DNA of 63,833 nucleotides, filler included, from Jimgerdemannia flammicorona (lineage: Eukaryota): the NCBI GenBank assembly GCA_003990765.1. It is 2 parts of 2 records of this genome, joined end to end, with 100 filler letters (N's around TTAATTAATTAA, not from the genome) between each part and the next. Parts side by side here need not be neighbours in the genome. Positions count along the whole stretch, not along the records: positions 1 to 31,875 come from RBNJ01000376.1; 1 more part is not named here. One strand, written 5' to 3'. A program made the translations under genes and the position numbers. Positions within the stretch are counted from its first letter, which is position 1. Each line of letters opens with the position of its first letter. Below the pieces are notes generated by a model. That model worked only from the letters and a program-made list of their open reading frames with translations, had not been told where the DNA came from and did no database searches. Positions 1 through 63,833 of the stretch are shown one piece after another.

Positions 1-730
1 AAAAAGACACACCTATAATATAACTGATACTTTTGTTTGATACATATATGATACTGTTTTCAATCCACCCCCATAAACTGCACAGCCAGAAGTTCAAAAT
101 GCTTGGTAGTTCAACTTCAAACATATATCAATATATAAAAGACAAACACTCTGACAAAATTAAAAAGAACATAGAGATAAATAAAATCGATATCCAAGGT
201 ATGGTGGGTATATTTATCTAATTGCCTAACTATTTCTATACCAATAACCCCATTTAATCAAAAATATTTAGCTATACTCTTTGACAGAATTTCGAAATTG
301 GCTTATTCACTAGATTGTATACACAGACTAGCCATTCACAATCATTGAGAGTAATCAATTGCATAGTATCTTTGGCCTCCTCAAGTATTATTTATATTTG
401 CTAAGTACCAATACTATTTACAAAGATGTCCTGGAAATCTATAGAAAAGAGCATAATAATCTCTGCCAGACACTTCAGATAAAATAAATAAATAAGGTCA
501 GTACCATGACCTTTGCAAGCTGAATTATATATATATTTACAAAGAGCTCACCAATTTAATCTCACATTTAATAAGTAGAATTTGGAAGGCAAAATTTCAT
601 TTACAATTGACACATAGATATTCCCCAATATAATTTTATTTCTGGGTATTACCAGTTATTGAATTGATCTTGATTAGAAGCTTAAATCTCTCACCCTTGA
701 CTTTATCAAACTTGCTAGCCCTCATTCTAG
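1..730 (-). mobile_element. Highly degenerate DNA-transposon remnant, possibly CACTA/En-Spm-like transposase
   Basis: AT-rich and CpG-depleted. The minus strand near 640-730 reads 'FDKVKGERFKLLIKINSITGNT', loosely like the En/Spm 'YD..E.F.L..L..TGD.P' block. Many stop codons. Confidence 0.25.
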
Positions 731-739
731 AGACAACAT

Positions 740-1153
740 CACAGATACTATAATGGTTCTAGTTTCTAAATGAGGAAGTAACTAGTTCTGGTGGTTCTAA
801 GTAACTCAAAGAGATACTTAAGGATTCAAGTGTTCTTAAAGGATTTCTGAGAGAAAATATTCTGAGACTTTATTCATAAGAACAAAGGGGATATTTATAC
901 AAGATCTGAAAGAAGGATCCAGAAGGATCTGAGAAATCAGAGGAAAATGCCAAGAGAAAAGTTCTTGGCAAAGATGACAAATAATGCCAAATAAAGTTCT
1001 ACAAGTTTCCCAGATATTCAGTAACTAGTTAAATAAGTACTAGTAGATACTCAGTGCCAAGAAAGGATTTCTAAGTATTTGGAAAGTATTAGAAGGTTGT
1101 AGAATATTGAGGAAAGACAGGGAAAAAGGAATAAACTATACTAAAATATTACA
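740..1153 (-). repeat. 3' LTR of chromovirus (left boundary approximate)
   Basis: On the minus strand a purine tract (AAGGAGAGGGAGA, ~1154-1166) is followed directly by TGTAAT at 1153. A TATA-like GTATAAATA (~892-900) precedes AATAAA (~880). Confidence 0.6.
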
Positions 1154-4081
1154 TCTCCCTCTCCTTAAGAATTACTGTCCTTATTAAATTCTGAAAATTA
1201 TACATAATAAACAAAAAAAATATATCAGCTCATTGGCAAGGACTGGCCATCCTTATATAAGGTGAGGGCCACAGTATCATCTTGATCAGATGAGAACTGA
1301 TTCAAACCTTGTTGGTTACAAGATTAATAGGGTTCTCCTATATCTCTTATTTCTGATACTATATCCTTTAGAGTGTTCCGATGCTTAATATGTCTGATCA
1401 GCACAGTATGTCATCTACTATCCAAGAAGAGATCCTCATAGGCAGTCAATGAGTTCCTTTTTGCTTGAACTCTTAGATGAGGTCTTGAGAGTTCTTGAGA
1501 TTGGCAGCAGGTTCCCAGGTGGTATCATATTCAGGATAACCCATCCACTTGACTAGGTATTCTGTGTGATGGTACTGGACTTATTTGTCTAAGATTTTCT
1601 CAACTTTATACTCAATGTGGTCTTCAACTATCACTGGTGCTGATGGTGTCAGAATTCAGCCAGGATATGGAGGTGACTGGTTCTAAGCCTTGAGTTGTGA
1701 CACATGGAATATTGGGTATATATGTATGGTTGTTGGTAAGTTGAGGCAGTAAGACTAGGTGGAGACTTGCTCAGTAATCTCAAAGGGTCCAAGGTACTTG
1801 GGCTGGAATTTGACTGATTGGCAGTTGACTTGAGATTGAGCCTTGATGTTGTTGGCTTTAAGTAGAACCATATCACCAATGTGGTATATGACATCTCACT
1901 GCTTCTTATCTGCATACTTAGCTTGATGTTGCTGAGCCTTTTGTAGGTTTATAGTGGCAATCTTGAGAAGGAAATCCATTTTGTTGATAAGGTTCTGGGC
2001 TGTGGAGACTTGTGTGTAACTGGATTGCTGAAATAAGACTAGGCTTGCAAGGGTCTTGGGGTTTTGACTATAAAGTAGCTGAAATTGGGGAAAGGCCAGT
2101 TGATGATTAGATGGCATTATTGTAGATAAACTCGGCATAGGTCAGATAGTGGTCCCAATCATCTTGCTCATAAGATATGTAGTTTCTGAGCATTTGTTCA
2201 AGTATTCTGTTCATTCACTCAGTCTGTCTATCAGTTTGAGGGTGGAAGGCAGTGGACATAGCAATTTGGGTTCTAAGGGGCTTGAAGAGTGCTTGCCAGA
2301 AGTGGCTTATATACTTGGGGTCATGGTCACTGATAATTACTTAGAGAAGTCCATAATGGTAGAAGACAGTCTTGAAGAAGATTCTTGTGATTTCTGGGAT
2401 AGTGGCATTGGTTGTGGTTAGCTTGGTGATTGTAATCTTAGTGAGATGATCCACAAACACAACAATAGCATCATAGCCTGTTTTGGTTCATGGGAGTTAC
2501 ACAATGAAGTCCATTGTGACTTGTTCAAACTTCTTGATTGGAATTGGCAAGGGTTGTAGAAGACTAGTAGATGCTTGGTTGCTTGACTTGATTTTTTTGC
2601 AAAGTTTGTAGCTTTGGACATACTCCTTGATTTCCTTGAGCATATTTGGCCAGTAGTAGTCTTGTTGGATATTCTTGATGATCTTCTCAGTTCCAAGATG
2701 ACCAGCTAGTAGGGAGTCATAATGTTCATGAAGAATCTTATACCATAGTTCAGAGTTGGCAGGAATATATACTTTATCTTGATAGTATATGAGATTGTCC
2801 TTGATGGTATACTTTTTCTTGAATTCCTTGGTATTCCTTTATAGAATCAGAGAGTCTTGTTTGTATGCCTTCTTGATCTAATTGAGGAATTCAGGTACCA
2901 TGGTGACTTGTAAAATTGCAGCAAGGTCAGGTCTTCTTGAAAGTACATCTGGTACAACTAGAGTTTTACCAGGCTTGTAGATGATATTTGGGGTAAAGGT
3001 CTGAAGTAGTTGACTCTACTTGGCTTGTTGGTGAGAAAGGATTGGTTGAGTGTTGATATACTGAAGACCTGTAATTAGTGATCATGTCAAACTCAACTCC
3101 TTCTAGGTAGTATTGCTAAGTCTTGAGGGCATGCATGATTGCCAAGAGTTCCTTTTCATAAGTAGCCAGCTTTTTTTCTACAGGAGACAATTTTCTTGAC
3201 TCAAAGGCAATAGGTCAGTGTCTTTGACCATTATCTTGGGAAATGACTACACTAATGGCAAAGTTAGATACATCTATAGTAACTATGAACTTCAAGTTTG
3301 GGTCTATGTTTCTAAGGACAGGTGCATGGGTCAGGCAGTTCTTGAGTTCTTGAAAAGCTTGTTGACAGAAAGCATCCCAGATATAGGAGACATAGAGATC
3401 AGAGTTGGGTTCCTTTTGCAGGAGGTTTGTCAAAGATTCTGTAATACCAGAGAAGTTCTTAACAAATTGATGGTAGTATCCAGCCAGACTAAGGAAGGAC
3501 CTGAGTTCAGTGAGGTTTACTGGTATAGGTCACTGTTTGATGACTTGTATTTTTCTTAAATCTACTTGAATTCCTTTGGCTGATATAATGTGTCTAAGGT
3601 ATTTGACTTGATCCTTGAAAAATTTACATTTCCTGAGTTTTGCATAGAGCTTGTTCTCATGGAGGATCTTGAGGACTTGTTCAATGTGCTTGAGGTATTC
3701 TTCTTCAGTACTACTAAAGATCAGGCTGTCATCAATATATACAAGTACAAAGATATAGAGCTGATCCTTGAAGACAGTTTGTATGAGATCTTGAAAGGTT
3801 GCTGGTATATTGGTGAGACCAAAGGCCATGACTAGAAATTTTTAGAGTCCAAAGGGTATCATGAAGACAGTCTTGGGTATGTCTTCTGGCTTGATTTGAA
3901 TTTGGTGATACCCAGAGGTGAGATCAATCTTAGTGAAGTACTTTGCATTTTTAAGAGCATCAAAGATTTGATCTATAAGTGGTAGCAGATAATGGTTCTT
4001 GACTGTGATCTTGTTGAGTGCTCAGTAGTCTATGCACATTTACAGAGTATCATCCTTTTTCTTGACAAATAGGACTAGTGC
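1154..4081 (-). mobile_element. Ty3/Gypsy chromovirus pol remnant (RT-RNaseH-integrase-chromodomain), 5'-truncated
   Basis: RT motifs 'LVLFVKKKDDTL', 'FGLTNIPATFQ' and 'VYIDD' (3530-3829). RNase H 'FIVTIDVSNFAISVVISQ' (3215-3433). Integrase region ~1700-2750. Chromodomain 'EYKVEKILDK..EYLVKWMGYPEYDTTWEP' (~1500-1615). Many in-frame stops. Confidence 0.9.
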
Positions 4082-6396
4082 TGGCATTATTCAGTATAAC
4101 CATGAGACTTAGAGCAGAATGTTCAAGATTATGGGGGCTTCATCATCAGAGATCAGGATGTCTTCAAAGGAGATGAGGTCTGTAAATGTCTCATCTGTCT
4201 CATTATTTTTTTTTTTTTTTTTTTTTTTATAGTCACTTAGACTCTGTCTTTATTACCAGTCTATAAATAAGTATACAATATCACCACCTACTATCCGATC
4301 CCCCTTGGAGAGCCCCTCTCCTCCCCTTCATGAATAAAGATCACCCTCTCACCAATTACTCCAACTCTCCCACTGCTCTGTCTACAGATTTTCTCTACCA
4401 AGCGGTACCTCCGACCCCTCTGCAGCCCCCAATCAAGCCACTAGTCTGTCAAGGTATCTTCCATAAGTCTCTGCCACCACGACAACTGGCTCCCCAAGCT
4501 CTGTCACCTCCCATCCTCAAAAACAAATAGCCAGTGACCAGCCAGCCCAACCCAAATAGCCAATGCCCAACCTAAGGTAATCCACTCCTTTCCTACCCCA
4601 CCTACCAACCAATCCCTCAAGTCCTCCCACCTCCCCCATACTTCATCTCTCCTATACCTCACTCCCAAGTGGTCCCCAATGATCTGCCAAAAGTCTTCCA
4701 ACACCTTGCACTCTCCTAGCCAATGTTCTGGCATCTGTACAAAGCCCCCCTCCTGCTCTACATTATGGCACTCCTCACAATCAAAGCAACCCCCTACAAC
4801 AAGGTGCCCTGAGTAGAAGTAGAGCATTACATTCCTCCTCAGCATGTACTACCAGACCACCCAGTACTTCAGTGGCATCCATTTTCATACTGCAGCACTC
4901 CAGATCCAAATACCATGCCAGTCCCACTCTTCTCCAATCCCAACTCCTTGCCAACTGCTAGGCCACAGATCCTGGCCTGGTCCCCTTTGGCATTCTATTC
5001 CATCACCAACATTGAACTCAAGTAAAGGCACCCCACCCAGCAATATGCTATCCCATCTCCACATCTCTAGGTCCCAGGCCTCCTCCCCCTCATTCCCCTG
5101 CTAGTGAATATCAATGTGGTGTGCCCCCTCCACTATCCTCTACCAGAAACCTTTATATTGCAATTGTGCAGTATTCTGAAGACCAACCAATGTGAGAAGA
5201 TCACCCATTGAGCCTCTTGGTGATGACTGCCTCTCCCAGACCTTCTGCAGTAGAGGAACTCAACCCCCTCCTCACAACTCCACTGCCCTCTTAAGTTACC
5301 ATGCCCTCAAGCAGTGTAGTCATTTGAGAAAGTCCACCAGCCCAAGACCACCTCTCGCCACTGGTCATCTGTCTCATCATTGTCATCATGTAGGTTGTAT
5401 TTCATGTACTTCACATATTTCATCACACATCTTACATACCTTGTGTACTTTATCATATATCTCACATATGTCATGCAGGATGACATCATTGCTGATGACA
5501 TCATCATATTTGGTGGTGGGAAAATCAGAGGCTCTCCAATCTATGAGGTTCTCTTCTACAAAGTAGGAAACAAATGTGGGGTCTTGTGGAGGTCTAACCT
5601 GGATACTTGGGTCTTGGAATACTAAGATCAATTCTTGCAGGAATTGATCTGAGTTGTCCTGGAGAATGGGATGCTAGAAGTCTTCTACTTCATCACTATT
5701 AAGGGTGATAGTGGACTGGGCTTCTATAGTCACCCTGGCTTCTAGTGCATTGATATAGCAGGATGATAGGTCTCTGAAATCTGAGACTCTAACATACTCC
5801 AAGTTGGGGATCGACTATGGTGTATGCCTGAAGATCTGATGGATCTTCTTAGCTGTCCTTATTTTATATATATCCATAGGAGTAGCATCTTGTAGCTCTT
5901 GAGGGCTGGCCTGTGGGAACTCCTGGCAGAGGAGGTTTCTTATTTCATATTTCTGCTATATTTGGAGGCATTCAGTAGCAATAGTGATCCTTGTTTCCAT
6001 TTTACAGCAGTAGAGGATATAGTAATAGGGATCACCAGTAACTAGGAGTTCTTCTTGAGTGGGTCCTCATGGCTCTTCTGATGTCTTGGAACATCCTTTC
6101 TTCGACCAAGGTTTAGTAGTTCCTTGACCTTGAGGTTTGGTGGGCAGTAGGTATTTCGTTTATAATAAGTCTTTGAGCTATTTTGGGATTAGTGTGTCTT
6201 GTTGATTGCTGTTACTGTGGTTTCTTGATCCTTCTTTTATATTCCTCAAGATGCTTGTACTGTGGTCACAATGACTCACAGTTGGTCATCATTGCTCATC
6301 TCATATGCTGTATGATCTTCTTGTGCTCTGATCTGGTGGCTTGTAAGGAAAGACTGTCTCCTGTACTGATGTCATCATTCTGGAGTCACCATTACA
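4074..6396 (-). repeat. 3' LTR of the dUTPase Gypsy element (R/U5 end missing; interrupted by a LINE)
   Basis: Direct repeat of 12502-13666 once 4208-5364 is removed. It begins TGTAAT on the minus strand at 6396, right after a purine tract AGGAGGAAGA (~6397-6406). Confidence 0.85.
4208..5364 (-). mobile_element. 5'-truncated L1-like LINE with poly(A) tail and ~17 bp target-site duplication
   Basis: Poly(T) at ~4206-4228 on the plus strand. Similar to the 3' end of the LINE at 43207-44425. TSD tcatctgtctcattatt (4191-4207) / tcatctgtctcatcatt (5365-5381). Confidence 0.9.
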
Positions 6397-9300
6397 TCTT
6401 CCTCCTGAATAAAGATCTTCTTGAGTATCTTTATTCATTAGTCCAGTTCTGAAAAATTTGCTAATCCCATAACCTCTGGCAAGGGATCAAAAAGTGGTGT
6501 TTATAGACTGGCATCTTCCCTATGTATTTTGGTATAATGGTGAAGGGTCACTCTCTTCATATAGAGCAAGGACCTGATTCTGATCTTGACCAATTAGTTG
6601 ATGGTTCAAATTCCTCTGGCTTTGAAAGTCTCATGGATGAGTAGTTGCTAGTGTCATATTCCTTAGAAAATTATCCAGACAGATAGCCTGCTGGTCACAG
6701 GACATGCTGTTATGATTCGTGGACTAGGACCTTGTGGGCAGTCATCATATTTTACTTCTCTTGTATAGGTTCATAGTACTTCTTGAGTCTGTTCCTATGT
6801 ACTATAGTAGGCAGATGGTCCCTGAGATTTTTCTAAGCCAGAAGGTAGTTCTCTTGATATCTTGCATGTAGAAGGGTCCTTCCCATTTGGGCTCTAGTTT
6901 TCATGACCATGAGGCTTCTACCATATTTTGATACAATAGGACCTTTTCTCTGATTCAAATGGGTTCTAGAGTCTTGTGATTCTTTTCTGCATTCTTCCTT
7001 ATCAGTGCTTGTGACTTGATAATGTAATCTTCAGCCTTCTTCCTGATTTGGTGTAGTCTCTGGATTTTTGCATCAATCTATCTCTAAGTTAGGTCTAGAT
7101 TTGTGACTGAGGTTCCATCAGAATCTTCTTCTCCGAAGAGCAGTTCTCTTGGGGTAAAGTGTGTGCTCTGTGACTGTATATCTCATAGGACAGAGAGGAC
7201 AGTTGGGAGATAGTTATCCCAATTCTCATATGTCTCTGAGATCTTCACCAGGATGTTCTTGAGGGTCTTGTTGGTTCTCTCTATCTGTCCATTTCCTTGA
7301 GAGTAGTACACAGTGGTCTTGATGTACTGGATCTTGTATTTCTGATATATTATCTCATGAATCCATTGACAAATTCTGTGCCACAGTCTATTGTGATTTG
7401 CTTTGGTGTCTTGTAGTAGCAGATGATTTCTTGGTATAGGAAGTCAGCTATAGAGAGGACATTGGCTTCTTGTAATACTCCTGCTTCTATCCATTGGTAA
7501 AGAGATCTACAATAACTATAATATAGTGGTTTCCTGATAGTGTTACTGGTAGTGGCCCAATGATATCTATTATGATGTGGTGGAAGGGGATAGGCTCAAT
7601 TCTTGATGACCCAGGTGCCTGGTCTTGCTGATCTTATTTCTGTTTTTAGTACTTGTTACACCCTTTGACAAATTGGTGTAGGTCTTCTTCTATCTTGGGC
7701 CACTACATGGTTCTTCTTACCTTGTCATATATATTGGTTCCTTCTAGGTGTCCTTGCTTATGTACTTTCTTCATTACTTAATACTTCTTATATGTATTTG
7801 AGTATTACTAGCTTTCCTCCTTTTCTGAGTGTAGTATTGTCTAGTTCAAACTGTTTCCAAGTCTGGTTGATGATAGTGATTATCTAGGGTTTGAGGTGGT
7901 TGAGCATCTTCCACTGCCCAAGATAGCTGATTAATCCATAGTATAGTACCTTATTCATATTGAATAGTCTTGATGGGGGTATTTCAGGGTATCCTTGAGA
8001 GTACATCAGCATTGGTGTTGGTTCTTCCTGAGCAGTGCTTGACAGTACAGTCATACTCTTGCAGCCTATAGATCCATCTGACATATATTCCTTTAGGGTT
8101 CAGAGTGTGGAATAGCCAGACAAGAGCAGAATGATCTGTTTGAATAGTGAAGTGTTTCCTGGCTAAGTAGTAGTAGAACTTGTCTACTGCCCAGACTACT
8201 GCTAAGCATTTGAGCTTACATAACTCATAGTTCTATTCTACTCTGCAGGTACCTTGGCTTGCATAGGAGATGACATATTCATGTCCATCTTTCTTCTGAG
8301 CTAGGACTGCTCCAAGTCCTATAGCACTTGCATCTATCTACAGGATGAATTCTAGGTTCCAATCTGGTCTTCTGAGGATAGGAGCTTGGGTCAACCTGGT
8401 CTTGAGTTCATTGAAGGTTTCTTGGCATTCCTTGGTCTATTCAAATTTGGTTTCCTTCTTCAGTAGCTTATAGATAGGTGCTGTAATGTTGGAGTATCCT
8501 TTGATGAATCTTCTGTAGTAGCTGGCCAGTCCAAGGAAGGCATGGACTTCTGTGGTTATTCTGGGTCTCGGGTAGGCTGCAATAGCCTCAATCTTCATGA
8601 GGTCTGTATGGATTCTGGTCTGGTTGATGAGGTGTCCTAGGTAGGCGATTTCCTGAGCCACAAACTTGTATTTCTTGGGCTTGATATAAAGGCCATACTC
8701 CTTGAGCTTCTTGAGGGTTAGCTATATATAATTGACATATTCCCATATAGTGTTACTGAAGATGATCACATCATCAACATAGACAAAGAGCTATTTTCCA
8801 ATCTCATTGCTGAAGACTCTGTTCATTATTTACTAAAAACTTGTTGGGGCATTGCACATTCCAAATAGCATTTACAGATAGATATAGGTGGCATCAGGTG
8901 TGATGAAGGCTGATTTCTCACTGGCATCTTGAGTGAGACCAATTTGATGGAAGCCTGAGAACAGATTCAAGGTGGTATAGTATTTGGCTTTGCTTCCAAG
9001 GGTGGTAAGGATTTCTTGAATATTTGGCAAGAGCTGCCTATCCTTCTTAGTGATGGCATTGAGCTTTCTATAGTTAATGCAGAGTCTTGGCACAAACTCT
9101 CCAGGCTTACTTTCTTTCTTCAGGGCAAGGACAATGAGTGAAGCCCAGAGACTGATAGCTTGCTTGATAATTCTAGCTTCTTCCATTTCCTTAAGTTCTG
9201 CTCACAGCCATTCTCTGTAGGTAGGTGGTATGGGTCTGGCTTTCTGATAAATGGGCTTGATATATATCACCAGTGTCAACTTTGTAGTAGTACTTGGGTT

Positions 9301-9477
9301 CTTAATTGTGGATATCTCTGAAGTCTGTAGTAAGTACTCCTTTGTTTTGATACAGGATCTTGAGAAGTTGTTTTTCTAGGGGAAAGTTTTCTCCAATAGT
9401 ATATATATACTTGTTCTGGTCCTTGTCTTTCTTGTACTCAAGTTCAGTAATCTTGGTGGCAGTATAGGCTCCTCTTT

Positions 9478-9890
9478 CAGTAGATCCAAAGCCTTGTTCT
9501 CCTCTCTTAGTCTTGATGAGTTCAATGGCTTCAATGATCTTGGGTTTCTTGATTTCGTGGATCAGTATCTGGCCAATCCTATCATGCTTCTTGACTTCAA
9601 ATGGGGTGGTAGGGTTGTGATTCCTGACTATGAGGAAGATCTCACCAGTGTAATCAGAGTCAATTAGTCCTCCTTCAACTGAGATTTCACTTTTGGCCAG
9701 ACTGCTCCTGGTCTTGATGATTCTGGCATAGTTCTCTGGTAGCTTGACTTCAATTTCAGTGCCAAGTAGGGTGGTGGTCTGTAGTTTGAGGGTAGTATCT
9801 TGAATGCTGACAAGGTCTATTCCTATGGCTCCTTCAGTCTTATATTCTGGGATCTTGGCTTCAGGGTGAAACTTCTTGACCTTGAGGGTG
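9478..9890 (-). CDS. Trimeric dUTPase domain within Gypsy pol (inside open segment 9302-10216)
   Basis: All five dUTPase motifs appear in order: GAIGIDL, KTRSSLA, GGLIDSDYTGEI, HDRIGQI, RGEQGFGST. Confidence 0.93.
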
Positions 9891-12082
9891 ATGTCTGATT
9901 CTTGTTCCTCCTTATTGTCACTGTCAGCCTGAAGCTCAGAGGGCTGATCATCTTCTTTGGCTTTCCTTTTTGCTTTAGCAGCTTCTTGCTCATGTTTCTG
10001 TTGGCAGATTTTCCTGACTTTACTTATACAGGACCAGCAGTCATTCAGATCTTCAGAGTAGTACATCCTAGTACTATAGGGGTATCTTTCTTGAGAGACA
10101 TAGCCATCAATGATCTTATTATACCACTGCTCATCTGTGAGCTTGGGTGTCTTGTTCTTGTTCTTGTTTACCAAGTATATGAAGATCTCTGTGTCCTCTT
10201 CATCTTCTTCCTCCATGTCTAGTAGAACTCCTTTGTAGACATTGATAGAGACTCATACCTTTCTTCCTCTATAGTTGATCTGCATCTTCTGGATATTGAG
10301 ATCAATGATGGCCTTGGCCTTGTAATGCCATTGATTGCCAATGAGGATGTCATAGTTGGTAGTGCTTGTAACAATCATATCTACTGGGATGGTAGCTCCT
10401 CCTATCTTGATGGGGACTTCTCAGATTTTGCCAAGGGGGGTAGCTCATGTACTATCTGCTGTGACATAGACCATCTTGATGGACTCTTCAATGTCTCAGC
10501 CTAGGCAGTCAATTGTCTTCTTGCTTATGAGGTATTCTCCAGCACCAGTATCAATAATGGCATTAAAGATACAGTCTTCAATCTAATATGGGGTATAGGC
10601 TGATACATATCTTGCACTGATCTTCAGATTCTTCATCTGAGTTTTTGTATTCTTTCTGTGTATTGTGAGCTTCTACAATCTTGTACTCTTGATTCTTGGC
10701 AGTAGTTACAAGTCCTACTCTCAACTGCTGTCTGAAGGTAGAGACTTCAGCTAGCTATCCAAAAGTGGCATTGACCTTCTATTCCTTAAGATCCTTGTAG
10801 ATATCATACTGATGGATCTTGGTCTTGTGCAGCTTCTGTTCCTTCTTGCTTTTGCTTTCTTCTGAGACCGGAGTAGTGCCTTCAATTATTTGGTGGGCAG
10901 CTTCATCTAACTCTATGTCTTGATCAATCTTTTTGAATTGAGTCTTGCTTTGAATAGTGATAGCTGGGGTCTTCTTTGGTCTTCCAACTGGTTTGCTGTT
11001 GCTCTTCTTATCATAGAGCTTAGACTGGGTTCTGGTACCTTCAGTAGCAAGGTAGAATTTGAGCTTCTTATAGTATTCTTCATCATCAGTGTCACCAATC
11101 TCCTCAATAACTACTGCATTGGTTTGTTCTCTAGTTCTGCTAGTATTGCTTAGTTGGGCTTTGTGTCTTGTTTTGGTTATGCAATTCTTTGCATAGTGGT
11201 CTTCTTCTCTACATCTAAAGTATGTGTTATTGTATTCTTCTGTAGCAGCTGCAAATCTCTGCACTGGTCTCCTGTTGGCACTTTAGACTTCTCTAACCAT
11301 ATCACCAAGGTATGCAGTCATCTCAGTGAACTGCTTGATAAGTTCCTCCACTGGGTCAGCTTTGGCTACCTTGGAGATAGGTGGGGTTGATTATCTGTTT
11401 ACAACTGTGGCAGATATAATACTAGTTGGCTTTGATGGCTACATCTTGATGTCAGTTATTTTCTCCATTGAGTGTTTTGCAGGGTGTCTGGCAGTCTAAT
11501 ATCTCTGTACAAAGACCACTTTCTGATCAAGGGTTAGTGCAGCTGGAGTAGACCAAATTGCTAGGGCAATTTCAGGGTGAACTTCTTTGAGGAAGGTTGA
11601 ATCTGCTATTTGTTTCTTGAGGGCATCATTATAGTCAGCCAAGACAATCTGATGGCAGATTTGAGTATAGAATGAGTTGGGATCTTCACTAAGTCCCTAG
11701 CAGATAGTATTGAGTTAATCCTTGAGAGCTTGCTTGATCTCTTCAGTATAGTATATTGTTCTGAGAAAGGCCTTCATGTTGGCAAGTTTGGCTGTACCAT
11801 TATCAGTAATAGTGGCTGTATTGAACTTGTCTCTGACAGGTCCTCTGAGGCTGACTGATAGAAGGGCCAATTGTACATCCACACTAAGGGCTTGTATAGT
11901 GGCAAATTTTTCAAAGTCTTCAATGAAGGTCAGAATTGACTCTTCAGTAGTATATCTATAGAATGTAGGAGGGCACATTTCTATCTTGTCTTAAATTCTT
12001 GCAGGGGTGATTCTTGTAGTCAGGGTAGTTGTTGTGGGGTTGTTCGTTTTTCAGCTTGAAAGTGAGAGATTCATCTTGAATC

Positions 12083-12100
12083 ACCAGCCAATGGGCACCA
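12083..12100 (-). promoter_or_regulatory. Primer-binding site (tRNA 3' end complement, possibly tRNA-His)
   Basis: The minus strand reads ...TGTGACA act TGGTGCCCATTGGCTGGT, i.e. TGG starts 3 nt after the LTR end. The tRNA identity is an inference from the GGCACCA end. Confidence 0.7.
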
Positions 12101-12103
12101 AGT

Positions 12104-13666
12104 TGTCACATAGTAGTCACTGAGTCCTTCAAATATGCCAGATTCTCTTCAAGATGTATCTCTTAGACTAACTCAAGTTTGTTATAAGCAAGTTCTTATT
12201 GGAGTGCCTTCCTAAGGTCTTATAGTTCTCAAACTTCTTATCTTTAAACTGTCTTGTTGTCTCTTAGATTGCTTGTAAGGAAGTATATATATTACACTGA
12301 GAGGAACTAATTTTATTTCAGAGGAAATAAGAGGAGTATTTATACAAAATATAAATTAATGGTTGCCAAGATATAAAGCTAAATATAAATTTCAATAACT
12401 AAAATAAAATGCCAGAATAGGAAAAACTGCTAAGTTCCAGGGTTGGTACTAATGATTATACAGATTCAGAAAGCTGGCATTATTTAGTATTACATCAGAA
12501 TACTGGTGCTGGCATTATTCAGTATAACTATGAGACTTAGAGCAGAATGTTCAGGACTATGGGGACTTCATCATCAGAGGTCAGGATGTCTTCAAAGGAG
12601 ATGAGATCTGCAAATATCTCATCTGTCTCATTGTTATCATCATGTAGGTCATATGTTTTACATACTTTGTGTGCTTTATTATACATCTTGTATACTTTAC
12701 ATACTTCATCGCATGTCTCACATATGTCATGCAGGATGACATCATCACTAATGATGTCATTATGTTCAGCAGTAGAGAAATCAGGAGCTCTCCAATCTAT
12801 GAGGTTCTCTTCCACAAAGTAGGGAACAAATGTGGGGTCTTGGAGAGGTCTAACCTAGATGCTTGGGCCTTGGAATACTGAGATCAATTCTTGCAGGAAT
12901 TGATCTAGGTTGTCCTGAAGAATGGAATGTCAGAAGTCTTCTACTTCATCACTATTAAGGGTGATAGTGGACTGGGTTTCTGTAGCCACCCTGGCTTCTA
13001 GTATATTGATATAGTAGGATGACAGATCTCTGAAATCTGAGACTCTAATATACTCTAAGTTGGGGATTGACCATGGTGCATGCCTGAAGATCTGATGAAT
13101 CTTCTTAGCTATCTTTGTTTTATATATATCTATAGAAGTGGTATCTTGTAGCTCTTGAGGGCTGGCCTGTGGAAACTCCTAGCAGAGGAGATTTCTTATT
13201 TCATATTCTTACTATATTTGGAGACATTCAGTAGCAATAGTGATCCTTGTTTCTATTTCACAGTGGTAGAGGATATAGTGATAGGGGTCACCAGTACCCA
13301 GGTTGATACTAGGAGTCCTTCTTGAGCAGGTCCTCATAGCTCTTCTGATGTCTTGGAATATCCTTTCTTTGACTGAGGTGTCTTGGTGGTTCCTTGACCT
13401 TGAGGTTTGGTGGGTAGTAGGCATTTTGTTTATAGTAAGTCTTTGAGCTATTTTGGGATTAATGGGTCTTATTGATTGCTGTTACTGCAGTTTCTTGATC
13501 CTTCTTTTATATTCCTCAAGATGCTTATACAGTAGTTACAATGACTTATAGTTGATCATTGTTGCTCATCTTGTATGCTATATAATCTTCTTATGCTCTA
13601 ATCTGGTGGCTTGCAAAGAAAGACTATCTTCTGTACTGATGTCATCATTCTTGGATCACCATTACA
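12104..13666 (-). repeat. 5' LTR (~1.56 kb) of the dUTPase Gypsy element
   Basis: TGT...ACA termini (tgtcaca at 12104, attaca ending at 13666), adjacent to the PBS. TATA/AATAAA pair at ~12310-12345. 12502-13666 is repeated at 4074-6396. Confidence 0.85.
12537..13424 (-). pseudogene. LTR-encoded ORF of unknown function (~295 codons, interrupted only by stop codons)
   Basis: ORFs 13212-13424 and 12537-12815 share one frame (starts 609 nt apart). The sequence between them reads through with only TAG/TAA/TGA interruptions. TATAAAAG lies upstream at ~13504-13511. A homologous copy is in the 3' LTR. Confidence 0.65.
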
Positions 13667-14720
13667 AGATATATATAGATATCTTCTCCAGATATTTGAT
13701 ATATATTATTTATATATAGAATATATCTCTATCTTAGTTATTATTAGTTTCAGTAATATTTGTATTATATTATTCTTTATTATTTTCTCAATTCTTCTTG
13801 CTACTCTCATATTATCATCATTGGCCTTTATACTTATTTTCATTATTTTCCATATTCTTATATGTAATAGTAATTATTTTATATATATCTATATTTACTA
13901 TAGTAAGATAGTTTTTATTCAGATTTTTAATTTTATAAATACTTCTTACCTCATCTATATGATCTATAGAATACTTTTTCATTATTATCAACACTATTTT
14001 CTTGATACATCTCCTTGTTTATGAGGCTCATTATTATGTGGACATAGTTTGCAAGTTTTTATAGTACTACTATAATATTGTATATCTTCAGAAAACTTCT
14101 TATATAATAGCCAGGGTCTTATCTTTGTTATCTATATACTCTGCTGTCATACTTAAGAAATTTACTTGATTTACTAGATCATCAATATAATTAATATATT
14201 TATAAATACTCTTCTTGGACTTTATTTTAAATTAAATAGTTGAGATTTTAGATAAAACTAATTTAATATAAATGCTTATATATGATAATTATATAGAGTC
14301 TCCCAACTTCATAAGTGATCATTGTATATATTATATACTTCATTTGCAAATTTAACAATATGAATATAATCTTATATAATACTTAGCAATTATTTATAGT
14401 ATTGTAATTTTAAATATCTATAGTTTTATATACTCTACTAAGCTATATTCTTCTAGGAGATTACTTATATAGAATTATCCAAATGGCATGATTCTTGCTG
14501 TCAAAGATTGGGATTAACCTCTTGGCTGTGTTTATACTTGCCACAGAGACTGTGACTATTATCATATCCATTTCAGAAGTACTTACACCTGTTATATTTA
14601 GTATACTCATACTGGCTCCTTGATTTGTCTCTTGTGACATCTTGGTATAGAGTGGTGTATAGTCTTAGAGAGGTGTTTATTAGCTGCTAACTGGGACTCA
14701 TAACATTTGTTGTATCTTAG
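13667..14720. mobile_element. Very AT-rich degenerate repeat remnant, family unresolved
   Basis: Extreme TpA enrichment and CpG loss. Residual 'CKLCPH' on the minus strand at ~14040-14055. Confidence 0.3.
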
Positions 14721-15256
14721 TTGAGAATATGGAGTGGGGAGAAGAGGGGCGAGTTGTTTATGATTGCTTGCATTTTTACACATCGAGTGACGTAGCTCAA
14801 AGATGACGTATTACATATAAGCCACATTATCGAGATGTAATGAGAATTTCAAAGTTTAAAGTTGCACGGTAATGGGGTCCGAAGTTCGCTGATTGGAGAG
14901 CAGATCGTTATCGTCTTGGCACACCAGTGCTCTTAAAGCCCCCAAAAAAGGTATCGTCTAAACTGGTAGAAATGTACATGGAGCAGTAAACAAATATGCA
15001 CCGCGCCGATTTGTCCTATGCAAAACAACGAACATCGATCGCAAAATCTAATCAAAATCTGAATAGAGAGTATCAGGACTTTATCGAAAAATTTGCGGAA
15101 AAGGCTATAGAGAATGGGATTATCCGAAATGTGCATAGTTACATATATTTTCAATAATACAATCATTTTTCAATAATACAATCATTTTTCAATCCTACGA
15201 TCAACAAACCTCACGCGTTTGGCCGTGAGCATAGATGTCGCCATATAGTTTGAATC

Positions 15257-18200
15257 CTAGACGAGTTCGATATCTGTCCGTCTGGGGCTTCTCCCGGCCT
15301 TCATGAAACCAAGACATCCACAGAATCCACGGGATTTCTTATGATCTTCATGATTGCCTTGCACTACCACCTCATACTTCTTTGAAATCTGCAAGAATAC
15401 CTGCTCCATTCTCGTTTGGCTCACGCTGTAATCCAATACGCCCAAGTCAGCCTTGTTGGCTTCCACGAGTTCAAACATAGTCGCCGGACTAAGTTCTTCT
15501 TCGACAGGCACCTCGAACTTCACGTGTCCCCCATACTGCTCCAGCAACCTCGCCGCCTCGTTGCTCTCGACGTTCACCTCTAGCTGGTACCCAGCGCCGA
15601 ATTTTGCCGTGAGCAGCTGCGGGCTGCCCAGCGCTCTCAGTTTGCCGTCTACCATGATTCCCACGCGGCTGCACACGGCATCCACCTATGACTTGTCAGG
15701 ATTATGGCTTTTGTCGGCTGTAAGGCCGCTAAGATTGACCGGGTGAAGCGCTTGGCCGCTGCGTCCATGCCGGTTGAAACTTCGTCAATAAGGAGGACGG
15801 GAGGGTTGCCGAGCGTTAGCGAGAGAGACTTTGCGCTGTGAGAACCGATGGCAAGAATATCAGCTTTAGATATTTCGGAATAAAATAGCTAACCGAGTAG
15901 ATAAAAGCCAAGGTCAGGTTCATATGCATACCTTATTGCCACCCGAAAGCCTCTTCGCCAATTTGTTCTGGTGATCTTGCAATCCAAGTTTGCTGATCAA
16001 CCAGTTCACATCGTGGTCCCTTTCGCACGCCGCGCAGCCGAGCAAATAATCTCAACTGCCGTCGGACCGTCAAGCCCACAACGATGCAGTCGAATTGAGG
16101 CACGACACCAATGGAGTTTCGGATGCTCGCCAATGAATCATACACCGAATGCCCAGCCACTTGGATTTGGCCGGACGTCAGGGCAATGTCGCCGGCGATG
16201 ATACTAAAGGTGGTTGTTTTACCTACAAGTGGAGTCATAAGGTTGATTAAGCGCACTTTTATTATACATTACTTCAACTGAATTGAAGACATTATGACTT
16301 AAACAACCTTACCTGCTCCGTTCATTCCGATCAATCCGAAGCACTCGTCGCGCTCTACCCCAAAAGATGTATCCTGGACAGCAACCTTGTTGGGGAAGAT
16401 GAGACATCAAGATGTCTTTTTCGAGTGAGGATCTGAAATCTCCCAAACGATCGATGCGCGCCTGCTCCGCCAAAACATCAGAGTCAGTGGGATTTTGGGG
16501 TCCTCCTGTTCAACGTTCGCTCCAACATTTCGTTCGCGCCTTCCCACAAACAGGTTCCTGATACTGGACCACTCTTCCAGCAACACGGCCAATAGGAACA
16601 GTCCCTCTATATGCCCGGAGAAAGACCACAACGACCATCCCAGCATGTACGGGTCCAGCATCCTCTGCGCAGCAACGACGGAGTCAAACGTAGGGTTCGA
16701 TTCGCATTGCGCACCGAGGATATTGACTCCCACGTAGAAGGAGTGCAAAAACCCAACCATTGGAGATAACCATCCCATGACCAGGAAGACAGTGTCGCCG
16801 GAGTGCGGCTGAGTCGGGTTGGAAGTAACCTGGAGCTGGATGTAGGTGGGTAAGAAGGCGATGAACCATGCCAACGCATAGCCGACTGCGATGTTGAACG
16901 CCTCACCGACGGTCTTGACTCGACACACTGAAACGACATAAGCGATTATTGTCGCCACGCAGCCGTATGAGAACCGAACCGTGAAGGTCAGGTGAAGAGG
17001 TAGAGCCACAAATGGCCAACATGCAGGTTAATCATCAAGGCGTCTATGATGAACATATCACCACCACGGTGATCACGTCGTAGAGGAAATTGTCCAGCTG
17101 GTACGTCAACCCGTTGGCGTCGCTGACTCTTTGCAACCGCTTGCCACCGCTAATATTCTCGCGCGTCGAGAAGGCAGGGTGGATAAGGTATCCAAGTGCG
17201 GAAATCAAGACGAGAGGACCAAGTTGTTGCATTTGCTGGCCCATGGCGTCACGGAACTGGCGCATGGGCTTAATCGAAAATTTCCCCCATTTTATTTCTC
17301 TTATTACAATCACACTTAATATGATTCCCTCCCCAAGTCTGAACACAACCTACAACCACAGTTAATGTGATTCCCTCCATTCATTCTCCCAAGTCTGAAC
17401 ACAACCTTTTTTGCACAGATCGATACGAAGCTCCGGAGCAAGCCCTCCCTTCAGCTGGCCATCTTCTCTTGAATCTCGCGGAGCTGGGCGTACAAGTTGC
17501 GACAGGACTGAGCGCAGCTCTGGCAGTGCTTATTCTGATGCTGTTTGCCCGGAAGATGTGACGAGAGAGAATATCAGTGATGAGCGAACCAGAGTAATGA
17601 AAAAGAAACTCGAACGAATTGGAAACGAAAACAAAGCAGGAGGGAACTTTATGCATAACAATTTACCTTTTCACTGCGGAATGCGGGTGAGGGAGTGAAG
17701 GGATGGGGGCCCATAGTTAGGATAGGGATTCGAGGTACATAGGACGAAAAAGGAAACGCGACACCATCGATCGGCAAAAGCAAAACGGGCGTCATACCAC
17801 ATCTCAGCGCACTTTTCTGCAGTCTCGATCGTGATGGGCGTCACCTTGGCGAGCACGTCCATGTTTTGCAGGGCCATAATGCGGGCGGTGGTGTCGCAGA
17901 GTTCTGCGCGAGTGGCGAAAGCGAGTTGGTTAGGAGGCGTGCAAAGCCGATTGGGACCAATGCTCTGGGATTAACGAAGAGCGTCAACTCTACCGGCGTT
18001 GACACGACAGTGTTGGGTGCAATCGAGGCCCTCGCGCGAAGATTTTTCGGCGCAGTGCTAAAGGTGGTTCGGGAGATGAAAGATTGATGTAAGTAAAAAC
18101 GAAGTGCGTTTGAATCGAAACCTCAATGTGTTCGCAAATGTCATACCAAGCAGTCGGCCATGGTGCTCACGCTACCAGATTTCGTTCGGTTATCGTAAGG

Positions 18201-19302
18201 ATTTTTCCAGGTCGGGGATGCAAGCATGTATATATGTATGAGTGACTACGACACGACTGAAAGCTCCTCTGGAAGCGATTCACAGAATTCGGATCCCGTA
18301 CCAGGCCTTTATGTACTTGGCGTAGTCTTCCACCTGAGTGCTCATCGTTGGTTTGGTGAAGTGAGTTGGTTTTGTGGAGTTGGTTTGGTGAAATGAGTTG
18401 GTTTGGTGAAATTAGTTGATTTGGTGGAGTTGGTTTGGTGAAGTGAGTTGATTTGGTGAGTAGAGATGGAACTTTTATATACTGTCCCGTATCAAACGCC
18501 CGATGGGCTGGCAATGACATCATGATGTGGGTCGAATTTCATTTGCCGCGCGTTTGATGGTAAGAATGAGACCTGACGTCCGATGTACGGCACGGAATGA
18601 GATCTGACGTCCGATGTACGCCACGCAATCAATGATGGAGATTGAATACCTCGTAAGGTGTAGCCAGCCGCACATACTGCCGCAACAGGAAAAACTGCGC
18701 GCGGATGCTCTACACCGAGTGTTTGTCTTGAGCCTTCCGGGCACCACAATTGTGCTAATTATGGCTTTATCGAGTGCCCACTACGGCGACAACGCTCCCG
18801 ACGTCTGCACGGTTGCGTTGTTTCCCAGGCCAATATCGACAGCAAACCCGTGCGCAGCGTGTACGCCAACCTTGGCGCCATCATGTTCTCGAGTACGAGA
18901 CCCATCCAGCAGGGTGACCATTTTAAGGCGCCGCACGCCGTCTCCATCTCATCCACGGTCGCATAGCGCCGGATGAAGCTCGAGTCGATGCCCAGGAGGG
19001 AAACAATAGTCCTGGTTAACTGTAGAGTGGAGGTTTTGTCGACCCATGCGAATTGAAGGGTCGTGTCCTTGGGCGAGGTGAGAAGCTTGGTCCAGTTGGT
19101 CGGGAGAGGGGTGGCGGTACCGAGACCAAATTGGCTCATGGACCCGCCGAGGGCAGAGATGTTGAAGCTTGGGGCGATAATGGCTGGAACGAAGATGGCG
19201 AGGAGAAGGCCGACAATAAGAGATTGGCGGAAAATGGAGCATGTTATTGTACCAGAGCAGGGTGGTCTGGCGACATACATAGGTACGCAGAAAATCAGTC
19301 AT
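15257..19302 (-). pseudogene. ABC transporter subfamily A (ABCA), frameshifted and apparently internally deleted
   Basis: N-terminus 'RQTTLLWYNNMLHF'. 'RENISGGKRLQRVS' and TM segments at 16407-17346. Walker A 'GMNGAG|KTT' is split by an intron (~16223-16312). Signature 'LSGGNK' (~15935-15950), Walker B 'VLLIDEVSTGMD' (~15765-15800), C-terminus 'DYSVSQTRMEQVF'. Only one NBD seen. Confidence 0.85.
18345..18460 (+). repeat. ~18 bp minisatellite (GAGTTGGTTTGGTGAART-like)
   Basis: About six imperfect tandem units. They translate as 'PNQLIS' repeats on the minus strand. Confidence 0.75.
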
Positions 19303-19329
19303 GGTCGAGCGAGTGTTGGAAAATCAATT

Positions 19330-19926
19330 GGCTTTGGTTATCTATTACTGCTTCCCCTGCAATAAATTTGGCAATCATGAGCCCGGTTCGAACGAGGAGA
19401 TCAAGACTTTTGTCGCGAAATACAATACAAAGTTCCAAATGATGGACAAGATCGACGTTGACGGCTCCAACGAACACCCGCTCTACACGTATCTTAAGAG
19501 CCAACTGCGCGGCACGCTGATCGACGCGATCAGATGGAACTTCACCAAGGTGCCCGTTTAAATTTGCTCGACGCCTTTGCTGGGCTTAGTTAGACGATCG
19601 GAAGGTATGAGGAACGAGCTAGTAGGAAATGACTTGTGAGAGAATGGGCCAGTGGGAATTGGGGGAGGAGAGAAGGAGACGTGATCGTCAGAAGGCTTTT
19701 CACTCATATGACTTCCTCCCTACCATAGTTCATCGTCGATCGCAACGGCATCCCGATCCAGCGCTTCGGCCCCAAGGACGAGCCCAACAATATGGTTCTT
19801 CTCGAACGCCTGCTGGATGGCGAGCACGTCAACCAGGTGTTGGATGGGGCCGAGCCGCCCAAACCCGCCGCGTATGGAAGGCGCGCGTTGGCCCCTCTTT
19901 CAACAAAGAAAGAGCTTCAAAACTGA
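19330..19926 (+). pseudogene. Glutathione peroxidase, 3' portion only (two exons)
   Basis: Exon '[17 protein letters not shown]...[17 protein letters not shown]...IRWNFTK', then a GT(19550)-AG(19728) intron, then 'FIVDRNGIPIQRFGP'. The N-terminal catalytic 'NVASxCG' region is absent. Confidence 0.85.
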
Positions 19927-20349
19927 TTGCGACTTCTCCCATCCCTTAAATGACGCCTTGCCGCACAAAATCGTACGCGATTGTGGCCTGTCTGAGCTTT
20001 GTCCCCGTTCTTTTTACCTGTGTGGCATGACTGATAGTGCTGCGTGGGGGGCGAGGCGACCGTGGGTGGGATTGGGGTCGTGGGGTGTTTGGAGCTTTTC
20101 TTTGCGTTGTGAGAGCATTTACTTTTCTTTCTTTACGTCGATCGTAATGAATAATTTATTGGGGTATATTGTGCAAGATTCCGAGGCTAATAAAAAGCTG
20201 TGAGAAAGATATTGACTCCATTCGCCATCATTCCACATCGCCACATAGCATCAATAGAGTAAATGAAATCAGCCAATTGCGCATTTATACCCCAGTGAAC
20301 GTAATACTCCCCTCCATTAACCACTGTCATAACATCACACACTGCCAAA

Positions 20350-21290
20350 ATGCCTCACACCTCCGCCTCGGGCCCCATCAAACTCTCGCAAGACATTGCA
20401 AACTCGTCAACAACCCCGACGGCAGCGATGTTCATTTTTTGGTTGGCGGAGCTGGCACCGAGAAGGATGGCGCAACAATGCCAAACCGGTTACGATGTAT
20501 GGCCATTCGCTGATCCTTTGCTATCGTTCAAAGTACTTTGATACACTGTTCGGCAACGACTGGAAGTAGCAGTCCAGCGGCATTGTTCTCAAGCCAAACA
20601 TCTCGCGCGTCACGTTCCACGCTCTCCTGCACTATATCTACACTGGTAGCGTCGAGGTTAGCGATAAGATAATCCTTCTCGATCTGATTGCTGCCGCAGA
20701 AGAGATGGGGCTCGACGAATTGAGTACTGAATGTCAGGCTGACGTGATGGAGGTGCTGAATAAGGTTGTCTCAAAAGAATGCAATGATGATGACAAGACC
20801 GCGAGCAAGACCGAAAACAGAATACCGGAGCGCTTTCCCTTCAACCTCGCAGTCCGTACATTTCTCATCCCTGGATTAATCCTCGCGCATCAACACACTC
20901 TCTCTGAATTCTTCCAAGAACTTCTGGACTTCACTCTTGTCCATATGGAGACCATCCTCGAATCCACTGTCACGCTCGCCACGTTCCTTAACGACATTCC
21001 TCCCGCTTTTCAAGCAGATCCTCACCTCAGACTCGCTCCCCTTAGCCGAATTTGACGTCTGGGATTTGGCTTTGAGCTGGGCGTGTCATCAAACCAAGGT
21101 CTTGAAACCCATGGTCGAATCACAGCTAAAAATGAACATTGCCATCGAAAATGATGGAGATATACACATGGAGACGGTGTCCAGCAACGTGGGGTGCTGG
21201 AGAAATTGACCAGCCGCTCATTTCAGCTCAGCAGCTCGTCTCACTAAGGGTCACTATTAAACCACTGACGCCGGCGATCCGCGCCTCTAC
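20350..21290 (+). pseudogene. BTB/POZ (+BACK-like) domain protein, frameshifted
   Basis: Read across frameshifts: 'LSQDIA.LVNNPDGSDVHFLVG...YGHSLILCYRSKYFDTLF...TFHALLHYIYTGSV...LIAAAEEMGLDEL' and 'EFDVWDLALSWA'. Confidence 0.8.
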
Positions 21291-21620
21291 AACCGCGCGC
21301 CTTGCTTTTTCACCTACTCATCTTGCTTCTTCAAGACTGTCTTTCCTCCAACCGCGCGCCTTGCTTTTTCACGTATATACACATCTTGCGTCTTCAAAAC
21401 TGTCTTGCCTCAACAACTCCTCTTCAACCGCGTCTTACCTCTTCAACCGTGCTTCTTGCCTCCTTAACCGCGCATCTTGCCACGTCAAGACCATCTTGCC
21501 TCGTCAACTGCTCTCCAACCGCGTCTTGCCTTTTCAACCACGCGCCCGGCCCCATCAAGACCGCCTTGTCTCTTCAAGACCGTCTTGCCTCCTCAAGACC
21601 GTCTTTCCTCCAACCGCATC
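21285..21620 (+). repeat. Degenerate tandem array (TCTTGCCTCCTCAACCGCG / TCAAGACCGTCTT units)
   Basis: Repeated ~19-20 bp units are visible in the sequence. Confidence 0.6.
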
Positions 21621-23966
21621 ACCTCCCAACCATTACTACCACCCAAGTATGCCCTCTTTGCCTGCCATTTGCAGCTTTTGCATCTCCACATTTTGACTTC
21701 TCTTTTTTTGCTTTTATCCATCGGCCTGTAAATTCAGTGCTTTCAAAGAAATACATTGGTAAGTTGAATGATCAGTACTTACGACTTACGAATATTGAGT
21801 TAAACCGTACTTATGACTTATATTGAGTATACTAAAGGTTTCAGCGTATTTCTAGATAAAGCTTCCAGCTCGTACTTCGAAGATACGCATCCATCCGAAT
21901 GGTCTTACCTGGGCTTTTTGGAAGCACTAAAATCCGTCTGAATGTCCCGTGACCGAGCTACATCATCCTCCGAGAATTCTGCACTGCATAAGCGGCCGAG
22001 GAACCAACCAAACGCCCGAAGGAATTGAACGAGTCAGAGTTGCAAACCTATTTATTGCAAAAGGTACGTAATCGCTTGCATCTATACCGAATCAGGTGCT
22101 GTGCAACCTCGGGGGCGTTCCTACAGCAGTCATACAGCCCTGGGGGGTGCCGTTCCCACCCGGGGTGATGGGTGCCGTTCCTAGTATGACATAAGTTCAT
22201 AAACTTTTTTACCTCGGGGGATACCACTCTAACCCCAGGATATCTTTATACATAACATTATGGAATTATGCACTACTCACAATTGACCTCTCTCTTCATG
22301 TTTCCTGTAAGGACGACGCGCCGGCGGTTAAAGACTTCTGGGAATGTATGTATCAATTTAGAGAATACGGTGACGAGAAATCGGGTGCGTAATAGGTTTG
22401 AATCGTCTTGATGGACATCAACCTCAGGCTCCATTGCTCTGTACTAACCTTGGTATATATATATCCCTAGATCGCTGTGAAGCGGAAAACTGAAATTGAT
22501 GTGTTGATTGTTCTCGATGCTGCTCGGACCAAGGAAGCACGTAGCTTGACTGACTGTTTCGAAATCAAAAGAAAATTCATTACGACGATTCGGCTTGTAT
22601 GTGGATGCAGGTATTTTTGCTTTTTACATTAATTGACATACGACAAGGGATTGGGAACTAGACATATATATCATGTCGGATGAATCACATCTAGTTTTTC
22701 TGTAGGAACCAAGTAAGCAAAATTCCTCGACAGGCAAGACCTCTGTCGGGTCATTCTCAGACTCGGATTCGACGACTGAACTTGAGAATCCATTCCTGGA
22801 GTCCAGGTAACTTTCATGTACTTACAACAAAGCATTAAACACCTATATGTGGCACTCATTCCACTGTTATAAGAATTGTTTTGCTGGTGAAAATCACCGT
22901 CTCAGCGAGATTGATGATCTTTACAAGCATGCAGTTGCCCAAGGCGCTCATGAAGAGTAAAGTTTCTGTTTTTTATTTTATGTATTATTATTATGATCTA
23001 GTTGTAAATTATGAGCTTAACTTCACATCATCATTCCTATGCACAGCCCAATTTGGTGGCGGATCGTGGACGTGACCAAGGATTCAAACTTCCACTTTCG
23101 CATGGCATTGTTAAGGAAATCAAGGACGATTTGCAGAACCTGCTAAACCAGCTCCAAATCTCGGAACCAGCATTAACATTATTCGAAGTTCTGTTTGCGG
23201 TAAGTACTATTATTTATTGTAAGATGTTCAGAGAATTTGTCATATCAACTAATGTGAGACGACTTTCGATTCGCTCGCTTTTGCATAGCTTCCTGATGAA
23301 AATCTACAAAAAGCGAGCGAGAAATATAAAGTCATCGGGTCGAAAGGAGTCCTCGATGAGCTCAGCAGGTCCACCGTGAAGCCGAGACACACTGCGAAGG
23401 ATAAGGTGATGGCCCGACTAGAGGGACAAGCTCTGACGACTTCTTCCGCCAGTGAACCGACGGAACCCTTATGCCAGCGTCTATCATCCATCGATCCAGG
23501 CCATGAGGAAATTCGGTGGTTGTTTGACGTACTGCATCAAATGTGAGTTTGATGTTAATCAGGCGCTTTTATTCTCATTGTGAATTGTTCGTTTCCATCA
23601 GTTACACCAATATAAAGCTGGGCATCACCAATCGTCACAATTCCGAAGGAGACATAGATGTCTATTACAACAGCTTGTTGTTCCGCACACTAGCTACAAT
23701 CGTTGATAAGTATTGCTAGATACCTCGTCTATCTTTAAATATATTCAACGTAATAATAATGCTCAACTAACTCCTTATGACACTGCTCTCTGTGTTAGCG
23801 GCGAGGTCTGTAGTCGCGCGTCCCGAGAGAGAAAACAAAGCGCCGTCGATGGTACGAAGACCGATGAAGGTTCAAAAGTGGACTGGATTTTTTGTGTAAG
23901 TACTGTAAAACATCACTGGGGCGCGGCACACATATGGCTAAGCTTCGCTTGGTCTCGGACCGTTTC

Positions 23967-24131
23967 AGAGTTGGTTTCTGCCATCTAGAAAGCAATGGCA
24001 TGCTTTATTTGTCTTAGAAATAGTGGTTTTACATGTAACTGTGAATTCATCTGTCTAAGACATATGTGTGAGACATTTGTGTAAAACATAGTAATAAAAG
24101 TGTCCCTGTTCCCATGGAGTTCCCTTAGCCA
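23967..24131 (+). repeat. DIRS left inverted terminal repeat
   Basis: Reverse complement of 28503-28667 with a few transitions. Confidence 0.92.
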
Positions 24132-27100
24132 TTTTGAAAGCTTGGCAGTTCACCTTCTTACTTTCGACTCTTGAAACTTTTCTGACTGTGAACCATGAAC
24201 AACTTCAACAGCAACAACAACAGGCTGCCTTAGCCAAATGGGCCAAGTTCATTTGGCAGGTCTCCAAGGTGGTCACGGTCAGCCTCCACCCTGCACTGCC
24301 AGATCCAGCTATCACAATTAAATGTGAACAACAGCATATCATTGATTCTCTCTTCCTCTGACAAATGGGATGCACCAGGGGCCCAGTCTCTGGACCTGAC
24401 AGGCACCCCAATGGTATGGATGATTATGCCCTCATTGATGATGATGGCAGTGATGAGGAATTCCTCACAGCCACAAGAACAAGAGCTCTTGGCCATTTTC
24501 ACATCCTGCCTATCTTCACTAATGTCATTCCCACCAAATGTGTCTATGTGTACCTCACCCCTCCCAGTCTTAGGAAGCTCATCTGCTGCAACCTGGAGCC
24601 CAAGGGTGGTGTCTTTCAAACTTCCTCCATTGACAAGGCATTTCTCGATGATTTCCCCAAAGCTGCTCAAGATGCTGACTATATCCTCACTGACTCACAA
24701 CACACAATCTACAACATACTCCACCCCATCGCCATTCTCTTCCATGCCCTTGAGCCATGGAGTGATGGGGCCGATATTTACCAAGGCTTGGTCCATGATG
24801 CTGTCATTACCCCTATGGTGAAAAAACTCCAAGACTCCCTTTGGATCAGATTCTATAAGGCAGAAAGCATCCACATCTGCCATTGGATTGATCTCACCAA
24901 AGCTGCAGGATGGTCTCCTGCCCTTATCTCTGCATGTCACATGATTGTATCTGGCTCTGAGTATGATGGTGACCTCTTTGGTGCCAACTTCATCTGCTAC
25001 TTCCAGGATGATACAAAATACCAGAAATACCAACTTATGGTTTGAGTGACCTCTAGCAAGCCCTCCACTCCTCAGAACAACTCCTCCTCCACTCATGGCA
25101 AATTCACCTCTAGGAGCCAGGGCTGGGAAAATGGATCCTGGGGTGACCAATACCCTGACTTCTGCCACTCTCCCAAATCTTCTCAGAACTGCACCCCAAG
25201 TCAGCGGGGCAGTTTCCAAAGCTGAACACCAGGGCCAGGCACAATAACACCCACCACCAACCTCTGAAGGATCCCTCCATATATTACTCCCTGGTCCTGA
25301 AGGTGTCCAATATCTCCAAGATGGGTGCCTGTCTGGCTCAGGTCCCTGAATCAGTTTGGCAAGCCCTAGGAGTCGACTGCTGGGTAAATAACATAGCCCA
25401 TAGCAAGACACACATCAATTGGATATATCTCCCAACACCACTATGCATCCGGCCCCACTTCTTATATGAATGAGACATGACCACCATGGAAAAAGCCCTG
25501 GTGGACATCACAGTCCAGGACTTCCATGACAAAGAGGCTACTTATGTGGCCTAACCTAGGGAAGAGCTCTTCTTCTCCAGCATCTTCACTATCCCCCAGA
25601 TTAACAAGAATTGGGCCTGCCTTGACACACATTCACTGAATGAGTTTGTGCAGCAATTGTACTTCAAGATAGAAGGTATTCAAATGCTCCACCACATGAT
25701 ATGCCCAGGGGACTTCCTCATCAAGATAGATATCAAGGATGTCTACCTCCACATTCTCCTCTACCCTACTGATCAACAGTTTCTAGTCTTCCAATGGTGA
25801 CAAATCAACCAGAAATTCCAGGCCATGCCATTCAGCCTATCTTTGGCCCCTCAAATCTGGATGAAGATAATGGCTGCCATTCTGGAACTACTATGGCAAT
25901 GCAGTATTTATCTCATCTACTATATTGATGATATCTGCCTACTGGTCTCCAGCTATGACGAAGCTATTCACTATAGCCAGATGGTCTGCAACCACCTGGA
26001 GACCTTGGGGTTCCTCCTCTATCTGACGAAATATGCATGGGAACCCAAGTAAGTTCAGATGTTCCTTGGGTTCCTGATAGATACCATTGCCATAGAGCTA
26101 TACCTACCAAGGGATAAGGTACATAAGATCTGCAAGGAGATGGCCTCCCTCCTCCATTGGGTCTCCAAATCCAGTATCCTGATCCACAAGATGGCCTCTC
26201 TGGTTGGCCTCTACAATTCCATGACCTAGGTCATCTTCCTCATATACTTTCATATTTGGGTACTCATCTACAATATACAGGCCACTCTCCACCACTCTGA
26301 TTGGAATGGATAGATGATACTTTCCCAGGCATCATTGACCAATCTCTATTAGTGGTCCCATGAAATGCTGGGATGGAATGGCTGCTCTCTCCTCACTGAG
26401 GTCCCCAAGATCACAGTGGACATGGATACCAGTGATGTGGGATGGAGATTTGAGATCTCCTCCTCCACTACCAACATCAGTTATGCTGCACAGTGGGCAG
26501 CTAGCACCTGGACATCCTTGGAGCACTGCCTGTCTATCAACTACTGTGAGCTGAAGACAGTTCTCTTTGCTCTCCAGATCAACTCATACCACTGGTAGAA
26601 CCATATGGTCCTGGTCTGGACAGACAATATGATCACACGGATGTTTGTCAACAAACAGAGAGACTCTCTCCACCACCTCCATATCATTGCAATGTGCATC
26701 TACTTGATCTGTATGATACACTGCATTCACCTCTTTACAAAATACCTCCCAGGTTTGGAGAATGTTCAGGTAGACTTTTTGAGCTACCTCCATTCTGACC
26801 CTGATAACTAGAAGCTGCACCCAGCAGTGTTCTGATGCCTATCCCACCTGTGGGGCCTGGTCCAACTCAACCTATTCACCTCACGAATCACCACACAGAC
26901 CCCCCTCTTCTACAGCTGGTGGGCTGACCCTGAAGCCTTAGGGATGGATGCTTTTGGACACTACTGGCCTCCAACCAGAGCATATATAAACCCTCCTTGG
27001 ATCCTGATCAATCACACACTCCGCAAGATGAAAGAGGACTGATGCTCTCACCTCATCCTCATCACCCCTTTCTGGCCATGACAGAGCTGGTGGCCCAAAC

Positions 27101-28259
27101 TCCTGGGAATGGTAGTAGCCCCCCCAATTCTCCTTCCATATTGGGCTCTGATAGCAGCTATACAGACATGCCATTGGGACACCCTTATCTGGCTAATCAG
27201 CAGCACTCTCCAAATACCACAGCACTGGTGAAGCCAGCTTGTGACCTCATCTATACCAGTATCTGGACCTCTTCTCATAAGAACTATAAGTCTACCTACC
27301 AACACTATATGTATCTGTTGGTATTGTCAATGGCATTTCGATCTCCTTCATATATCTACTGAGCAGCAGATGAACTGCCTTGTCCATCTCTTTCATGAGA
27401 GCATGAGCACCCAACAACTCCACAGCATCTGTACTGCCATTGGCCAATGGACCCCCACCATCGATGGTGTCCATTTCTCCAAACTCCCTATAGTCTCTCA
27501 CCTCATCTGAGGGGCAGGCAACTTATACCCCCTCTTACCCAAGAATAAGGCCCAGTGGTGGAATGTCTCTGTTCTCATCTACTGGTTGGCATCTTTGGGC
27601 CCCTTTGACTCTATTGAGTGGTGAGTCCTGCATGGTAAGAAAACTCATACCCTTTTAATACTTTGCACATCATGGTATATCATAAGTGACTTTACCCAAT
27701 GTCAGGCAACCATGGATTTTCAGGGTGGCCAAGGTGACTGGCCCACCAAAATGGTTCTTACTGCAGACATAACTAAGAAATGTATGCCTGACTCTCCCTT
27801 CAAAACCTCCTGCCCTATCTCAGTGCTTCTGGAGGATAAGGATATATACCCGGTATACTGGATCTACTGCTGGATGCACAAAACAGAACCCCTATGCCCA
27901 CCACATGGCGGAGACCACCTCTTTATCAGCACACACTCTCCCCATCACAACTTAACTGCTGACCATCTTTGCAACTGGTTTTCAGAATGCATAGTGGCTG
28001 CTGGCATCAACCCCATCCACCACCCCCATTCTGTTCAGGCAGAATCCTCTACTGAGGCATTGGAAGGGGGAACCCCATTGATGAAGTCCTGGAGAGCGGG
28101 AACTGGAGCTCTAAGACCACTTTTGAATGTCACTACCATCTATCCTACAGGTCGCTGGTTCTTTCCAAGACCTCTTGGGCAAAATCTTTGGTGTACACAA
28201 TCCTCCAGTATAAGGTCACTATGCTGGCCCAGCACTCCACTCATCTCTAATCTATGAAC

Positions 28260-28380
28260 AACCAATTCTGAAATGGTCTGAGACCAAGTGAAGCTTAGTC
28301 TTGGATGGATAAGGCACTGTAAGTGCCGAAGTCTGTCCCAGACTTTGTGAGCTTGGGGAGGACCATGAAGAGTTGGTTTC
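28260..28380 (+). repeat. DIRS internal complementary region (ICR)
   Basis: 28260-28300 is complementary to the left terminus 23936-23975. 28301-28380 is complementary to the right terminus 28655-28735. Confidence 0.9.
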
Positions 28381-28502
28381 CCACCCATCCCCACCCTTTC
28401 CACTTCCTTTTTGTGGGTTCTTCTTTTCCCCAATGGCCCCAGCCACCAGGGGGTTTTTTCTTTTTTCCTTACTTCTACTTCAGGCTCACTGCCAATCTTT
28501 CT

Positions 28503-28667
28503 TGGCTAAGGGAACTCCATGGGAGCAGGGACACTTTTATTACTATGTTTTACACAAATGTCTCACACATATGTCTTAGACAGATGAATTCGCAGTTACA
28601 TGTAAAACCACTATTTCTAAGACAAATAAAGCACGCCATCGCTTTCTAGATGGCAGAAATCAACTCT
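28503..28667 (+). repeat. DIRS right inverted terminal repeat
   Basis: Reverse complement of 23967-24131. Confidence 0.92.
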
Positions 28668-31482
28668 TCACGGTCCTCCCCAAGCTCGCAAAGTCTGGGA
28701 CAGACTTCGGCGCCTACGGCGCCTCGTCCATCCGGGATTTCATTGCTCGCGGATACTATTGATCTACCGTTGACCGTTTTATTTAAAAAATCATAAGCTA
28801 GATCCACAACAAGCTTGGGGACGAGAGATCGGTCTGGTTGAGAGCGCAGGTCCAAAGTCTGGAAACAAGACCAAAATCGTATCTGACACGCTCAAGATAA
28901 AAAAAAATTTAAGAGACATGCTCAGTGCTCTTGACCGTGCTCTTCCATCTAGAGGGCACTCGACGATTCTGGATTCCGTACGGTCCAAAATTTTCCTACC
29001 AGCGATCACCTTTTCCGCCTGGACATTTCGGATAATCGGAATGTGTACATTTGAAGAAAAGGATACTATGGCGTTGTGGATGTTGCAACATTTACAATTC
29101 CTTTAGAAACCGGCAACATACGCAATGGGCTTAAATGCTGCAAAATCTATCATCGTCACTAAGGTAAGATTCTACATTGATATTGGTAAATCCGTCTAGA
29201 TTTGCTGTAGTAATCATAATTCTCTTCAACAATAGCACATCCTCCAAGAAGTTACTGACACCTTTAAGACGTGCATCGAGTTCGATCATGAGGAAGTCTT
29301 GGAGACATCCCTTGAGCTGGTGACATCAACAGAAATTAGGACACCTTCGAAGAACGTGAAGAGGAAATAATTTCTTGTAACATTGCATTGCAGGTGTAAA
29401 TATTTTGAAGTTTCTGTGAAAAAGCTGTAGAAAAAGTCATATCTGCCTACCATATATTTTTGTCTCGTTTGCAAGAGTTGAGTTCCTAAAATTAAAGCCA
29501 TCTGATTTTTGCTGTGTTAAATGTGATTTCCCAATTTCGGAAAAACTCTTAGTACACAAAACAAAACGTTGTTGTGACACCTGGCTTTGTAGTCCGCTGG
29601 CATTTTCCAATCGTCTGCCCTCACCTATTGGGAATGACATGGAATTGGATCTTTCCAAATCCTCGCTTGCTATGTGATCCTGTTCCATCTGGTGTCATTC
29701 ATGGAAGGCGGGCAAGATATGCGACTACATCGCCAAGATGTGTATGAAGGAAACAGATACTCTTATCAAGCACGCGTACGAGTCGACAACATCACATACG
29801 GAAAACGATCAAGGTCAGGATCGCGACGATCTCATTTCCGCGCCGCATCCCTCAGATCTTTTTCGCTCTCTTCCTCTTAAAAACACTTACATAGTTCGGC
29901 ACAACCCTCACACGGCTTCTCTATCAAGCTTTCCCATCGAGATACAGGATATCAGAGAACATGAGTAAAAAGTGTCGCGTTCCCAACCTGATTAGCAGGA
30001 AAAAGAAATGGAGAGAACCAAGGAGACGAGAATCCAGAAATGTGTGGGTATCAAACACGAAGAGAATGAGAGATGTGCTTGATCTGCCATCGGCGTCCTG
30101 CAACTCCTGCACGGACCCAAGATCCTTCCGGTCCTTTGCTTTGTCGTAAACTAGCAACTCGGCCTTGAGTATGCAGTCTTCGTTGTAATTTGTGGCAAAA
30201 GTGCCAAATAATGACGAGGATGAAAGGGAAGAGGCGAACACACATCGAGCGAACGGCCTAACGCGGATTTGATGATCCTACGAAATAGATGTATGTTAAG
30301 GCCATAGTGCACACAAACCGAGGCGTGCAAAATAATACATGTACATGTACCTTCACGTTTCCGCGTGCTCCCTCATCAAGTTACGCTTACTCTTACTGAA
30401 AACAGCGATTTGTCGATCAGACGGCTGAGAGGCATCGAAGTGAATCTGTATCCTGTGTAGATTGCAGAGAATGAGTTGAGAAACCTTTTATAGCAAAAAG
30501 GCAATATGACCCCAAATACAACCCCACCAGCTCCTCCATCCAACACCATGGGCAGACACCTCAAACGTACATCTCGCCATTGTACTTCAATTCCGCGAAA
30601 CATAACCCGGTGCCCAGGACCTCGCGCACGTGTTCCACGCTGCGGCGCCTTTCACACGGCATGATCCAGAGAAGCGTGAACCGAACGGGTGAGCCCGACC
30701 GGTATTGATACCACTCCGTGATTAACCTTTTCTCACTCGTACGGGAAATTCCCAAAATCAGTCCCACGTTGAATCCAAGAAGAATTGGGCTGTAAAAATC
30801 TGCACGCCCGGCTTCGGTCCTGGAGTCGATGCCTGGCGATGAGTTGGGGTCGCAGAACGTCAATAAGCTGAATAAAATGATGGAAATCACGACGACATTC
30901 ATGAAGCGACACTTCCGCTATCATCAAGCACATCTTACATACCTTGCGCGATGACCCCCTCGATGCACTCTTGAGATCAGTGTGTTCGTGTGATTGAAAG
31001 AACGTTACGGGACAGGAGAATATCAGTCAAGCTCTACTTGGCTAAATCCAGATCATTTTCATGGACCTATCGGATTTGGAGAACTCCTGCCGAAGTTGGT
31101 CTTACATATGGTAGACGATAGATACGCAGGAATACCCAAACGGAAAGGCGGAGCGGTGACATGTATTTGAGGATGCGTGCTATTTTTTTTTTGATGGATT
31201 TTTGGCACAAGATGAGGTACTGATTAGTGACCGTTCAGAAGTGTGAGAATGACGAATGAACAAGCGGATATGAATACACCTCCCCTTTTTTAATTTTTTT
31301 ATTTATTCTAACCGTCCACTTCCCCGTTCATCATCACAACATATATTTATATTTGGGGCGCTCAAAATGTTCAAAACCACACCACACCTTAAAAAGAGTT
31401 CATAATGCTTCTTGTGCTCCATGCCAAGTAGGAATACAAGCTGACGGCCAGCAGGTGTGGCCGTAGGAAGAGCAGGACTATA

Positions 31483-31705
31483 CCTCGCCCGTATTCGCCC
31501 AAATTCTATGACGTTCACTGAAACGCATGAATGGCGTTTTCTATGTCGTACGCTTACAACCAAATCCCTCGCCCGTATTCGCCCAAATTCTATGACGTTC
31601 ACTGAAACGCATGAATGGCGTTTTCTATGTCGTACGCTTACAACCAAATCCCTCGCCCGTATTCGCCCAAATTCTATGACGTTCACTGAAACGCATGAAT
31701 GGCGT
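31483..31705 (+). repeat. Perfect 84 bp tandem repeat, ~2.6 copies
   Basis: Units start at 31483, 31567 and 31651. The ORF track shows a matching 28-aa periodicity. Confidence 0.95.
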
Positions 31706-31875
31706 ATGCCATGAGAAACCAATCACACTCTACCAATCCGCCCTCGCTATATTTACCCCCTACCGCCGTAATCCCCCACCATTATCTCCTTTCATTCTCA
31801 CCAACGCTGCTATCTAAAAGTTGAGTATAATGTCCTATGTGTTTGCACACAAGAAAGCTTACTTATTTCGAAAGA

Positions 31876-31975
31876 NNNNNNNNNNNNNNNNNNNNNNNNN
31901 NNNNNNNNNNNNNNNNNNNTTAATTAATTAANNNNNNNNNNNNNNNNNNNNNNNNNNNNNNNNNNNNNNNNNNNN
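31876..31975. other. Artificial assembly linker (44 N + TTAATTAATTAA + 44 N)
   Basis: Exactly 100 bp and symmetric, with a six-frame stop linker at 31920-31931. Confidence 0.95.
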
Positions 31976-32034
31976 GTTCCCTTCCAATAAAAATCCGTGG
32001 GACATGAGTCCATAAAACAAAAAAAAAAAAATAT

Positions 32035-32720
32035 AAGCATAAGTATAAGCTTTGCTCTGCTCAGCTGATAGTTGATATTATATGATATTAGTTTATATAT
32101 ATATTATATCAGCTTATCAGACTGAGCTTATCCAGGCTTACAAGTGTAAGACTTGCAAGTACAAGGCTTATAAAGCCTGGCTTATACAAATCTCACTCAA
32201 ACATTGCTTACAAATCTTACTTTAATCTTACTTACAAATCTCACTCAAATCTTACTATAAATCTCACTACAAATCTCACTCAAATATACTATAAATCTCA
32301 CTCAAACATTATTGCAAATCTTGCTCAATCGGAGCTTATGCAGAATATGCTGAATTATGCAGAGAGGAGTAGAATATAGTAAGGAAAGCTTCAGATTACA
32401 AGCATAAGTATAAGTATAAGCTTTGCTCTGCTTAGCTGATAGCTAATATTATATGATATCAGCTTATATATGTATATATTATATCAGCTTGTCAGACTGA
32501 ACTTGTTCAGACTTGTAAGTACAAGGCTTGCAAAGTCTAGCTTATACAAATATCACTCAAACATTGCTTGCAAATCTTGCTTTAATCTTGTTACAAATCT
32601 CACTTGAATCTCACTACAAATCTTGCTGCAAATCTCACTCAAATATACTACAAATCTTGCTTAAATATTATTGTAAACCTTGCTCAATTAGAGCTTATAC
32701 AGAATATACTGAATTATGTA
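32035..32720 (+). repeat. Diverged ~370 bp tandem duplication with internal AAATCTCACTCAAA-like subrepeats
   Basis: 'gcataagtataagctttgctctgc..agctgatag' occurs at ~32037 and ~32402. Both copies end near 'gagcttat.cagaatat.ctgaattatg'. Confidence 0.75.
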
Positions 32721-33354
32721 AAACATACTGAATCTCCAAAGTATGTTTGCTGTTTGCAGTTGTGTGATGGGTATCAGTTCACTACCTGTGCAAATTTATT
32801 CATCTATTCTCTATCTATAATTGATCTTTGGCTATTGCACCTTATGCTACTACCTCATTACTCTCTATCTTACTGTCTCCCTTACCGACTTCTGTTCCAG
32901 GCCCTACAGTTCCTGGCTTCTCCTGGTGCTCACCACCCCCAACTCTCTGTCCTCAACTTTCTGCCCCCTAGTTCACTATCCCCCCAACTCATTTCCCAGT
33001 TTACTACTCCCTAGCTTACTACTTCCTAGTCACTTTTCAGCTCTTGACCTCCTACTCAAGCTCTCAGTCTTTGCTATTATCAAACACTTTTCAAAATATC
33101 TAAAGATCAAGAAGTATATTTAGGAGAAATCTCAGAACCATCAGATAATATATTAGATATCTTCACTAATTCATTATCACTAATAAGTATAAGAATAAAA
33201 ACCTAGTGATAGCTGGATATAGAATCATGTTACAAAGATAGTTTTATACATTGTACTAATAGTTGTATTCATAGAGATGGTTGGTCTCATCAGTCATAAG
33301 GGTGGTCAGTTATAAGAGTAATTGGTTGTAAGTAGTTAAGGTTCTAATATAATT

Positions 33355-33394
<40 letters not shown>

Positions 33395-33439
33395 TTCTAA
33401 TATAGTCTCATATCTCTCTATTCAAATAGAATTTACAAA

Positions 33440-36400
33440 GTAAGCTCATCAGTTGTAACCATTGCATAACTTGGAGCTATATATTGAAGAATGTCAATAT
33501 TAATAATCTTAAATAATATCTCTGGAAGCATCATAATACTATACTCTTACCTCTCTAGTGTGCTGGGAATCCTTACTGGTCTAAGAAAGATGATATTGTA
33601 AATATAGATAGAATGGAATTCAGAAAGTACTTAAGAGGTTATTAGAAAAATAATTTATCAAATTTTATTATTATAAATAGAAATATACTAGTAAGACTTT
33701 AAGTGATAAAAATTTCTATCAGTTAATTGCCAACTTTATTGTCACTAGATATTAGCCATTTTCCACTATTGAAAACTCTGGCTTCAAGTATCTTCTTTAC
33801 ATATTATGCTCTGATCTAGTCCTTCTATCAACTGATATGATTTCATAAGTTATTCAAAAGAAATTTAAACTATTGCAGACTTAAGTGAAAGTAAGCCTAG
33901 CAGGGCTTAAGTTGAAAGTATTACTTATACTTGATTATTGGATATTAAATATTAATATTAGTGAAATAACACACATAGGTACCAATCTTACAAAAAGTCT
34001 GAAGCTAATAATAGATGATTTATTGCTTAGTGATAATTAAATTATTACTATTGTGTATAATAATACTAGTAATAATGATACTCTATTTGAGAATCTCTAT
34101 TATCTGCTTACTCATATATACTATTTTGAATATATGTTGAATCTTATCATTTATAATGCTCTTGGTTCTCTTAGCAAGCCCATTGGAAGCTATAAGAGTT
34201 AATAAAGAAGATTAAAAATTCAGTACAATGATAAGTACAACTGGTAAAAGTCTGTGAATTCTTCAGAATTCTCATTTTGAAGCCTCTCTTAGATATTATG
34301 ATAAGATAGAGTTCTTTACATAAAATGTTAACATATGCTTTAGAGATTTGTAAGATAAGATTTTGAATCTATTTATATAGATTTTGGAATGTAATTCAGA
34401 AGTACAGTGACTTACAAAACTGGTCCAATGTTTTATTATTTTTTACTTTTTATTATTTTAAAAATAGAAAAAAAAATAGAAAAAATATGAAACTAAAGTA
34501 TGTTGTAGCCCTATATTTGAAGTTTCCATAGATCATAATTTTGTCATATTTGGTATTATTTTTGCTATTGAAAATAATTTTTAAAAAAGTCCATGCATTG
34601 GACTAGTTTTGGAATGACCATCTCAATAAATATATTTTTGTATTACAGATCATCAAAAAATCGCTGTATAAGCCAGAAATTTTGCATGATTATTCTCTTA
34701 ACCCCTCTCTACACACTCAATTTTTTTTTTTTTTTTTTCTATCTCTTTTTTTATTTTTAAAAAAAAATGAGAAAAATCTTATTGGATACTCAAAAAACGT
34801 CATTGCTCTGCTAAACTTGGGCATAGCGACACGTCAAATCACTGAACAGACTGGTGTTAGCAAGACAACTATAATCCATATTAAAAAGGAGCATTGCTCT
34901 ACTACATTGTTGAAAGGAGATCATTCAAAAATACTCTCAGATTATAACAAATCATGGATTGTTTACCAGGTGACCAGTGGCAATGCTGATATGGCCCCTG
35001 AGGTTGCAAAACTACTCCAAGAAGATGGCCAAGCAAAAGCCAGTACCCAAATGGTGCATTGTACCCTGAAGAAAGCTGGTTTGAAGGCTGCTGTAAAACA
35101 AAAGAAACCCCTACTCTTCCACCAATATATAAAAGCTTGATACAAATTTGCATACAAGTATAAAGAGTGGACAGTTGATGATTGGAAGTGCATTATATTC
35201 TCTGATGAGACCAAAATCAACTGTTTTGGGTCTGACAGTTGACAATGGATATGGAAACACCAAGGTGAACCATTGATAGTGAACTATGTGACACCAACTT
35301 TAAAGTTTGAGGGTGGTTCCATTATGGTTTGGGGCTGCATGAATTACTGTGGTGCCGGGTACACATGCAAGATCGAAGGAAAAATGAATGCCGAGCTTTA
35401 CCAAAGCATCCTTGACAACGAATTAAAGAAATTGATCAAGTATTTCAAGATCAATCGAAAATAACTGATATTTCAACAGGACAATGACTTGAAGCATACA
35501 TCACACATGGCAACGAAATGGTTCAAGGATAACCACATTCATCTTTTAGACTGGCTGGTGTAGTCTCCAGACCTAAGCCCAATCGAGCACCTGTGGGCAC
35601 ATCTCAAAAGACAGCTCAATCTATATGAGGAACCGCTGAAGGGCATACACAAGCTTTGGGAACATATGGAAGAAGAATGGAATGTAGCCAAGTATGTAAG
35701 GATTTAATCGATAGTATGCCAAGGTGTGTTGGCATGGTGTATAAGGCAAAGGGAGGCTATGTAAAGTATTAACCAGTATTGTATTTAGTATTTTTTGAGA
35801 TGGTTATTCCAAAACTGGTCCAATGTGCAGATTTTTTTAAAAATTATTTTTATAGCAAAAACAATACCAAATATGATAAAATTATAATCTATGGAAACTT
35901 CAGATATAGGGCTACAACATACTTTAGTTTCATATTTTTTCTATTTTTTTTTTCTATTTTTAAAATAATAAAAAGTAAAAAATAATGAAACATTGGACCA
36001 GTTTTGGAAGTCACTTATTTTGGTACTAAATAAATTGATATTATATCCAAATAGGGCTTAGATATATTGTGTACCATAGATAAGCAAATGAGCAATATAT
36101 ATGAAGATATATGGCAATAATTTGAATTGATTTGCTAATTTCTTGAGCCTTTTGCCAAAGTGACAACTATGATGTTAGCTTTGAAGTATCCTATAATAGC
36201 AGCTGTTATTTTACTATTTAATCAGCTATGTAATTATCTTGAAGATATCATTGATACATATCAAACTAGTGAAAATTTTAATCAAGTATATATATGATTT
36301 TGAAAGTAATTTTATTTGTGAATTTAGGAACTAATTTAGTAAGTAATTGAGAAGTAAAATGTATATATTTCTATTTATTTTTTATTTTTTATAAATAATA

Positions 36401-36995
36401 CTTATTGCTGCTAAGAATGCACATATGAAACTTCTAAAGTATTACTGCAAGATAACACCATTATATAGCATAGCTTTAGCCTTAGATCTATATATCAATA
36501 TATATTATTTCTATTATAAGTAATGGAAAAAATCCTTAATTGATAAATGGAAGAATCAGATAGAATATATTTGGAAAAAGAAGTATAAGCATATTAATAC
36601 TGTTATTATATCCTCAATATCTCATGAAGCTGATGATTTTATCAACTCAATATATAAGAAAAAACAGCACATTAATATGAATGATGAGCTTGAATAGTAA
36701 GTGTTGTTTTTATGTTTTTTGGTTAACTTGGTTGATTTTCATTTATATTTCTCTATTTCAGTTATTTGTTAGAGAATCTAGCTGATCCTCATATAGATAT
36801 ACTGGATTGGTGATAGTAAAATAAGTCAGTATATTCTAATTTTTTATGAATGGCTCATAATTATCTTGCTATTTCAGTGACATCTATTCCATCTGAATAT
36901 ACTTTTTCTATTGCTGGTGAGCTGGTAACTGAACATCAAAACAGCTTATATGTAAATATAATTTGTGCATACATATGTTTAGATTCTTGGTAGTC
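33440..36995 (+). mobile_element. hAT transposase remnant (intron-containing), split by a Tc1 insertion
   Basis: BED-like 'CNHC..LWKHH' (~33450-33535). 'PFSTIENSGFK' (~33757). 'NNTSNND' (~34060). 'FLEPFAKVTTMM..KYP' (~36140-36195). Dimerisation-domain-like 'MAHNYLAISVTSIPSEYTFSIAG' (~36850-36920). Confidence 0.85.
34405..36015 (+). mobile_element. Tc1-family (DD34E) DNA transposon with ~225 bp TIRs
   Basis: TA|CAGTGACT...AGTCACT|TA ends. TIRs at ~34405-34630 and ~35790-36015. Transposase ~34767-35772 with 'FSDETK', 'FQQDND' and, 34 residues later, 'SPDLSPIEHLW'. Stops and frameshifts present. Confidence 0.93.
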
Positions 36996-37069
36996 TTTAG
37001 ATATTTTTCACTTCCAATTGCTCTAAATATTATCCAAATATTATCTAAATTATTTTTTTAGAGTAGAGT

Positions 37070-37450
37070 TCAGAGGGTCAGATTCAGGGTCAGGTTCAGG
37101 AGTCAGGATCAGAGTTGGGTTCAGGGGTTAGGTTTAGGTTTGGGTTAAGAGTAAATAACAGGTTGAGTGATATATATTTCCAGGTCAGGTTAAAGATGAG
37201 TTATATTTAATTCTGGGTCAGGTTAAAGATGGATAATACATCTTTTCAGATTAGGTTAAAGATGAGTGATATATAATTTTATATTGGGTTAAAGATAGGT
37301 AATATATAATTCTAAGTCAGATTAAAGATAGGTAATGTATAATTTCAAGTCAGGTTAAAGATGGGTGATATATAATTCTAGATCAGGTTAAAGACAGATG
37401 ATATATAATTTCAGATTAGATTAAAGATGGGTAATGTCTAATTCTAAGTT
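37070..37450 (+). repeat. Subterminal tandem repeats of the hAT element (GGGTCAGGTT runs, then ~39 bp CAGGTTAAAGATGGGTGATATATAATT units)
   Basis: About seven imperfect units lie immediately downstream of the hAT transposase. Confidence 0.7.
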
Positions 37451-37529
37451 GGCTGTTTTATGGATTGAGTTTTAGATTAATCAGATTTATAGAATACTAA
37501 GCAGCAGTACTCTTCTTATCAACTATAGT

Positions 37530-39340
37530 TATAAGAGACTTATTCTTTACTATATACAGATGAAATTCACCTTAGAATCTAGGTTCAATGAGTTTACTTA
37601 AGTCTTGGTGATTTATATACTAGTCTCAGTTCTAGTATAAGTTAGCTAGATTTCTAGAGTTTAGTCAGAAATACTAAAGTTACTTAGGTGTTATTACTAA
37701 GACTCAGGAGAATATGTATATAAAGGGGAAGCTTGATTCTTATATCAAAGACTAAACTAAAACTGCTTTATTTTAGATAGAAACTGGGGAGTATTTATAC
37801 AAGTTGGTCTGCAATTTCTGACTAAGTATAAATGACTAATTTAGTAACTATAGTGAGGTTTATAATTATGATCTTTATTAGATAGTTTGTAATCAAAAAC
37901 ACTTTATAATTAGGACCTCAATTGTTAAGCAATGATCAGAGTTACTATAGTGCTGATTGCTGCAGCACTGATTGTTAAGGATAAGCTAGATATCATTTTT
38001 TGCATCATTCACATCATTCATTATATTTGTCATTTATATATTATATATTATACTTGATTGATGGTAATATTATTGCTGGGTCATGTGATTACTCATCATA
38101 TATCATATCTCATCTGTTCACTTGTTATTTATTCTATTATAACTACTCAAGAAATTTAATATGAAGAATATACAATCTATTTTGATATTCAATAAGAATT
38201 AGATATCTCTTTTGTACTTAGTTTAGAAAGAGACCAAATAGAATATTTATCTGTTAAACAATAGATATCAGTAGAAAGATAATCTCTAGAATTAATAAGT
38301 TCAGAACTTAATACAAATTTATAAAAAGCTAGAAAATTACTTAAGACTCTTATCTTAGAACTTTATATATCTTCACACTCAGCACCTGTTCCTTACTCAG
38401 AACCAGAACTTAAACTAGAAGATAGACATCCAGATTCTGAATCTAAACTATTAGTAGAAGATCTTTCTGAAATAGAAAAACTACTAGATACATTATCTAA
38501 AGAGAAGAGGAAAGCAATAGATCTTTAGAAGAAGAAGATCTTGAAAGACTTTTTAAAGAAAGCTTTAAAGATTTAGATAAAACTTTTAGAGGACCAGAGT
38601 TTATATCTGATCCAGTAATCTCAATAATAGCTACTGATGTATTAATAAGACAACTAATAGCATTAGTTAATCTAGCAGAACAAATAGCAATTATGAATCA
38701 ACTAGCTAAAATACTATTAATTTTCACTTTTGGAGAAATATCTATAGATCTACCAGAATTTATAAGTATAGTAGATAATAGATATAAGTACAATAGTTAA
38801 AATGATCAAAAGAAATCCAAACTCTATCTTAGCAAAAAATATATTACATACTACAGAAGAAGTCTTTGTAAAAGCCCAAGCTCAAACTACTAAAGTAGCT
38901 GTATATTTTTAAGATTTAGCTACCCTCTAATATCATAACTTAAATTCTAAACTCCTTATATAGAAAGATAGAATTAGAGTAACTAAACAAGATACTATAA
39001 GAGACCAATCAGAATATTATGATGAGCAAATAGTATAATACATATAACCAGATAACATAAACTCTCAGCATAGTATAGTTACTTATAACCACCATACTTA
39101 TAATTAGTCAAGAATACCAAATCAAGATTGTTTATCTGTGTCCTGCAGACACACTCATATTCTACAGATACACTTATGTTCTATGGATACACTCATATCC
39201 TGCAGATATACTCAAGTCCTGAGGATATACTCAAATATTACCAGAGATGGTAAATTTATAATTATCTAAATAGTAACCAGATAGCAACCATAACTGTATA
39301 AAATATCCCAGAGACAACAGTCATAATCCAACCTAAAGTA
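37530..39340. mobile_element. Degenerate LTR-like segment followed by gag-like remnant
   Basis: 37765-37800 has the same TTTATT...GGAGTATTTATAC arrangement as the LTRs at ~880-900 and ~12311-12344. The downstream region is CpG-depleted and stop-ridden. Confidence 0.4.
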
Positions 39341-39344
39341 AGCC

Positions 39345-42300
39345 ACTCTGACCCAACCCTCCTTACTAATCTATCTTACAAATCCTTCCATTGGTCCCTC
39401 ATATCATCTCTCTTATATACTATACCCAATTGATGCTCAACTGTCAACCAGAAGTCATCAAGTACCTCACACTCTCTCAGCCAATGTTCAGATATCTGTA
39501 TAAAACCTCTTCCTGCCTTACATTATAGTACTCCTTATAGTCAAAACTTCTTTCCTCAACTAGATGGTCTAAGCAAAAGTTGAGCATGATATTTCTCTGC
39601 AATATGCACCACTAGACCACCCAGTACTTTGGTGGAAATCATCACCTGACCTCAGCACTCCAGGTCCAAACTCCATTCCAATCCCACTTCTCTCTAATAC
39701 CTACCTGCTGTTATCCACCAGGCCACAAATTTTGTCCTAACCCCCTCTGATACTCTACCTCATCACTAATATCAAAATTGAGTAATAAGATGTCCCCCAA
39801 TAATACATAGTCCTATCTCTACATCACAGAGCCCCAAGGCATCTCCCCCTCATCTCCTTGCCAGCAAATTCCAATGTGGTGTACCTCATCTACAAACCCC
39901 TACCAGAATCCCTTATACTATATGTGACCATTATTCTGAAGCCTGATCAAGGACAGTAGATTACCTGTAGAGCCTCTTGGTGAGGACCTCATCTTCCAGA
40001 CCCTCTTCATTAGGGGAACCTAGCTACTATTTCTCAGCTCTACTACCCTCTTCAGCCACTATACTCTCAGGTAGTACAATCTCTTCAGAAAGTCAACCAG
40101 CCTCAGACCTCCTCTAGCAACTGGTAGAGATAAGATTTTCCAGCTAATCTGACTCCTCCTCTCAGCCCAGATCCAACCCTTGGCTAGTTTTAACAATTGC
40201 TTCACCACCCAGGCTGAGAAGTCCAGATAATAAGCCAAATACGATAGCTTTAGTAGCTAGTAGATATTCAAAACAGAAACACACCCAGCTGGAGACAACT
40301 GGTAGCCACCTTAACTCTACAGAGCCTCTCCCCAGATCACCACTTGCTGCTCTCACCAAGCTCTAGGTAAGACTGACCTATAAACTAAGAGATAAATATC
40401 TAGATATCACACTCTCTCTCCAGCAGAGACAATTGTTCCAATGATATTTCCTCCCACCAGGCCATTATCTAACACTATCATCTTATACTTATATCAGTTG
40501 AGTTTAGCTCCAGAATGCACCTCATACTATTCCACTATTGCCTTGAGTTCTTCCACATTGGTGATTGATCCTAGATCAACTACTATATTATCTACAAAGG
40601 CTCCCACCTTCTATCCAATGTCCAATACTGAGAGCCCTACCATCTTCTACTGAATTCTATCTATCAATGGCTCTAATGAGAGTGCATACAAAATGGAGGA
40701 CAGTGGGTCCCCTTGGGAGACTCCCCTACTCAGAGAAAAAGTCCCTCTCAGTACTCATTATATATGAGTACTACTTGACTCTCTTCCAGGAGACTGATCA
40801 TTACCACTTAGAACTGCTGAGGAATACCAATTCTATCTAGTACCTTTGCCAACCAGACCTGCCAGATATAGTCATATGCCTTCTCTTGATCCAGAAAAAC
40901 CAGGTACCCACTATGCATCCAAGCTATACTATCCCTAATAAGCTAGTTACTTACAAAGCCCCACTGCTCCTTTCCCAATACCTGCTGGGCCACCTTCTGC
41001 AACCTTGCTACTACCAACTTAGTAACCAACTTTCTGTCTATATCCAGTAGCATGATCAGCCACCAGTTCCTCCAGTCCTCTCTCTTGCCTTTATCCTTAT
41101 AGAGTAGTACTACCAGCCCCAGATATTACTCACCCACCCATCTTCCTGACTGTAGCACCAAGTTGTACATTGCTATCAATTCTTCTAGCATACTGGAGAT
41201 TTCCACCATCTTCTTCCAAAAGTCCCAGGGCAAGCCATCCTCCTCTGGTGCCATGCTCAGCAAAGTCATAGCAAGAATCTGGCAAATCTCCTCCTTCTAT
41301 ACTGACAACACCAGGCTGTCCAGTCCTCTCACCTGTGGTGGGTACTAATCCTCCAAAGCATGGTCAATAGCAGCATCATCAGTCCCCCCCTCCTCCTCAC
41401 TCTACAGACTACTTCACTTCTCCTTTAATAATCTAAGAATGTCTTGTAAGCTGTATACCAGATAATCATTAGCATCTAATGCCCCCTCCTATCTCTGCTG
41501 AACTCTTCTTGCCTGAAGGGCCCTTGTGAGGAACTTAGAGGGCCTCTCCCCTTCCTCCAGTCCCTGCCAATGTAACCATGCTGCCAGACTCTGCACCCAT
41601 ACCTCCTCCTCCTCTCTTACTACCAGTTGCAGCTTCTTAACCTCCTTCTATATCTATAACAAACTCCAGTCTTCCCCCCCCTCCAGGGCCAACAGTCTAG
41701 TTCCATCCTTCAGAAGCTGAGCCAGCCTAGCAGAAGTCCATACCACCTGTCACCTCTTCTGTCTGCCAGCCATCTTACCAGCCTCTCTCCAGTAAACTCT
41801 AGCAGCCTTCTTCAGCCACATCCACCTGACACCCACAGAGGCCCCCTCCTGTACCCATCCCTCTACTCTACTGAATATCTACCACCCACTTATCCCACAG
41901 CCCCTTATCATCTAACAAAGAGAAATTTAGGCACCAATGTCCAGGCCCATCCCCACTCCCCCCAAAATATCTCTATCTCAATAACCCTCAATGATCAGAC
42001 CACAGACACTATTCAACCTCTAGTGATTTTCAGATATTCAATCTCCAGCAGTCTGTGGTCAAAACTCAGTCAATTCTTGTTCCCAGACCCCTGACCCAGT
42101 GCATGTATACCTTTCTATTACTCCAAAATCCCCTGTCAGTATCCACTAATGCACTCAGTCTCTCTACTTTCTCCCATACTTCCAGACCTCCACTCTTACC
42201 CTTAGCCCCCTACTCTTCATCAGTTCTATCCATAAATATATTCTGAACCATATTGAAGTCTCTACCAAGCATATTTACTCCAGTCTCTGTGAGGGCCCCA

Positions 42301-43203
42301 CTCTTCTAGAGACCCTTCACCCAGTCTATATACTCCCTCTGTACAGCAGGACAATAACAAGACTCCACTGTAACTGGCTTCTAACCTACTCAAATCCACT
42401 CTCTCTAAACCAGTCTGTCTCTTCAGCTCCTCACCTCTCATATCTCTTCTCTGCCTCTCTGAACCAGAATTCCCATCTTGCCTTTCCATACAACCTCTCT
42501 TCTCTATTTCTTAATCTACTTCAGTTTATTCAAATTATCCTTACACCTGATATCCTGCAAAAGAAAGAGATTGGCCTCCAGTCTCTTCAGCCAAGCAAAA
42601 ATGTTCTGATACTGAAATGAACCTCATAACTCATTCACATTGAGAGAAAAAATATTAGTTATACTGTTTATAAGAAATATTGTGAAATTGAAAATGTATC
42701 CTCTACTGCTCCATATCTCTTACCTCTCTTGCCAAGTCCAGGTTGTGTTCAGCAGACACCATCTTCTCTTCAGCCCTCTTAGTCTCCAATCTCTCCAGTA
42801 GCTTAGCTATTTTCCCATTCTTCTTTTTCTCAAAATTCTCACAATACTCCAGACAGGCCTCCTGTCAGAGTAGCAAACTATGATGCTTTTCCCAGCAGTA
42901 GGTGGCCCACTCACCAGCAACTACTGTCAGCTTAGCCTCTCTCTCCTTGTCTATCTCATACCCTTCCTCCTCCAGAAAAACTGCCAGTATCTCTGCCCTT
43001 AATGCCTCTATCACTCTATTACCATGTAAGATCCTTATCCAGTACTCATCACTTATCACTCTTAGGTCCACTTCTCCCAGTTTTTCAGCTACAAGGTTAT
43101 TTATCATCTGGTATATCTATAGCAGATTACCCACTTTCTTCCCCCCAGGGGTCACAGGCTATCCTCTACTCAGTATCAAGATATTCTCTCCTATACTTGC
43201 AGT

Positions 43204-43280
<77 letters not shown>

Positions 43281-46200
43281 GTCACTTGGACTCCATCCTA
43301 TATTAATACCAATATGCCATCTATTACTAAACTTATAGTTTACCCTCGCACTACCCAATCCCCATAGGAGTACCACTCCTCCTACTTACATGAACAAAGA
43401 CCACTTTCTCACCCACTACCCTAACCCTCCCCCCACTCTATCTACAGATTTGTTCCACTAAATAATGCCTTCAACCCCCCTTCAACCCCCAACCCAGCCA
43501 CCAGCCTGTCAAGATGTCTTCCATGAGGCTATGCCACCTCATCAGCCTGACCTCAGAGCCAAGTTTTCTCTCATCCTCAAAAACAAATAGCCAGTGACTG
43601 GCCAGCCCTACCCAAATGGCCAAAGCCCACCCTAACATCAGCCATTCCTTCCCCACCCTCCCCTCCAGTCTACCCCTTAAATCCTCCCAATGCCCCCACA
43701 CATCAGCTCCCCTGCATACTACTTCCAGATAATCCCCAATGTTCTGCCAAAAGGTACTAAGTACCTCACACTCTCCTAGCCAATGTTCAGGTGTCTGTAT
43801 ATATCCCCCTTTCTGCCCTACATTATAACACTCCTCACAGTCAAAGCAGCCTCCCTTGATAAGGTGATCAGAGTGGAAGTTGAGTATGACATTTCGCCTC
43901 AGTACATGCCATCAGACCACTCAGTACTTCAGCAGCAACCACCTCCTCACCTTGGTACTCCAGGCCCATATGCCATGCCAGTTCCACTCCTCGCTGATTC
44001 CTACACCCTGCCAACTGCTAGGCCACAGATCCTGGCCTGGTCCCCATTGGCACTCGATTCCATCACCAATGTCAAACTCAAGTAAGGGAATACCACCCAG
44101 TAGCACTCAGTCCCATCACCACATCGCTGGGTCCCAAGCCTCCTCCCCTTCATTTTCCCACCACCTAATCCCAATGTGGTGCACCCCCTCTGCCACTCCC
44201 CACCAGAAGCCTTTGTACTGTAATTGTCCAGAGTTCTGAAGGCCCACAAGCACTAGGAGATCACCCATCGAGCCTCTTGGAGAGGACCTCATCTCCCAGA
44301 CTTTCTGCAGTAGGGGAACCCAACTACCCCCTCTCAACTCCACTGCTCTCTTCAGCCACCAAGCTCTCAAGCAGTGCAGCCTCTTAGGAAAGTCGACCAG
44401 CCCAAGTCCCCCACTCACCACTGGTAAGGACAAGACCTCCCAGTTGATCTGACTCCACCTTCCAGCCCAGATCCACCCCTTGGCCATCTTCATCAATTGC
44501 TTTACCACCCAAGCTGGGAAGTCCAGATAGTAAGCCAGATACCACACCTTCAGCAGCCAATAGATGTTCAGAATTGAAATGCATCCTACCAGAGACAATT
44601 GACAGCCCCCCCAGCTCTGCAGTACCTCCTCCCAAATGCCAACCCACTGCTCCCATCAAAGTCTGGGCAGAACTGACCCATATACTGACAGATAGATATC
44701 TAAGTACCATACTGCCTCACCAGCAGGGACAATCATACCAATAATCTCCCCACCCACTAGACCATTGCCTAACACCATTGTTTCACACTTATGCCAATTA
44801 AGCCTAGCCCTAGAGTTTGCCTCATACCACTCCACTGTCCCCTTGAGCTCCTCAACATCCACAACAGATCCCAGACCAACTACCATATCATCTGCAAATG
44901 CCCCTACTTTCCACCCAATGCCAAAGATAGAGAGCCCCACTATCCTCTACCTGATTCTGTCCATGAAGGGCTCCAGAGACAATGCATACAAAATGGGGGA
45001 CAGTGGGTCCCCCTGGGGCACCCCCCTACCCAGGGGAAATGCTACCCCTCAATGTCCATTACACATGAGTGCTGCTCTACTCCCTTCCAGTAGACTGACC
45101 ATGGCAGTCCTGAACTGTTGTGAGACCCCAATCCTGTCTATAACTTTCACCAACCAGACTCATTGCACTCAGTCATAGGCCTTCTCCTGGTCCAAAAAGA
45201 CCAGACACCCATCCAGTCCACTGGCTCGTGCCCCTTCAATAATGCCATGTACCTATGCTGTACCATCCCTGATGAGCCAGCCTCCAACAAAGCCCCACTG
45301 CTCCTCACTTAAGACTTGCTGAGCCACCTTTTGCAACCTTGCGACCATGACTTTGGTAACCAACTTTCTGTCCATATCCAGTAGTATAATTGGCCTCCAG
45401 TTCTTCCAGTCCTCTTGGCTTCCTTTGTTCTTATAAAGCAATGTCACCAACCCTAGATCCTGTTCACCCACCTATCTCCCCATCTGTAGAATCCAATCAC
45501 ACAGTGCCATCATCTCTCCCACTATTCCAGGGACTCCCACCATCCTTTTTCAGAAGTCCCAGAGCAGACCATCCTCTCCAGGTGCTGTACCCAAGATTGT
45601 CGTAGCAAGAACCTGGTGGATCTCCTCCTCTAGCACTGGCAGTACTAAGTCATTCAACCCGGCTGCTTGGGTAGGGTACCAATCCTCCAAAGCTTGATCA
45701 ATGTCCTCAGCACCTGCCCCACCCTCCTCCTCACTCCACAATCTACTCCAATACTCCTTTAATGATCCAAGAATGTCTTGTACCCCATGTACCAAGGAAC
45801 CATCAGCATTAAGCACCCCCTCCCACCTTTGCTGCACTCTTCTCACCTGAAGGGCCCTTGTAAGAAACTTTGAGGGCCACTCTCCTTCCTCCAGCTCCTA
45901 CCAACGAAGCCATGCTGCCAGGCCCTGGACCCTTACCTCTTCCTCATTCCTCAGCACCTGTTGTAGTTCAGCCACCTCCATTTGTAACTATATCGAACAC
46001 CAGTCCTCCTCTCCCTCCAATGTCACCAGTCTAGCCCAGTCCTCCAAGAGTCTAGATAATCTACATGATGCCCACTGCACCCGCCTCCTCCTCTGTCTCC
46101 CTGCCACCATACCAGCCTCACTCCAGAAGGCCCTGGCCATCTCCTTCATCCTCATCCACCGAATATCAACTGCGATACCTCCCTGCCTCCAACACTCCAC

Positions 46201-49200
46201 CTGCATTTGAATGACTTCGGCCCATTTACCCCACTAGATCTTATCATCTAGTAGGGAGGAATTGAGATACCAATGTCCAGGCCCATCCCCACTCCCCCCA
46301 AAATATCCCTGCCCTAAAAGCCCCCAATAATCCAACCAAGGACACTATTCCACCTCCAGTGACTTCCAAACATCCAGGCCCCAGCAGCTGGCTGTTAGAA
46401 TCCAATCAATCCTCATCCCCAGGCCCCTGGCCCAGTATGTGTATACCCTCCTATTCCCCCAACATTCCCTGCCTGCATCCACCAGAGCACTAAGTCTTTC
46501 CACTTCCTCTCATACTGTCAATCCTCTACTCCACCCCACAGCACCTTGTCCCCCATCAGTTCTATCCCTCAATATGTCACAGACCATATTGAAGTCTCTG
46601 CTGAGTATATCTATCCCAACCTCTGCAAGAATTCCACTCTCCTATAGGCCTGTCACCCAATTCACCTGCTCACTCCATATTGCAGGGCAGTAACAGGAGC
46701 CCACCATGACTGGCTCCCAACCTGCACATATCCACTCTCCCCAGACCAATCTATCCCCCCAGCTCTGCACATTCTATATCTCCCCTCTGCCCTTCCACAC
46801 CAGAATTCCAACCTTGCCCTTCCAAACTGCCTCACCTCCCCACTCCTTCATCCATTCCAGTCTATCCAAGTCATCCTCACACCTGACATCCTGCAAGAGG
46901 AAGAGATTAGCCTTCAATCCCTTCAGCCAAGTAAAAATGTTCTTATATTGAAAAGCACCCCATAACCCATTCACGTTCAAAGAAAAAATGTTGGTTGTAC
47001 TATTCATAAGAGAAATTATATAGTTTCAGATGTATCCTCTACTGCTCCATGTCCACTTCCTCCTGTGCCCTATCTAGGTTGTGCTCAGCAATAGCTTCTG
47101 CCTCCTTGGTCCTCTTAGCCTCCAACTCAGCCAGAATTTCTGCCATCTCCCCATCCTCCTTTTCCTCAAACTCTTCATGGTACTCCAAACAAGTCTCCTA
47201 CCAGAGCTGCAGTCCATGCCTCTTAGTCCAACAGTGGGCAGCCCGCTCACCCACCACAACTACCAGAGTAGCTTCTCTCTCCTTATCTACCTTATACCCC
47301 TCTTCTTCCAAGTATACTGCCAGAATTTCAGCCTTCAATACTGCCACCACTCCATCTCCTTGAAGGATCCTCACCCAATGCTCATCGCTCATCACTCAGA
47401 GGTCAACTTCCCCCAGCTCTTCCACTGCCAAGTTATTCATCATCCAGCATACTCAGAGCAAGTTTCCCACCTCCTTCCCTCCTGGGGTCGCTGGTCTCCT
47501 GCCATCCAACATTGTCGTATCAGCTCCTATACTTGCTGACTCATTCCATCCCTCCTCCGGGACATCCACCAATTCCTCTTCCCCAGTCACCTCTACCAAT
47601 CTCCTCTTCTCTATATTTGGGACTCCAAAGCGCACCTGCTGAGCACCGCACATTGGTGCATCCTCCATCACTCTACCTTTCACCACTGGACCCCTTCTGA
47701 TAAGGGGAGAGGGAGAAGACAAACCCTCCCAGGTTTCCTCCCAAATCTCCAGTATGCCATCTTCATAAGGATTCTTACTCAGCACCTTCATGGCCTCCAC
47801 CTGCCCCCCCTCCTCATTCTGTCCACTACTAGCAGCCCAGATACTCGCCTTGGTACCTCCAGCAGTTGTACCATCGCTTGCCTTCCTCATCGCCTCTGCC
47901 CCCATTTTCGCCAACAATTCCCTTTGTCTTCTGCACCCTTGGGACCTCTCCCACACCTTCTTATTGATGTGGACCTGCTTTCCTCCAACCACCTCAAGAT
48001 GCATCGCTGCCTCAAATGCCTTCCATGCTTTTGCCCTCCTCTCAACTGCTCCACTCAACTCCTTCAACACTTCCAGCAAATTCTCCTCCTCCTCCTCACT
48101 CCCCTTTACTCTCATCACCTTACATAAGATAGCCCCCCACACCATTACTGAGGGCCAGTCCCAAGCCTTCCCAGTAGCCTCCCGCCCAGCCAGCCAAATT
48201 CTGATGTCAACATCCCCTGTCTGGAGAGAGGCTCCTTCCCAAACTCTGAACTCAATATCAACTACCTCTCTATACTCTGCCATAATCTCCTCAACTCTCT
48301 TTCTTGTCTCTGCAGTAGTAACAGTGGGAACTCCTTTCACCAGAAGTTGCACTACTCTTGGGTCCCACTGCAGACATCTCACCATTGGTACATATACCTT
48401 GCCCACTTTCATCCCAGCCTTCAAAGCCTCCTCCAGTGGCCCAGCCTCCTCAAATCCCACCTCCACCCCTTCTAGGCCCTTCAGGAACTTAACCGATGCT
48501 GCTCCACTCATCTGCTTTGCAATCAGCCCCAGAACCATTTTTGCCATCACTGCTAAGCCCCGGAAACACATCATGACTGCAAATTCTGAGATTGACTTCT
48601 TGAGTAACAGAGCCACCACCAGTCCCATTACACCATCTGCCAGATTCCTGGGCCTCATGCCCTTCCCATAGCTTGGCTCACCATCAGCAGTCCCATCTAG
48701 ATTTTTTTCCAGATCATCCATCACACCCCCATCAGCAGTCCCTGCCTTAGCCACTACCCCCCCAGCTCCACCCCTATGGCCCTCCAGAGGGGTACCCCCA
48801 AGAGGTTGCTGCCTGGTAGCCCTCACTGGTATCTTCCCCCCCCTCAGCCAACTCTCCAATCCAGCTCCCTATTGACCCCCCTTCACCTTCTCCACAAAGC
48901 TCACTCTGCCAGACCCTTGACCTCCAGCTCTGCCCTCTCCTCCACCACATCCTCCTGCCAGCAGACCCCTCATACTTCCCCCCAAGCCAGGGCCTCTCCC
49001 CACTTGCTGCCATTCGAATGCTCCAGGGCCACTCTGCCCAGTATGTACCCCAGGATGCTCATTGGTCGCCATAATACTAGTAGCTTGTCTCCAGAAACTA
49101 TGTCAAAAGTATTGCCAAAAGATTGTGTAACCTGAATGTTACTGGAGAAAGATGTCTATACTTGTAGCCTCATTCTACCCCTCCTCTGGGATATCTACCA

Positions 49201-50768
49201 GTTCCTCTTCACTAACTACTACTACTTGTTCTCCTTTTGCCATCTTAAGAACTCCAAAGTGTACCTGCTGGACATCACATATGAGCACATCCTCCACTAC
49301 TCAGCCCCTTACAGCTAGTCCCTGTCTGATAAGAGGAGTAGAAGTAGGAGACTACTCCTAGACTTTGAATATATCATTCTCATATGGGTTCTTACTCAGC
49401 ATCTTCCTGGCCTCCTCTAGACCCACCTCTATATTCTCCTCTTGCCCCCAGCCCAGACACTCACCAAAGCTCTCTCAGCATCCTCACTGCTATCAGTAGC
49501 CCTTATCTTCTTTACTTCCAGACTTACCAATAACTCTCTCTGCCTCCTGTAATCTTGGATCCTCTTCAACAGCCCCTTATCAATATGGACTCACCTTCTA
49601 TTGATAATCTCCACATGTATCAACTCTATATACACCTTCCAAGTCTTTGCCCTCTACTCCACCATACCACTCAGCTCCTCCAATACCTTCAACAAGTCCT
49701 TCTCCTCCTCCTTACTCTCCTTTATCCTCATCACCTTATACACAAAGGCTCCCCACATTATTACCAAAGGTTAATCACATATCTTGCCAGTAGCCTCTCT
49801 CTCTGCTAGTTGAATCTGGACATCAACATCCTCTATCTAGAAAGAGGTCCCTTTTTAGATCCTAAACTCTATATTAACTACTTCTCCATACTTAGCCATA
49901 ACCTCCTCAACTCTCCTCCTCATCTCCACAACAGTCACCATAGGTACTTTCTTCACCAGAAGCTACACTACTCTGGAATTCTATCTCAAGTACTATACTA
50001 TTGGGACATACACCTCCCCAACCATCAACCCAGCCTTCAATATCTCCTCCATAGTCCTACCTCCTCAAAGCCCACCTCTATTCCTTCTAGGTCCTTTAGG
50101 AACTTAACAGATGCTGTGCCTTCTACCTACTTCACAATCAGCCCCAGGACTATTTTTGCTATCACTACTAAGCCTCTGAAGTACAGAGTGACTGCAAATT
50201 CTGAGATCAACTTCTTGAGTAACAGTGCCACTGCCAGTTCTATTATACCATCAGCTAGATCACTAGGCCTCATGCCCTTCCCACAGCTTGGTCCATCATC
50301 AGTAGTCTCATCTAGATTTTTTTTCAGATTGCTCATTATACTTCCATCAGCAGTCACCCCCTCAGTTACTACACTGTTAGTCTCACTACTCTGGTCCTAC
50401 AGAGGAGCTCTCCCTTGAAGCCACTGCCCTGTAGCCTTTACTATTGCCATGTCTCTCCTCAGCCAACTCTCTAGCCCAGCTCCCTGCTGACCTCTCTTTG
50501 CCTTCTCTGCAAAGCTCACTCTCTCTATCCTCTGACCTCCAGCACTGCCCCCTCTCCTACTATGTCCTCCTGCTAGAGGCCCCTCATGCTTTCCCTTAAG
50601 CCAGAGCCCCTCTCTATATACTGCCAGTCAAATGCATCAGGACTACCCTGCCTAGTATACATCTTGAAATACTTGTTAGTTACTATAATACTAGTATCTT
50701 TTCTTCAAAAACTGTATTGTAAGTATTGCTAGAAGGTTGTGTAATCTGAATGTTACTGAAGAAAGATT
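39345..50768 (-). mobile_element. Older L1-like LINE (3' end missing), split in ORF1 by a younger LINE
   Basis: 39345-43190 parallels ORF2 and the ORF1 end of the inner LINE (endonuclease start ~42670, 'QGDPLS' ~40700, 'FVDN' ~40590). 49172-50768 parallels ORF1 and the 5' end ('tgaatgttactg.agaaagat'). Confidence 0.88.
43207..49155 (-). mobile_element. Full-length L1-like LINE (ORF1 + APE endonuclease/RT ORF2), ~70 nt poly(A), 16 bp TSD
   Basis: ORF1 ~49072-47034 (open segment 47453-48859). ORF2 starts 'MNSTTNIFSLNVNGL' (47007), with 'NWRPI', 'PQGDPLSP' and 'FADD'. Poly(T) at 43207-43277. TSD ctatacttgcagtctc (43191-43206) / ctatacttgtagcctc (49156-49171). In-frame stops present. Confidence 0.93.
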
Positions 50769-52716
50769 TTCTATTATCTTCTTTTTTCAATATATAGATT
50801 GCAATATTCTAACTAAGATAGATCTTCTGATGTCTACAGTCTCAACAGTCTGGGTGTCTTTTATGGTTACAATATTTCATTACTTGAAAATACTATTCCT
50901 GATTATTGATCTCTTGTTGTCTTGAGAATCAGTATCCATCTTGATCATAGGTTGGTAGAAAGGTGGTCAAGGAATATACTTCTATTTGGATAAAGAGATC
51001 TTATTCTCTAAATTGACTTTATAACTTTGTAGTGACTTCTTAGAAGGTAATTAACTATATAACTATTATTGGGAGTTCTAATCTTTAGAGTCTCTATCTT
51101 TCTTATTGATCTAATAGATAGTACTGATAGCAGTAGTCTCAGGGAGAGTGAAAGACTATTTGATGTAGATATCTTCCTAGCCAAAAGGCTCTTCTTGGTA
51201 AGTTTCTTGCTTGGGAATAATAGAGATTATACTGGGTCCTTCTTCTATATTCCAAGGGTCATTATTTTCAGATAGTATCTAGTGAGGGTTATTTCAGAGA
51301 ATGAGTTTGGGAACTTCTTCCTCTTCAGGTACTTCTTGTTCAAAAATCTCTTATTCAGAGGTTTCTTCTTTCTTAGATGATTCTTAACTCCAGATTGCTT
51401 ATACTTCTGTAGCTTTGGCTGCAGATGTTTCTGGAATATGTCTGCATTTCTTCTTCCTTCTTCTACACTCAGGATAAGCTATATCAGATGAATTCCTTGT
51501 CTCAATAATTTTGGAGGAGTGCTCAGAATACTTGTATCTCTTGAGACAGATAGAGTATTCTTTAATTTCTCCTTCAATGGCTCCAATGGTGATGGGAATA
51601 GTATTTCTGGCCCATATGTTGTCTTCTGGCCTATTATTCACTAAGTTGATTTAGAGATTGAGTCTGGGATCATTTCCATCTTTGGATTCTTCTTTCTCTT
51701 CTGTAGTAGACTCTTCACTACTGGTATATTCTTCCTGAATGGTGACCTTCTTCTTCTTCTTCGATTGCTCATAGCTGGTCACCTTGACTTTATACTTCTT
51801 GCCTCAGTAGTCAAACTTGAGTACTTGTTGACTGATATCAATAACTACATTCATTTTCTTCATTCAGTTTATACCAAGAATCATATTATAGATAACAGCT
51901 TCAGTGACAATAGCTTTTGGGATAGAGAACTGAATGTGACTAAGGAAGATGGTGATGTTTTGTACTTCTCCAAGGGGTTGAGTTCAGGCTCCATCTGCTA
52001 CTATAATGCTGAGGTTGGATGGTCCATCAATAGACCATTAGAGGGTATCCAGACAGCTACTCCTATGTTTATGAGAATTTTTGCCTTTTGTCCTCCAATA
52101 TCTCTATATAGATAGGTGCTGACATATGTATCTCTCTATAGCTTAGATAGGTGTGGGAGCTAGTTCTTGCTGTGGAATTGAGACTCAGCCAGTACTAGAC
52201 CTGGTGGTTCTCAGTAATTTGTTTCAGACTCCAACTGATATCAGTTGTAGAAACTGCAGAAGAAAAACTTCTATCTTGGCTTTTTGAATCTTTTGCCAGG
52301 CTTTATTGTAGATGTCTCTAAGTATGGTCTTCAGGGTATACTTCTTTTTGGGCTTTGGGGCAGCAGGTTTTCATTCTTCTTACTCTATTTCTTCATTCTT
52401 TGGGAATAGCTTATTTGTCTCAGAGATAAAAGGTGAGAGAGACTGGGGTGGTATTTCTACTTACTCCTCTTTATGTTCTTCATCTTCTTCTTAGATTCTT
52501 CTGCTGGTATTCCTAGATGGCCTTCTTACAGGTCTCTTCCTTTTTTCTGCTGGGTAAACTGTCTTTTGGGTGATAACTTTGGCTGGATACAAGTCCAGGT
52601 TACTGTAGTTTTTACTGTTACTTTCTTCCTTAAAGTCTTTGATAGGATAGACTTCAGTCTTCTTATACTGAGTCTCATTCCTTTAGTTTAGTAGTTCTGA
52701 GTCCCTTCAGTCACTT
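50769..52716 (-). mobile_element. Degenerate repeat-derived coding remnant, unresolved
   Basis: CpG-depleted, with broken Lys/Glu-rich frames on the minus strand including 'AYPECRRRKKKCRH'. Confidence 0.35.
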
Positions 52717-55700
52717 CTTTTGTTTTTTGTTTTTTGTTTTTTTTTTATAGTCTCTTGGACTGCTATTTATTACCATGCTATCTATACTTAATAATACATA
52801 AGCATCCACAACTCTTCAGCCAATACTCCACAGATCTCTCTTCCTACTTCTCCTCTCTCCTGGCCAAAGAACAACCCAGCCACCCACCACCCTGACCCTA
52901 TCCCTACTCTTACTATAGATACAATTCACTAATTTCCAATGACTCCTCTCACCCAGTCTCCACCCTCTCTACTAATCATTCAAAATGTCAAGCAATAGCC
53001 ATTCCCAATATGCAACCCTAGTCCCAACCTCAACTTGCTGGCCCTCCTCAAAGACATGAAGCCAATGACCAGCCATCTCCATCTAAATTACCAGAGTCTA
53101 CCCTAAAGTCAACTATTCATTCTCAACCCTGCCCACCAATCTACAGGGAGGTCCCCCCATCTCCCTCCTTCTCCCTCCACCAGGGGCTGCAAACCCAACC
53201 TACTCAAAATACTATGCCAAAAATCCCCCAGGACTCTACACTCTCCTAGCCAATGTTCAGGCATCTGTACCACTCCTCCCTCCTGACCAATGTCTATATA
53301 TTTCTCACATTCCAAAATACTCCTGACCACTAAGTGTCCTGATCAGTAGTTCAGTATCACATTCTGCCTTAGGAATCTCCACCAGACCACTCAGAACTTG
53401 GAGGGAAGCCACTTCTTCACCCCCTTACTCCAAGACCAGACATCATTCCAGTTCCACTCCTCATCAATCTCCACTCATTGCCATGCTTCAGACCACAGGT
53501 CCCTACTGAGCCCCTGCAGACATTCCATACCATCACTAAGCTGAAAGTCCTCCACCAGTGTACTGTTTAGCAGTAGCCTATCCTATCACCATATCTGTGG
53601 TCTCCAGTCCTCCTCTCTCTCCTCACTCCACCACCAAAGCCCAATACTTCTTGCACCATCCATCACTCCTCACTAAAAGCTCTTGTAATGCATTCTCTTA
53701 CTTCCATCCATAGCCACCATCACTAGCAGATCTCCTGATACCCCCTGGAGGGAATACCAGACTTCCCACAGCCTCTACATAAGCAGTACCCACTCCTGGC
53801 CTCTCAGCTCACTCACTCTCTTCAGCCACCATGCATACAGGTAATGAAGGTGCTTGGTAAAATCCACCAAGCCCAGCCCACCTTGGTCAACAGGTAGAGT
53901 GAGAACCTTCCAACTTATCTGACTTCATCACTCAGCTCAAATCTATGATCTTGTCATCATTAGAAGTTATCAGACCACCTATGCTAGAAAGTCCAAATGA
54001 TACTCCACATACCACAACTTTGGTAACTAATATACATTCAGCACTATTATCCTCCCTACCAGGGATATATGCCAACTACCTTACCATAGGAGCTCATTCC
54101 CCCATACAAGTAACTATCTCTCTCACCACCCATAAGGCAGAAGGGATCCATATACTGAAAAGTATATTCCTAGGTATCAGACTGATTCTTCTATAGAAAC
54201 CACTGTCCCAATTACATCACTGCCAACTATGCTATTGTTTAACACCAGAGTCTCACACTTATACCAATTGAGCCAAGCACCCAAGCCTCTCTCATACCAT
54301 TCCACTATTCTCCACAGTTCCTCCACATCCTCCAGAGAACTCAGTCCAACCACCATGTCATCAGCAAATGCCTCTACCTTCCAGTTAATCTCCAAAATGT
54401 CCAAACTCCCAATTTGATGCTGAATCTTATCCAACAGGGGCTCCAAGGAAAGGGCATAAAGGATGGATGATAAAGGGTCCCCTTGTGGCACTCCATATCT
54501 TAGTAAAAAAGTCTCACCCCTATGCCTATTCATCATGAGAGCTATATGACTGCCCTCTAATAGACTGATCAATGCCCTCCTGCACTCTGATGGAACCCCC
54601 ACTTATTTCAATACTCCTTTTAGCCATACCCTCCTCACTCTATCATATGCCTTCTCCTAATCCAGGAATACAAGCCAACTATCTACCCCAGTAGCCCTGG
54701 CCCCTTCAATCACCTCATGGATTCAGACAGTACCATCTCAGATCAACTGACCACTAACAAATCCCCTCTGTTCTACTCCTAGTACCTACTGAGTGATCCT
54801 CTGCAGCCTAGTTACCAAGATCCTTATCACCAACTTATGGTCCATATCAAGAAGTATGATTGACTACCAGTTTCTCTAATCTTCTCTCCACCTCTTATTT
54901 TTATAGAGCAAAGAGACCAGCCCTAGATGCTGGCCCCCAATCCAAGCTCCAGATTGAAGCACCTCATCACACATCACCATAATTTCCTCCAGAGCCACTA
55001 CTACCCCTGCTATCTTCTTCCAAAAATCCCAGGGCAATCTGTCCTCTCCTGGAGTAGTTCTCTTGCTTATTACAGCTAAAACCTCACACACTTCTTCCCT
55101 CCTCACCAGAACCCCCAGCAACCCCAGACCCAATATAGAATCTGAATGCCAATTCTCCAATTGATGCTTAATATTCAGAGCATCCTCATCCCCTTCTTCC
55201 TCACTCCATAAGTTCCCTCAGTGAGTTCTTAGTAATCTCAGAATCGCAGAAGTCCTCACTACCATCTCTCCATCCTCATTCAAGATACCATCCCACTGCT
55301 GTCTAGTTCTCTGCACTTGGAGCAACTGTGATAGAAATCTAATGGGTCTCTCCCTCTCCTCCAACTCTTGTCACTATAGTCTCACTATTATCTCCTTCAA
55401 CTTAACCTCTTTCTTCATTCATATCACTTTCTTAAGCTTCTCAACTTTCTTTTGAATCTACAGAATATGCCAGTTGGCCATCTTTCACTCCTCTAGTATT
55501 CCTGCCCATCTCTCCAGGAGAGCTACCAATTGCTGTGAAGCCCATTGTATTCTCCACCATTACTGAGCACTCTTTCCTTTCCCTGCCTCTCTCTAGTATC
55601 TCTGAGCACTCAATTTCAGCCTCCACTAATGATCCCCAACCACCAGTCCCTGTTCCTGCCACTGACCAATATTCCCAATAATCTCCACCTCCCAGTCTAC

Positions 55701-56578
55701 CTATAAAGAACCATTCTCCAATAAAGAAGAATTTAGTCACTAATATCCAGGCCCATCTCCTTCCCCCAAACCTCTCCTTCCCTATCAGACTCCAGTGGTC
55801 CAACCATAGGCACCAAACCACCTTCAGCACAGCTCAGACATCCACTCCCCAGTACTCCACAATCAATATCCAGTTGATCCTGGAGCCCAGCCCTACCACC
55901 CAGTGAGTATAAATTCAATAGTCCTTCTAAAACTGCCTCTCTGAATCAACTAAAGAGCTCAGTCTCTCCAACTCTATCCAGTCATCCAACCCACCACTCC
56001 TGCCCCTCAATCCTCTCCCACTATCAGTCTTATCTATTACAATATCCCAAATCATGTTAAAGTCACCCTCCAGGCATCAATCCTAGCCTCACCTATAATA
56101 CCTATCTCTCACAAATTCCAGATCTAATCTACTTGTTCCCCCCTCTCTGCCAGGCAGTAATATGACCTAACAGTCACAGGGCTCTATCCAGGCCTCTTCC
56201 ACACTCCCTACACCAATCTACTTCCCTAATGTTCAATATCACCAATGTCCCCCATCTCCTTTCTAATCAGAATATCCACTTGTCCAGACCATACTACTGC
56301 TCTCCCCCACTCTCTAGTCCAATCCTATAAGTCTACATCCACCTCATAATGCACATCCTGCAGTAAGAAAAGATTCACATCCAGTCTCTTGAGCTAACCA
56401 AATATGTACCTTCACTAAGCTGCACCCCTCAACTCATTCACATTCAAAGAGAATATTCTAGTTATACTGTTCATATTGAATAATGTTTGATGTTGAGAAC
56501 TCAGCCTAGAATTCTATACTCATCTCATCTCTAGCCAGATCCAAATGCTGCTCTACTTCCAGATTCTCTTCCACTAGA
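52717..56578 (-). mobile_element. Third L1-like LINE (ORF2 plus end of ORF1), 5'-truncated, divergent subfamily
   Basis: T-rich tail at 52717-52747 followed by 'atagtctcttggac'. 'GVPQGDPLSSILY...AFADD' (54177-54602). ORF2 start near 56473. Confidence 0.88.
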
Positions 56579-56724
56579 GCCGGATCGGGAGCGTGCGATG
56601 TGGAAATCGCGGGTGGTCAGTTGTTGAGCGCTTTGGGATAGGGGATGGGAGATAATCTTTTGCTAGTGTCGGTTCCGCAGCCTGTTTCGACATCTCAATC
56701 ATGACATAATCGCTGTCAAAAATA

Positions 56725-58180
56725 ATGCTCCGATCGGAACGGAACCGATACAATCACGTGTCCGTATCTCAGGATCCCATTAAGGAGGTTCTTTCACGTG
56801 GGGAAATGATAGGTGCCACAATTACTTTCTTTGCACACTATATATACCACACCCGCAACACCGCAGATAGGCAAACCACTACCACAGATGATGTTCGACG
56901 GACCACTTACGATCAGCAGCACCGGTTCGGAACATTCCGGCACGCCCCGCTCGTCACTTGCCAGCTCCGGCCGCGACAGCTCCACGGCCATGCAGGCGGT
57001 CCCCCTTATGCAAAACCGCGGTAGCATATGAGTCGGGAGATAAAATCGCGTGAAGAGGTGAACTTTGTTTACTCCCTAGAGCTCGTTGAAACTTTGTTCG
57101 CGTACTGACGCGCGAGTTTATCGTCAAATGGGTACGGTTACTCCAACAGGTTAATGTTATGCAGAAAGAAATTGACTTCTACAAGAAGAAACTGGAAGCG
57201 GCGGAGGCCGAGGTAGGTGTTCTCTGCATTATTTTTAGCTCCCAATCATTGATTTTCGTGCTTTTACCCACGAGTTTCATTGCTAACAGCCTTTCCACTT
57301 GATAGTCAACCAAACAGATCGAGCAACTCAAACACCTCCATGAACAGCTTCAGAAAGAATCTAACCTGCGCAAATCTTCGGAGACTCAATTAAAGGAGGC
57401 TCAGGCCGAGGTACATTTGTTTTATTTTAACCTTTACTCAAATTTCAGACGTGCATACACACACCGAGCATCACTGTCTGACCCTCGTGTTCGCTATCAA
57501 ACAGATTCTTTCATTGAAAGATGCTCTAGAACAACAGTCAATGCAAGTTTGAAGGGAGACTTGAAACCGGGCGTTTGGCTGAAGAGACCAAGCAGATTCT
57601 AGAAAAGGAACCCGAGGCGCAACTTAAACTAAAGCAGAAAATACAAAAGGAAGTCGAGGTGCGATTTGAATTGGAGCAGAAAGAATTGAAGCAAAAAGTA
57701 GAAAAAGAAGTCGCGGTGCGACTTGAATTAGAACGCGATTTCGAGAAAGTTCAAGCTGAGGTATGTAGTCTGTCAGCATTCTTGCCAACAACCTATCCTC
57801 AGCTACTGACCATTCCTAACCATTCCTTATTTCGTGATAGACGAGTGCGGCTGAAAAGAGAATTCGTAAACTAGAGCAAATGATCACTCAGGTACATTCA
57901 TCGACCTACCTATATCTACAAAAGCTAAATCAAATGCTTACAATCTTTTCTTGAATTCCACTAGGCTTTTCCTCAGCTGGTGGTTGAACATCACCCTTTT
58001 GGAGGCGAGCCCGCCCGATCTTCTAAGGAAAATAGAATACAGCCGTCATCGGGTATGCTTACCCCAAATAAAGCCTCCGGCAATGGTCCTCCCCGTTCCC
58101 GTTCCCGATCACCACTCCCAGCCTCTGGTCATGCCAGCCTAAGGCAAGACAAGCGCACCGTCCTTGGACCAGCTATGTAG
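56725..58180 (+). CDS. Coiled-coil protein gene, paralog A (multi-exon; 5' structure uncertain, may be a pseudogene)
   Basis: GT-AG bounded exons: 'KEIDFYKKKLEAAEAE' (~57164-57212), 'STKQIEQLKH...EAQAE', '...ELERDFEKVQAE', 'TSAAEKRIRKLEQMITQ' (57841-57890) and 'AFPQLVVEH...RSRSRSP...' (57965-58180). Confidence 0.6.
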
Positions 58181-59455
58181 GTATTATTTATTTATTAGCT
58201 TGGCGACCTCGATTATTCGTGCCTATTCCAAAACATTCCAACCCATCTGTTGCTTTATATTTTCGTTTTGATAGGACCAATATAAAGTAGACTGCCGTTC
58301 GAAAAGAACACGAACTTTCAATTAAATACTTACCTTGTAAATTTTTTTTTTTTTTCTTTTTTTTGACCTTTTAAATTATTTCTCCTACACTTTGAACCTT
58401 TTTTTCATTTCTTTCCCCCTTTCCCCAAAAATAAATAAATAAAAGCTCCCGAGATGCTAGCTGAATTCTTCGCATCAGCCTGTCTAATCTTGTAATCTCC
58501 ATTGCTCCCATGGATCGTACTTCCATAATTATAATATTTAATATACGACACATTCCTGAGTATGACGTTCTTAAGCTGATATTTTATTTCATTTCAGAAC
58601 AAGGTGGCGGAACCACGAATCTCTCTAGAGTATCGATATTGATTTACTCTCTCGGGTAACTTGGGTTCATATTTGGATTCGAACTTGATCTGGTTATCCT
58701 TCACGGATTCCACTGCGATCGGACAATCCCGTAAGCCATTGGTCTTGAGAATGTCTTGACCCATCTCATGAGCACATAATATCCCTTTTCGCTTTCAGAA
58801 TGATTTCTACTCAAGTTTATCCACTCTTCTGGATTGCACGCCACAACACTATTTTTATTCATTTTATTTTATTTAAAAAAGCATGTACCGAATGATGTCA
58901 TCAGTTATGCTAACACTTTATTCTTTGCAAGCATACAATTATTCATACCCTTTCCTCGCTACTCTATCAAAATCTGTAATTGTGGCGGGAAAAGGGTAAG
59001 GGTGAGCAGGAGGTGTTGTGTAGAAAGGTAATAGGGTATAGGGTACCACAGATGTCGAATATAGAGGAAGATTGCATTATAAGCTGACTTGTTCAATCAT
59101 TTGGCTGGAAAAGCGAAAGATAACCAGTGAAGATGATATATTCCTTAAGGAATGGAACTCGCACAGACCATCTTTCGGACAAAAGGTTCAAGCCACGTAT
59201 CAAGATCATAATATGCAATGTATTTCGTGATGAGACGAACTCACATGAGACACTATTTTGGATGGCAGAACGTAATATACAATTAGACAATTATATGAGA
59301 CATACTGAAGGAAAACAGAAATAGACAAAAATGAAAAGAAAAAATAAATAAAATAAAATAAACTTGAAGGAGGAAAACGAAGCTATACACAAACATGACA
59401 GTACACTACTCCCATAGAACGAGATCTTGAATCGACCAGAACCCGCCACAGACTA

Positions 59456-59815
59456 TCATCCCTTCCCTTCTAATCCATGCCCCACCGACACCTTCCAACT
59501 ACACACCCGCAGGTGGGCCTGGACGAGAGTGGCCTCCTGCACGAGGACGTCATCCGTCGAGGGGAGCCAGATCGTGCGCGGGAAGGAGGTGGAGGGAGGT
59601 GTTGGAGCGGGTGAACGCTTCAGGATGTGTGCGTGCTCGTAGACGATGAAGCGGTGGCCGAGGGCAGAGGAAGCTTGGAAATTACGGAACGGTGTGTAGG
59701 GAATAAACTCATCCTTGATCCAGAAAGACTTTTGGAGCAGGTGTATGTATTCATCTGGATGATCCGAATCCACTTTCGAATTAGGCGATTTATTCATCTG
59801 GATGTATTTCAGCAC
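59456..59815 (-). CDS. Hypothetical protein or gene fragment
   Basis: 119-aa ORF in GC-rich, coding-like sequence. 'EFIPYTPFRNFQ' weakly recalls the pre-kinase segment of fungal TKL kinases. Confidence 0.3.
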   Translation of the reverse strand: MLKYIQMNKSPNSKVDSDHPDEYIHLLQKSFWIKDEFIPYTPFRNFQASSALGHRFIVYEHAHILKRSPAPTPPSTSFPRTIWLPSTDDVLVQEATLVQAHLRVCSWKVSVGHGLEGKG

Positions 59816-60657
59816 CGTTCATTGTCTTAGTGCTCGTCCATTTTTGGTTCCGCCTGTCGGTTCCACAGCTGTCATCTATTGTTCCATTGTTTCCGTGGGA
59901 CATTCAAAATAACTCCGACCGGAACGGAACGGGGACAAGACCGAATTTGTGACTTGATTTCGGGGGGGTTTTTTTTTTATTTGACCTGTCAGGCGTTTTC
60001 TATTGTATCTTTGATGATGTTTATAGTGTTGTATCTCAACAATTAAGGGCTTTCCAAACCGAATCGGATACGCGTCGCCCCAATAGGTCAAATAAACCGA
60101 TTTGAATGACCATTATCTCAGCGATTTTAATGATTGGAATCCTTATTCCAACATAAACAGGTTCTGTCAAAGTCCGGCTTATCTTGTCGTTTTGCTTGCA
60201 TTTGTCGATTTGCTTATTTATTTACACAGATTGAAACGGGACAAGTTTTTCCGTTTAGAGCACATTGCGGAGTGACAATGTATCTGATCAATCCAAGCTC
60301 GACTCCATCAAGCGACTCGGTACCGAATATCTCGCTTACTAGGGGCGCTTCATACCTACTTATTAATAACTCGAGACTGACCCCGCCTCCATTTATGACC
60401 TCCGAGTCACTGCTCAGCTCTTCATAATAAGCACATTTTTATTGCGAATTTTCGATATTCTGGCTGATGCAATACATCCACTAGTCAATGCTACTTTTTG
60501 AAAATCAAGAGCCGATCTGAGCATATCTTACTTGTGATTACCATAAACCTTGAGCTCATCATTGTTAGAGTATGACTTAAACGGTTCACGTGGAAATGGT
60601 CAAATTAAATTAAAATCCAATGCGCCACAACTTCCCCTTCGCTTACAACCGCGAACT

Positions 60658-63311
60658 ATGGAACCACGCACGCCCGAAACACCACGAGAGAGAAGCGTAC
60701 CACCACTACGAGTACCGCTCGACCGACCACCTACTGCCAGCAGCGCCAGCGCCGGTTCGGAACAACCTACAACACGAAGCGTATCACTACTACGGGAACC
60801 GCTCGACCAAACACCTACGGAACATTCCGGCACACCCCACTCGTCACTTGCCAGCCCCGGCTACGACAGCCCCACGGCCGTGCAGACGGTCTCCCCTATG
60901 TACGGCCGCTACAGTTCCACGACCGTGCAGGCGGTCCCCCTTTTGCAAGACCGCGGCAGACCCACGACCGTGAAGGAGACCTTCGCTAAGCAGATTGGCC
61001 CCACGAAGAACGCAGCACGATCTTACAAGCGTGACAGCAACGGAGAGGCGAACGAGTTCAAGGCAGGCGAACTGCGCAGAAAGCGACGGCATACTTCGCG
61101 AGGCGTCTCTACCAGACAGCAGCAATTGCTATGTGACGCAGGTACATGGGCAAAGAGGATCGAAGGAGCGGCAGTGTGAATTGTGAAGGCAGCATAGGCC
61201 AGCAAATACCGTATGCGTTCCAACCTATTCTATTTATATTATACTCATTGTTGTCTTTTTTGTTCAAAATATATGTGGAAATTTAATAGAAACCAGTGAG
61301 TGAGTGTTATATGGCGTTTATTGCCCGTGTATTTCAAAGCATTCCATATGGATTCCAGATACTTAACTGTTGCTTCTGTTCGTTCTCAATCAGCTATGGC
61401 TCTACCAGCTTCAAATCGGCCAAAATAGCCGTCGACCCTACACCCTCTCAAGCAACATCCGCCCTCCTCATCCCTTCCACCGACGTTTCGCCCGTCGCTC
61501 ATGACAAAATGCCTATTCACTCCAAGTCACGCACAATCTCCGACAACTCCGAGCCACGCGTAATATCGCTCCAAGGCACCGAGGTCGCGTCCACGGACGA
61601 CGATGAGGAGAGCCATCTCCTTTCTTGCAAGATCGATGCCCTGCTCCTCATGCGCTTGAACCGCCACAATAGGTCAAACGTGCTAAGGTATCCCAAAGAA
61701 CGGCCTCTAGATGAGCTCGGCAACAGGATGACAAAATTCCAAGCAACAGCCAGAGGCTACCTGTTACGCACGAAGCCTTTGATACGGGAGTTCAAGAAGT
61801 CAATCAGCGCACGTGAGTCAAACCTAAAATGTTCATATTGCATATCTTCCCTGGTACATATATACCCCCCCCCCCTTTCCCAAACTCATATAAACTCTGG
61901 TGTCTCTTCCTCCAAACTATGCAACCCGCATATTATACCCAGGAATCATCGTTACCAACGTCCAGGCGTATGCGCGCGGCTATATCATCCGCAAGAAGAT
62001 TCAGGCACACCATGTCGCAGCTTCCAAAATCCAAGCAGTATGGTAAGCTTGACCTATTTACTTACCCTGGCGTCGAATCTTGTGTTATTTATTTCACCGT
62101 TGTGCTGCTGTGCTAGTTGGGCTCCAAAAAATTTGTGAACGCACTCGGCTGACCCTGTGCTGCTCGCTTCAGGCGTGGCTTCAAAACACGAAAATTCTTG
62201 GCCTCAACGGATCGGGAGACTATATCGGATGAGGCGATGGAGGACCGCTTTGAAGAGGCTGTTGATGAGGTGAGTTTTCCTTGAACTTTGTTTACTCTCT
62301 ACAGTCGCTTGAAAACTTTGCTCGCGTACTGACGCGCAAGTTTATCGTCAAATTGCCATTTGAAAGGTACTGTTACTCCAAGAACAGGTTGATGATATGC
62401 AGAAAGAAATTGACCACTACAAGGAGAAACTGAAAACGGCAGAGACCGTGGTAGGTGCTCACTGCACCCTTTTTTAGCCCCAAATATTCTCCCACGAGTT
62501 TCATTGCTAATCGTTTTTTTCCACTTGATAGTCAACCAAACAGATCGAGCAACTCACTGAACAGGTTCAGAAGTTAGAGGAGGCTCAGGTCGAGGTACAT
62601 ATTTTGCTTATTTTAACCTTTGCTCGAGCCCATGCCGAGTATCATCGGCTGACCCTCGTGTTCGTTTCCAATCAGGTTCTCTCGTTGAAAGACGCTCTAG
62701 AACAACAAGTCAAAGACCTTGAGCAGAAAGCGGAAAAGGAAGCCGAGGCGCGACGGGAATTAGAGCAGAAAGCGGAAAAGGAAGCCGAGGCACGACTGGA
62801 ATTAGAACGGAAAGCAAAAAAGGAAGCCGAGATGCGACTTGAATTAGAACGCCATCTCAAGAAAGTTCAAGATGTGGTGTGTAGCCTGTCAGTGATCTTG
62901 CCAACAACTTATCCTTAGTTATAGAACATTCCTAATCTTTTATTCCTTATTTCGTAATAGACGAGTGCGGCTGAAGAGAGAATCCGTAAACTAGAGCAAA
63001 TGATCTCTCAGGTACGTTCACCGACTTACCTCAATCAATGATATATCCGCAAACCCAAAACGTTATCAAATGCTTACTCTTTTCTTGAATTTCACTAGGC
63101 TTTCCCTCACCTGGTGGTTGAACAACATTCTTCCGGCGATGAACCCGCCCGACCTTCCAAGGAGAATAGAACACAGCTCTCATCTAGTATGCTTTCCCCA
63201 GATAAAGCCTTCGGCATTGACCCTCGTTCCCGTCCCCGTTCCCGTTCCCGATCGCCACTCCCAGTCTCTGGTCGTGTCGACAAGCGCACCGTCCTTGGAC
63301 AGGCTACGTAA
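60658..63311 (+). CDS. Coiled-coil protein gene, paralog B, with Pro/Ser/Thr-rich N-region and IQ-like motif (exon structure partly uncertain)
   Basis: 60820-60960 resembles 56920-57020. IQ-like 'FQATARGYLLR' at ~61735-61770. 62265-63450 parallels 57050-58330 with the same introns. 'ELEQKAEKEAEAR' repeats. Confidence 0.6.
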
Positions 63312-63682
63312 GTATTATTTATTTATTAAACTGGCGACCTCGATTGTTATTTGTGCCTATTCCAAAACATTCCAACCCATCTGTTTATATTTTCGTTTTG
63401 ATAGGACCAATGTAAAGTCGACTGCCTTTCGAAAAGAACACTAACTTTCCTAATTTATTCAATTAATTACTTGTAAATTATTTCTCTAATTTAACCCCCC
63501 CCCATAAAAAAATAAATAAATAAATAAATAAACAAGAGCCCCCGAGGTTCTTCACGCCAGCCTTTATGTCTAATGATGGTATGCCAGTGAGAACCACATC
63601 TTATATATTTTATTGGCTCCCATGGATCGTGACTCCATAATAATAATATATGACCTATTGAATATGACGTTCTTCAAGCTGG

Positions 63683-63720
<38 letters not shown>

Positions 63721-63833
63721 CAGAACCACGAACCGTGATATTAATTCATAATTTGAATTCGAACTTGGTCAGGTTCGCCTTCACTGCTCGGACAATCTCG
63801 CGAGCTATTGGTTTTTGATCCTTCTTTTTGTCA

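Follow-up and report, generated by a model that had tools for sequence, protein, structure and literature searches.

A decayed copy of an accessory gene, probably carried inside the LTR of a fungal Ty3/Gypsy retrotransposon

The minus strand of a 63,833-nucleotide stretch of Jimgerdemannia flammicorona DNA (assembly GCA_003990765.1; hereafter the window) carries at 12537–13424 a genuine gene: diverged copies conserve its frame and show purifying selection on it. We read it, with a probability of roughly 0.6, as the dead copy of an accessory gene inside the LTR of a dUTPase-bearing Ty3/Gypsy family. Complex retroviruses evolved their regulators out of extra genes of LTR retroelements. For fungal LTR retroelements we know of almost no extra genes that have been described; phrase searches of the literature, which were not exhaustive, returned no report of a fungal extra gene inside an LTR. 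A gene borne by the LTR is doubled with every insertion and persists in solo LTRs, which changes the reading of a genome's load of ‘dead’ LTRs. In the window itself the gene is a fossil only, and present activity gets no support from its two dead copies.

The conserved frame and its homologues

As the earlier note on this DNA had claimed, a minus-strand frame of 295 codons runs from the ATG at 13424 to a TAA at 12537. It is interrupted by five internal stops, namely codons 71 (TAG, 13214–13212), 72 (TAA, 13211–13209), 82 (TAG, 13181–13179), 165 (TGA, 12932–12930) and 190 (TAG, 12857–12855), and it shows no frameshift and is colinear with intact homologues from end to end. The remaining five frames of the interval hold 13–37 stops each, and a first-order Markov model gives an expectation of 21.1 ± 4.4 stops per frame, with five or fewer reached in 0 of 5000 simulations. 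The residues found in intact relatives at the five interrupted codons are W, Q, W/R, W and Q/R, respectively, and all five stops are transition-type changes that can be reached by C→T or G→A, in agreement with the C-to-T origin proposed for them earlier. In contigs from run X1, codons 71 and 72 read TGG and CAA in all four contigs (4/4).

Homologues are rare. Four of 412 candidates match the frame at E values from 1e-55 to 1e-107, a search among 1.84 billion representatives returned 5 proteins at E ≤ 0.001, and a profile search brought the family to 11 proteins in all, every one of them hypothetical and located on contigs of 600–4848 bp. Intact full-length relatives are present on metagenome contigs (P0002, 271 aa; P0010, 342 aa, on a 4848-bp contig; P0012, 325 aa), and intact homologues reach down to 28–40% protein identity. 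Locus L001 has an intact 323-aa ORF at approximately 70% nucleotide identity; its ORF span contains one in-frame stop, the terminal one, against 13–27 in each of the five alternative frames. Among the homologues, genomic context comes from L001, a sequence of 1345 nt that reaches neither LTR end; the distant members P0010 and P0012 may be LTR-borne. One metagenome scan with the alignment confirmed 0 of 243 pattern matches, a second with P0003 as the query gave 1 locus out of 92 pattern matches, and a scan of viral_contigs confirmed 0 of 154. The lone locus (L002) from 68 pattern matches in genome_contigs matched over 15 residues in a bacterial MAG and was judged spurious. No fused or longer forms were found among 8000 candidates scored, a weak negative.

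Selection was assessed between the window and L001 by the Nei–Gojobori method. Over a 210-codon core, pN was 0.23 and pS 0.68 (dN/dS 0.15), and over all 289 codons dN/dS was 0.19; when the frame was shifted as a control, pN/pS rose from 0.34 in frame to 1.11 (+1 nt) and 1.62 (+2 nt). Both dN/dS values are below 1, the outcome that the earlier note had named as a check on its gene. A frame left open by chance, owing to the A-rich, T-poor composition of the strand, might be suspected, since two further frames of the interval, with 13 and 14 stops, likewise fall short of the 21 expected from the simulations. That explanation is refuted by the intact homologues (E down to 1e-107) and by the frame-specific dN/dS, the simulations speak against it as well, and we give it practically no weight.

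The host element and its decay

The gene is embedded in a decayed fungal Ty3/Gypsy element on the minus strand, whose LTR repeats bracket an internal region (6397–12103) with gag, aspartic protease, dUTPase, RT, RNase H and integrase, all of them carrying stops and frameshifts. Pfam matches on the minus strand place the aspartic protease at 10399–10759, dUTPase at 9302–10216, RVT_1 and RT_RNaseH at 7881–9186 and Integrase_H2C2 at 7400–7879, and the position of the integrase after RT is the domain order of Ty3/Gypsy elements (Metaviridae). The gag frame starts at the ATG at 11978 and a CCHC-like knuckle was seen in it by reading; the Pfam search of the element interior gave no match for gag. 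A polypurine tract, AGGAGGAAGA (6397–6406, minus strand), read from the LTR alignment, directly adjoins the start of the 3′ LTR.

Two direct LTRs flank this coding region at 86–93% identity. BLAST and MAFFT align the repeated portion of the 5′ LTR (12502–13666, minus strand; first letters TGTAATGG at 13666) with two parts of the 3′ LTR on the same strand: 12619–13666 corresponds to 5365–6396 (85.9% identity) and 12502–12635 to 4074–4207 (92.5% identity). The upstream part, 5365–6396, holds a second, more damaged gene copy, and the downstream part, 4074–4207, holds the end of that copy. Between them, a 1157-bp insertion (4208–5364, minus strand) interrupts the gene. Its minus-strand poly(A) tail and a 13–17-nt target duplication identify it as a retroposed sequence of the non-LTR type. 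Homology ceases at 4074, where the element adjoins an unrelated, 5′-truncated Gypsy RT fragment. No matching 4–6-nt flanks were found at 13667 onwards and from 4073 downwards; the 3′ end of the element has apparently been deleted against the foreign RT fragment, so that this copy cannot display a target-site duplication.

The pattern of damage is RIP-like. Of the substitutions that separate the two LTRs, 128 are transitions and 4 are transversions, and 92 of the 128 transitions are in the CpA context, compared with 321 CpA among the 828 remaining C-N dinucleotides; the excess of C→T and G→A changes and the CpA preference between repeat copies are those of a RIP footprint. After insertion, CpA→TpA hypermutation of the RIP-like kind made pseudogenes of the two copies in the window. 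The earlier note had recognized the frame in both LTR copies, and it is indeed present in both, but the 3′ copy is far more damaged than had been implied: its ATG has become ATA (6154–6152), stops stand at codons 14, 71, 118 and 165, and three deletions (3, 11 and 2 bp) together with the retroposon insertion have inactivated it further. Codon differences between the two gene copies number 27 synonymous and 64 nonsynonymous, a divergence that looks neutral.

Extent of the LTR and placement of the gene

Upstream of the gene, a TATA box, TATAAAAG, lies on the minus strand at 13511–13504, 79 nt before the ORF start, close to the 80 nt that had been reported; it is the same in both LTR copies and in L001 (positions 4–11), and GAATATAAAAG is likewise identical across these three sequences. 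The ORF start is the first AUG past this box, with zero ATG in between, in the context ACAAA(A)ATGCC. Together with the intact homologues and the dN/dS of 0.15–0.19, the conserved TATA box upholds the earlier view of a real coding sequence, an accessory gene, in the LTR. Downstream of the ORF are TGTATAAATAC and AATAAA, both conserved in L001. The second TATA box, TATAAATA (12337–12344, minus strand; L001 1218–1225), is a candidate core promoter for the genomic RNA, and the AATAAA at 12312–12317 (minus strand; L001 1244–1249), approximately 220 nt past the ORF stop, is a candidate LTR poly(A) signal. Farther on, 3 nt after ...ACA, a PBS-like site read from the sequence (12084–12100, minus strand) begins with TGG (TGGTGCCC), and the gag start follows 120 nt beyond it. 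No tRNA genes were found within the window with which the site could be compared.

At 12502/4074, where the repeat stops, there is no CA terminus, PBS or TSD, which, together with the truncated foreign RT beside 4074, points to a deletion there. Since L001 conserves both AATAAA and the second TATA box, and a PBS-like site follows after ACA, the true LTR would measure approximately 1563 bp, the 3′ LTR of the window being truncated. The LTR is thus probably longer than the 1165-bp repeat and reaches approximately 12104, as read from one copy; the stretch 12104–12501 (minus strand), which ends ...TGTGACA at 12104 and has no partner copy in the window, would be the rest of the 5′ LTR, that is, the end of U3, R and U5. 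An LTR of this extent would place the gene in U3 with its own upstream TATAAAAG. Of the earlier claim that the frame lies in U3, the part that stands is that it lies inside the LTR; U3 itself is likely, the LTR end being taken from one copy. An end at 12279 (...CCTTACA) was rejected, as no TGG follows and L001 is still alignable beyond the equivalent point. Contig depth in run X1, whose RNA type is only a guess, is high over 12118–13470 and almost nil over 13471–13921 and most of gag-pol. In both X1 and X2, the latter a soil metagenome presumed to be DNA, contig depth falls between 12178 and 12067. Such a pattern would suit a transcript confined to the LTR and an LTR end near 12104, but we give it no weight as evidence.

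Taken jointly, the sequence features favour, with somewhat better than even odds, an LTR of approximately 1563 bp (13666–12104) with the gene in U3, an mRNA contained in the LTR and a separate promoter for the genomic RNA. Under this scheme, TATAAAAG would start an mRNA of approximately 1.2 kb, whose first AUG is the gene start and which would end at the LTR's own AATAAA, and the second TATA box would start the genomic RNA at or beyond AATAAA, so that this RNA would pass through a short R/U5 and the PBS-like site at 12100 into gag. Every LTR, solo LTRs included, would then be a complete unit of promoter, ORF and terminator.

Two other arrangements would alter this picture. The LTR could end at 12502, with TATAAAAG as the sole promoter and the gene in R/U5 as the first cistron before gag, a layout that would recall the additional 5′ ORFs of certain plant elements, yet starting within the LTR. 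The repeat within the window does cease at 12502/4074, and only one TATA box is found in both copies, with the gene start as the first AUG behind it. However, R and U5 would then measure approximately 980 nt, the LTR would end ...AGT without an adjoining TGG-type PBS, and gag would stand on one RNA behind the 28 ATGs counted from the ORF start as far as the ATG of gag, compared with only 2 between 12310 and gag; the conserved TATAAATA and AATAAA would fall in the leader, where the poly(A) signal would shorten the genomic RNA, and the junction at 4074 resembles a deletion against the truncated foreign RT. We consider this layout unlikely. It is still harder to see the gene as a passenger, either a gene captured from the host or an independent small element that entered the LTR of one ancestor, copied along without service to the retrotransposon, even though no retroelement domain matches it, a TATA box of its own precedes it and it might be served by a terminator of its own. 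The profile search found no cellular paralogue, only the 11 hypothetical proteins on their short contigs and none in the class of 600–2000 aa; the order of ORF, TATAAATA, AATAAA and R/U5-like sequence is kept in L001 at its approximately 70% nucleotide identity; and copies separated as distinct element lineages still show purifying selection. A passenger thus appears very improbable.

Protein features and relation to known systems

The product would be a soluble intracellular protein of 270–340 aa, with a mostly basic N-terminus of approximately 47 aa, a conserved and mainly helical core of 165 aa and a variable, strongly acidic and disordered tail. Net charge of the N-terminus is +3 to +7 in four of the five sequences computed and 0 in P0010, and for the tail, which could be delimited in four sequences, it is −15 to −25; the acidic tail pointed out in the earlier note is conserved in the family. 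A hydrophobic segment is absent (maximum 19-residue Kyte–Doolittle mean ≤1.07). The Cys-periodic segment, which the earlier note had also listed as a feature of the gene, fared otherwise: it is an in-frame insertion in a variable linker (approximately 12630–12716, minus strand, about residues 237–265), found in both window LTR copies but in 0 of the 7 homologues spanning the region, and is therefore copy-specific and not a family trait. Tandem Repeats Finder detected no array in it. An AlphaFold model from 14 sequences, itself weak (mean pLDDT 55.7, pTM 0.46), has helices over residues 18–185 and a disordered tail; with 6 sequences, pLDDT was 37.5.

Searches for a known family or fold were negative throughout. 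Pfam gave no family above the cut-off in 10 of 10 members (only sub-threshold noise: FliL at E 0.057, and ATG5_HBR, in 2 of the 10, at E 0.088), and a sequence profile search of the PDB had 0 matches at E ≤ 10. Foldseek against the PDB had 0 matches at E ≤ 0.001 (best E 0.89), and a wide fold comparison with VIA-align reached Z ≥ 5 in 0 of 48161 chains (best Z 3.8). The ESM Atlas gave a best feature score of 0.83 with TM ≤0.33, which is the noise level. Neither Pfam nor the fold comparison found a DNA-binding domain. An orphan that is maintained by selection and has no recognizable domain or fold is a candidate for a new player in the contest between transposons and fungal defence (RIP, silencing).

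What the protein did can be approached only through its composition. The basic N-terminus, the helical core and the acidic tail hint at a regulator. The tail, disordered in the weak model and with embedded hydrophobic and aromatic motifs, might serve as an acidic activation region, and a product acting in trans on the element family might most plausibly have been an activator-like nuclear factor raising LTR-driven expression; we hold this soluble, trans-acting regulator as a tentative suggestion. The same tail can be read differently. It repeats D-L-I-x-F and carries a conserved C-terminal [VI]LNF[LT][LI] (for example, DLISFEDI and VLNFLL), and such LISFE/LITFS-type and C-terminal LNFLL motifs, which we take to resemble clathrin-box or dileucine-type motifs, could be short docking motifs for host machinery. 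The protein would then work as an adaptor in trafficking or assembly, or would block host defence (silencing, RIP), and would not be a transcription factor. Not every family member has the basic N-terminus, a further point in favour of such a job; no fold or domain ties the protein to trafficking or silencing proteins; this too is possible rather than probable. If the regulator and the LTR layout are combined, the LTR could be a self-contained cassette of promoter, orphan ORF and terminator for a trans-acting activator or counter-defence protein, an independent fungal ‘gene in U3’, which we put forward as a speculative proposal. Were it true, each insertion would bring two gene copies and each recombination-derived solo LTR would keep one, and the accessory function would outlive the elements, with a dose that scales with LTR number.

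A selection-maintained LTR gene with its own TATA box is unusual outside retroviruses. MMTV sag and the nef overlap of lentiviruses are retroviral genes in or overlapping U3, and the window gene shares with them a coding frame within the LTR and so two copies per provirus; as proposed for sag, its whole frame lies upstream of the proposed core promoter. Pfam and fold searches linked the product to neither Sag nor Nef, and a product without a membrane segment is not Sag-like, since Sag is a type II membrane glycoprotein. In contrast to the retroviruses, the host here is a fungal Ty3/Gypsy element without env, and a TATA box of the gene's own stands directly before it.

Additional ORFs (aORFs) of plant LTR retrotransposons are described as lineage-specific, of unknown function and retained within element families, and as lying in the internal region, some of them in antisense (PMC7264820). 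None of the wordings ‘within the LTR’, ‘in the LTR’ or ‘inside the LTR’ occurs in that review (PMC7264820). Compared with plant aORFs as they are characterized there, the window ORF is in sense and lies wholly inside sequence repeated at both element ends, not in the internal region. A fungal parallel is brtn, the original report of which is said to be Zhao et al. 2011. It is presented as an additional antisense gene of unknown function in the Boty-like (BcGypsy1) Ty3/Gypsy elements of Botrytis cinerea (PMC8365987). Both are, on that account, extra genes of a fungal Ty3/Gypsy element, and they are set apart, by description alone, in that the window gene is in sense and in the LTR whereas brtn is antisense. 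In yeast Ty1, the gag ORF begins inside the 5′ LTR. The window ORF, unlike that of Ty1, both starts and stops in the LTR and is separate from gag, with stops in all frames between the ORF stop at 12537 and the gag ATG at 11978.

The near-open frame and its homologs

The minus-strand frame from ATG 13424 to TAA 12537, carried inside the 5' LTR of a retrotransposon, comprises 295 codons with five internal stops (codons 71, 72, 82, 165 and 190); the remaining five frames of the 888 nt contain 13–37 stops each. For this stretch, a first-order Markov model predicts 21.1 ± 4.4 stops per frame. Five or fewer stops occurred in none of 5000 simulated frames, and six or fewer in the best of three frames had a frequency of 0.0002. 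Because these counts lie so far below simulation, composition can be rejected as the cause of the near-open sense frame of ~295 codons described in the earlier note.

The window translation, with X at stop codons, matches 4 proteins among 412 candidates (E 1e-55 to 1e-107), 5 proteins when 1.84 billion cluster representatives were searched exhaustively with a profile, and 11 in a profile search of a 5.8-billion set. Three uninterrupted full-length homologs were recovered from metagenome contigs (P0002, 271 aa; P0010, 342 aa; P0012, 325 aa), all of which begin MP and have in common the central blocks W-[QH]-[ED]-Y-E-I, H-Q-[IV]-F-R-H-x-P, L-x-D-N-x-D-Q and F-[QE]-G-P. Identity to P0002 is only 40% for P0010 and 28% for P0012, which indicates that the frame has been kept open across deep divergence. 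A further metagenome contig (L001, 1345 nt) encodes an uninterrupted version of 323 aa, ~70% identical to the window in nucleotides. Between the window and this contig, pN is 0.23 and pS 0.68 over the 210-codon conserved core, giving a dN/dS of 0.15, and dN/dS is 0.19 over all 289 aligned codons (Nei–Gojobori), values that are approximate because dS is saturated. Moving the alignment by 1 or 2 nt as a control raised pN/pS to 1.11 and 1.62, versus 0.34 in frame. Judged by these comparisons, the frame is a real gene, and the proposal that the LTR carries an accessory gene is backed by both independent sequences and a test of selection, with dN/dS below 1 as that proposal predicted.

The putative expression signals are also conserved. 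The upstream TATA box, GAATATAAAAG, has the same sequence in L001 as in both LTR copies, and in all three the next ATG after it is the ORF start, in the conserved context ACAAA(A)ATGCC. The distance to the start is 79 nt in the window, in agreement with the ~80 nt noted earlier, and 57 nt in L001.

The carrier element and the decay of its gene copies

The gene's carrier, an LTR retrotransposon on the minus strand, is degenerate. When 12001–14200 was compared with the window by BLAST, 12619–13666 aligned with 5365–6396 (85.9% over 1048 nt) and 12502–12635 with 4074–4207 (92.5%). Both LTRs start with TGTAATGG (at 13666 and 6396, minus), and a purine run, AGGAGGAAGA, directly precedes the 3' copy on the same strand. 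The region between the repeats encodes gag (ATG 11978, minus, with a CCHC-like knuckle), aspartic protease, dUTPase, RT, RNase H and an integrase zinc domain, which is the Ty3/Gypsy order, and all of these domains are disrupted by stops and frameshifts. The dUTPase, between protease and RT in pol (9302–10216, minus; PF00692, E 1.8e-27), lies in a 304-aa ORF that is the element's longest intact piece. At 1.6 kb from the 5' LTR lie fragments of a gene for an ABC transporter of the ABCA type (15257–16238, minus; PF23321 R1_ABCA1, E 2.5e-07; PF00005 ABC_tran, E 1.8e-08), which contigs of the coded sequencing run X1 match at about 98–99%.

Of the substitutions separating the LTR copies, 128 are transitions and 4 are transversions. 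The mutated C stands in CpA context in 92 of the 128 transitions, although only 321 of the 828 C-N dinucleotides that remain are CpA; such a bias marks repeat-induced point mutation (RIP) and also speaks for a fungal host. Where the 5' copy has its five stops, the intact proteins read W, Q, W/R, W and Q/R. One or two C→T or G→A changes separate each stop from the intact codon, which bears out the earlier explanation of the stops as C-to-T-type changes, and alignment with the intact proteins revealed no frameshift in this copy. Codon 165 is TGA in one LTR copy and TAG in the other, both one step from TGG, and codons 70–72 read ATG-TGG-CAA in all four covering X1 contigs versus ATA-TAG-TAA in the window.

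The 3' copy is more damaged than the 5' copy, with ATA at the start, stops at codons 14, 71, 118 and 165, deletions of 3, 11 and 2 bp, and a tail split by a 1157-bp insertion (4208–5364, minus) that has a ~23-A run at its 3' end and a 13–17-nt target duplication, AATGAGACAGATGA. The insertion has the appearance of a retroposed sequence, either a non-LTR element or a processed transcript. It is higher in G+C (about 0.45–0.47), with strong C skew on the plus strand, and its 113-aa ORF (4504–4845) had no Pfam match. Codon differences between the gene copies number 27 synonymous and 64 nonsynonymous, the neutral decay to be expected once the element had inserted, and both copies in the window are fossils.

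Position of the gene within the LTR

Whether the gene lies in U3 or in the leader depends on where the LTR ends. If the LTR is taken as the 1165 bp repeated in the window, TATAAAAG (13511–13504) would be the sole promoter and the gene would occupy R/U5. We consider this unlikely, since the LTR would end in ...AGT without an adjoining TGG-type primer-binding site or target duplication, R plus U5 would span ~980 nt, and 28 ATGs would precede gag on the same RNA. The reading we favour, with a probability of about 0.6–0.65, extends the LTR to about 12104 and thereby places the gene in U3. A second TATA box, within TGTATAAATAC (12344–12337, minus), lies ~190 nt beyond the ORF stop and is followed by AATAAA (12317–12312, minus); both are kept at the same relative place in L001 despite diverged surroundings. 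Positions 12110–12104 read TGTGACA, TGGTGCCCATTGG begins 3 nt on, at 12100, and gag begins 120 nt further, which corresponds to the usual layout of ACA, spacer, (putative) primer-binding site and gag. Only two ATGs, each opening a tiny ORF, occur between 12310 and the gag ATG.

The 400 bp missing from the 3' LTR under the extended reading would be accounted for by a deletion. The truncated 3' LTR adjoins, at 4074, a 5'-truncated RT/RNase H of an unrelated, older Gypsy family (3044–4039, minus; RT with 33–48% protein identity to that of this element's pol), and no remainder of that older element was found in the window beyond 13666. The U3 position claimed in the earlier note is thus likely from the second TATA box, the AATAAA and the layout resembling a primer-binding site, the extended end being present in one copy. 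A gene in U3 of the extended LTR would have its own upstream promoter and rely on the terminator of the LTR. The poly(A) signal would then coincide with the start of the genomic RNA or shortly precede it, and hence be read only at the 3' end, a placement known from some retroviruses.

The repeat stop at 12502 falls within two imperfect ~35-nt units sharing AATAATGCCAGC (12490–12530, minus), a short repeat not reported by TRF. One X1 contig carries a variant with an extra unit-like piece, and the repeat may have mediated rearrangement.

The predicted product and comparison with known elements

The encoded protein is acidic (pI 4.5–4.9) and predicted to be soluble; no hydrophobic segment was found in the protein sequences. 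Its N-terminal ~47 aa are basic (+3 to +7) in the majority of members and neutral in P0010, and are accompanied by a conserved core of 165 aa, modelled as mostly helical, and a tail of 59–126 aa, modelled as disordered. The acidic tail noticed earlier holds up, with a net charge of −15 to −25 in the four sequences whose tail limits could be set; it contains the motifs DLISFEDI, DLINFS, DLITFS and DLDIW and a conserved terminal [VI]LNF[LT][LI]. The Cys-periodic segment of the earlier note exists as a Cys-rich stretch (about residues 237–265) in a length-variable linker, but its absence from all seven homologs covering that region makes it peculiar to this element.

Pfam search of the protein returned noise only, and a PDB sequence profile gave no matches at E ≤ 10. 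The best structure model has a pLDDT of 55.7, so that Foldseek (best E 0.89) and VIA (best Z 3.8 among 48161 chains) are weak tests. A trans-acting regulator is suggested tentatively, because the acidic tail with embedded hydrophobics, the helical body and the often basic N-terminus resemble activators; we regard it as rather improbable, and an adaptor or counter-defence factor has about the same chance.

Retroviruses have genes that lie within U3 or overlap it, namely MMTV sag and nef. The product predicted here differs from these in being unrelated and not a membrane protein. Plant LTR retrotransposons bear additional ORFs, described in a review as lying in the internal region, and the phrases 'in/within/inside the LTR' are absent from that review (PMC7264820). 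Among fungi, Botrytis Boty-like elements are described as having an additional antisense gene, brtn (PMC8365987). A Podospora Gypsy family has LTRs of 339–443 bp with variable U3, and the available portion of its account mentions no ORF in the LTR (PMC10787394). Phrase searches of open-access full texts yielded no report of a gene located in the LTR of a Gypsy element from fungi, which is not proof of absence.

Elsewhere in the window, the summed X1 contig depth of the stretch to which the contigs were aligned is by far highest at 17079–17500 (12956), contig depth being a measure of neither copy number nor expression. The boundary region contains two N runs of 44 each (31876–31919 and 31932–31975). 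The block at 33000–39000 has 25–36% G+C versus about 47–52% in gene-bearing parts and fits heavily RIP-mutated repeats. The following ~17 kb (39000–57000) have an extreme GC skew, between −0.3 and −0.52 per 1-kb window with a C-rich plus strand, and hold just two ORFs of at least 150 aa, which overlap (47453–48721, minus; 47790–48671, plus).
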